Shown: in pieces, positions 1-32,000 of the stretch
Layout: every line of letters starts with the position of its first letter
Position numbering within the stretch: the first letter of the stretch is position 1
From: Corynebacterium amycolatum
Lineage (GTDB): Bacteria > Actinomycetota > Actinomycetes > Mycobacteriales > Mycobacteriaceae
Length of the DNA stretch: 32,000 bases
Reading direction: 5' to 3' (one strand)
Assembly (NCBI RefSeq): GCF_049243625.1
Contig: NZ_CP046975.1
Made by a program: the position numbers and the translations under genes
Notes under the pieces: model-generated
What the model was told of the DNA's origin: nothing
Seen by the model: only the letters and a program-made list of their open reading frames with translations
Database searches by the model: none

Positions 1-193
1 GATCGAGCAGGAAACGCGAACCCGCGTTTGGCCCCCGCTTGACGACCAAGAGTGCCGAGCCTGCCGGAAGTCCTTCAACACCGGAGACCGTGGAGTCCGT
101 GTTAGAGCTGGACTCCATCTCCTTCAGCAAATCTGCACGGAAGACCGAGGTGGTCTCGACCGATGCCTCTGGCTGGCCGCTATTGCTAGTCAT
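1..193 (-). CDS. odhI: OdhI/GarA-type FHA-domain regulator of 2-oxoglutarate dehydrogenase; N-terminal part only, the gene runs off the left edge
   Basis: My own translation of the minus strand from the ATG at 193-191 gives MTSNSGQPEASVETTSVFRADLLKEMESS...LPAGSALLVVKRGPNAGSRFLLD. It carries the ETTSVFRAD phospho-threonine motif and the start of the FHA domain, as in C. glutamicum OdhI. A GGAGGG Shine-Dalgarno lies at 200-205. The ORF is absent from the track because it is truncated. Confidence 0.85.
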   Translation of the reverse strand, partial: MTSNSGQPEASVETTSVFRADLLKEMESSSNTDSTVSGVEGLPAGSALLVVKRGPNAGSRFLLD

Positions 194-431
194 ATCTTTC
201 CCTCCGGGATAACCTTGGGCGATTTACTCGTTACTTTTTAGATAATAGCGCCCCAACCGCTTTCGTGTTGTTATCTAATCCCAACCATGTTGTGACACAG
301 CTCACCTACAGGGTATGTACAACATGATTGATATGCGTAAATACCGACATCGGAGAGCTTTCTCCGTGGGTGTACCTAGGCCGGTCACCTGAGAAATAAT
401 TTCAAATTGTTACCAAACCTGTGGTTACGGC

Positions 432-2711
432 TTACCTAAACATCGCTGCAATTGAACCGACTACCGAGCCACCACCATTGCTCAATGGGTTGTCGTTGAC
501 CATGTACGTCCACGTCGAGCTCGGGCGGGCAAGTCCCGTGTCCTCCAAATGCGCGCCATCGCTATCGATTTCGACCTCCTGGAAGGTCTGCACTGAGTCG
601 GTGACGGCATTGTTGACCAGGTTTTTAAAGGCACCGATGGCAGCGCGGTGGAACTCAGCAATGGGGCTTTCCTTAGCCAGCGCGCGCAGGTGAATCGACT
701 CCCGCAGGTCATCCAGGTCCGCCAGGTGATCCGACCACCCGCGATCCAGGTGGCTCAGCATAATTTCCCGGGCAGCGTCCTCGGCGACTTCGCGCCCGAC
801 TGCGGCTTCCACTTCCTTCGCCCGCGCCGATGCCAGCTTGGACAGTTCTTCCCAGGCAGCATTCGTAGTCAGCAGTTTCTCCCGGCGCTCATCCAGAATC
901 TCGCGCTGGTCGCCGATGAGCTTGTTGTACTTCCACGTCGTCGCATGAATGGACAGCATGGTCGCCTCTGTCACTCGCTGTGCTCGGTCGATGAACTGGT
1001 ATGCCCGCTTATCGCGGACGCGACCGTCGTCTTCAGGCAGCACGCTCAGTGTTTCGCCGGCAGCACCTTCGGAAATCACTGGGTCATCCAGGGAGACAAA
1101 GAACACCGACGAGCCCGGATCGCCCTGGCGCCCGGCGCGGCCACGCAACTGGTTATCTAGTCGGTCAGTGCGGTGCTTACCCAGACCAATGACGCATAGG
1201 CCACCGCGTTCGACTACGGCATCGCGGTTGGATTCGTCTGCCCCTCCGAGGCGGATGTCGGTACCGCGGCCGGCCATCTGGGTGGAGACCGTGACGCGGC
1301 CAATATCGCCAGCACCCGCGATGACTTGGGCCTCCAGCTCGTCATTTTTCGCGTTCAGTACCGAGGATTCGATGCCGCGCAGGACTAGCGCATCGGCTAG
1401 TCGTTCCGATTCAGCCACGTCACGGGTGCCTACGAGGATTGGCCGACCGGTGCCATTGAGTTCCACGACCTCGTCGATAAGCGCGGCGAACGCGTCGTCG
1501 GTGGTGGCGTAGATGCGGTCGGGCTCGTCGTCGCGGATGCATGGGACGTTGGGTTCAATGACAGAGACGTGGAGTCCATAGAACTCGCGGAACTGGTCGC
1601 CCGCGGAGGTGGCGGTGCCGGTCATACCGCAGGTGATGTCGTAGCGGCCGACGAGTTGTTGGATGGTCATGGAATCCAAGATGCGGCCTCCCTCAGAGAC
1701 TTGCAGGCCCTCCTTGGCCTCTACCGCCGCTTGCAGACCGTCCGGCCAACGCTGAAGCTCCGCCACGCGGCCACGCGAGGCGTCGATGAGCTGTACCTTG
1801 CCGTCGCGCACGATGTAGTCGACATCGCGCTGCAGCAACTCGTGGGCGTGCAGTGCAACGTTGACCTGAACCAGGGTGGTGCCGACGTGTTCGGCGTCGT
1901 ACAGCGAGCTGATGCCAAGCAGACGCTCGACGCGTGCGGCGCCGGTATCGGTGAGGAAGACGTTGCGGCGACCTTCGTCGACGGTGTAGTCGTCGCCGAG
2001 CTGCAGGCGGCGCACCACGTCGGTGATCTGTCCGGTCGGTGCGGTGCCCGGTTCATTGCCGGCAAGCACGAGCGGGACTAGCGCTTCATCGACCAACACT
2101 GAGTCGGCCTCGTCGATGATGGCGACGGCAGCTGGCGACTGCACGCGGTCTTCAATGGTCGGCGCGCAGCGGTCGCGCAGGACGTCGAAGCCGAGTTCGT
2201 TGACGGCGGCGTAGACGATGTCTGCCGCATATGCTTTACGACGCTCCCCCGGACCATCCTGCGGCGAAATAGCCGCTACAGAGAGTCCAAGGAACCCGAA
2301 CAGTGGTTGCATCCACTGCGCGTCGCGGCCTGCGAGGTAGTCGTTGACAGTCACGGAATGCACGCGGTGGCCACGCAGCGCGAACCCGGCTGCAGCCAGG
2401 GCGCCGGAAAGAGTCTTGCCCTCACCGGTGGCCATCTGGATAACGTCTCCCTCCATGAGCGCCAGCGCGCCTTGCAGCTGCACATCGAAGGGGCGCATGG
2501 ATAGGGTGCGTTGGGAGACTTCGCGGAGCGCGGCCAAAAGCTCCGGTGCATCGGTGGCGTGTTGGCGGGCGAAGTCGGCGAGGTCGGCGTCGGAAAGCGC
2601 CTGTGCCTGTGGCTCGAGCTCAGCGGCGCGCGACACCAGCCCTACGCTGCGTTTTTGGTTGCGCCCTTGCTTGCCGCTAAGAGCCTTCCAAAACCAATTA
2701 AACCCAGCCAT
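432..2711 (-). CDS. secA2: Accessory Sec translocase ATPase SecA2
   Basis: 759-aa ORF with SecA motor motifs: MATGEGKTL Walker A, IIDEADSVLVDEA DEAD box, STQMAGRGTDI. The short length without a C-terminal zinc-binding tail, the MAGFNWFWKAL N-terminus and the position next to odhI all fit actinobacterial SecA2. Confidence 0.9.
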   Translation of the reverse strand: MAGFNWFWKALSGKQGRNQKRSVGLVSRAAELEPQAQALSDADLADFARQHATDAPELLAALREVSQRTLSMRPFDVQLQGALALMEGDVIQMATGEGKTLSGALAAAGFALRGHRVHSVTVNDYLAGRDAQWMQPLFGFLGLSVAAISPQDGPGERRKAYAADIVYAAVNELGFDVLRDRCAPTIEDRVQSPAAVAIIDEADSVLVDEALVPLVLAGNEPGTAPTGQITDVVRRLQLGDDYTVDEGRRNVFLTDTGAARVERLLGISSLYDAEHVGTTLVQVNVALHAHELLQRDVDYIVRDGKVQLIDASRGRVAELQRWPDGLQAAVEAKEGLQVSEGGRILDSMTIQQLVGRYDITCGMTGTATSAGDQFREFYGLHVSVIEPNVPCIRDDEPDRIYATTDDAFAALIDEVVELNGTGRPILVGTRDVAESERLADALVLRGIESSVLNAKNDELEAQVIAGAGDIGRVTVSTQMAGRGTDIRLGGADESNRDAVVERGGLCVIGLGKHRTDRLDNQLRGRAGRQGDPGSSVFFVSLDDPVISEGAAGETLSVLPEDDGRVRDKRAYQFIDRAQRVTEATMLSIHATTWKYNKLIGDQREILDERREKLLTTNAAWEELSKLASARAKEVEAAVGREVAEDAAREIMLSHLDRGWSDHLADLDDLRESIHLRALAKESPIAEFHRAAIGAFKNLVNNAVTDSVQTFQEVEIDSDGAHLEDTGLARPSSTWTYMVNDNPLSNGGGSVVGSIAAMFR

Positions 2712-2928
2712 CTTCTACCCTTCCTGCGCACGTGTGGTTGTCGGCGCGTTCTGACTCACCAGAGTAATCAATCTGGACCGGCCTTCGGAGTACCAATCGC
2801 TGCCAGCGAATTTGCACCATATGTCTTTAGTCACATCTTGAGTTTGAAACAATGGAGTTAACACTTGTTGCGAGCACTTTCTTGCAAGTATTTTCTTGTA
2901 ATCATTTTTCGGAAGGACTTGAATCCCT

Positions 2929-3402
2929 ATGGCAATCGAATTCATCCCCACTGCTGACCTGGTTGACGAGATCGGCCCGGACGTGCGTTCCTGCGATACC
3001 CAGATGCGCAACCTCGGCGGTCGCGTGGAGTTCTGCGGCAAGATCTCCACGGTCAAGTGCTTCCAGGACAACGCGCTACTGAAGAAGGTCCTCTCCGAGC
3101 CGTCTGAGGGCGGCGTGCTTGTCATCGACGGTGACGCTTCAGTCCACACGGCGCTGGTCGGTGACGTTATTGCGGGGCTCGGCAAGGACAATGGCTGGGC
3201 TGGTGTGGTCGTCAACGGCGCGATCCGCGACTCCAAGCTGATTGGTGAGATGGACTTCGGGTGCAAGGCGCTCGGCACCAACCCGCGCAAGTCCACCAAG
3301 ACCGGCGAGGGCGAGCGCGACGTCGTTGTCTCCTTCGGCGGCATTGACTTCGTTCCGGGCGAGACGCTCTACGCTGACTCCGACGGTATTGTCGTGCGCT
3401 AG
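2929..3402 (+). CDS. rraA: RraA family protein (ribonuclease E activity regulator / 4-hydroxy-4-methyl-2-oxoglutarate aldolase family)
   Basis: 157-aa ORF with the RraA-family pattern: [31 protein letters not shown]-terminus. It is the only plus-strand gene in the core block. Confidence 0.85.
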
Positions 3403-3440
3403 ACGGCAAACGAAACCGTAAAGCAATAACCGCAAACAAA

Positions 3441-3486
3441 AACCGCCGCCTCCCGGAATCTTCCAGAAGACGGCGGTTGTTTTGTC
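3441..3486. terminator. Putative bidirectional intrinsic terminator between rraA and tRNA-Pro
   Basis: AACCGCCG (3441-3448) pairs perfectly with CGGCGGTT (3471-3478). A T-rich run GTTGTTTTG follows on the plus strand, and an A-rich run AAACAAAAA precedes it, giving a T-run for the minus strand. The loop is long at 22 nt, so confidence is moderate. Confidence 0.55.
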
Positions 3487-3558
3487 GGGCTGACCGGATT
3501 TGAACCGACGACCCCCTCACCCCCAGTGAGGTGCGCTACCAAACTGCGCTACAGCCCG
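3485..3558 (-). tRNA. tRNA-Pro (anticodon GGG)
   Basis: Manual fold of the minus strand: acceptor CGGGCTG/CAGCCCG, D arm GCGC-AGTTTGGTA-GCGC, anticodon arm CCTCA-CTGGGGG-TGAGG (anticodon GGG followed by G37), variable loop GGGTC, T arm GTCGG-TTCAAAT-CCGGT, discriminator A. 74 nt, with CCA not encoded. Confidence 0.9.
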
Positions 3559-3644
3559 TGTGCACGAAAGTGCAACGAGCTATAGGTTACATCATTGGTG
3601 TTTGCTGGCGGAAATCGCCCCTGGTACCTACTTTTTCTGCCGTG

Positions 3645-4658
3645 TTACTGCAGGTAGATGGTCACAGGCGTAGATGTCTCCGCCATCTGTCCCTCCGGCG
3701 GGTCAATCGAGGCGACCTTACCCATAATCGCGGCCACAGAATTGGTCTGGTTGCCCTCTGCGTCGACGACGGTTACGTTCTGGTAGCCGTTGGTACGCAG
3801 CTCCACCTCGACGGAGGCCGGGCTCTTGCCCACCACACCCTGCGGGATAGTACCCCAGCCGCTACTGCGCTCACCAGGTCCAGGGATAGCTGGCGGCGAC
3901 TCGCGAAGTTGATCCAGCTCCTGCTCAAGGCGTTCACGGGTGTCATTAATCGTGCCCGACGGGTCCAAGCGATCGGTAGGGCTTGTCGTGGTTTCTTCCG
4001 GCGAGGTTGTCGTCGGCGTCGGGCTTGACGACGTCTCCTGCGTCGGCGCCGCCGGGTTGTCGTTTTTGTCCTCGGTTCCGGAAGTAAAGGACAAAACCAG
4101 GGCTACCAGCGCGACGACGGCCACCATGGCGGCGATGGCTACGATGGCGACAGTCTTGCCCCACCCCTTCTTGGAGTCATCATTGCCACTGTTGCCACGG
4201 TTATTACCGCGGTTGTTGCCGTTGTTCAGGTCGCCGTAACCGCTTGCGCCACCTGGGGCACCTGCAGCGTACTGTTGGGTTGCACCGGCTTGCTGGCTCG
4301 CCTGACCATAGCCGCGTTCTTCTTCAGAAAGCGGGGCCCAGTACTGGCCACTACCCTGCGCGCCACTGCCTTGTGCACCGGCACCAGCACCAGCGCCGGC
4401 TCCTGCACCGCGGGAGTCATCAAATCGCGTTTCATCGCCGCGCTGTAAGAACTGCGTTTCAGAGGAGTCGCCGCCAAAGTATTCGGTCGGCTGCTCGCTC
4501 GCAAAGTCGGCATCTGGGTTGTACCCGCGGTATCCCTCGTCTCGCGGAATGTAGCGAGTCGCGGAGTCATCGCCGTATGAGCTTGAGGAATCGCGTCCGT
4601 AGCTGTTGTCTCGGCCGTCGTGCTGAGAGCCGTCACGGTTGTTGCCGCGCCTGACCAT
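3645..4658 (-). CDS. Membrane protein with a disordered Gly/Ser/Asn/Asp-rich cytoplasmic N-terminus, one TM helix, a Thr/Pro-rich linker and a C-terminal PASTA-like domain
   Basis: 337-aa ORF with an AAGGAG SD 8 nt upstream of the ATG at 4658. TM segment TVAIVAIAAMVAVVALVALVLSF. The C-terminus IPQGVVGKSPASVEVELRTNGYQNVTVVD...GKVASIDPPEG...VTIYLQ follows the PASTA pattern. Confidence 0.7.
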   Translation of the reverse strand: MVRRGNNRDGSQHDGRDNSYGRDSSSSYGDDSATRYIPRDEGYRGYNPDADFASEQPTEYFGGDSSETQFLQRGDETRFDDSRGAGAGAGAGAGAQGSGAQGSGQYWAPLSEEERGYGQASQQAGATQQYAAGAPGGASGYGDLNNGNNRGNNRGNSGNDDSKKGWGKTVAIVAIAAMVAVVALVALVLSFTSGTEDKNDNPAAPTQETSSSPTPTTTSPEETTTSPTDRLDPSGTINDTRERLEQELDQLRESPPAIPGPGERSSGWGTIPQGVVGKSPASVEVELRTNGYQNVTVVDAEGNQTNSVAAIMGKVASIDPPEGQMAETSTPVTIYLQ

Positions 4659-4828
4659 TGTCAGTTCTCCTTATCGCTAATTTCCTAAAACTCCAAAATG
4701 CCAACGAAAAGCCCAAAATGCAATTGCCTAAATCACATTGTGGGCTTTCCTCAGCTCAGTTCGAGCGACTAGCAGGGCTTAAGAGATCTGCCTAGAGGCA
4801 CACTCTAGCGGCACTTCCTAGCAGCTTC

Positions 4829-7204
4829 CTAGCGGCGCTTCTTCTTCTCGCGGACACGCACTGCGATGCGCACCGGCGAACCCTCGAAGCCGAACTCTTC
4901 ACGCAGCTTGCGCTCCAGGAAGCGACGGTAGCCGTGCTCCAGGAAGCCGGTCGTGAACAGCACAATCACCGGCGGGCGTGAGGACGCCTGGGTGGCAAAC
5001 AACACGCGCGGCTGTCGACCACCACGCAGCGGTGGCGGGTTCTGCTGCATAATCGCGCGCAACCAAGTGTTCAGGCGACCAGTGGAGATGCGCTTATCCC
5101 ACGACTCCACGGCCTCCAGCATTGCCGGCTCCAGCTTCTGCACAGCACGCCCGGTCTTGGCGGAGATATTCACCCGACGAGCCCACGGCACATGTGCGAG
5201 CTGTTCTTCAATCTCGCGCTCGAGCAGGTCGCGGCGGTCCTCATCCATGAGGTCCCACTTGTTGTAGGCGACCACAAGTGCACGACCGGAATCGAGAATC
5301 ATGCGCAGCACGCGCTGATCCTGCTCGGTAATCTGCTCGGACGCATCGACCAGGAAGATTACAACCTCGGCGTTGTCAATCGTCGAACGAGTACGCAGCG
5401 AGGCGTAGAACTCGTGGCCTTTGGCGGTCTTGCTCTTCTTGCGGATACCAGCGGTGTCCACGAAGCGCCACAGCGTCTCGTCCATCTGCACCAGCGAGTC
5501 CACCGGGTCAACCGTGGTACCGGCCATATCGCTGACCACTGCACGATTTTCACCGGAGAGCTTGTTCAGCAGCGAGGACTTGCCCACATTCGGCTTGCCC
5601 ACCAGCGCTACGCGACGCGGCCCGGTCGGCAGCGATTTTGCACGCGGCACCTCCGGGAAGGAGGCCACCACTTCGTCCATCACGTCGGCATTGCCACGGC
5701 CGTGGAGGGCCGAGGTTGGGTGCGGCTCGCCGAGCCCGAGGGCCCAGAACTCCGCGACGTCGCCAAGCTGCGAATCCGACTCGAACTTGTTGGCGGCGAG
5801 AATAACCGGCTGCTCCGCGCGCTGCAGACGGCGGGCCATAACCTCTTCCGTGGCGGTGATTCCGACGGTGGTGTCAACGACCATGACAATCACATCGGCG
5901 GTCTCCATAGCGGTCTCCGCCTGACGAGCAATCGCCGCATGCATGCCCTTGGCGTCCGGATCCCAGCCGCCGGTGTCCTGCACCCAGAAGCGACGTCCGC
6001 CCCATTCACCCAGGTAGGAGATGCGGTCGCGGGTCACGCCCGGGAAGTCTTCGACAACTGCTTCACGACGGCCAATGAACCTGTTAACCATGGTGGACTT
6101 ACCAACATTCGGTCGTCCCACAATGGCCACGGTCGGAAGAGCTTCTTCTTCCTCGTCGCTCACGCCAAGCGCCGCGAAAGCGTTTTCCAGCTCTTCCCAG
6201 TCGGCATCGTCGTCGATCTGGCCGGTTTCGGCGCGCTCGATGGCTTCGGAGATGATCGTCTCGTGGTCAGCAATCGTGCGGTCGATGAACTCGTCTGCGC
6301 TGGTGTGGCTACCTGCGGTGCCCGGCGCGTTTTCGCTCTCCACGTTTGCGACCAGGTGTCCGGCGGTGTCGTCCTCGGAGTCCTCGGAGTCCTCGTAAGA
6401 GCCCTCGAACTCCTCGTTGTCGACATCGTCCCAGTCCATGGTGGACCCCGGGTATCCTGCCTCAACAACATCGAGGACGTTTTCCACGACCTCTTCGATG
6501 TCCATCTCGGAGGTGTCTAGAATGAACGCATCCTCGGCTGGCTTCAGCGGAGAGGTCGCACGGTTGCTGTCTAGTTCGTCGCGGCGGATGACGTCGGCAA
6601 GCACGGTGTCGAAGTCAGCCTCACGACCAGCAGCAATGTCCTGGTCGTAGCGGCGGTGGGCGCGAACCTCGGCGGAGGCGGTCATGAAGATTTTCGCCGG
6701 AACGTCCGGAAGAACAACCGTGCCGATGTCGCGGCCCTCCACCACACAGCGCACCGCAGATGCGGCCAGTGAGCGCTGGAGCGCGACCAGGTTGGTACGC
6801 ACGGCCGGAATCGCGGAGACAGCCGACACGTTGCGGGTAACCTCCGGGCCGCGGATCTCGCCGGAGACATCCTCGCCGTCGAGGAGGACAGCGGTGGAGT
6901 TCGGGTCATCGGAGACTTCCAGTGGCAGGGCGGCCGTCGCCTTGGCCACGGCTTCCTCGTCGGCCGGGTCGATGCCCTGGCGCAGTACCCACAGGGTGGC
7001 CACACGGTACATCGCGCCGGTATCCAGGTACTTTGCACCCAGCTCGGTTGCGACCATCCGAGAGACAGTCGACTTGCCAGTGCCGGAAGGGCCATCGATG
7101 GCAACCAACAGCATGTCGTCAGTGTTCTGCTCACTCATGTGGGCTCCTTCAGCTCCTTGTTGTTCCACTCCGTGGTTTTCTTCGTTCTTCTTCACTAGTG
7201 CCAT
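4829..7204 (-). CDS. cmk/der: Fused cytidylate kinase / GTPase Der (EngA) in a single ORF
   Basis: 791-aa uninterrupted ORF. The N-terminal part is Cmk ([19 protein letters not shown]). An acidic linker follows. Then come two Der G-domains (GRPNVGKST...DTGG...NKFE and GKPNVGKSS...DTAG...NKWD) and a KH-like C-terminus. The ATG at 7204 directly abuts the rluB stop. An alternative start at 7138 (MSEQNTDD) has a strong GAAGGAG SD 7 nt upstream and may be the true start. Confidence 0.9.
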
Positions 7205-8179
7205 TTACAGCCCCACCGCGTTGTAGAGAGAGGTCAGCTCAGCGCGGTTGAGTGCGCGGAGAGCGCCCGGAGTCTGCTCGCCCAGCTGGACAGTGTGAAT
7301 CTTAGTGCGCACCAGGCGCTCGACCGGGTAGCCCGCGGTCTTGAGCATCCGGCGCACAATGTGCTTTCGGCCCTCGTGCAGCTCGATGCGGACGATAGAG
7401 CGACCCTGCCAGACATCGATGATCTGCGCCATGTCCGCCTTAGCGATGCCATCATCGAGCTCAATGCCCTTTTCCAGCTCACGCATGACCTTGGGGTCGA
7501 CCTCACCGACAACAGTGGCCATGTAGGTCTTGGTGACCTCGTAGCTTGGGTGCATCAGACGGTTGGCCAACTCACCATCGTTGGTGAGCAGCAGCAGCCC
7601 TTCGGTGGGCGCATCCAGACGACCAACGTGGAAGAGTCGCTGACCAGCGCTGATCTTCTCACCGATGATGTCGCCCACACACGGACGGCCCATGTCATCG
7701 TGCATGGTCGACTGCACACCACGCGGCTTGTTCAGGACGAAGTACTGCATGTCCTCATTGACGATGACGCGGGAACCATCAACGCGAATCACAGATGTGT
7801 TTGGATCCACCCGTACGCCCTGTCGCGTCACAATCTTGCCGTCGACCTCGACGCGGCCTTCGTCGATAAGCTTTTCCGCCATGCGACGCGACGCCACGCC
7901 TGCCTGCGCGAGCACCTTCTGCAGACGCACACCCTCGCCTGCCTGGCTGTGAGCGCGCTTGCCCGAGCTACGACGGTCGGCGTCCGCGTGCTGATGGCGC
8001 GCCGGGCGGGCGTTGGATACGTAGATGTCCTTCGCGTGGACGTTGGAGGTCTCCATCTTCGCGCCGCTATCGCGACGGCTGCGATTGCGCTGGGCGTTAG
8101 TGGAGCCGTGTGCGCGGTTGGAGTGATTCTTACGGTTCTTGTGTGCCGGTGTGCCTTCTCGGCGAGCGGGTTTAGCCAC
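7205..8179 (-). CDS. rluB: Pseudouridine synthase, RsuA/RluB family, with S4 RNA-binding domain and a basic N-terminal tail
   Basis: 324-aa ORF. S4 domain RLQKVLAQAGVASRRMAEKLIDEGRVEVDG. Catalytic motif HVGRLDAPTEGLLLLTNDG. It lies upstream of cmk/der as in other corynebacteria. Confidence 0.85.
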   Translation of the reverse strand: MAKPARREGTPAHKNRKNHSNRAHGSTNAQRNRSRRDSGAKMETSNVHAKDIYVSNARPARHQHADADRRSSGKRAHSQAGEGVRLQKVLAQAGVASRRMAEKLIDEGRVEVDGKIVTRQGVRVDPNTSVIRVDGSRVIVNEDMQYFVLNKPRGVQSTMHDDMGRPCVGDIIGEKISAGQRLFHVGRLDAPTEGLLLLTNDGELANRLMHPSYEVTKTYMATVVGEVDPKVMRELEKGIELDDGIAKADMAQIIDVWQGRSIVRIELHEGRKHIVRRMLKTAGYPVERLVRTKIHTVQLGEQTPGALRALNRAELTSLYNAVGL

Positions 8180-8434
8180 TTGACCTACATCCTTTTCAAG
8201 CGTTGGAGATTGCTCTGTTTGTTAGAACTTCAGCGCCAGGCGACGCTGTTCTCTCCCCCGTGGGCCCAAAACGGCCGGTGGAAGCAGGTTAATAAAGAGA
8301 TTTACAGAGAAAGCCTCGCGCCTTGTCGTCTAGTCACCTTAGCACGTTTCTCGCAAAACGCCAGCTTAACGACGTCCCGCGCGGCCTCTACTTCGAGGCG
8401 CCGCCAGAGCGCCCCTTAAAGCGCTGCGGCTCCC

Positions 8435-9124
8435 CTACAGCGCTGCGGCCCACTCTCGCACGCCCGGCAGCCACTGCGTAGCTTTCGCCACAAACTCCTG
8501 CCGCGCCAACGCGCCCGCTCCCGCCTGCACCGACCCCAGCAGCGGCACCCCGGTGATGCGTGGCAGTTCTTCCAGGTTCGTCTCGATGATCGGGTCGACA
8601 TCCGCCGGCAGCGAACCTCCCACCAGCGCCGTGACATTGACCCCACGCCCCCGCGCCACCTCGACGGTGAGCTCCGCCTCGTTCAGGCAGCCCAGCCCCA
8701 ACCGCGTCACGACCACCATCTGACTACCCGGCAGCAACGCCGCCAACTCCGGCAGCGCCCAATCCTCGCCGAGCCGCACCAACAAGCCGCCCGCGCCCTC
8801 CACGAGGACAACGCGGTTCGGCCCGTCGATAAGCTTGATCTTCTCCGCGATCTCCGTGGCGTTCGGCAGGCGCATTCCCGCGCGCTGCGCCGCCGCCACC
8901 GGCGCCATCGGCTCGGGGTAACGCTCGAAGCCATGCAGATTGTCGATCCCCGTCAGCTCCGCGACAGTGTCCAAATCACCGCCGTCAGGGTCCGGAAATC
9001 CGGTCTGAATTGGTTTGACGACGTGCACCTGCCTGCCCTCCCCGCGTAGTGCCGCCGCCAGGGCCGCCGTGCCGATGGTCTTTCCAATATCGGTACCGGT
9101 GCCGGTGACAAGGACGATGCTCAT
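8435..9124 (-). CDS. bioD: Dethiobiotin synthase
   Basis: 229-aa ORF with the N-terminal P-loop MSIVLVTGTGTDIGKT, EGAGG, and an AAAGGAG SD upstream. It lies downstream of bioA. Confidence 0.9.
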   Translation of the reverse strand: MSIVLVTGTGTDIGKTIGTAALAAALRGEGRQVHVVKPIQTGFPDPDGGDLDTVAELTGIDNLHGFERYPEPMAPVAAAQRAGMRLPNATEIAEKIKLIDGPNRVVLVEGAGGLLVRLGEDWALPELAALLPGSQMVVVTRLGLGCLNEAELTVEVARGRGVNVTALVGGSLPADVDPIIETNLEELPRITGVPLLGSVQAGAGALARQEFVAKATQWLPGVREWAAAL

Positions 9125-9269
9125 GGTGGTTAGTGCTCCTTTTGGCTGTGGTGGTGTGGGGGCTGTGGTGGTGTGCTGGTTGTGCTTCTTGTTGTGACGC
9201 TGTTGTGTTGCTTCGCTGCGCGGTTGGTCGTCGTGCTGATTGCGCTACTTGTTGTGCTGCTTCGCTGCG

Positions 9270-10640
9270 CTACCTACGTTGTTCCTCTGCGGCGACTATG
9301 GCGGCGATGGCCTCGCAGATGCGGTCGACCTCGTCATTGGTGCTGATGTACGGCGGCATGGTGTAGACCAGCTTGCCGAATGGGCGCAGCCACACCCCGG
9401 CATCGACAGCTGCTGCGGTAGCCAGGCCCATGTCCACTGGGCGCTGCATCTCCACGACACCGATTGCGCCAAGGACACGCACGTCGGCCACGGCATCGCT
9501 GCTGGCTAGGGGCTGGAGCTGGTCGCGGAATCGGGACTCGATGCGCGGGACATCCTCACGCCACTGCCCTTCTGCAATCAGGTCGAGCTGCGCGCAGGCC
9601 ACCGCACAGGCCAAGGGGTTGCCCATGAAGGTCGGGCCGTGCATGATGCCTCCGCCTGCACCACCGGAAATAGTACGAGCCACATCGGCGGTGGTGAGGG
9701 TGGCTGCGAAGCTCATGAAGCCGCCGGTCAGCGCCTTGCCGACACACATAATATCCGGCACAATCCCGGCCGCCTGCGTCGTGAACAGGTCACCAGCACG
9801 GCCGAAGCCGGTGGCAATCTCATCCGCGATGAGGAGAATGCCGTGCTTGTCACACAGCTTCCGGAGCCCTACAAGCAGCTCATGATCATGGAACCGCATG
9901 CCACCAGCGCCTTGGACCACCGGTTCAACGATGAGGCCGGCGACGGAGTCGTCGATAAGCGAATCGAAGTGCGCTAGATAGCGTGCGCGTTCCTCTTCGG
10001 TTGCGCCGCGGGCGGGTGGTTTGTCGGCGAAGACCTGCGGAGTCCACTGGCCCGTCCACAGCGAATGCATGCCGCCCTCGGGGTCGCAGACGGTCATGGG
10101 CGCGCGGGTGTCGCCGTGATAGCCGCCGCGCCAGGTGGCCAGGCGGGTGCGCTCGGGATGGCCTTTGGCCTGCTGATACTGCAACGCCATTTTGATCGCC
10201 ACCTCGACGGAGACCGAGCCAGAGTCCGAGTAGAAGATGGCATCGAAGCCGGGGCCCGCGAGCTTCAAGAGTTTCTCCGCCAGCTCAATGGCCGGGCGGT
10301 GTGTCAGTCCGCCGAACATGACGTGCGACATGGTGGTGGCCTGCTTCTTCGCGGCTGCGACCAGCTTCGGGTGCGAGTGGCCGTGGCATGCGGCCCACCA
10401 GCTGCTCATGCCATCGATCAGGGTGTGGCCGTCGGCGAGGTGGAGGTTGACGCCCTCGGCGGACTCGACCAGTTTGGGCGCGACCGGCGACGGGATGGGG
10501 CCGTATGGGTGCCAGATGTGGTCGGCGTCGAAGGCTGCGAGGTCGGCGACGGATGCTTGCGTTGGCTGCGGTGTAGGCGACTTCGCGGATGCTGGTGCAG
10601 ACGACGGTACGAGCGGCTGGGTGGTTTCCGAGGCTGTCAT
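9270..10640 (-). CDS. bioA: Adenosylmethionine-8-amino-7-oxononanoate aminotransferase
   Basis: Class III aminotransferase motifs: HIWHPYGP, YSDSGSVSVEVAIKMA, LIADEIATGFGRAG, and MCVGKALTGG with the PLP lysine. I place the start at the ATG at 10640 (MTASETTQ..., 456 aa). The 548-aa track ORF reads back through a repeat element and into the neighbouring gene. Confidence 0.88.
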   Translation of the reverse strand: MTASETTQPLVPSSAPASAKSPTPQPTQASVADLAAFDADHIWHPYGPIPSPVAPKLVESAEGVNLHLADGHTLIDGMSSWWAACHGHSHPKLVAAAKKQATTMSHVMFGGLTHRPAIELAEKLLKLAGPGFDAIFYSDSGSVSVEVAIKMALQYQQAKGHPERTRLATWRGGYHGDTRAPMTVCDPEGGMHSLWTGQWTPQVFADKPPARGATEEERARYLAHFDSLIDDSVAGLIVEPVVQGAGGMRFHDHELLVGLRKLCDKHGILLIADEIATGFGRAGDLFTTQAAGIVPDIMCVGKALTGGFMSFAATLTTADVARTISGGAGGGIMHGPTFMGNPLACAVACAQLDLIAEGQWREDVPRIESRFRDQLQPLASSDAVADVRVLGAIGVVEMQRPVDMGLATAAAVDAGVWLRPFGKLVYTMPPYISTNDEVDRICEAIAAIVAAEEQRR

Positions 10641-10732
10641 GATACTCAAGCATAGTACCTGTACAGCGCCAGACTTGAACACTGTTCGGGGTTGGTGTTT
10701 GGGACTTTTCGCAAGGATTACAGACAGTCTCA

Positions 10733-10807
10733 GCGACTTTACGACACCCATGTCACCTCGTGGCAGCTGTGGAGGTGGCATGAGGTGACGGGGGTGTCGT
10801 GAAGTGA
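10733..10807 (+). repeat. 75-bp palindrome-containing repeat, copy 1
   Basis: GCGACTTTACGACACCCATGTCACCTCGTGGCAGCTGTGGAGGTGGCATGAGGTGACGGGGGTGTCGTGAAGTGA. Internal inverted arms at 10742-10759 and 10782-10799 match 16/18. It aligns with 12281-12355 in the same orientation with about 5 mismatches. Confidence 0.85.
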
Positions 10808-10888
10808 AATTTTGGGCTCGAGGGCAGCGGCAGCGGGCCGGGCGCGGCAGCGGCACCGGCAGGGGGCTAAACCCGATAAGCCAGCCAG

Positions 10889-12049
10889 CTAGTACAACCG
10901 TCCCGCTTGGCTCCACACCTGTCGGCGACGCATAGCCAGCTCAGCCGCCTTTCCTGTGATCGTGATGGGCGGCCGAGCGAAGGCGTAGTTACCGTTGTAG
11001 CGGTTCCCGCCATTTGCCAGGTGACGTCGGATTTCCGCGGCCGTTTGCCTCAAGGTGGCTACTGCGGAGCCGTCGAAAAGCTGTGACCAGACAATCCGGA
11101 TGACATTCAGCCCGAGATTCTTCAGGCGCTTTTCGCGCTCCAACTCCTTTGCGATTGCCACCTGCGTGTCCGCAACCCCGCCGTCGGTGTATTTCATACG
11201 GCCATCGAACTCGACGACCAGCCCAAGTTCGGGCAGATAAAAGTCCACGCGTGCGATGAAGCCACGTTCATCCCGAAAGGAAACCTGCTGAAGCAACGGA
11301 GCCCGAGAATCGTCGACAGAAGCTAGCCCCGCCTGGACGATTGCTTCTTTAGTGAGCGATTCCCCAATGCTTTCCGACGACGCTGTCGCTTGCCGCAACA
11401 ACCTCCTGGCCTGCGCATTTCCCGGAGCACGGGGATACGCAGCCAACGTGGCCAACAGTTCCTCGGTATCGGTGTGGCGCTGGAGGGCGGCGTCGGCAAG
11501 CACTAGTGCATTATGCGGGGTGCGAGAACGGCAGACATCGATGACGGACTTTGGGACATCGGTGACGAGGCGGCCATCGACTTCTACGACGTCCTCGGGG
11601 AGAATCCGGCCGGAGACGCGGATGAGGCGTTTGTGCGGCTGGTACGGGCCATTCGGTGTGCTTCGCAATTGCCCACGCGTGCGGCCGGAGTTGGCTATCG
11701 CGATGGGAGTGCCATGCGTCAGTAGAGGTAAACCATGGAGGGCAGCGGCAGCATCGCGGGTGATTACGGTGGCGGTGCCGCGATGAATGAGCGCTTTGAT
11801 TTCCAGAACGTAGCGTTCGGTGCTGTGTAAGGCGAGCCACCTGTCGACGGGCACGTACGCGCCATGCGCGAGCCACAGAAGGCTGCCGCTTTTGGCTCGC
11901 CGGTGGAGATCACGGTCGGAGTGCTGGCCGATTCGGGAAATTGCGAAGGTGCTGGGACGGGCGCATTCGCACTGCTGGCCGGTACGGATGATGTCGTCGG
12001 CGTCGTAGATCCACTGCGGCATCGGATTGCGCTCCTGAGGTCCAGGCAA
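10889..12049 (-). CDS. AbiEi_4-like N-terminal domain / DUF559 (Vsr-like restriction-endonuclease fold) C-terminal domain protein
   Basis: 386-aa ORF. The N-terminal RRAKSGSLLWLAHGAYVPVDRW pattern is typical of AbiEi-type wHTH domains. The C-terminal VDFYLPELGLVVEFDGRMKY...ELEREKRLKNLGLNVIRIVWSQL is typical of DUF559 proteins, which are common in Corynebacteriales. Confidence 0.7.
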   Translation of the reverse strand: MPGPQERNPMPQWIYDADDIIRTGQQCECARPSTFAISRIGQHSDRDLHRRAKSGSLLWLAHGAYVPVDRWLALHSTERYVLEIKALIHRGTATVITRDAAAALHGLPLLTHGTPIAIANSGRTRGQLRSTPNGPYQPHKRLIRVSGRILPEDVVEVDGRLVTDVPKSVIDVCRSRTPHNALVLADAALQRHTDTEELLATLAAYPRAPGNAQARRLLRQATASSESIGESLTKEAIVQAGLASVDDSRAPLLQQVSFRDERGFIARVDFYLPELGLVVEFDGRMKYTDGGVADTQVAIAKELEREKRLKNLGLNVIRIVWSQLFDGSAVATLRQTAAEIRRHLANGGNRYNGNYAFARPPITITGKAAELAMRRRQVWSQAGRLY

Positions 12050-12280
12050 CTGCTGGTCGGTGGGTGGTGTGTGCTGGGCGGTGCGAGTGTTTGCGTGTTT
12101 GTGTGTTTGCGAGTGCTACGTTCTCATTTTTTGACACACGCGGAGGGTCAGGAGGCGTCGATTTGGCGTTGGCTGTGGATAGTTTGCAGTTTTCGGGAGT
12201 TATCCACAGGGCATGCGGTGGGCGCAACAGGGGGCAAAGACCCGTAGTGCGCAGCGAGCGGCAGTGAGCAGCCCCTAAAC

Positions 12281-12355
12281 GCGACTTCACGACACCCATG
12301 TCACCTCGTGGCAGCTTTGGAGGTGGCATGAGGTGACACGCGTGTCGTGAAGTGG
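12281..12355 (+). repeat. 75-bp palindrome-containing repeat, copy 2
   Basis: GCGACTTCACGACACCCATGTCACCTCGTGGCAGCTTTGGAGGTGGCATGAGGTGACACGCGTGTCGTGAAGTGG. Its 23-bp inverted arms (CTTCACGACACCCATGTCACCTC / GAGGTGACACGCGTGTCGTGAAG) match 21/23 around a 22-nt loop. Confidence 0.85.
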
Positions 12356-12418
12356 ATCGATAACCGTGAAGTGAATCTAAAACGGAGTGGCTCGCCTAGC
12401 CACCACCCCAAGCCCTGC

Positions 12419-13051
12419 CTAGTCCAACGGCTCGTCGATCAAGTCGACCTCTGGCAGCAGCGGAGCCAAGTCAGGCAGCTGGTCTAGCGAATCAATCCCC
12501 AAAAGCTCCAGGAACAGCGTCGTCGTAACGTACAAATGCGCACCGGTGGCCGGGTCCTCTCCCGACTCGGCAATCAGCCCGCGCGCGACCAGCGTGCGCA
12601 TCACACCATCAACATTGACGCCGCGCACACCGGAGACCTGCGCACGCGTGGCCGGCTGCCGGTACGCCACCACTGCCAGCGTCTCCATAGCTGCACGTGA
12701 GAGCTTCGACTGCGAGCCATCCAGCAAGAAGCGCTCCACCGCGCTGGCGTGCGCGGGAGCCGTGTAGAAGCGCCAGCCCTCATCCGTTTCACGCAGCTCA
12801 ATGCCGCTGCGGCGCGCACGGTATTCGTACTCGATTTCGCGAAGCACGTCACGGATATCGCTTGCGGAAACATCCAGCGCCCGCGCCATATCCTCCGCCG
12901 CCACCGGCGTATCGACCACAAGCAGAATCGACTCCACGCCTGCTCGCAACGGGTCAATGGGTGGCAACTGCGCCGGAGAAGCAGACGCAGACTCCGTGGC
13001 CTGCTCGGATGGTGCGGAACTGGTTTCGCTCATGCGCGTCAGATTACGCAA
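12419..13051 (-). CDS. scpB: Segregation and condensation protein B
   Basis: 210-aa ORF with ScpB wHTH repeats: SILLVVDTPVAAEDMARAL, LSRAAMETLAVVAYRQPATRAQVSGVRGVNVDGVMRTLVARGLI. The start is uncertain: TTG at 13051 or ATG at 13033. Confidence 0.88.
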   Translation of the reverse strand: MRNLTRMSETSSAPSEQATESASASPAQLPPIDPLRAGVESILLVVDTPVAAEDMARALDVSASDIRDVLREIEYEYRARRSGIELRETDEGWRFYTAPAHASAVERFLLDGSQSKLSRAAMETLAVVAYRQPATRAQVSGVRGVNVDGVMRTLVARGLIAESGEDPATGAHLYVTTTLFLELLGIDSLDQLPDLAPLLPEVDLIDEPLD

Positions 13052-13094
13052 CCTCCCGCGCCGGGCGCTAATTAGTGGCCGCTAATTAGCTGGG

Positions 13095-13180
13095 CCCCAA
13101 CTCAGCCCCAGCCCAACCAAGCCCGACCGAGCCCGCACCGAGCAGGGCCCAACCACGCCCGCCCGAGCCCGACCGAGCCC
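13095..13180 (-). repeat. G-tract cluster (C-tracts on the plus strand) with a duplicated 15-mer in the scpA-scpB spacer
   Basis: Ten runs of 3 or more C on the plus strand, which are G-runs on the transcribed sense strand. AGCCCGACCGAGCCC occurs exactly twice (13120-13134 and 13166-13180). The minus strand at 13148-13170 reads GGGCTCGGGCGGGCGTGGTTGGG. Confidence 0.7.
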
Positions 13181-13206
13181 AACAGCCAGCACAAATCAAC
13201 AGCCAC

Positions 13207-14049
13207 CTACTCCCAGTTCGCCGCCGCCACGACGGCCGGGTCCACGTCGAGCCCGGTCCAGGCCACGTGGATTTCCTCCAGCGCTTCCTCCTGCTCCACA
13301 CCGATCGCCTTGGCGCGGTAGAGCTCCAGCAGTGCCAGGAACCGCCCGACGACCTCCATGGACACGCGGCACTCCGATGTCAGCTGCGTAAAAGTCAGCC
13401 AGGTCCCCTCGCCTGCCAGCCGCAGCGAGTCCAGAATCTTGCCCGCCTGCTCTGGCACGGACACCGGCACGCCGTGGATGTGGCCGACACCGACTTCCTC
13501 CGGTGGCTTTGGCCGCATTACGACGGCCGCAAACTCGGCAAACTCCCCGAGCGTCATGCCCAGGCGCACGGGCGGCAGCAACTCCTCGAACTGCTTGTCC
13601 GGCCCCACGGCCCGCGGATAGCGCCGCGGCGCAGTCTTCTGCCACTCCTCGAATTGGTCGGCCACCTTGCCATACGCCTGGTACTGCAGCAGTCGGGCGA
13701 ACAGCAGGTCGCGCGCTTCTAGCAGTTCGAGGTCTTCTTCGCTGTCGACGTCGCCACGCGGTAGGAGCCGTGCGGTTTTGAGGTCGAGCAGCGTCGCTGC
13801 CACGACGAGGAATTCGGTGATTTCGTCGAGGTCACTGACTGCGTCGAGGCTGCGCGTGTATGCGATGAACTCGTCTGTGACCGCCGCCAGCGCGACTTCG
13901 GTGACGTCCATCTTTTTGCTGCTAATCAGCTGCAACAGCAGGTCAAAGGGCCCGTTGAAGTTCGCGAGCGCGACGCGGAAGCCGGTGATTTCTTCCTGCA
14001 CGCCCTCGCTTGACGACGGTTCGGGAGTGTAACTATCCGGGGAAGTCAC
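13207..14049 (-). CDS. scpA: Segregation and condensation protein A (kleisin)
   Basis: 280-aa ORF. FRVALANFNGPFDLLLQLISSKKMDVTEVALAAVTDEFIAY is the canonical ScpA N-terminus. The start lies 3 nt after the parA-like stop. Confidence 0.9.
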   Translation of the reverse strand: MTSPDSYTPEPSSSEGVQEEITGFRVALANFNGPFDLLLQLISSKKMDVTEVALAAVTDEFIAYTRSLDAVSDLDEITEFLVVAATLLDLKTARLLPRGDVDSEEDLELLEARDLLFARLLQYQAYGKVADQFEEWQKTAPRRYPRAVGPDKQFEELLPPVRLGMTLGEFAEFAAVVMRPKPPEEVGVGHIHGVPVSVPEQAGKILDSLRLAGEGTWLTFTQLTSECRVSMEVVGRFLALLELYRAKAIGVEQEEALEEIHVAWTGLDVDPAVVAAANWE

Positions 14050-14052
14050 CTA

Positions 14053-14934
14053 TTATTTGCGGCCTTTGCGCTCGATGACCTCGCGGGCCAGGTTGCGGTA
14101 CTGTGCCGCGGCTGGGGTGTTTGGCGCCCAGGTGGTGATGGGCTCACCGGCGACGGAGGTTTCCGGAAAGCGGACGGTTCGGGTGATGACCGTGTCAAAG
14201 ACCTTGTCACCGAAAACCTCGATGAGGCGTTCCATGACTTCCTTGGCGTGGCGCGTGCGGCGGTCGAACATGGTGACCAGAATGCCGGAGACTTCCAGGT
14301 TGAAGTTCAGGCGGTCGCGAACCTTGGCCACCGTGTCGGTGAGCAGTGCCAGGCCGCGCAGCGAGAAGTATTCGGCCACCATTGGGATGATGACGCCCTC
14401 GGCGATGGTCAGCGCATTGACGGTCAGCAGGCCTAGCGACGGCTGGCAGTCAATGATGATGAAGTCGTAGTCATTCATCACTGGGCGCAGCGCGCGCCCC
14501 AAGGCCTGTTCGCGACCGACTTCGTTGACAAGCTGAATCTCCGCCGCCGACAGGTCGATGTTGGCCGGGACGAGATCCAGGCCGGAAACCTTGGTGTGGT
14601 GGATGGCATCACGGACGTCGGTGGTGTCGTCGACGATGAGGTTGTAGACAGTCAGGTCGAGTTCCTCATGAGGGACACCAAGACCGGCGGATAGTGCCCC
14701 TTGCGGGTCCAAGTCAACGAGCAGGACTTTACGGCCGAACTCCGCCAGTGCTGCGCCCAGGTTGATGGTCGAGGTGGTCTTACCCACGCCGCCCTTCTGG
14801 TTACACATTGCCAGGATGACCGCGGGGCCGTGACTGGTCAGGGGTGCGGGTTCCGGTAGCTCGCGCACCGGACGACCGGTGAGACCGAGTTCAACTCGAT
14901 CGGCCTCAAACAACCCTTCTTCAGCCACAGTCAA
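14053..14934 (-). CDS. Chromosomal ParA/Soj-family ATPase (PldP-like by synteny between xerD and scpA)
   Basis: 293-aa ORF with the deviant Walker A NQKGGVGKTT, DLDPQG and IIIDCQPSLG. The position matches the xerD-parA-like-scpA-scpB arrangement of C. glutamicum. Confidence 0.9.
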   Translation of the reverse strand: MTVAEEGLFEADRVELGLTGRPVRELPEPAPLTSHGPAVILAMCNQKGGVGKTTSTINLGAALAEFGRKVLLVDLDPQGALSAGLGVPHEELDLTVYNLIVDDTTDVRDAIHHTKVSGLDLVPANIDLSAAEIQLVNEVGREQALGRALRPVMNDYDFIIIDCQPSLGLLTVNALTIAEGVIIPMVAEYFSLRGLALLTDTVAKVRDRLNFNLEVSGILVTMFDRRTRHAKEVMERLIEVFGDKVFDTVITRTVRFPETSVAGEPITTWAPNTPAAAQYRNLAREVIERKGRK

Positions 14935-15031
14935 TCCCTCTTCCTTGAAGATTTCTCATCAATTCTACTGCGCCACGTAATACCGCCATATATTACCGCC
15001 GCGTAGTAGCGCTACATACTACCGCCGCATA

Positions 15032-15970
15032 TTACCGCGAGTATTCAGCCCGTGGGTGAGCCCCCGCCCAGACTCGTCGCATATTCTCCGCGGTAATCAT
15101 GGTGTAAATCTGGGTTGTCGTCACGGAGGCGTGTCCCAATAGCTCTTGGACCACTCGCACATCGGCACCGCCTTCAATGAGGTGCGTGCCGAAACTGTGG
15201 CGCAGGGTGTGCGGGGAAATTTTCACGCTCAGCCCGGCGCGCTCACCCAACTCCGCCAGCGTATTTCCGGCCGACTGCCGAGACAGCCTGCGTCCCAGCG
15301 AGTTGATAAACAGCGCCGGCCCGGAGTTTGCCCGCACCCAGCTCGGCCGCCCGCGTGTCAGCCACGCATCGAGCGCCGCCATGGCCGGCGAGCCCACTGG
15401 CACAATGCGCTCCTTGCCGCCCTTGCCATGCAGTAACACGAGGTTGGTTTCGCGGTCCACGTCATCGATATCCAGGCCGGTGACTTCTGACACTCGCGCA
15501 CCAGTCGAGTACAAAAACTCCACCAGTGCACGGTTGCGCAGGTCGGTCACGTCTGCGGTGTCGTCGTCGGGAATGGACTCGATAAGCCGGGTGACCTCCT
15601 CAATGCTGAGTGCCTTCGGATACCGCGAGGGCTGCTTCGGCGGCGCCACCCGCTTGGCGACATCCACCTCCAACGCACCCTCACCCACCGCAAACCTGTG
15701 GAAGCTCCGCACGGCCGACAGCGACCGCGTCACCGAGGTCGGGGCCAACGCTGGCCTGCCGGCCGACTTATCTCCCCGCGCCAGATACGCCAGGAACTCT
15801 GTTACGTCCTGCTCGGTGACCTGCGCCAATTCCGTGCGCCCAATCTCCCGCAGGTAGGTGCGGTACTTCTCCAAGTCGCGCTTATAACTGGCGAGTGTAT
15901 TCGCCGACAACCCCTTTTCCACCGCGAGGTAGGTCACGAAGGCGTCGACAAGCGGATCAATTGAACTCAT
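15032..15970 (-). CDS. xerD: Site-specific tyrosine recombinase XerD
   Basis: 312-aa ORF. The N-terminal SAM-like domain reads FVTYLAVEKGLSANTLASYKRDL. The catalytic region reads HTLRHSFGTHL...LLGHASVTTTQIYT. There is an ATGA start/stop overlap with the upstream NUDIX gene. Confidence 0.9.
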   Translation of the reverse strand: MSSIDPLVDAFVTYLAVEKGLSANTLASYKRDLEKYRTYLREIGRTELAQVTEQDVTEFLAYLARGDKSAGRPALAPTSVTRSLSAVRSFHRFAVGEGALEVDVAKRVAPPKQPSRYPKALSIEEVTRLIESIPDDDTADVTDLRNRALVEFLYSTGARVSEVTGLDIDDVDRETNLVLLHGKGGKERIVPVGSPAMAALDAWLTRGRPSWVRANSGPALFINSLGRRLSRQSAGNTLAELGERAGLSVKISPHTLRHSFGTHLIEGGADVRVVQELLGHASVTTTQIYTMITAENMRRVWAGAHPRAEYSR

Positions 15971-16629
15971 CGGATGCGTTTCAGGTCCGCTCCGGTGCCG
16001 AGCTGCTCCGTCCGGCGTTTCGCCAGTGCCGTCGGCCGAATGCCGAACGGCTCCGCGACCGAGCGCGGCGTCGCACCCCTCAGCAGCACCTCCGCCGCCA
16101 GCAGAATGCCGGACAGTGCGATGCCGTTGAGGATCTCTCCGCGCAGCGCCATCGCCACCGCTTCCTCGACGTCAATCCACGACGCAGTCATGTCCGCTTC
16201 CTCATCGTGGGCTTCCGGCTTATCGACGGCACGGAGACCCCTAGCCAAGTAGATCCGGACCGCTTCCTCTGCGAAGCCGGGCGAGCTGAACATATCGGTA
16301 AGCAGGGACCAGGACTCGGCCTCCAGCCCGGCTTCCTCCACTAGCTCACGCTTGGCGGCCTCCAGCGGGTCTTCGTCTGCGACGTCGAGGAGCCCGGCCG
16401 GCAATTCCACCAGACGCTCCCCTGCCGCCTGCCGCCACTGATTGAGCAGGTAGAGGCGGTTATTCTCATCTGCGACAACGACCGCGACAGCGCCGAAATG
16501 CTCCACAATCTCACGAGCGGACACATTCCCACCCGGCATTCGCACCTGGTCGCGGCGGATCGCGAGAATAGGTGCCTCGAGAACAATCTCGGATTCAACA
16601 ACGTCAAATTGGTGCGCCATGAGTTTCAC
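15967..16629 (-). CDS. NUDIX hydrolase (ADP-ribose pyrophosphatase-like)
   Basis: 220-aa ORF with the Nudix box GLLDVADEDPLEAAKRELVEEAGL (REUxEExGU matched). Confidence 0.85.
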   Translation of the reverse strand: MKLMAHQFDVVESEIVLEAPILAIRRDQVRMPGGNVSAREIVEHFGAVAVVVADENNRLYLLNQWRQAAGERLVELPAGLLDVADEDPLEAAKRELVEEAGLEAESWSLLTDMFSSPGFAEEAVRIYLARGLRAVDKPEAHDEEADMTASWIDVEEAVAMALRGEILNGIALSGILLAAEVLLRGATPRSVAEPFGIRPTALAKRRTEQLGTGADLKRIR

Positions 16630-16668
16630 TCTAATAGGTAGGCCGGATTCACCCTCGCGGAGCCAAGG

Positions 16669-18306
<1,638 letters not shown>

Positions 18307-18373
18307 TCAGAATATCGCCTGCGCGGGTATGAGCGCAAGCTATTTTTCACAATGGCGGAGATTACTTACGCAA

Positions 18374-18583
18374 CTAGGTAAGACTCTCAAAAATCATGGT
18401 CGCCTGGATACGGTCCCCGCCCATCAGTCCCTTACTGCCCGAAGAGGCAGTAGTAATCGTGTGCAACCGGAACCCCTGCGAAGCCTTGTCGTTGATTACC
18501 CTCTCAAGCTCTGTCAGATTAGCCGAGCCGGTACCGATGAACTTTTCCTTCAGAACCACCTGAAGAACTTCATAATGAGGCAT
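18374..18583 (-). CDS. Small DUF4177-like protein
   Basis: I place the start at the internal ATG at 18583 (MPHYEVLQVVLKEK...), which has a GGAGGG SD about 7 nt upstream. The 69-aa product follows the DUF4177 pattern: YE..V...K, LE..IN..A.QGF.L, MIF. The upstream 25 codons of the track ORF lack support. Confidence 0.55.
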   Translation of the reverse strand: MPHYEVLQVVLKEKFIGTGSANLTELERVINDKASQGFRLHTITTASSGSKGLMGGDRIQATMIFESLT

Positions 18584-18676
18584 TTTCCGCCCTCCGTTAA
18601 AGTAATTTTCAATATTGCAAGCAAAACAATACTCGGGCGGATGCATAAACGCGACCACGTCGTTACCCTCGGGGCT

Positions 18677-19195
18677 ATGACTGACCTAACGAATAAGAAC
18701 ATTGCAGTTTTGGCCACTAACGGATTCGAGGACTCCGAGCTGACGAGCCCGGCGGGAGCCGTGAAGGATGCCGGTGCGACCGTGCACGTTATCTCCACCG
18801 AAGATGGCTCCATTGAGGGCAAGAATGGCACGAAGGTGGATGTCGATAAGCTCACCAGCAGCGTTTCTGCTGATGATTATGATGCCCTGATTCTGCCTGG
18901 CGGCACCGTAAATGCAGACCAGATTCGCATCGATAAGGATGCCGTAGCCCTGGTAAAGGCATTCGCCGCAGCCGACAAGCCAATCGGCGTGATTTGCCAC
19001 GGCGGTTGGATTCTCACCGATGCGGATGTGCTTAAGGGCCGCACTATTACCTCCTACATCAGCGTCAAGACTGACCTTATTAACGCTGGTGCCAACTGGG
19101 TCGATGAGGAAGTTGTCGTTGACGGCAACCTGATTTCCTCCCGCACCCCAGCTGACCTCGAGGCTTTCAACAAGGCTCTCGTGGAGAACTTCTAA
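18677..19195 (+). CDS. DJ-1/PfpI family protein (type 1 glutamine amidotransferase-like; YhbO/general stress protein type)
   Basis: Start at the ATG at 18677 (MTDLTNKNIAVLATNGFEDSEL..., 172 aa). Nucleophile elbow PIGVICHGGWIL; LISSRTPADL. The 332-aa track ORF is an unsupported upstream extension overlapping the DUF4177 gene region. Confidence 0.85.
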   Translation: MTDLTNKNIAVLATNGFEDSELTSPAGAVKDAGATVHVISTEDGSIEGKNGTKVDVDKLTSSVSADDYDALILPGGTVNADQIRIDKDAVALVKAFAAADKPIGVICHGGWILTDADVLKGRTITSYISVKTDLINAGANWVDEEVVVDGNLISSRTPADLEAFNKALVENF

Positions 19196-19235
19196 GCCAC
19201 TCGGCTTTTAGCATCACCAAAGGACGGCTGTTGCC

Positions 19236-19994
19236 ATGAGTTCATATTGGGATAACCCAAAGTCGCTGTGGGATCAGATTCCACAGCACAATGAGGAAGA
19301 TGTTTCCGAGCAGCAGCCTTCCACGCCGGAACAGCCTTCCGCGGCCGAACAGCCTGCCGCGGCTGCACAGCTTCCGCCACAGCAAGGGCGCTATCAGGGA
19401 TTGCTCTCGCACAACAGCATCGTTATCCAGCAGATTCGAAACTTCATGGCGGATGATTTCGACATCCTGGATACCGAGGGCAATTGCATCGGCAAGATTG
19501 AAACTACTGGTGGCACGCTGAGCCGCATGTTTATGGGCTCTCGTCGCCTGACAGTTTCCGAGCCAGACGGCACTCCGGTATTCGTTATTACCGATCCGAC
19601 CGATCTTGCCCTTGACCGTTACGAGGTCTACTACCCCGCCCCGCATGCGACAGCCCCTGAAGGCCAGCAGCAAGATGGAGCAGAGTCATCGCGCCTTTTG
19701 GCCACTATTCAGCAGAAGTTTGCGTTCTTTAAGCGGCGGCTGGAGATTTCCATCCCCGGTTTTGCCAATTGCGAGGTCGACGGCGACGTCTGGCATTACG
19801 ACGCCACTTTTATGATCAACGACGTCAGAGTCGCCCAGATGTCACGAAAGTGGTCGGGGTTTACAAATTTCCTATCCGGCAATGAGCGTTACATGCTCCA
19901 GCTCAAAGATGATTTGCCGCCACAATTGCGCGCGTCGATCATTGGTGCCGCCATTGCCCTGGATTTGATGGCGAAAAAGGCGCAATCCGACTAG
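19236..19994 (+). CDS. Phospholipid scramblase / LURP-one-related family protein with a Pro/Gln/Ala-rich N-terminal tail
   Basis: 252-aa ORF. The pattern IVIQQIRNFMADDFDILDTEGNCIGKIET...RRLTVSEPDGTPVFVITDP...VAQMSRKWSGF...ERYMLQL...IIGAAIALDL matches bacterial scramblase-family proteins. Confidence 0.65.
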   Translation: MSSYWDNPKSLWDQIPQHNEEDVSEQQPSTPEQPSAAEQPAAAAQLPPQQGRYQGLLSHNSIVIQQIRNFMADDFDILDTEGNCIGKIETTGGTLSRMFMGSRRLTVSEPDGTPVFVITDPTDLALDRYEVYYPAPHATAPEGQQQDGAESSRLLATIQQKFAFFKRRLEISIPGFANCEVDGDVWHYDATFMINDVRVAQMSRKWSGFTNFLSGNERYMLQLKDDLPPQLRASIIGAAIALDLMAKKAQSD

Positions 19995-20049
19995 CTGATT
20001 TCACTGTCGGCTCGCGCCTTTTATCAAGAGCTACTGCTCGCGACTATCT

Positions 20050-21165
20050 CTACCGCGATTCTGCAGCCTGAGCGATGCGTCCGTCGATTTCCGTGATGCC
20101 ATCAGAGACGGCATTGACGTGTTCGGGGCGAACATTAGCGTTGTCATTGATGCCGCCTTCCACAACGGCGGTTACCGGTACACATGGAACCTCAACATTA
20201 CGTCCGAGCGCATTCGCTACCAGTGCAATTGCCCGCGGTGAGAAAGTCAGCCCGATGTGACCCGATAGATCTGCAGAGCAGCCATCCTGCAGCAGAATGT
20301 TGTTGGAAGTCGGTGCGTTCCACTGGCTTGCAGCCATTGGCGTGACGGCTTCATCAACCTGAGTCGAGATTGCAACATAGTTGACACCCGGCTGCTCCAA
20401 GCCGCCCTCATTCATCTTGGCCATGAACTCGCTGTGCTGCAGCAGATCCACCAGGCTCGGGCTGACAATGACACCCGCAGCCTTGTCACCAGCATTGCCG
20501 AACTGGTTGAGTTCCTCCAAACCATAGGAGATACCGAGCAGCGATGTGCCGTGCAGCACGCCCGCCAGGGACACTACGGTGCCAATTCCCCGGCCCTGCT
20601 CCTGCTTGGCGTAAGCGGCAGCCAAGGTGCCACCTGCAGAGTGACCAACAATGTCAACTTCGGTCGCTCCGGTTTCCGCCTTGAGGGTTTCAATCTTCGC
20701 AGTCAGCTCTGCCAAAGCGGTATCCAACGGGGTCATGTTACGCATGGTTGGAATAGATCCCAGCACCGAAAACTCATCAGGGCCTAGCTTGCCGACGTTA
20801 AATGCGTACAGACACTTCCCCATTGCCTTTAGCTCCGGTGCCATGCGGGCATAGGTCTGGTAGGCGTTCGAGTTCATGCCGTGGATCATGACCACCGGAT
20901 TCTCACCAGGAGCAGGAACACACTGCACATTTGTCCCCTCGGGACTGATGTTTTCCGTCATCCCCTGGTTGACCATGACGGTGGGGAAATCATTTGCCTT
21001 TGGCCCCCAGTCACCCATTTCGGTCCAGGACAGGACCTGATCATTATCAGTTGCCGAAGCCGGTGCGGCAGCCGCGATGGGAGCCGCCGCCAGAGCGACA
21101 CCAGCTGCGGCTGCTAGGGCCGTGGCCGAACGCGCCAGTTTTGTGAATACTCCTTGAGTGCCCAT
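20050..21165 (-). CDS. Secreted alpha/beta-hydrolase lipase/esterase
   Basis: 371-aa ORF. The N-terminal signal peptide is KLARSATALAAAAGVALAAAPIAAAAPASA. The nucleophile elbow is VDIVGHSAGG (G-H-S-x-G), with an oxyanion-region VVMIHGM. Confidence 0.8.
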   Translation of the reverse strand: MGTQGVFTKLARSATALAAAAGVALAAAPIAAAAPASATDNDQVLSWTEMGDWGPKANDFPTVMVNQGMTENISPEGTNVQCVPAPGENPVVMIHGMNSNAYQTYARMAPELKAMGKCLYAFNVGKLGPDEFSVLGSIPTMRNMTPLDTALAELTAKIETLKAETGATEVDIVGHSAGGTLAAAYAKQEQGRGIGTVVSLAGVLHGTSLLGISYGLEELNQFGNAGDKAAGVIVSPSLVDLLQHSEFMAKMNEGGLEQPGVNYVAISTQVDEAVTPMAASQWNAPTSNNILLQDGCSADLSGHIGLTFSPRAIALVANALGRNVEVPCVPVTAVVEGGINDNANVRPEHVNAVSDGITEIDGRIAQAAESR

Positions 21166-21583
21166 GATTACTCCTTGCGTAGAACAGTGAACAGTAAAAC
21201 GCTTTCAATAAGAATTACGGCATGGGCAAGAGCCAGTAATTACAGGCTATGAATCGCAATCGTACTCTGAAAGGCGATCAATGAAAGCCTCTCAAAGGGG
21301 TGAATAAAAAGTAAACTAAATATAACTATAATGCTATTCACTTACAAGCCCGCAGGCTTTTAAAGTGATATCGACCACAGGCCAAAACAAGCCCTACTTT
21401 CTTTGCAATCCCACGGGATTGCTGCCGAAGCCCAAATCGCCGGTGAGATTAAACACCTGTTCCACAATCATGTCGGACCATCATCAATGCGGGGCCTTAC
21501 ACCTCCAGCGAGGAAACCACGTCACTGATAGCAGAACTCAATGAAAACACCTTTTCACCTGCCCGTACAGTAAGGTATTTCAC

Positions 21584-22090
21584 ATGCACAAACGACACGT
21601 TTTCGCCCTCGCACTGACTATTCCAGCACTGTGCCTTTCGGCTTGCTCCAACGGAGAACCAGAAAAAGCACCGGAACCGACTACCGTTACAAAAACTGTC
21701 ACCAGCCCAGAAAGCAGCACAGAATCGACGACGCAATCCACCACCAAGACCCCTAACCCGTCAACACCCCCGGCCCGGACGACAGAAAGCTCGAGACCTA
21801 CCGGTTACACCGGCGCACCCAACGGCGAGCCGACAGCTATAAACAAAACGATTTCGCATTGCGCGAAATCCTCGCAGGGACTCTACGAGCAGGGCACCGC
21901 CTGGTTTACCGACGGCACCTCCGGCTGGACGCAATATTGCGCCAACAATTTCTATGATGGCCCTTCCGCAAACACTGCCCCAGAACCTCAGAACACCGAG
22001 CCGTCCCCGTGGGTTCAAGGCCAAATCGACTGGGCCGATTGCCTGAACTCTGGCCATTCTGAGGAAGAGTGTCGCGCGATGTTGAATTAA
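21584..22090 (+). CDS. Lipoprotein of unknown function (Thr/Pro-rich linker, 4-Cys C-terminal domain)
   Basis: 168-aa ORF. The signal peptide ends in the lipobox LSAC (MHKRHVFALALTIPALCLSAC). The region after the lipobox Cys is low-complexity and T/P/S-rich. Confidence 0.7.
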   Translation: MHKRHVFALALTIPALCLSACSNGEPEKAPEPTTVTKTVTSPESSTESTTQSTTKTPNPSTPPARTTESSRPTGYTGAPNGEPTAINKTISHCAKSSQGLYEQGTAWFTDGTSGWTQYCANNFYDGPSANTAPEPQNTEPSPWVQGQIDWADCLNSGHSEEECRAMLN

Positions 22091-22268
22091 GAAGCCGCTG
22101 CCACCTTCAACGAGAAACATTCGCAGCGACAGATTCACCAATTCAATTCATAGCCACCACCGCCCCAAAAATCCTCACATTTTTCTACCGCACGCCCTCC
22201 CCAGCCTGCAGCGAGATCGGTGACGCGTTGCCCCCGCGCCGTCGTCACCGAGAAGTTCGCCTTACTCG

Positions 22269-23209
22269 CTAACTCTCCAAACGCTCCAGAACCAGCGCAG
22301 CGACTTCATCAATTTTCTCTGCATAGCCAGTGCGCTGGTTCAGCTGAGTTCCCCGCACGCCATCGGTTGCTTGCAGGTCTGCAATTGGTGAATGGCTGTC
22401 CTGAGCAGTCGCCGGCATCGAGTACATATGCGGCACATGCCCAATCAGGTACTGGTCACACGAATGCCCGAGGCTATCGCCGATCCGCTTTGCTTCGTCG
22501 TCAAACTTGCCGCGGAATCGTTCAAACGCTCCGACAAGCTGCTCTTTACCATTTGAGCACCTTTTCACGTATTCCAGCGTTGTGTAGCCAAGGTACTGAA
22601 GCCCACGCCCGTCGTGCCCGAGCAACCGAAGCTTTCGAGTTTTCTTCGAAATATCTGGCGAGTAGTTCCTCCACTGGGCAAGATTCCCCTCGGAAATTTC
22701 TCTGTCCTCAGTCACCCACTCGTTGAACCACTTGGCGAGGTTTCCAAAGACATGGAAGCTAAACAGGTCGGTTGACGTCGGAGTAACGAAGGGTTCGCAG
22801 CCCAGAAGTACGGTGCGATTGAAAGGGCCTAACGACGGTCCCACGTCGTAGAAGATGTAGTCGTACCGATCTTCATCCTCCATAGCCACAGCCAACTGCC
22901 CGGCCCAGTGGATTCGACGAAAGTCGCCGGTCTTCTTGGCTAGCGATGACTGCCATGCGTCACTCATGACATCTTCATGTTGGAAAGTGCCGGGTGCCCT
23001 GGCAGGACATCGACACCAAACCGCTCCGAGCGCACCGGCCGGATGTCGGGCTCGATATCGGTCTCGCCCTCCCGTAGCGAGATAAACAGCGAATAGACGG
23101 TTTTAGCCAACGAATCTCGCTCGGCCGGCTCATCATTCTTGCTGCTCAGGTAGATCTCCTCATGCTGCTGTTCAATCAGCATGAGTTGTGTGGCCCTCCT
23201 GCCGACAGG
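22269..23209 (-). pseudogene. ParA/MinD-like ATPase remnant: the 5' end with Walker A is missing and the body is split over two frames
   Basis: There are two fragments. The 72-aa ORF at 22964-23182 contains FGVDVLPGHPALS. The 232-aa ORF at 22269-22967 contains YDYIFYDVGPSLGPFNRTVLLGCEPFVTPTSTDLFS, the ParA Walker B / switch region. They meet at an ATGA junction in different frames. The open frame upstream of 23182 reads only PVGRRATQL before an in-frame stop at 23210-23212, 20 nt from the mrr stop codon. No KGGxGKT is encoded. Confidence 0.6.
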
Positions 23210-23231
23210 TCACACTCGGCTGTGAGATGCC

Positions 23232-24252
23232 CTACTGATCCTCTTCGAAGAAATCTTCATCCAGTTCATAAGGAGTAATCTCGTGTGCTTTTTGGACCGC
23301 GACGCCATAGTCGAGCATGAGCGCGGATAGTTTCACGCCATCAATCAGAACGATTGTTCCGTGCCTATAGTTCGCTGCGGCTTCTACAGCGCCAGAAGTA
23401 AAACGAGACGTAGTAATAAATACGCCCTTATTCGCACCTCGGGAATCTAGAGCGCCAATAAAGTTCCTAATCTCCCAATTGGCGACAGAATTCGAGTCAG
23501 CATAGCGTTTGGCCTGTACATAGACCTTCCCAAGGCCCAAGGCATCTTCACGAATTACTCCATCGACGCCGCCATCATTCGACCGTCCCAGATGCTGCTT
23601 CTGGCCGTGGACACCGCCGTATCCCATCGTCCACAGCAGTTCAATAACTGCACGTTCAAAGAACTCCGGAGTAGAGTCCTGCAGGCGCTGCCGCAAATCA
23701 GTTGAAACCTTCGCGTTCCAATCAGCTTGCGCATCCTCCACCATCTCTAATGGCGATTTTTCCGGACTACTCGGAACCTCACCCCCATGCAGCTAAAGTT
23801 CTTCCGCTACGCTCACCCGAGGATGCCAGTAGATTAGCCGCTGCATTGCCGGAGCTCTTACGCTCCCGAATCTCATCTTGGTATTGCCGCCACTTGGGCC
23901 ACTCCAGCATGTCCTTTTCGGAGTACTCCGCAAGGTTTCTTGAATCAACCTCGCGTCCGTCGTCCGAAATCACGTATCGTCCGCGCTTAGGTCGAAACAC
24001 CAAACCAGCCTGAGCAAATGAGGAACAAGCCCATGCAATTCGATTTCTATAGCGTGGCTGCCCAGACGGAACTGTCTCCGCTAAAACATCAGGAGAAAGC
24101 CCCATGTATCTGACTACTTCGTCGCCTAGTTCACTAATTCGACGCTCTCGCCCGTCAGTTAATACTCGCAGTACTGCAGGACGGAACTGATCGATTATCG
24201 GAGTGTTGTCGGAATCCATAAGAAAACTATATCCACCTAGCGGCCCTGCCAT
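23232..24252 (-). pseudogene. mrr: Mrr-type (type IV, modification-dependent) restriction endonuclease, frameshifted
   Basis: The N-terminal wHTH Mrr_N part is the 157-aa ORF at 23779-24252 (PIIDQFRPAVLRVL...PSGQPRYRNRIAWACSSFAQAGLV...RGRYVISDDG). The catalytic Mrr_cat part is the 170-aa ORF at 23232-23744 (FERAVIELLWTMGYG...SNDGGVDGVI...KVYVQAKRY...KGVFITTSRFT...LIDG). The catalytic frame stays open upstream to 23792. The two frames meet at the CCCCC run at 23782-23786. Removing one G/C gives a continuous ...LAAWGEVPSSPEKSPLEMVEDAQ... protein. Confidence 0.78.
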
Positions 24253-24294
24253 ATAGGTGTCCCCTTTCGATTCCTAAAGCTTTGTAACGGTAGA

Positions 24295-27200
24295 TTGAAC
24301 TCCATGACCGCAACTTCTGAAGCCCCGTCGCACGGGACCACTCCTGATGCTTTCGATCAGCTTTCTCCTGGCGTCACCATTAAGGTTCGTGACGAGTACT
24401 GGCTTGTAACCCACGTCACCAGGTCGAGTGACGGCTTCAAAGTTAAAGCGCGCGGCATTTCTGACTATGTGCGCGATACCACGGCTACCTTTTACACAGC
24501 GCTTGATTGCGACCTCGAAGTTTTCGATCCAGCAAAGATAACGGTTACTGCGGACAACTCCGCTGGCTTCCGTAAGTCTCGCCTCTGGCTTGAGTCCACA
24601 ATCCGTCAGACGCCTGTGCCGCTGTACCAGAACAACCTTGAGGTCTCCACGCGCATGTTGGCCGACCCGCTTGACTATCAGCTCAACGCAGTCCGCAAGG
24701 CGCTCAGCCCTGAGCACATTCGTCCGCGCATTTTGCTTGCCGACGCCGTCGGGCTTGGCAAGACTCTTGAAATCGGCATGATTGTTGCCGAGCTCATTCG
24801 CCGTGGCCGCGGAGAACGCATTCTGGTTGTTACTCCTAAGCATGTGCTTGAACAATTCCAGCAGGAAATGTGGACTCGTTTTGCGATTCCGCTCGTTCGC
24901 CTCGATTCCCAGGGCATTCAAAAGGTTCGCCAGAAGCTACCTGCTTCTAAAAACCCTTTTTCTTACTTTCCTCGCGTCATTGTCTCGATGGACACTCTGA
25001 AGTCTGCAAAGTATAAGGCGCAGTTGGAAAAGGTGAATTGGGGCATTGTCGTCATCGACGAGATTCACAATGCCACCAATTCGGGAACCCAGAATAATGA
25101 CCTCGCGCGAACGCTCGCTCCGCGCACTGAGGCACTCATCCTGGCATCGGCGACCCCTCACAATGGCAATCCGGAATCTTTCAAGGAAATCCTCAAACTG
25201 CTGGACCCGCTTGCGGTACGGCCTGATGGTTCCATTGATATGGAGTTGGCGAAGAAACTCATTATCCGCCGCCACCGAAACTCACCTGAGGTCAAGTCCG
25301 TGGTCGGCGCTAAGTGGGCGCCCCGCGAAGAACCTCTCAATATTCCGGTCGAAGCCTCAGCTGAGGAAAACGCTGTAGCTAACGAGCTTCGGGATTCATG
25401 GATTTCAACCACTGATTCGGCTGATAATTCGCGTTCTCATCTTTTTGCATGGACTTTGGTGAAGGCATTCTTGTCGTCGCCAGCTGCGCTCGAAGCATCT
25501 ATTAAGAATCGTTTGCGCACGATTGAAACTCAGTACGGCACAACCAACAATCAAGAACAGCTAGCCTTACAGCGACTCCTTGAGCTCAACTCCCATGTCA
25601 CCTCAGAGGCTTCGAACAAGTATGCCTCATTAGTCAATTATTTGATCGAAACGGTGGGAATCAGCAAGCGCTCCAAGAACCGGGTAGTCATCTTTTCCGA
25701 GCGCGTATCGACGCTGGGCTGGCTGCAGGAAAACCTGATTCGGGATTTAAAGCTCTCCCCTGCCGCGGTCAAAACAATGCACGGCCAAATGTCTGACATC
25801 GAGCAGATGGAGCTTATCGACGAATTCAAACGTACGGATACGAAGCTAAGAGTCCTCATTACCGGCGATGTGGCATCTGAAGGCGTTAATTTACATGCGC
25901 AGTGCCACGACCTCGTTCATTACGATATTCCGTGGTCTCTGATCAGAATTCAGCAGCGCAATGGCCGCATTGACCGATACGGGCAGGAGAACAATCCGCG
26001 TATTGCAGCTCTACTTCTGGATCCTGCTGATGCAGATGCCGTCGGTGAAATTCACGTTCTCACCAAATTGATTGAACGCGAATATGAGGCAAACCAGTTA
26101 CTGGGTGACGCTTCTTCTTTGATGGGACAGCATTCCGCCAAACGTGAAGAAGACGAAATTCGCGATGTCCTTCGCGGCGCTCGCGACTTTGACTCCACTG
26201 TCAAAACTGCACAGCAGATACTCGGTTCCGCTGGTGCGGCCACAAGCGACACCCCCACTCCTGGTTCTGGTAAGCACGCTTCTTCGGCCCCCGCCTCATC
26301 GCCTGAAAAAATGGTTGACGACGAAGAGGATATTGAAGTCCTCCTAGCCAGTTTGTTGGCAAGCCCATCCGCTTCCTCCCCAGATACTTCTTCCGAAGCA
26401 CAGCAGGCATCATCGGAACCTGGCTCGTTCAGCTTGTACCAATCGGAGAAGGACTATCTTGTCGATGCTCTCGCTGAGGCCTTCAATGAGGTTCCGGAGC
26501 AACGTTCCGCTGCCGGAGGCGTGGACTTAACAATTCAAGAAGGCGATATTCTCGAGCTCACACCACCGAGAGATTTACAGCGCCGTTTCGATTACCTCCC
26601 TCAAGATTATGTCTCATATCGGAAGGTCAAAGATCGACTCATGCTCGCTACTTCGCTGCACCGGGGTAACTCTCAGCTGCGAATGGCTCGCGAAGGAAAG
26701 TCGGAGAAGTCCTGGCCAAAGGCTCACTTCCTCGGCCCGCTACACCCAGTAACGGACTGGGCTGTCGACCGTGCGCTGAGTTCCATGGAGCGTTCTCAAA
26801 TACCCGCATTTGCTGGAGCAGTCGATGAGCTGACGATTCTTTTCATGTCGACTCTCACCAACTCACGTGGCCAAGTAATCACGCGTGCTTTCATTGTCGC
26901 GCAGCCTGGCCCATTCGGTTTGGATGCACCTGAGGGAATGCCCCGTGCTATTTGTCGCACTATCTCGGATCCAATTGGTTGGTTGAGGTCCACGGGACTT
27001 GCGGGTGATGCAATTTCTACCGGTACGTTGACCGTGCCTGCGGACGCTGAAGTGCTAGTTCGGGAGGGACTCCGTGAGGCACGATCTCTCACGGATATCT
27101 CAAAGCAAGCTGCGACCGAAGACGCTAATAATCGTACTAATGCTTGGTCCGAATTGGCCGCCAATTGGGAAGCTGATGCGGAGGACCTCCCCGGCACTAT

Positions 27201-27318
27201 GAGCCTTGTCAGGTCTCAACTGTTCGTTAACCAGGAGCGAGAGCTACTGACTGCGTCTATTCCTGAGCGAACGCTGATTCGTCCGCTCGCCGTCATCATC
27301 CCGTCTGCAGAAAAGTAG
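24295..27318 (+). CDS. SNF2-family (SF2) helicase/translocase with a roughly 370-aa C-terminal extension; candidate DISARM DrmD-like protein
   Basis: 1007-aa ORF with a TTG start at 24295 or an ATG at 24304. Motif I is LLADAVGLGKT (GLGKT at 24751-24765). Motif II is VVIDEIH (DEIH at 25057-25068). Motif III is LILASATPHNG. Motif V is ITGDVASEGVNLH. Motif VI is QQRNGRIDRYGQ (25951-25986). The stop codon overlaps the SD of the next gene. Confidence 0.9.
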   Translation: MNSMTATSEAPSHGTTPDAFDQLSPGVTIKVRDEYWLVTHVTRSSDGFKVKARGISDYVRDTTATFYTALDCDLEVFDPAKITVTADNSAGFRKSRLWLESTIRQTPVPLYQNNLEVSTRMLADPLDYQLNAVRKALSPEHIRPRILLADAVGLGKTLEIGMIVAELIRRGRGERILVVTPKHVLEQFQQEMWTRFAIPLVRLDSQGIQKVRQKLPASKNPFSYFPRVIVSMDTLKSAKYKAQLEKVNWGIVVIDEIHNATNSGTQNNDLARTLAPRTEALILASATPHNGNPESFKEILKLLDPLAVRPDGSIDMELAKKLIIRRHRNSPEVKSVVGAKWAPREEPLNIPVEASAEENAVANELRDSWISTTDSADNSRSHLFAWTLVKAFLSSPAALEASIKNRLRTIETQYGTTNNQEQLALQRLLELNSHVTSEASNKYASLVNYLIETVGISKRSKNRVVIFSERVSTLGWLQENLIRDLKLSPAAVKTMHGQMSDIEQMELIDEFKRTDTKLRVLITGDVASEGVNLHAQCHDLVHYDIPWSLIRIQQRNGRIDRYGQENNPRIAALLLDPADADAVGEIHVLTKLIEREYEANQLLGDASSLMGQHSAKREEDEIRDVLRGARDFDSTVKTAQQILGSAGAATSDTPTPGSGKHASSAPASSPEKMVDDEEDIEVLLASLLASPSASSPDTSSEAQQASSEPGSFSLYQSEKDYLVDALAEAFNEVPEQRSAAGGVDLTIQEGDILELTPPRDLQRRFDYLPQDYVSYRKVKDRLMLATSLHRGNSQLRMAREGKSEKSWPKAHFLGPLHPVTDWAVDRALSSMERSQIPAFAGAVDELTILFMSTLTNSRGQVITRAFIVAQPGPFGLDAPEGMPRAICRTISDPIGWLRSTGLAGDAISTGTLTVPADAEVLVREGLREARSLTDISKQAATEDANNRTNAWSELAANWEADAEDLPGTMSLVRSQLFVNQERELLTASIPERTLIRPLAVIIPSAEK

Positions 27319-27327
27319 GAGCATCTC

Positions 27328-30300
27328 ATGGCAAGTTTTGATTCCATCATCAACGTCGACGAGTGGATTAGCGACTACTACCTGACTACTGATGAGAAAA
27401 AGGGCGAGTCGTTCAGTAAGCGAGCCGATGCCGCAATTAAACAATGGAAAGCTGACGATAAGGCAAGCGGCGTCGAGGTTTCACCGTGGGGACGAATGAC
27501 TTCGAACCGCAATCAGCTGCAAACTGCACTGTCGACCATTGATGCCGACGTGAAAATCAGTGTTATCAATGCTGCCGAGCAGATCGAGAAAACGTTCGAC
27601 TATCCCGTTCCAACAGAAGTTTCTATTGACTATTCCGGGGACTCCATCAAATTGTCTGCTGCACGCGATGTGGCAGGAACGACACTTTATTTACGCACTG
27701 AACGGCTTGCCGACGTCGAAGATTTTCCTACCACCAAACTGCTTGAGGCGGCTACTAAGAATGAAAAAACTTGGGACGTCCCGGTCTCAAGAATTATCAC
27801 TGAGGTGTTTTTATCAGAACAACCTCCGACCTTCGTCGTTCTAATTGCAGGCAACATGGTTGTCTTGGCTGAGCGGGAATCGTGGCCCCTCGGCCGATTC
27901 TTAGCAGTCGATGTGGCCCTGGCAGCGGAGCGCAATGATACGAAGGTTCGCGGCGAGTTAAGTCTGGTGGTCGCTTCATTGGCGCGCGAACACATTGAGC
28001 GCGCTGCTGACGGAACAACCTGGTGGCTACAGACGATTGAAGAATCCCGCGAACATGCGGTGAAAGTCTCCGAAGATTTGCGCGAAGCGATTAAAGAGTC
28101 GATTGAGATTATCGGCAACGATGCCCTTAAGCGTTACCGCCATCAAGGTCTCGATATCGATGATGTCGACGGAAATGAGTTGTCCAAGCAGGCTCTACGC
28201 TACCTTTACCGTATACTCTTTTTGCTCTTCGCCGAGGCGTCCCCTGAACTCAATATCCTGCCTACAGGTGTGCCTGACTATGACGAGGGCTATGGACTCG
28301 CTAACCTACGCGACCAGATCTTGGTCGAGCCACCCACCGACCGTGCGGCAAATGGCACATATCTTTATGACAGTCTGAATTTGCTGTTTAACTTGGTCAA
28401 TACCGGTCACGATCCAAATGACCAGGAAAACCCTCTGCATGATGGTCACGCCGAAGAAGGCCTGACCTTCCGCAATCTGTCAGCTGACTTATTTGCGCCC
28501 AGCGCTATCGCATACATCTCTCGATCAAAACTTTCTAATGCTGCGCTTCACCGTGTGCTGCAGAATCTTCTGTTAACTCGTGAAGCTGCAGGGAAAGAAC
28601 GCGGCTATGTCTCCTACGCAACCTTAGGAGTCACCCAGCTGGGACAGGTCTATGAAGGACTGATGTCCTTTACGGGCTCGATTGCCCAAGAAGAGATGTT
28701 TGAAGTCGCGCCGAAAGGAGACGCTTCGAAAGGTTCGTGGCTAGTAACACCTGCGCTCGCAGAAAGCCTTCCATCAGATTCCTTTGTTCAGGAAAAGCTC
28801 GAGGATGGCACCCCTCGGAATCGACGCTATGCACCAGGTGACTTCGTTTTCCGACAGTCGTCCAGAGATCGTGAGCGCTCCGCGTCTTTCTACTCACCAC
28901 CGGTCATTACCGAATTTGTTGTTGGCCAAGCTATCGAGGAGCTCAAGGCCGCTCACCGCATCGATACTGCGGACGATATCCTCACACTCAGTATTTGTGA
29001 GCCGGCGATGGGATCAGGCGCCTTCGCAGTGGAAGCGGTGAATCAGTTAGCGGAGCTCTACCTGAACAAAAAGCAGGAAGAGATTGGGCAAAAGATCGAA
29101 CCAGAGCGTCTTACAGAAGAGTTGCAGAAGGTTAAGGCTTCTATTGCGCTCCATCAGGTTTACGGAGTGGACCTGAATAAAACTGCTGTCGAGCTCGCTG
29201 AAATTTCGTTGTGGCTCGACACAATGTCTGCCGAGCTAAAGGCACCATGGTTCGGGCTACACCTGCGTCACGGTAATTCCCTGATCGGCGCGCAGCGTTC
29301 TACTTTCCCAGCAACTTCGCTGAAAAAACGGGATTACTTAAGAAAAACTCCAAGACACCATTCAGTGGAATCTATTTCCAGTGCAATTGAAAGTGGCCAG
29401 CCAGATTCGTCTGTCGCTGGTCGAGTTCACCACTTCCTTGTTCCATCAACTGGTTGGGGTGCGGCGGCAGATTCGAAGGATCTCAAAGAGGTCGCACCCG
29501 ACGAAGTTGCTTCCATGAAGAATTGGCGCAAGTCCATTCAAAGAGCTTTCACAGCACCTGAGATTAAACAGTTGAAGAAACTAAGTGACCGGGTGGAAAG
29601 ACTGTGGCAACTGGCACTAGTACGCCTGCGTATCGCAGAATCCCAAGTAAGCCGAACCGTTTCGATATGGGGACAAGAAGTTGCTGAAACGGGTCAAGCA
29701 GTCACTCGAGAGCAGATTGAACACGAACTCTTCGGCAACATGGACGGTGCCTATCAGCGTCTGCGCTTAGTGATGGATGCGTGGAATGCACTATGGTTCT
29801 GGCCGCTGACTGAGGTCAGTCTTCTTCCATCAAAGGACGAATGGCTGTCAACACTCGTCGATGCTCTTGGTATTTCTACGGAATCGACGGCCAAAACTGG
29901 CCAGTACTCGATTGGCTATGACCTGCAGTGGGATGAGCTCAATTCTGTGGAGCAGCTGGAGTTCAGTGCACTCCCCTATTCCAAGTTGATTGAGGCGCAT
30001 CCTTGGCTGCAAACCGCTCAACAAGTTTCAGCTGACCAGGCGTTTTTCCATTGGGATCTTGATTTCGCTGCTGTGATGGCTGATGGAGGCTTCGATTTCC
30101 AGGTCGGTAACCCGCCTTGGGTTCGCCCGCGCACCGATGTCGATGCTCTCTATTCCGAACACGATCCATGGTTTAGTCTTGCTCATAAACCGACTCAGAC
30201 GGATAAAAAGGACCGCAGAAAGCAACTAGCAAACGACGAACGCGTTCTGGCGACCCTCGCACGAGGCTTGTCGGACTCTGTAGTGACTTCTGCTGTGCTG

Positions 30301-31887
30301 GGCGACGCTACTCGCTTCCCGCATTTAGTTGGTCAGCAACCAGATCTCTACCGAGGTTTCATGGAACAAACCTGGGCCAACGCAGCCCATGACGGTATTG
30401 TTTCGCTTATTCACCCGGAGTCTCATTTCACTGAGAAGAAAGCTGCACCGCTTCGCGCGGGTGCCTATCGACGTCTCCGCAGGCATTGGCAGTTCATAAA
30501 TGAACGTGTCTTGTTCGACATCGACCATCACGTATCCTATGGTGTCCATATTTATGGTCCACGCCTAGACGTTCCGCACTTCACCAGTGCCGCATCTCTG
30601 TATCACCCAAAAACAGTTCTCGATTCCCTTCGTCACGATGGAACTGGTCCGCTACCTGGTCTAAAGGACGACAACGACAACTGGGACCTTCGTCCTCACC
30701 GTGATCGCATTATCACGGTAGATATGAAAACTTTGCGACTTTGGCACTCGATTCTCGAGGAACCTGGGACTCCAGTTATCAATTCGAGGACTGTCTATAC
30801 AGTCAACACTGAAGCAGCTGCTGTCTTAGCAAAGCTTGCTGCGGCACCACGCGTAAAGGAACTTGGGCTGCAATTCTCGAACGGCTGGCATGAATCTGCT
30901 GACAAGAAGCGTGGTTATTTCGACACTTCTTGGCAGCATCCAGAGTCATGGAATGATGTCATCCTTCAAGGTCCTCACCTCGGCGTATCGACTCCGATGA
31001 TTAAGCAGCCCAATCCAACAATGAAACATAACCAGGACTGGTCGGAAATTGATCTCGAGGCTATTCCAGAGGACTTCATTCCTGCAACGGCCTATGCCCC
31101 AAATCGTGCAGCAACAGATTATGACTCGACATATACTCACCACACGGGATCCGACGGAGTCATAGTCTCAGATCGTTCAAAATACCGTTTTGCATGGCGC
31201 AAAATGGCAGCGACAACGGGATTCCGTACATTGTATTCTGCGCTGATTCCAAAAGGTTCAGCGATCTCCGGCTCCTCGGTTTCTGGATTGTCGTTAGTTT
31301 CTGATGAGATTTCTGTAGCCACAGGAGCAAGCCTTTCAGCAATCCTCTCTGATTTCGTAATTCGGTCAACTGGGTTAGCAAACCTATACGCCTCAACTAT
31401 TGAGCTGTTACCAGTAACCGACGCAAATGAGTTTAAAAAGACTTTTGTTTCCAACTACCTTCGCCTTAACTGCCTGACTTCTGCATACGCCCCACTGTGG
31501 GAAGAAATCACTGGTGAGCAGTGGACCACGGATACTCCACTGCGGAATGCCAAAGAACGATGGCATGCGCAAAATGAAATTGATGCAATTGTCGCGCTTT
31601 CCCTTGGCGTGACGGCTGATGAACTATGCATGATTTACCGCACCCAGTTCCCTGTGATGCGGCGGTATGACCAGGAAGACCTGTATGACGCGAATGGGCG
31701 AAAGGTTCCGAAGGACATCGCAAAACTCGAAGGAAAACTGAAGCCCGGAGAGGAATTAAGCGAAGAACGGCGGAAATGGACACATCCTCAGTCAGGTGTG
31801 ACATACACTTTTGAGTATCCATTCGCGCCACTAGACCGCGAAGAAGATCTTCGCGCAGCCTACGCACGATTTGAGAAAGAGCTATAA
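27328..31887 (+). CDS. Very large gamma-class N6-adenine DNA methyltransferase (Eco57I/PglX-like architecture); candidate DISARM DrmMI-like protein
   Basis: 1519-aa ORF with an AGGAG SD at 27317-27321, 6 nt before the ATG. The AdoMet motif I is ICEPAMGSGAF (aa 556-566, tgt at 28996). Further motifs are GVDLNKTAVELAEISLWL and HGNSLIG. The catalytic motif IV is FDFQVGNPPW (NPPW at aa 928-931, nt 30109-30120). The C-terminal EIDAIVALSLGVTADELCMIYRTQFPV tail is typical of PglX/type IIG-like methylases. Confidence 0.9.
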   Translation: MASFDSIINVDEWISDYYLTTDEKKGESFSKRADAAIKQWKADDKASGVEVSPWGRMTSNRNQLQTALSTIDADVKISVINAAEQIEKTFDYPVPTEVSIDYSGDSIKLSAARDVAGTTLYLRTERLADVEDFPTTKLLEAATKNEKTWDVPVSRIITEVFLSEQPPTFVVLIAGNMVVLAERESWPLGRFLAVDVALAAERNDTKVRGELSLVVASLAREHIERAADGTTWWLQTIEESREHAVKVSEDLREAIKESIEIIGNDALKRYRHQGLDIDDVDGNELSKQALRYLYRILFLLFAEASPELNILPTGVPDYDEGYGLANLRDQILVEPPTDRAANGTYLYDSLNLLFNLVNTGHDPNDQENPLHDGHAEEGLTFRNLSADLFAPSAIAYISRSKLSNAALHRVLQNLLLTREAAGKERGYVSYATLGVTQLGQVYEGLMSFTGSIAQEEMFEVAPKGDASKGSWLVTPALAESLPSDSFVQEKLEDGTPRNRRYAPGDFVFRQSSRDRERSASFYSPPVITEFVVGQAIEELKAAHRIDTADDILTLSICEPAMGSGAFAVEAVNQLAELYLNKKQEEIGQKIEPERLTEELQKVKASIALHQVYGVDLNKTAVELAEISLWLDTMSAELKAPWFGLHLRHGNSLIGAQRSTFPATSLKKRDYLRKTPRHHSVESISSAIESGQPDSSVAGRVHHFLVPSTGWGAAADSKDLKEVAPDEVASMKNWRKSIQRAFTAPEIKQLKKLSDRVERLWQLALVRLRIAESQVSRTVSIWGQEVAETGQAVTREQIEHELFGNMDGAYQRLRLVMDAWNALWFWPLTEVSLLPSKDEWLSTLVDALGISTESTAKTGQYSIGYDLQWDELNSVEQLEFSALPYSKLIEAHPWLQTAQQVSADQAFFHWDLDFAAVMADGGFDFQVGNPPWVRPRTDVDALYSEHDPWFSLAHKPTQTDKKDRRKQLANDERVLATLARGLSDSVVTSAVLGDATRFPHLVGQQPDLYRGFMEQTWANAAHDGIVSLIHPESHFTEKKAAPLRAGAYRRLRRHWQFINERVLFDIDHHVSYGVHIYGPRLDVPHFTSAASLYHPKTVLDSLRHDGTGPLPGLKDDNDNWDLRPHRDRIITVDMKTLRLWHSILEEPGTPVINSRTVYTVNTEAAAVLAKLAAAPRVKELGLQFSNGWHESADKKRGYFDTSWQHPESWNDVILQGPHLGVSTPMIKQPNPTMKHNQDWSEIDLEAIPEDFIPATAYAPNRAATDYDSTYTHHTGSDGVIVSDRSKYRFAWRKMAATTGFRTLYSALIPKGSAISGSSVSGLSLVSDEISVATGASLSAILSDFVIRSTGLANLYASTIELLPVTDANEFKKTFVSNYLRLNCLTSAYAPLWEEITGEQWTTDTPLRNAKERWHAQNEIDAIVALSLGVTADELCMIYRTQFPVMRRYDQEDLYDANGRKVPKDIAKLEGKLKPGEELSEERRKWTHPQSGVTYTFEYPFAPLDREEDLRAAYARFEKEL

Positions 31888-31892
31888 AAGCC

Positions 31893-32000
31893 GTGTCCAG
31901 CCTTCTGCCTGCCTACGCTGCCGAGCATGTACTCGATGGGTTGAGTGAGTACTTGACCACGAGTTTTTCCCTCGCGGAACGAAATACTGCTGAAAATCTG
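31893..32000 (+). CDS. Third gene of the helicase-methylase operon; first 36 codons only, function unknown
   Basis: The GTG at 31893 lies 5 nt after the methylase TAA. The frame is open to the window edge: VSSLLPAYAAEHVLDGLSEYLTTSFSLAERNTAENL. Same strand, same low-GC composition. It is not in the ORF track because it is truncated. Confidence 0.5.
   Translation, partial: MSSLLPAYAAEHVLDGLSEYLTTSFSLAERNTAENL

What the first reader, a model, noticed from the sequence alone, without database searches (positions are those of the whole stretch)
23745..23795. mrr is inactivated by a single-base frameshift in a G5/C5 run, next to a newly acquired adenine methylase
Seen directly: the Mrr_N frame ends ...GCA TGG GGG TGA at 23779, while the catalytic-domain frame is open from 23792 onward. 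Deleting one G of the GGGGG run (plus-strand CCCCC at 23782-23786) fuses them into one roughly 330-aa Mrr. All catalytic-domain hallmarks are still intact (DGGVDG, QAKRY, FITTS), so the lesion looks recent.

Established: Mrr-type enzymes cut modified DNA, including m6A-modified DNA in E. coli.

Inference: acquiring the divergently transcribed m6A methylase operon 42 bp away would make an active Mrr self-toxic, selecting for this knockout. That would be a visible trace of conflict between a methylation-dependent system and a methylation-based one. A sequencing or assembly error in a homopolymer is the trivial alternative.
Basis: partly seen in the sequence, partly recalled or inferred. Interest (0 to 1): 0.65.

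Follow-up and report, generated by a model that had tools for sequence, protein, structure and literature searches.

The report
Frameshifted mrr gene beside ARMADA defence operon
A methylated-DNA-cutting restriction gene (mrr) in one Corynebacterium amycolatum clone really is broken by one extra G, but close relatives keep an intact copy beside the same methylase operon, so this is most likely ordinary decay of a defence island, not a clear trace of conflict.

Summary
On the minus strand the Mrr_N frame ends GCA TGG GGG TGA (G5 at 23786-23782, stop at 23781-23779). The Mrr_cat frame is open from 23792. Removing one G gives a 339-aa Mrr, the same length as intact relatives and with an identical junction peptide; those relatives have G4 at this site. 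It is not an assembly error: G5 appears in every independent assembly examined (three complete genomes plus Logan, JGI and ENA contigs). The lesion is recent, with no second lesion and dN/dS of 0.14 against the intact allele.

The neighbouring operon is not newly acquired. It is an ARMADA Type II-like system (Swi2/Snf2 helicase, PglX-like adenine methylase, YprA/DUF1998 helicase, GajB-like UvrD helicase).

One narrower version survives. The methylase has a roughly 125-aa hypervariable, target-recognition-like cassette, and the window's variant is unique to the frameshifted clone. That is a single evolutionary event, so it cannot be tested statistically.

The same clone also has a frameshifted gene just downstream of mrr, and its sub-lineages have lost ArmC and ArmB. 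General erosion of the island is therefore the better-supported reading.

The parts
23779..24252 (-). 5' part of mrr: 157-aa ORF encoding the Mrr_N winged-helix domain and part of the linker, ending at the premature TGA (23781-23779)
   Evidence: The exact 157-aa product is found on at least 24 contigs from independent sources.
23782..23786 (-). G5 run (C5 on the plus strand). It holds the +1 G insertion relative to G4 in all intact alleles.
   Evidence: DNA alignments. All frameshift-lineage loci show GCATGGGGGTGA.
23232..23792 (-). 3' part of mrr in the +1 frame: rest of the linker plus the Mrr_cat PD-(D/E)xK domain. The first ATG is at 23744 (170-aa ORF) and has no usable Shine-Dalgarno sequence.
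   Evidence: Motifs DGGVDG 23576-23559, QAKRY 23516-23502 and FITTS 23420-23406. The sequence upstream of ATG 23744 is also shown.
24261..24269 (-). Shine-Dalgarno-like GAAAGGGGA, 8 nt upstream of the mrr start codon (ATG at 24252-24250)
   Evidence: read directly from the sequence. Conserved in intact alleles.
22269..23182 (-). Second pseudogene, 49 nt downstream of mrr: a ParA-like (AAA_31) gene split into 72 + 232 aa by a 1-nt deletion near 22976 (AACATTGAAG becomes AACA-TGAAG). It is 304-340 aa and intact in relatives.
24304..27318 (+). ArmA-like Swi2/Snf2 helicase (1004 aa; an alternative TTG start lies at 24295), transcribed divergently from mrr
   Evidence: Pfam SNF2-rel_dom and Helicase_C. 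PADLOC DrmD 1e-90 and BrxH 2e-55. NCBIfam DrmD scores 328 bits, below the 610 cut-off. Walker A K153 and DEIH at 252.
27328..31887 (+). ArmB-like (PglX/Eco57I-type) N6-adenine methyltransferase, 1519 aa. SAM motif PAMGSGAF at 29002-29025, NPPW at 30109-30120.
   Evidence: The AlphaFold model of aa 1001-1519 has pLDDT 94, and its best Foldseek matches are M.BseCI, CamA, PglX/BrxX and M.TaqI.
31105..31482 (+). Hypervariable, target-recognition-like cassette of the methylase (aa ~1260-1385). The window's variant 'A' is 46-52% identical to variants B-E, while the rest of the protein is 86-97% identical.

Best explanation
This is a genuine, recent pseudogenisation of a resident Type IV (Mrr-family) restriction gene. 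Replication slippage added one G to a G4 run in the linker between the winged-helix and nuclease domains. Translation now stops after residue 157, and the nuclease domain is left in another frame without a usable ribosome-binding site.

The allele is fixed in one near-clonal C. amycolatum lineage that includes CP008913.1, CP069513.1 and GCA_054653755.1.

mrr is a conserved anchor gene at a chromosomal defence hotspot. The cargo next to it is exchanged by recombination and can be an ARMADA Type II-like operon, a Type I system or a Type ISP system. The ARMADA-like operon is a long-standing neighbour of intact mrr, not a newcomer.

The frameshift is most likely one of several loss-of-function mutations accumulating in this island under relaxed selection, or under selection against costly defence genes. 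It is probably not a response to acquiring the methylase.

Shown: the lesion, that it is real, that it is recent, that intact mrr co-occurs with the operon, and the other lesions in the island. Inferred: the slippage mechanism, the loss of function, and the reason the allele became fixed.
For: - The lesion is real. G5 is present in every locus of the clone examined, against G4 in all intact alleles. The exact 157-aa fragment occurs on at least 24 contigs from NCBI, Logan, JGI and ENA, and a further strain differs by one residue.
- The repaired product is 339 aa and collinear with Mrr profiles.
- The lesion is recent. dN/dS is 0.14 for mrr, against 0.10 for the helicase and 0.15 for the methylase in the same comparison. 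Clone members are at least 99.9% identical. The exact repaired protein is absent from the 15-billion-sequence collection.
- The operon is not a newcomer. Intact mrr lies next to the intact operon in SK46, L010 and L011, L030-37, L038-43, L044-46 and L048-53.
- One identical Mrr protein coexists with two different methylase cassettes.
- Intact mrr also lies next to Type ISP and Type I methylase systems at the same site.
- The island is eroding. The ParA-like gene just downstream is frameshifted in the same clone. In sub-lineages ArmC has a T6-to-T5 frameshift and ArmB a Trp-to-stop change. In other lineages ArmA has a 1-nt deletion and ArmC is interrupted by an insertion sequence.
- Changes unique to the window's mrr branch number 7 nonsynonymous and 8 synonymous, against 28 and 87 pooled for three intact alleles. 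This is a mild, non-significant sign of relaxed constraint.
Against: - The window's methylase cassette (variant A) is the most divergent of the variants seen and occurs only with the broken mrr. Selection by a new methylation motif is therefore not excluded.
- No other mrr pseudogene was seen in the 40 of the cluster's 50 member sequences that were read. Loss of mrr is thus not frequent in this group, which makes the coincidence with variant A somewhat suggestive.
- The elevated nonsynonymous-to-synonymous ratio on the window branch is not significant (Fisher p = 0.12).
- Loss of function is inferred from sequence only. Expression was not tested.
Confidence: 0.6

Rival explanations
1. Motif-specific epigenetic conflict, a narrowed form of the reader's idea. 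Recombination gave the ARMADA-like methylase a new target-recognition cassette (variant A). The resulting m6A motif is recognised by the resident Mrr. Cells survived only with mrr knocked out, and the downstream ParA-like partner gene then decayed.
For: - The cassette at aa ~1260-1385 is hypervariable and is swapped between otherwise identical methylase backbones: L049 matches L030 100% over aa 1-1040 but carries a B-like cassette.
- Variant A is found only with frameshifted mrr, in 22 contigs that carry the exact methylase.
- The cassette lies in the C-terminal part of the methylase, whose model resembles gamma-class N6-adenine methylases such as M.TaqI, CamA, M.BseCI and PglX; that those enzymes carry C-terminal recognition domains is from my own knowledge.
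- There is experimental precedent. E. coli Mrr is genotoxic with the StyLTI Mod methylase and can drive loss of one partner (PMC3152355). A methyl-dependent nuclease is silenced after an RM system arrives (PMC8989522).
- An actinobacterial Mrr homologue (Rv2528c) reduced transformation by plasmids methylated in vitro with methylases such as M.EcoGII and M.HhaI (PMC11279042).
Against: - This rests on one evolutionary event, because all variant-A islands are 99.9-100% identical. There is no statistical support.
- Closely related Mrr proteins, in one case the identical protein, coexist intact with four distinct cassette variants plus B-like and E-like subvariants, and with Type I and Type ISP methylases.
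- The papers read here report no methylation data for ArmB, so genome-wide methylation by it has not been shown.
- Other defence genes in the same island are also being lost without any such rationale.
Confidence: 0.27
2. The gene is still functional. Either +1 ribosomal frameshifting at GGG-UGA yields the same 339-aa protein, or the winged-helix and nuclease halves are made as two separate polypeptides.
For: - A +1 slip of tRNA-Gly from GGG to GGU at the UGA stop would restore the ancestral reading ...AWGEVPSS... exactly.
- The break falls cleanly in the interdomain linker, and an in-frame ATG lies 11 codons downstream.
Against: - The G5 site exists only in one clone. All other homologues are in frame with G4, so the shift site is not conserved.
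- There is no Shine-Dalgarno sequence upstream of ATG 23744 and no prfB-type stimulator at the right spacing.
- The co-transcribed downstream gene is also frameshifted.
- Homologues across Actinomycetota are single proteins of 298-349 aa.
Confidence: 0.04
3. Sequencing or assembly error in a homopolymer: the true sequence is G4 and the gene is intact.
For: Homopolymer length errors are common on some sequencing platforms. That is the only argument in favour.
Against: - The identical G5 appears in three complete genomes from different submitters, in Illumina-based Logan assemblies of four runs, in three JGI metagenomes and in one ENA metagenome.
- Related strains assembled in the same ways show G4.
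Confidence: 0.01

Closest known systems
Mrr (EcoKMrr) family of Type IV modification-dependent restriction endonucleases; nearest studied actinobacterial homologue is Rv2528c of M. tuberculosis
   Same: Same two-domain layout: an N-terminal Mrr_N winged helix and a C-terminal Mrr_cat PD-(D/E)xK domain with a D...QxK-type motif (DGGVDG...QAKRY). The repaired protein matches the PADLOC mREase_IV profile end to end.
   Different: - The reading frame is broken between the two domains.
- No solved structure is detectable by sequence search.
- No NCBIfam model is matched.
- Substrate specificity is unknown.
Mrr versus methyltransferase antagonism (E. coli Mrr against StyLTI Mod, PMC3152355; PcaRCI against PcaRCII, PMC8989522; conflict concept reviewed in PMC2993543)
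   Same: A methyl-dependent nuclease gene lies beside a methylase-based defence system, and one partner is inactivated.
   Different: - In the published cases incompatibility was shown experimentally and backed by anti-correlation across genomes.
- Here mrr and the operon are positively associated across lineages.
- Only one clonal lineage has the lesion, and no toxicity data exist.
ARMADA Type II (ArmA-ArmB-ArmC-ArmD; bioRxiv 10.1101/2025.09.15.676423; PMC13463889)
   Same: - Same gene order and domain content: Swi2/Snf2 helicase, PglX-like NPPW methylase, YprA-type DEAD/Helicase_C/DUF1998 helicase of about 2100 aa, and a GajB-like UvrD helicase with an N-terminal extension.
- The GxG-to-NPPW spacing of 366 residues equals that between the mutated residues G605 and N971 of E. 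coli ArmB.
- As reported for E. coli, the diversity is concentrated in armB.
   Different: - The host is Corynebacterium, and there is no neighbouring Zorya or Druantia system.
- The Vsr-type nuclease of ArmC and the RelE-like domain of ArmD were seen only as motifs by eye, not by a profile.
- No direct alignment to the E. coli proteins was possible here.
- Only ArmA and ArmB lie inside the window.
DISARM class 1 (DrmD, DrmMI, DrmA, DrmB, DrmC)
   Same: A Swi2/Snf2 helicase plus an adenine methylase plus a DUF1998-containing helicase. PADLOC DrmD scores 1e-90 and DrmMI 9e-57.
   Different: - The NCBIfam DrmD equivalog score (328 bits) is below its cut-off (610).
- The DrmA and DrmB functions are fused in one protein whose best hits are DruE models.
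- No PLD-type DrmC is present; a UvrD-like helicase follows instead.

Membership tests
Mrr-family Type IV restriction endonuclease | N-terminal Mrr_N winged-helix domain | tested here: met
   Pfam PF14338, 4.5e-22, residues 22-103
Mrr-family Type IV restriction endonuclease | C-terminal Mrr_cat PD-(D/E)xK nuclease domain with its catalytic motifs | tested here: met
   Pfam PF04471, 3.9e-32, residues 192-312. DGGVDG, QAKRY and FITTS are present, and D230, Q246 and K248 are invariant in the alignment.
Mrr-family Type IV restriction endonuclease | Both domains in one uninterrupted reading frame (a functional gene) | tested here: not met
   The +1 G insertion creates a TGA after codon 157. The gene is a pseudogene of this family.
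Mrr-family Type IV restriction endonuclease | Cleavage that depends on DNA methylation | not testable with these tools
   Needs in vivo restriction or toxicity assays.
ARMADA Type II (neighbouring operon) | Strict gene order: Swi2/Snf2 helicase, PglX-like methylase, YprA-like helicase, GajB-like UvrD helicase | tested here: met
   Genes of 1004, 1519, 2117 and 781 aa with matching Pfam and PADLOC domains, compared with the definition quoted.
ARMADA Type II (neighbouring operon) | ArmB has the NPPW and GxG methyltransferase motifs | tested here: met
   PAMGSGAF at aa 559-566 and NPPW at aa 928-931
ARMADA Type II (neighbouring operon) | ArmC has a C-terminal Vsr-type nuclease and ArmD an N-terminal RelE-like domain | tested here: inconclusive
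   No Pfam hit. Only motif-level resemblance seen by eye (DFYFDVDG...VYVDGVQFH, and the N-terminal 90 aa of the UvrD-like protein).
ARMADA Type II (neighbouring operon) | Sequence homology to experimentally validated E. coli ArmA-D | not tested
DISARM class 1 | DrmD equivalog, separate DrmA and DrmB proteins, PLD-type DrmC | tested here: not met
   NCBIfam DrmD scores 328 bits, below the 610 cut-off. The 2117-aa protein best matches DruE, with DrmA models at 1e-17 or weaker. No PLD gene follows.
Programmed +1 frameshift (prfB-like recoding) | Shift site conserved among homologues, with a stimulatory element | tested here: not met
   G5 occurs in only one clone, and all other alleles are in frame with G4. 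No suitably spaced SD-like stimulator is present.
Phase-variable (contingency) homopolymer locus | Long tract whose length varies among closely related isolates | tested here: not met
   The tract is only 5 nt. It is G5 in all clone members and G4 in all others, with no heterogeneity within a lineage.

The most novel reading that the evidence does not exclude
The mrr knockout was selected because recombination gave the adjacent ARMADA-type methylase a new target-recognition cassette (variant A), and the resident Mrr attacks the resulting m6A motif. That would be the first natural example of antagonism between a Type IV enzyme and an ARMADA system. It would also show that cassette shuffling in ArmB can force loss of neighbouring defences.
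Probability: 0.25. Interest if true: 0.55.

Novelty: new member of a known kind. Interest (0 to 1): 0.25.

Why it matters
On its own this is an ordinary pseudogene, and conflict between Type IV enzymes and methylases is an established idea.

The locus still has some value as a test system:
- A conserved mrr anchor sits beside an ARMADA-type operon whose methylase carries a shuffled, hypervariable cassette.
- At least five cassette variants exist among near-identical islands, and only one of them is paired with a dead mrr.
- Natural material like this could show whether Mrr constrains which methylation specificities a genome can adopt.
- It could also be used to map the specificity determinants of ArmB.

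For annotation, the 157-aa and 170-aa ORFs in these genomes should be treated as one mrr pseudogene.

Tried and rejected
- Metagenome scan for close Mrr relatives: only two distant loci, no use.
- Protein search with the methylase C-terminus: returned only proteins of 833 aa or less, not even the window's own protein. The best identity was 72-77%, so no independent allele with the variant-A cassette was found.
- 'Truncated' Mrr proteins P0363 (255 aa) and P0371 (246 aa) looked like independent mrr lesions. Their loci hold intact 339-aa ORFs with G4, so these are start-codon annotation choices. Lead rejected.
- Sequence search of the repaired Mrr against the PDB: no match.
- Promoter and terminator scan of 22100-24500: no promoter-like site, and one weak terminator-like site inside the coding region.
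- Rfam on the whole window: only tRNA-Pro.
- Literature search for a C. amycolatum methylome: nothing.
- Recoding or phase variation: considered and rejected, as set out in the membership tests.
- L005/L020 as proof that the broken allele spread horizontally: kept only as a possibility, because a chimeric metagenome scaffold would look the same.

Full report
**Observation**

The minus strand of 23232-24252 holds two consecutive ORFs. The first, 24252..23779 (157 aa), ends ...GCA TGG GGG TGA. The G5 run is at 23786-23782 and the stop at 23781-23779. The second frame is open from 23792, has its first ATG at 23744 and ends at 23232.

Removing one G gives a 339-aa protein. It has Pfam Mrr_N (residues 22-103, 4.5e-22) and Mrr_cat (192-312, 3.9e-32), and matches the PADLOC Type IV profile over its whole length (2e-57). 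Every coordinate in the finding is therefore correct. The only corrections are the length (339 aa, not about 330) and the gap to the helicase, which is 42 bp only if the TTG at 24295 is used; gene callers use the ATG at 24304, giving 51 bp.

**Real lesion or artefact**

DNA alignment shows that intact alleles (C. amycolatum SK46 = L013, and L010, L011, L030, L044-46) have GCAT-GGGG-TGAG where the window has GGGGG. The lesion is therefore a +1 G insertion in a G4 run. One intact allele has exactly the junction peptide that the repair predicts, AWGEVPSSPEKSPLEMVEDAQ.

The exact 157-aa fragment is encoded on at least 24 contigs. These come from three complete genomes (GCA_054653755.1, CP008913.1, CP069513.1), four Logan runs, three JGI metagenomes and one ENA metagenome, and every locus examined shows G5. 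An assembly error is excluded.

**Age of the lesion**

Against the SK46 allele, mrr has dN/dS of 0.14. The neighbouring helicase (0.10) and methylase (0.15) are similar, and neither half of mrr has a second stop or indel. Clone members are at least 99.9% identical across 18-24 kb. The exact repaired protein is not in the 15-billion-sequence collection.

Changes unique to the window's mrr branch number 7 nonsynonymous and 8 synonymous, against 28 and 87 pooled for three intact alleles. They include replacements at otherwise conserved positions, listed's alignment numbering as T21I and L329P. This hints at relaxed constraint but is not significant (p = 0.12).

**What the neighbour is**

The divergent operon encodes four proteins:
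- a 1004-aa Swi2/Snf2 helicase;
- a 1519-aa Eco57I/PglX-type methylase (PAMGSGAF at aa 559, NPPW at aa 928);
- beyond the window, a 2117-aa DEAD/Helicase_C/DUF1998 (MZB) helicase whose best PADLOC matches are DruE models;
- a 781-aa UvrD-like helicase with GajB-like matches.

This is the gene order and domain content of ARMADA Type II (ArmA-D), as defined in bioRxiv 10.1101/2025.09.15.676423 and PMC13463889. The GxG-to-NPPW spacing (366 residues) equals that between residues G605 and N971 mutated in E. coli ArmB. It is not canonical DISARM class 1: the NCBIfam DrmD score is below its cut-off, the DrmA and DrmB functions are fused, and no PLD gene is present. I could not align the proteins to the E. 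coli ones, so ARMADA membership rests on architecture.

**Test of the 'newly acquired methylase' idea**

Such strains exist in numbers:
- SK46, L010 and L011;
- 19 contigs with a 99%-identical helicase, L030-37;
- 20 contigs of a more distant version, L038-43;
- three NCBI genomes, L044-46;
- 13 contigs, L048-53.

At the same chromosomal site (MctB/SteA on one side; lipase, DJ-1 and CTP synthase on the other), intact mrr also sits beside a Type ISP enzyme and beside Type I hsdM/S(/R) systems. So mrr is a conserved anchor at a defence hotspot, and adenine-methylase systems next to it are the norm.

**What keeps a narrower version alive**

The methylase has a hypervariable segment at aa ~1260-1385 (window 31105-31482). 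Five variants were seen:
- A: the window;
- B: SK46;
- C: L030 and L046;
- D: L038;
- E: L044 and L045.

B-like and E-like subvariants also occur. The variants are 46-70% identical to one another, while the rest of the protein is 86-100% identical. The same segment is the most variable in a 64-sequence family alignment. It lies in the C-terminal region, whose high-confidence model (pLDDT 94) resembles gamma-class N6-adenine methylases such as M.BseCI, CamA, PglX and M.TaqI; that these enzymes have C-terminal recognition domains is from my own knowledge.

Cassettes are shuffled. The L049 methylase is 100% identical to the L030 one over aa 1-1040 but carries a B-like cassette. Variant A is the most divergent and is found only with the frameshifted mrr. 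However, all variant-A islands are 99.9-100% identical, so this is one evolutionary event. In addition, one identical Mrr protein (P0373, the closest intact allele at 326 of 339 residues) coexists with both B-like and E-like cassettes. A motif-specific conflict is possible and has experimental precedent (PMC3152355, PMC8989522), but it is unsupported beyond this single coincidence.

**Evidence for general erosion**

Loss-of-function lesions are common in this island:
- In the same clone, the ParA-like (AAA_31) gene 49 nt downstream of mrr has its own 1-nt deletion near 22976 (72 + 232 aa, against 304-340 aa elsewhere).
- Within the clone, CP008913.1 and L002 carry a T6-to-T5 frameshift in the ArmC-like gene. 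L002 also has a Trp-to-stop change in the methylase. These account for 1 of 6 and 2 of 5 of all differences between clone members over 20-24 kb.
- In other lineages, ArmA has a 1-nt deletion (L048, L050, L052).
- In CP066023.1, ArmC is interrupted by an insertion sequence.
- The Type ISP gene of strain LK31 is split.

**Other readings**

A +1 ribosomal slip at GGG-UGA would regenerate the ancestral protein, and the break falls neatly between the two domains. Against this, the site is not conserved, no Shine-Dalgarno sequence precedes ATG 23744, and the downstream partner gene is also broken. Phase variation is unlikely for a 5-nt tract that shows no heterogeneity within a lineage.

**Side observation**

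In L005/L020 the island is essentially identical to the window's from the far end of the locus up to about codon 312 of mrr. From there on, identity drops to 90-93%. This is either a recombination breakpoint in the conserved 3' end of mrr, meaning the island with the broken gene moved between lineages, or a chimeric metagenome scaffold.

**Verdict**

The frameshift is real, recent and clone-specific. A cassette-specific conflict remains an untested possibility (about 0.25-0.3). Ordinary decay of a defence island is the best-supported explanation (about 0.6). Interest is low to moderate.

Noticed in passing
window 22269-23182 (-), lesion near 22976: The ParA-like/AAA_31 gene just downstream of mrr is also a pseudogene in this clone. 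A 1-nt deletion (AACATTGAAG to AACA-TGAAG) splits it into 72 + 232 aa. It is intact (304-340 aa) next to intact mrr in other lineages, which suggests an mrr plus ATPase gene pair.
   Followed up: yes
window 24304-31887 (+), continuing beyond 32000; L017:6977-23288: The 'helicase-methylase operon' is a four-gene ARMADA Type II-like system (Swi2/Snf2 helicase, PglX-like methylase, 2117-aa YprA/DUF1998 helicase, GajB-like UvrD helicase) in a Corynebacterium. PADLOC 2023 labels its parts as DrmD, IIG MTase and DruE.
   Followed up: partly
window 31105-31482 (+); L013, L030, L038, L044, L048, L049: The methylase carries a cassette of about 125 aa with at least five variants (46-70% identical) inside otherwise 86-100% identical proteins. 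L049 has the L030 backbone (100% over aa 1-1040) with a B-like cassette, so the cassette moves by recombination.
   Followed up: yes
L005/L020 (ENA ERZ28605682), against window ~23290-23320: The island is near-identical to the window's up to about mrr codon 312. Beyond that point identity falls to 90-93%, and all 9 mrr differences cluster in codons 313-334. This is either a recombination breakpoint inside mrr or a chimeric scaffold.
   Followed up: partly
L018:16331 (CP008913.1); L002:590 and 6368; L048:6936-9949; L044:1-2108: Further loss-of-function lesions in the ARMADA-like genes of relatives: a T6-to-T5 frameshift in ArmC, a Trp-to-stop change in ArmB, a 1-nt deletion in ArmA, and an insertion sequence in ArmC.
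   Followed up: yes
L025:3502-8570; L026:5844-9493; L029:1115-7409: The same chromosomal slot next to intact mrr holds different cargo in other strains: a split Type ISP enzyme, Type I hsdM/hsdS with a resolvase, or a complete Type I hsdMSR with an HTH/M78 pair. This marks a defence hotspot anchored by mrr.
   Followed up: partly
L011:12171-15767; L048:14666-18264: In some strains a GmrSD_N-domain gene and a TROVE/vWA (Ro60-like) gene are inserted downstream of the mrr and ParA-like pair.
   Followed up: no
P0363, P0371, P0372 (NCBI records for L044-46 and SK46): Public annotations give mrr lengths of 246, 255, 328 and 365 aa for ORFs that are all intact 339-aa genes. These are inconsistent start-codon calls that can be mistaken for truncations.
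   Followed up: yes
window 3484-3558 (-): tRNA-Pro (GGG) is the only RNA gene found in the window.
   Followed up: no

What the first reader, a model, noticed from the sequence alone, without database searches (positions are those of the whole stretch)
24295..32000. Low-GC operon of an SNF2 helicase, a 1519-aa N6-adenine methylase and a truncated third gene: class 1 DISARM-like or an undescribed helicase-methylase defence module
Seen in the sequence:
- Three co-directional genes are separated by only 9 nt and 5 nt, and the helicase stop lies inside the methylase SD.
- The first protein has a complete SNF2/SF2 motif set (GLGKT, DEIH, SAT, QQRNGRIDRYGQ).
- The second is a gamma-class adenine methylase (motif I ...GSGAF, then NPPW).
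- No restriction nuclease gene belongs to the operon.
- The flanks are decayed defence genes (mrr and a ParA-like ATPase).
- GC is about 20 points below the core, by spot counts.

Established knowledge: class 1 DISARM consists of DrmD (SNF2 helicase), DrmMI (N6-adenine methylase), DrmA (helicase), DrmB (DUF1998) and DrmC (PLD nuclease). Only the first two types are visible here, so the assignment is an inference.

Alternatives I cannot exclude:
- A disaggregated type ISP-like enzyme. Type ISP fuses an Mrr-like nuclease, an SF2 ATPase and a gamma methylase-TRD, and an mrr gene sits immediately upstream here.
- A PglX-like methylase recruited to a non-BREX system, since no PglZ or BrxC lies upstream.
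- A mobile-element anti-restriction helicase/methylase pair like phage P1 DarB.

If the downstream genes are not DrmA/B/C, this is a genuinely new architecture.
Basis: partly seen in the sequence, partly recalled or inferred. Interest (0 to 1): 0.85.

Follow-up and report, generated by a model that had tools for sequence, protein, structure and literature searches.

The report
ARMADA type II anti-phage operon
The three genes are the first part of a four-gene ARMADA type II anti-phage defence operon (armABCD), a DISARM/Druantia relative described and tested in E. coli in 2025, so this Corynebacterium copy is a further member of a known system, not a new architecture.

Summary
Window 24304-27318 encodes an intact SNF2 helicase and 27328-31887 a 1519-aa gamma-class N6-adenine methylase. 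A third gene starts at 31893; the gaps are 9 and 5 nt. GC is about 10 points below the core, not 20.

A contig 100% identical to the window over 14.7 kb shows the rest. The third gene encodes a 2117-aa YprA-family helicase with a fused DUF1998/MZB domain. A 781-aa UvrD-like helicase follows. There is no PLD nuclease.

This is the ARMADA type II operon armA-armB-armC-armD (Bell et al. 2025, PMC12458937). All four proteins align nearly full-length with the E. coli EDL933 ArmA-D reference proteins (437, 671, 421+218 and 280 bits). ArmC matches E. coli ArmC far better than the neighbouring E. coli DruE.

A confident model of the ArmD N-terminus has a YoeB/YafQ/RelE toxin fold, the type II hallmark. 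The same gene order recurs in C. amycolatum SK46, C. falsenii, C. glutamicum, C. uterequi and Flaviflexus.

DISARM class 1 membership fails: scores lie below NCBIfam cut-offs, DrmA and DrmB are not separate, and DrmC is absent. Modest interest.

The parts
24304..27318 (+). armA: SNF2/RapA-like (BrxHII/DrmD-like) helicase, 1004 aa. Walker A is K153 (GLGKT) and Walker B is D252 (DEIH).
   Evidence: Pfam SNF2-rel_dom and Helicase_C. PADLOC DrmD 304 bits, BrxHI/BrxHII 178-187 bits. BLASTP to E. coli ArmA WP_001041505.1: 437 bits, 35% identity over 839 aa, with K136 and D236 aligned. Best PDB match is RapA at 100 bits.
27328..31887 (+). armB: PglX/DrmMI-like gamma-class N6-adenine DNA methyltransferase, 1519 aa. 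Motif I is G562 (GSGAF) and motif IV is N928 (NPPW).
   Evidence: Pfam Eco57I and MmeI_Mtase. PADLOC REase_MTase_IIG model PDLC03611 matched full length at 2050 bits; DrmMI 191 bits. BLASTP to E. coli ArmB WP_001229642.1: 671 bits, 31% identity over 1618 columns, with N971 and G605 aligned.
31097..31456 (+). Hypervariable patch inside armB (about aa 1256-1376), a candidate target-recognition region.
   Evidence: DNA does not align with C. amycolatum SK46 here. Protein identity falls to 74% and then 48% per 100-aa block, against 93-99% in the flanks.
31893..32000 (+). 5' end (36 codons) of armC. The full gene is 6354 nt and encodes a 2117-aa YprA-family DExH helicase. It has CxxC zinc modules, a fused OB-CON-DUF1998/MZB region and a C-terminal Vsr-like nuclease motif. 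The gene runs off the window.
   Evidence: L001 is 100% identical to window 17328-32000. Pfam DEAD, Helicase_C and MZB. PADLOC DruE3 287 bits. BLASTP to E. coli ArmC WP_000937974.1 gives 421+218 bits, against 125+100 bits to E. coli DruE. armD (781 aa) follows 23 nt later in L001 20943-23288, outside the window.
23232..24252 (-). Frameshifted mrr (Mrr_N ORF plus Mrr_cat ORF), divergent neighbour of armA. It is not part of the conserved module.
   Evidence: Pfam Mrr_N and Mrr_cat fall on separate ORFs in different frames. A +1 nt insertion in a C-run separates them relative to intact SK46 mrr. mrr is absent next to armABCD in C. glutamicum, C. uterequi and Flaviflexus.

Best explanation
The finding is the 5' portion (armA, armB and the first 36 codons of armC) of a complete chromosomal ARMADA type II anti-phage operon, armA-armB-armC-armD. 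The host is a Corynebacterium of the amycolatum group.

Proposed working (inferred):
1. ArmB, a PglX-like N6-adenine methyltransferase, acts as the sequence-specificity and self-marking component. A strain-variable C-terminal patch would set its motif.
2. ArmA, an SNF2/RapA-like translocase, works with ArmB, as BrxHII and DrmD do in BREX and DISARM.
3. ArmC, a giant YprA-family DExH helicase with zinc modules, a fused DUF1998 canopy and a Vsr-type nuclease domain, is the effector. It loads on invading or replicating phage DNA, unwinds it and cuts it.
4. [quoted passage not shown]
5. Defence is direct rather than abortive.

Shown here: gene content, order and spacing; orthology to the E. coli system; intact catalytic motifs; the RelE-type fold of the ArmD N-terminus.

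Shown by others, in E. coli only: protection against phages; all four genes needed; loss of protection on mutating ArmA Walker A or B, ArmC Walker A or B, ArmD Walker A, or the ArmB NPPW motif; non-abortive phenotype.

Inferred: the division of labour between the proteins, methylation as the self mark, and activity in Corynebacterium.
For: Continuation of the window:
- It is known from L001, 100% identical over 14,673 nt.
- It holds a 2117-aa DEAD+Helicase_C+MZB protein, then a 781-aa UvrD-like helicase.

Literature definition:
- It is abundant in Actinomycetota.

Pairwise BLASTP to the paper's own E. coli reference proteins (fetched; accessions confirmed):
- ArmA 437 bits.
- ArmB 671 bits.
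- ArmC 421+218 bits, against 125+100 bits to DruE.
- ArmD 280 bits, including the N-terminus.

Domain tests:
- The ArmD N-terminus model has pLDDT 90.2. Its top Foldseek PDB hits are YoeB/ParE, YafQ and RelK toxins (E 1e-4 to 1e-3, probability 1.00, TM 0.55-0.68).
- The ArmC C-terminal domain keeps an invariant S-x-L-E...Q...PD...DG...H...D...R pattern shared with E. coli ArmC.
- 6 of 14 members weakly hit the PD-(D/E)xK family PF18741.

Conservation and function:
- The same four-gene order, in unrelated flanks, occurs in C. amycolatum SK46 and C. falsenii. It also occurs in C. glutamicum, C. uterequi and Flaviflexus.
- Functional data from E. coli are.
Against: - No experiment exists for any actinobacterial ARMADA.
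- No methylation motif is known for any ArmB in the papers I read.
- The Vsr fold of ArmC was not confirmed structurally. The 404-aa C-terminal model (pLDDT 82) gave no significant PDB match; the best was TnsA at E 0.098. hhalign to E. coli Vsr was not significant.
- armC and armD lie outside the window, so their presence in this exact genome rests on the identical contig.
- Decay occurs in relatives: armC is split in CP008913.1 and armB is split in C. uterequi. Activity of any given copy cannot be assumed.
Confidence: 0.9

Rival explanations
1. Class 1 DISARM (DrmD, DrmMI, DrmA, DrmB, DrmC), possibly with DrmA and DrmB fused and DrmC lost.
For: ArmA's best PADLOC and NCBIfam hits are DrmD (304 and 328 bits). 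ArmB hits DrmMI at 191 bits. The third protein has a helicase plus DUF1998, the DrmA+DrmB content.
Against: - ArmA is below the NCBIfam DrmD cut-off (328 against 610). ArmC scores 28.6 against the DrmA cut-off of 999.
- ArmC scores DruE 287 bits but DrmA only 59 bits in PADLOC.
- DUF1998 is fused rather than on a separate protein.
- No PLD gene lies within 7.6 kb downstream.
- An extra RelE-UvrD gene is conserved.
- The YprA phylogeny in PMC12458937 places ARMADA with Druantia, not with DISARM.
Confidence: 0.04
2. A chance juxtaposition of independent systems: a stand-alone type IIG/ISP-like restriction-modification enzyme (with the upstream mrr as a detached nuclease), next to a Druantia-like DruE helicase and unrelated helicases.
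For: - PADLOC's 'REase_MTase_IIG' model PDLC03611 matches ArmB end to end at 2050 bits.
- The best PADLOC hit of the third protein is DruE.
- mrr lies immediately upstream.
Against: - Gaps of 9, 5 and 23 nt, and the same four-gene order with different flanks in six taxa including E. coli.
- All four genes are individually required in E. coli.
- mrr is on the opposite strand, frameshifted here, and absent from the other loci.
- No nuclease domain was detected in ArmB: its N-terminal 501 aa give no Pfam hit even at E up to 10, and the whole protein has no PDB sequence hit.
- No DruH or other Druantia partner is present.
Confidence: 0.03
3. Mobile-element cargo with an anti-restriction or other offensive role (a phage P1 DarB-like helicase/methylase pair), not host defence.
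For: The region is a low-GC island and therefore horizontally acquired. DarB also combines methylase and helicase domains (from general knowledge).
Against: - No integrase, phage structural or conjugation genes occur from pyrG to mctB/steA/recN.
- Here the helicase and methylase are separate proteins, with two further helicases.
- The orthologous E. coli operon protects against phages.
Confidence: 0.02

Closest known systems
ARMADA type II (armABCD) of E. coli NCTC 12900 / EDL933 OI-172 / ATCC 8739 (Bell et al. 2025, PMC12458937; mBio 2026, PMC13463889)
   Same: - Four genes in the same order and orientation, with very short gaps.
- All four proteins align nearly full-length at 28-40% identity.
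- Every residue mutated in the E. coli study is conserved: ArmA K136/D236 as K153/D252, ArmB G605/N971 as G562/N928, ArmC K110/D234 as K113/D238, ArmD K266/D454 as K327/D535.
- The ArmC CxxC zinc modules and the first Vsr-like motif are conserved.
- The ArmD N-terminus has a RelE-superfamily fold.
   Different: - Actinobacterial host at 52-53% GC.
- ArmB is 125 aa shorter.
- ArmD has a roughly 80-aa longer, acidic low-complexity linker after the RelE-like domain.
- The last ~270 aa of ArmC do not align with E. coli, so the status of the extra inactive EEP and Vsr domains is unclear.
- No adjacent Druantia III or Zorya II, and no tRNA-linked satellite-like element. The island lies between pyrG and mctB/recN.
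- Untested experimentally.
DISARM class 1 (DrmD-DrmMI-DrmA-DrmB-DrmC; Ofir et al. 2018)
   Same: An SNF2 helicase and an N6-adenine methylase precede a helicase-plus-DUF1998 module. It is a defence-island system with a methylase but no classical restriction enzyme.
   Different: - Helicase and DUF1998 are fused in one YprA-family protein of the Druantia-like branch.
- The nuclease is a fused Vsr-type domain instead of the separate PLD protein DrmC.
- There is an extra RelE-UvrD helicase.
- Scores are below the curated DrmD and DrmA cut-offs.
Druantia type III (DruH-DruE)
   Same: ArmC and DruE are roughly 2100-aa YprA-family helicases with a fused DUF1998, and each is the other's closest relative outside its own family. 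DruE is ArmC's best PADLOC hit and its best solved-structure hit (9tu7, which is E. coli DruE).
   Different: - No DruH is present.
- Druantia III has no methylase, SNF2 helicase or UvrD partner.
- DruE carries PLD-like rather than Vsr-like nuclease domains.
- The BLASTP score to DruE is about a third of that to ArmC.
BREX (PglX with BrxHII)
   Same: The authors describe the ArmA/ArmB pair as a BrxHII-like helicase plus a PglX-like methylase. ArmA hits PADLOC BrxHI/BrxHII at 178-187 bits.
   Different: - No PglZ, BrxC, BrxA, BrxB or BrxL is present.
- ArmB scores only 29 bits against NCBIfam BREX-1 PglX, cut-off 500.

Membership tests
ARMADA type II | Strict gene order: BrxHII/RapA-like SNF2 helicase, PglX-like methylase, YprA-like helicase, GajB/UvrD-like helicase, all co-directional. 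| tested here: met
   Window genes plus the identical contig L001 run 6977-9991, 10001-14560, 14566-20919 and 20943-23288, all on the + strand with gaps of 9, 5 and 23 nt. The order is the same in five other taxa and in E. coli.
ARMADA type II | The YprA-family helicase (ArmC) has OB-CON-DUF1998 fused, and it lies closer to ARMADA ArmC than to Druantia DruE or DISARM DrmA. | tested here: met
   Pfam DEAD, Helicase_C and MZB occur in one 2117-aa protein. BLASTP gives 421+218 bits to the paper's type II representative WP_000937974.1, against 125+100 bits to E. coli DruE. PADLOC DrmA scores only 59 bits. No tree was built and no type I representative was available.
ARMADA type II | [quoted passage not shown] | tested here: met
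   UvrD-helicase and UvrD_C domains and GajB PADLOC hits. The N-terminal 109 aa modelled at pLDDT 90.2. The top 20 Foldseek PDB hits are all RelE/ParE-superfamily toxins such as YoeB, YafQ and RelK. The N-terminus aligns with that of E. coli ArmD.
ARMADA type II | ArmC C-terminal predicted active Vsr-type PD-(D/E)xK nuclease domain. | tested here: inconclusive
   An invariant S-L-E, Q, P-D, D-G, H, D, R pattern is shared by 13 actinobacterial homologues and E. coli ArmC. Six of 14 members hit PF18741 REase_MTES_1575 weakly, best E 0.0026. However, Foldseek on the 404-aa model was not significant (TnsA, E 0.098), and hhalign to E. coli Vsr was also not significant.
ARMADA type II | ArmC insertions: BrxA-like domain, beta-barrel zinc module, MarR-like domain, and two zinc modules in the OB region. 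| tested here: inconclusive
   CxxC motifs lie at 528, 634, 981, 1391, 1412, 1521 and 1668. Those visible in the alignment match the cysteine motifs of E. coli ArmC. The folds of the BrxA-like and MarR-like domains were not modelled.
ARMADA type II | Anti-phage protection that requires all four genes. | not testable with these tools
   Shown only for the E. coli systems.
DISARM class 1 | DrmA helicase and DrmB (DUF1998) as separate proteins of the DISARM branch. | tested here: not met
   They are fused in a single protein. NCBIfam DrmA scores 28.6 bits against a cut-off of 999, and PADLOC DrmA 59 bits against DruE 287 bits.
DISARM class 1 | DrmC PLD-family nuclease. | tested here: not met
   No PLD gene occurs in the operon or within 7.6 kb downstream of armD.
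DISARM class 1 | DrmD SNF2 helicase and DrmMI adenine methylase. | tested here: inconclusive
   These are the best hits but are sub-threshold or partial. NCBIfam DrmD scores 328 bits against a cut-off of 610. PADLOC DrmMI scores 191 bits, and the best stretch shown covers only aa 501-657.
Druantia type III | DruH partner, and a DruE with C-terminal PLD-like domains. | tested here: not met
   No DruH-like gene flanks the operon. The ArmC C-terminus carries a Vsr-like rather than a PLD motif.
Type IIG / type ISP restriction-modification | A nuclease domain fused to the methylase-TRD polypeptide. | tested here: not met
   No nuclease family was detected in ArmB. Pfam finds only methylase domains, the N-terminal 501 aa give no hit, and there is no PDB sequence hit. 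The full-length PADLOC 'IIG' hit reflects how that model was labelled, not a detected nuclease. Absence of a very divergent nuclease fold was not excluded by structure prediction.
BREX | PglZ phosphatase and BrxC ATPase alongside PglX. | tested here: not met
   Neither is present in the 26 kb around the operon.

The most novel reading that the evidence does not exclude
ArmB carries a swappable specificity cassette (aa ~1256-1376) that differs sharply between two otherwise ~93%-identical amycolatum-group operons. In this reading, a change of ArmB specificity creates conflict with the divergently transcribed, methylation-dependent Mrr nuclease. Mrr is intact in SK46 but knocked out by a homopolymer frameshift in the strain carrying this armB allele. 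If so, ARMADA would be a methylation-marking self/non-self system whose motif evolves by cassette exchange. It would also shape which type IV restriction enzymes a genome can tolerate.
Probability: 0.12. Interest if true: 0.55.

Novelty: new member of a known kind. Interest (0 to 1): 0.3.

Why it matters
It shows that what looks like an orphan helicase-methylase pair is a complete copy of a recently defined defence system. It also extends, with sequence and fold evidence, the ARMADA type II definition from E. coli to Corynebacterium.

Full-length ArmC homologues are common in that genus, including C. glutamicum, C. efficiens and skin and clinical species. This bears on phage resistance in industrial fermentation, and on phage therapy or transformation barriers in clinical corynebacteria.

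These loci are still annotated only as 'DEAD/DEAH box helicase', 'class I SAM-dependent methyltransferase' or '3'-5' exonuclease'. NCBIfam and PADLOC 2.0 have no ARMADA models, and PADLOC would label the parts as DrmD, type IIG and DruE.

The strain-variable patch in ArmB offers a concrete handle on an open question: whether and how ARMADA uses methylation for self-recognition.

Tried and rejected
- DISARM class 1 was rejected. The curated cut-offs are not reached, no DrmC is present, and DUF1998 is fused.
- Druantia was rejected. There is no DruH, and similarity to DruE is much weaker than to ArmC.
- Type IIG/ISP restriction-modification was rejected. No nuclease was found in ArmB, and mrr is not conserved with the module.
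- A Pfam scan of the ArmC C-terminus, ArmD N-terminus, ArmB N-terminus and ArmA C-terminus at E up to 10 found nothing useful.
- A PDB sequence search with the ArmD N-terminus and with ArmB found nothing.
The fold search settled that point instead.
- Foldseek with the whole 404-aa ArmC C-terminal model was not significant.
- The promoter and terminator scan gave counts no higher than in shuffled sequence.
- Rfam found only a distant tRNA-Pro.
- The genome-contig scan with a single protein returned only two loci. Wider context came from the look-up of encoding contigs.
- The paper's supplementary tables held as text do not list Corynebacterium. I could not check whether this exact protein is in their 52,000-member set.


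Full report
**1. Observation**

The ORF table and translations confirm three co-directional genes.
- The first is a 1007-codon ORF from TTG 24295. Gene callers use ATG 24304, giving 1004 aa, ending at 27318.
- The second is a 1519-codon ORF at 27328-31887.
- The third opens at GTG 31893 and runs off the window.

The gaps are 9 and 5 nt. The helicase stop TAG overlaps an AGGAG Shine-Dalgarno sequence 6 nt before the methylase ATG.

Pfam finds SNF2-rel_dom and Helicase_C in protein 1, and Eco57I and MmeI_Mtase in protein 2.

The composition claim is overstated. The operon is 51.9% GC within the window and 52.9% over its full length. The core (1-18300) is 62.1%, so the drop is about 10 points, not 20.

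**2. What lies downstream**

The exact methylase sequence occurs on 22 public contigs. One of them, L001 (GCA_054653755.1), is 100.000% identical to window 17328-32000 over 14,673 nt. I take it as the continuation.
- The third gene encodes a 2117-aa protein with DEAD, Helicase_C and MZB (DUF1998) domains.
- 23 nt later comes a 781-aa UvrD-like helicase whose first ~300 residues are unassigned by Pfam.
- No PLD gene follows.

Further downstream, on the opposite strand, lie an AAA_15/21 ATPase and a C5 DNA methylase. Then come the housekeeping genes mctB, steA, recN and nadK. The low-GC island therefore sits between pyrG (window 16669-18300) and mctB. It contains no integrase, phage or conjugation genes.

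**3. Identification**

PADLOC (2023 models) labels the four proteins piecemeal:
- DrmD, 304 bits.
- 'REase_MTase_IIG', 2050 bits full length, with DrmMI at 191 bits.
- DruE3, 287 bits, with DrmA at only 59 bits.
- GajB-like UvrD helicase.

A literature search found that this combination was named ARMADA type II in September 2025 (Bell et al., PMC12458937).
- ArmA is a BrxHII/RapA-like SNF2 helicase.
- ArmB is a PglX-like methyltransferase.
- ArmC is a YprA-like helicase with a fused OB-CON-DUF1998 module and a C-terminal Vsr-type nuclease.

The paper reports a 'strict gene order' and high abundance in Actinomycetota and Pseudomonadota. In E. coli the system protected against 13 of 80 phages and did so without abortive infection. 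All four genes were needed. Protection was abolished by Walker A or B mutations in ArmA and ArmC, by the Walker A mutation in ArmD, and by the NPPW mutation in ArmB. The ArmD Walker B (D454N) and ArmB GxG (G605A) mutations caused only partial loss. An independent study in EHEC EDL933 confirmed this in the native host (PMC13463889).

**4. Direct test against the reference system**

I fetched the EDL933 O-island 172 locus. Its proteins are the very accessions used as references in the paper's Table S2. BLASTP of the Corynebacterium proteins gave:

| Protein | Score | Identity and span |
|---|---|---|
| ArmA | 437 bits | 35% over 839 aa |
| ArmB | 671 bits | 31% over 1618 columns |
| ArmC | 421 + 218 bits | 28% over 1442 aa, 40% over 329 aa |
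| ArmC against E. coli DruE | 125 + 100 bits | (adjacent gene, for comparison) |
| ArmD | 280 bits | 30% over 797 columns, N-terminus included |

Every residue mutated in the E. coli study is conserved here:
- ArmA K153 and D252.
- ArmB G562 and N928.
- ArmC K113 and D238.
- ArmD K327 and D535.

**5. Domain-level membership tests**

*ArmD N-terminus.* Neither Pfam nor a PDB sequence search sees anything. An AlphaFold2 model was built from 19 actinobacterial homologues; its first row is 99% identical to this ArmD. It reached pLDDT 90.2. Its top Foldseek hits in the PDB are YoeB/ParE, YafQ and RelK toxins, with E 1e-4 to 1e-3, probability 1.00 and TM 0.55-0.68. The type II hallmark domain is therefore present. 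A conserved D47, R49, R51, T52, R54, R60, H82, D83 set leaves open that it is catalytic.

*ArmC C-terminus.* Thirteen homologues and E. coli ArmC share invariant S-x-L-E, Q, P-D, D-G, H, D and R positions. From general knowledge, this pattern resembles Vsr/DUF559-type PD-(D/E)xK nucleases. Six of 14 members weakly hit the PD-(D/E)xK family PF18741. The fold was not confirmed, however. The 404-aa multi-domain model (pLDDT 82) gave only a non-significant TnsA match, and hhalign to Vsr was not significant. I mark this feature inconclusive.

*ArmC zinc motifs.* The CxxC motifs at 528, 634, 981, 1391, 1412, 1521 and 1668 match cysteine motifs of E. coli ArmC wherever the shown alignment covers them.

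**6. Conservation**

Full-length ArmC and ArmD homologues are numerous in Corynebacterium. Species include C. glutamicum, C. efficiens, C. minutissimum, C. uterequi and C. falsenii. Homologues also occur in other Actinomycetota.

The armA-armB-armC-armD order recurs, with entirely different flanking genes, in:
- C. amycolatum SK46 and C. falsenii.
- C. glutamicum, C. uterequi and Flaviflexus huanghaiensis.

It behaves as a self-contained four-gene module. mrr is not part of it.

**7. Rivals**

*DISARM class 1.* It fails on defining features. DrmA and DrmB are not separate, DrmC is absent, and scores lie below curated NCBIfam cut-offs (DrmD 328 against 610; DrmA 28.6 against 999).

*Druantia III.* It fails for lack of DruH and much weaker similarity to DruE.

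*Type IIG/ISP.* This reading rests only on the label of a PADLOC model. No nuclease is detectable in ArmB.

*DarB-like mobile-element role.* It has no contextual support.

**8. Mechanism**

The mechanism of ARMADA itself is unresolved. No ArmB methylation motif is reported in the papers I read, and no ARMADA component has a solved structure. The best PDB relative of ArmC, 9tu7, is E. coli DruE.

By analogy with DISARM, BREX and Druantia III, and consistent with the mutational data, I propose the following.
- ArmB provides site specificity and probably self-marking.
- ArmA is its translocase partner.
- ArmC is the helicase-nuclease effector acting on phage DNA.
- ArmD is a required accessory motor with a RelE-type module.

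Only the gene requirements and the non-abortive phenotype are shown, and only in E. coli. The rest is inference.

**9. Verdict**

This is a real, intact and correctly delimited defence operon. It is not a new architecture but a new, untested actinobacterial member of ARMADA type II.

Their stated refutation criterion (no DrmA, DrmB and DrmC) is met, and the 'new architecture' this would once have implied has since been described.

Interest is modest at 0.3. The most useful leads are two: the sharply variable patch in ArmB between near-identical operons, and the decay of neighbouring mrr.

Noticed in passing
window 31097-31456 (armB aa ~1256-1376): Against C. amycolatum SK46 the operon is 92-93% identical in DNA. 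This ~360-nt stretch of armB does not align at all, and protein identity drops to 74% and then 48% per 100-aa block, with flanks at 93-99%. It looks like a swapped target-recognition cassette. This echoes the remark that armB is the variable gene among E. coli ARMADA loci.
   Followed up: partly
window 23232-24252 (-) and 22269-23182 (-): mrr is split into Mrr_N and Mrr_cat ORFs by a +1 nt insertion in a C-run near 23782. The adjacent ParA-like gene is split 232+72 aa by a 1-nt deletion near 22977. Both are intact in C. amycolatum SK46 (365-aa and 304-aa ORFs). The same breaks occur in several independent assemblies, so they are not sequencing errors. Mrr cuts methylated DNA. Its loss in a genome with an m6A methylase (ArmB) and a nearby C5 methylase may reflect conflict, but this is speculative.
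   Followed up: partly
L002 14566-20918 (CP008913.1); L015 5442-9991 (C. uterequi CP011546.1): Individual ARMADA genes are pseudogenised in relatives. armC is split into 627+1454 aa in CP008913.1, although its armB is identical to the window's. armB is split into 828+702 aa in C. uterequi.
   Followed up: no
L011 19200-22189 (-), downstream of armD and outside the window: A 633-aa AAA_15/AAA_23/AAA_21 ATPase and a 357-aa C5 DNA methylase (PF00145) form a convergent pair just after armD. They may be a second defence or modification module in the same island, which ends at mctB/steA/recN/nadK. In SK46, the ORF listing shows no ORF of 250 aa or more in the equivalent interval, so its content there may differ or be decayed.
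   Followed up: no
L014 18887-26303 (C. glutamicum CP012194.1): In C. glutamicum, armABCD is followed directly by a 217-aa protein, a 1233-aa protein and a DEAD+YjiV_N+Helicase_C+MZB protein of more than 1600 aa. This looks like a Druantia III druH/druE pair, the same ARMADA II plus Druantia III pairing shown to be synergistic in E. coli. The window's strain lacks it.
   Followed up: no
window 18301-24303: The low-GC island (54%) starts right after pyrG, about 6 kb before armA. It carries non-defence cargo: a DUF4177 protein, a DJ-1/PfpI protein, a LOR/scramblase-like protein, a class 2 lipase/alpha-beta hydrolase (20050-21165, -) and a lipoprotein-like 168-aa ORF (21584-22090, LSAC lipobox, Thr/Pro/Ser-rich). 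The 1-kb bin 21001-22000 has a strong AT skew of 0.22.
   Followed up: partly
window 3484-3558 (-): The only RNA gene in the window is tRNA-Pro (GGG). It lies about 15 kb from the island, so the island is not tRNA-associated, unlike the E. coli ARMADA islands.
   Followed up: yes
ArmD aa ~100-290 (L001 21240-21810): Between the RelE-like domain and the UvrD core, ArmD has an acidic Ala/Glu/Gln-rich low-complexity linker. A conserved helical segment follows (consensus ...W(E/Q)xDA(I/L)xGLxAG(M/Y)(S/T)(I/V)xE(V/I)...). It has no family assignment and is about 80 aa longer than in E. coli.
   Followed up: no
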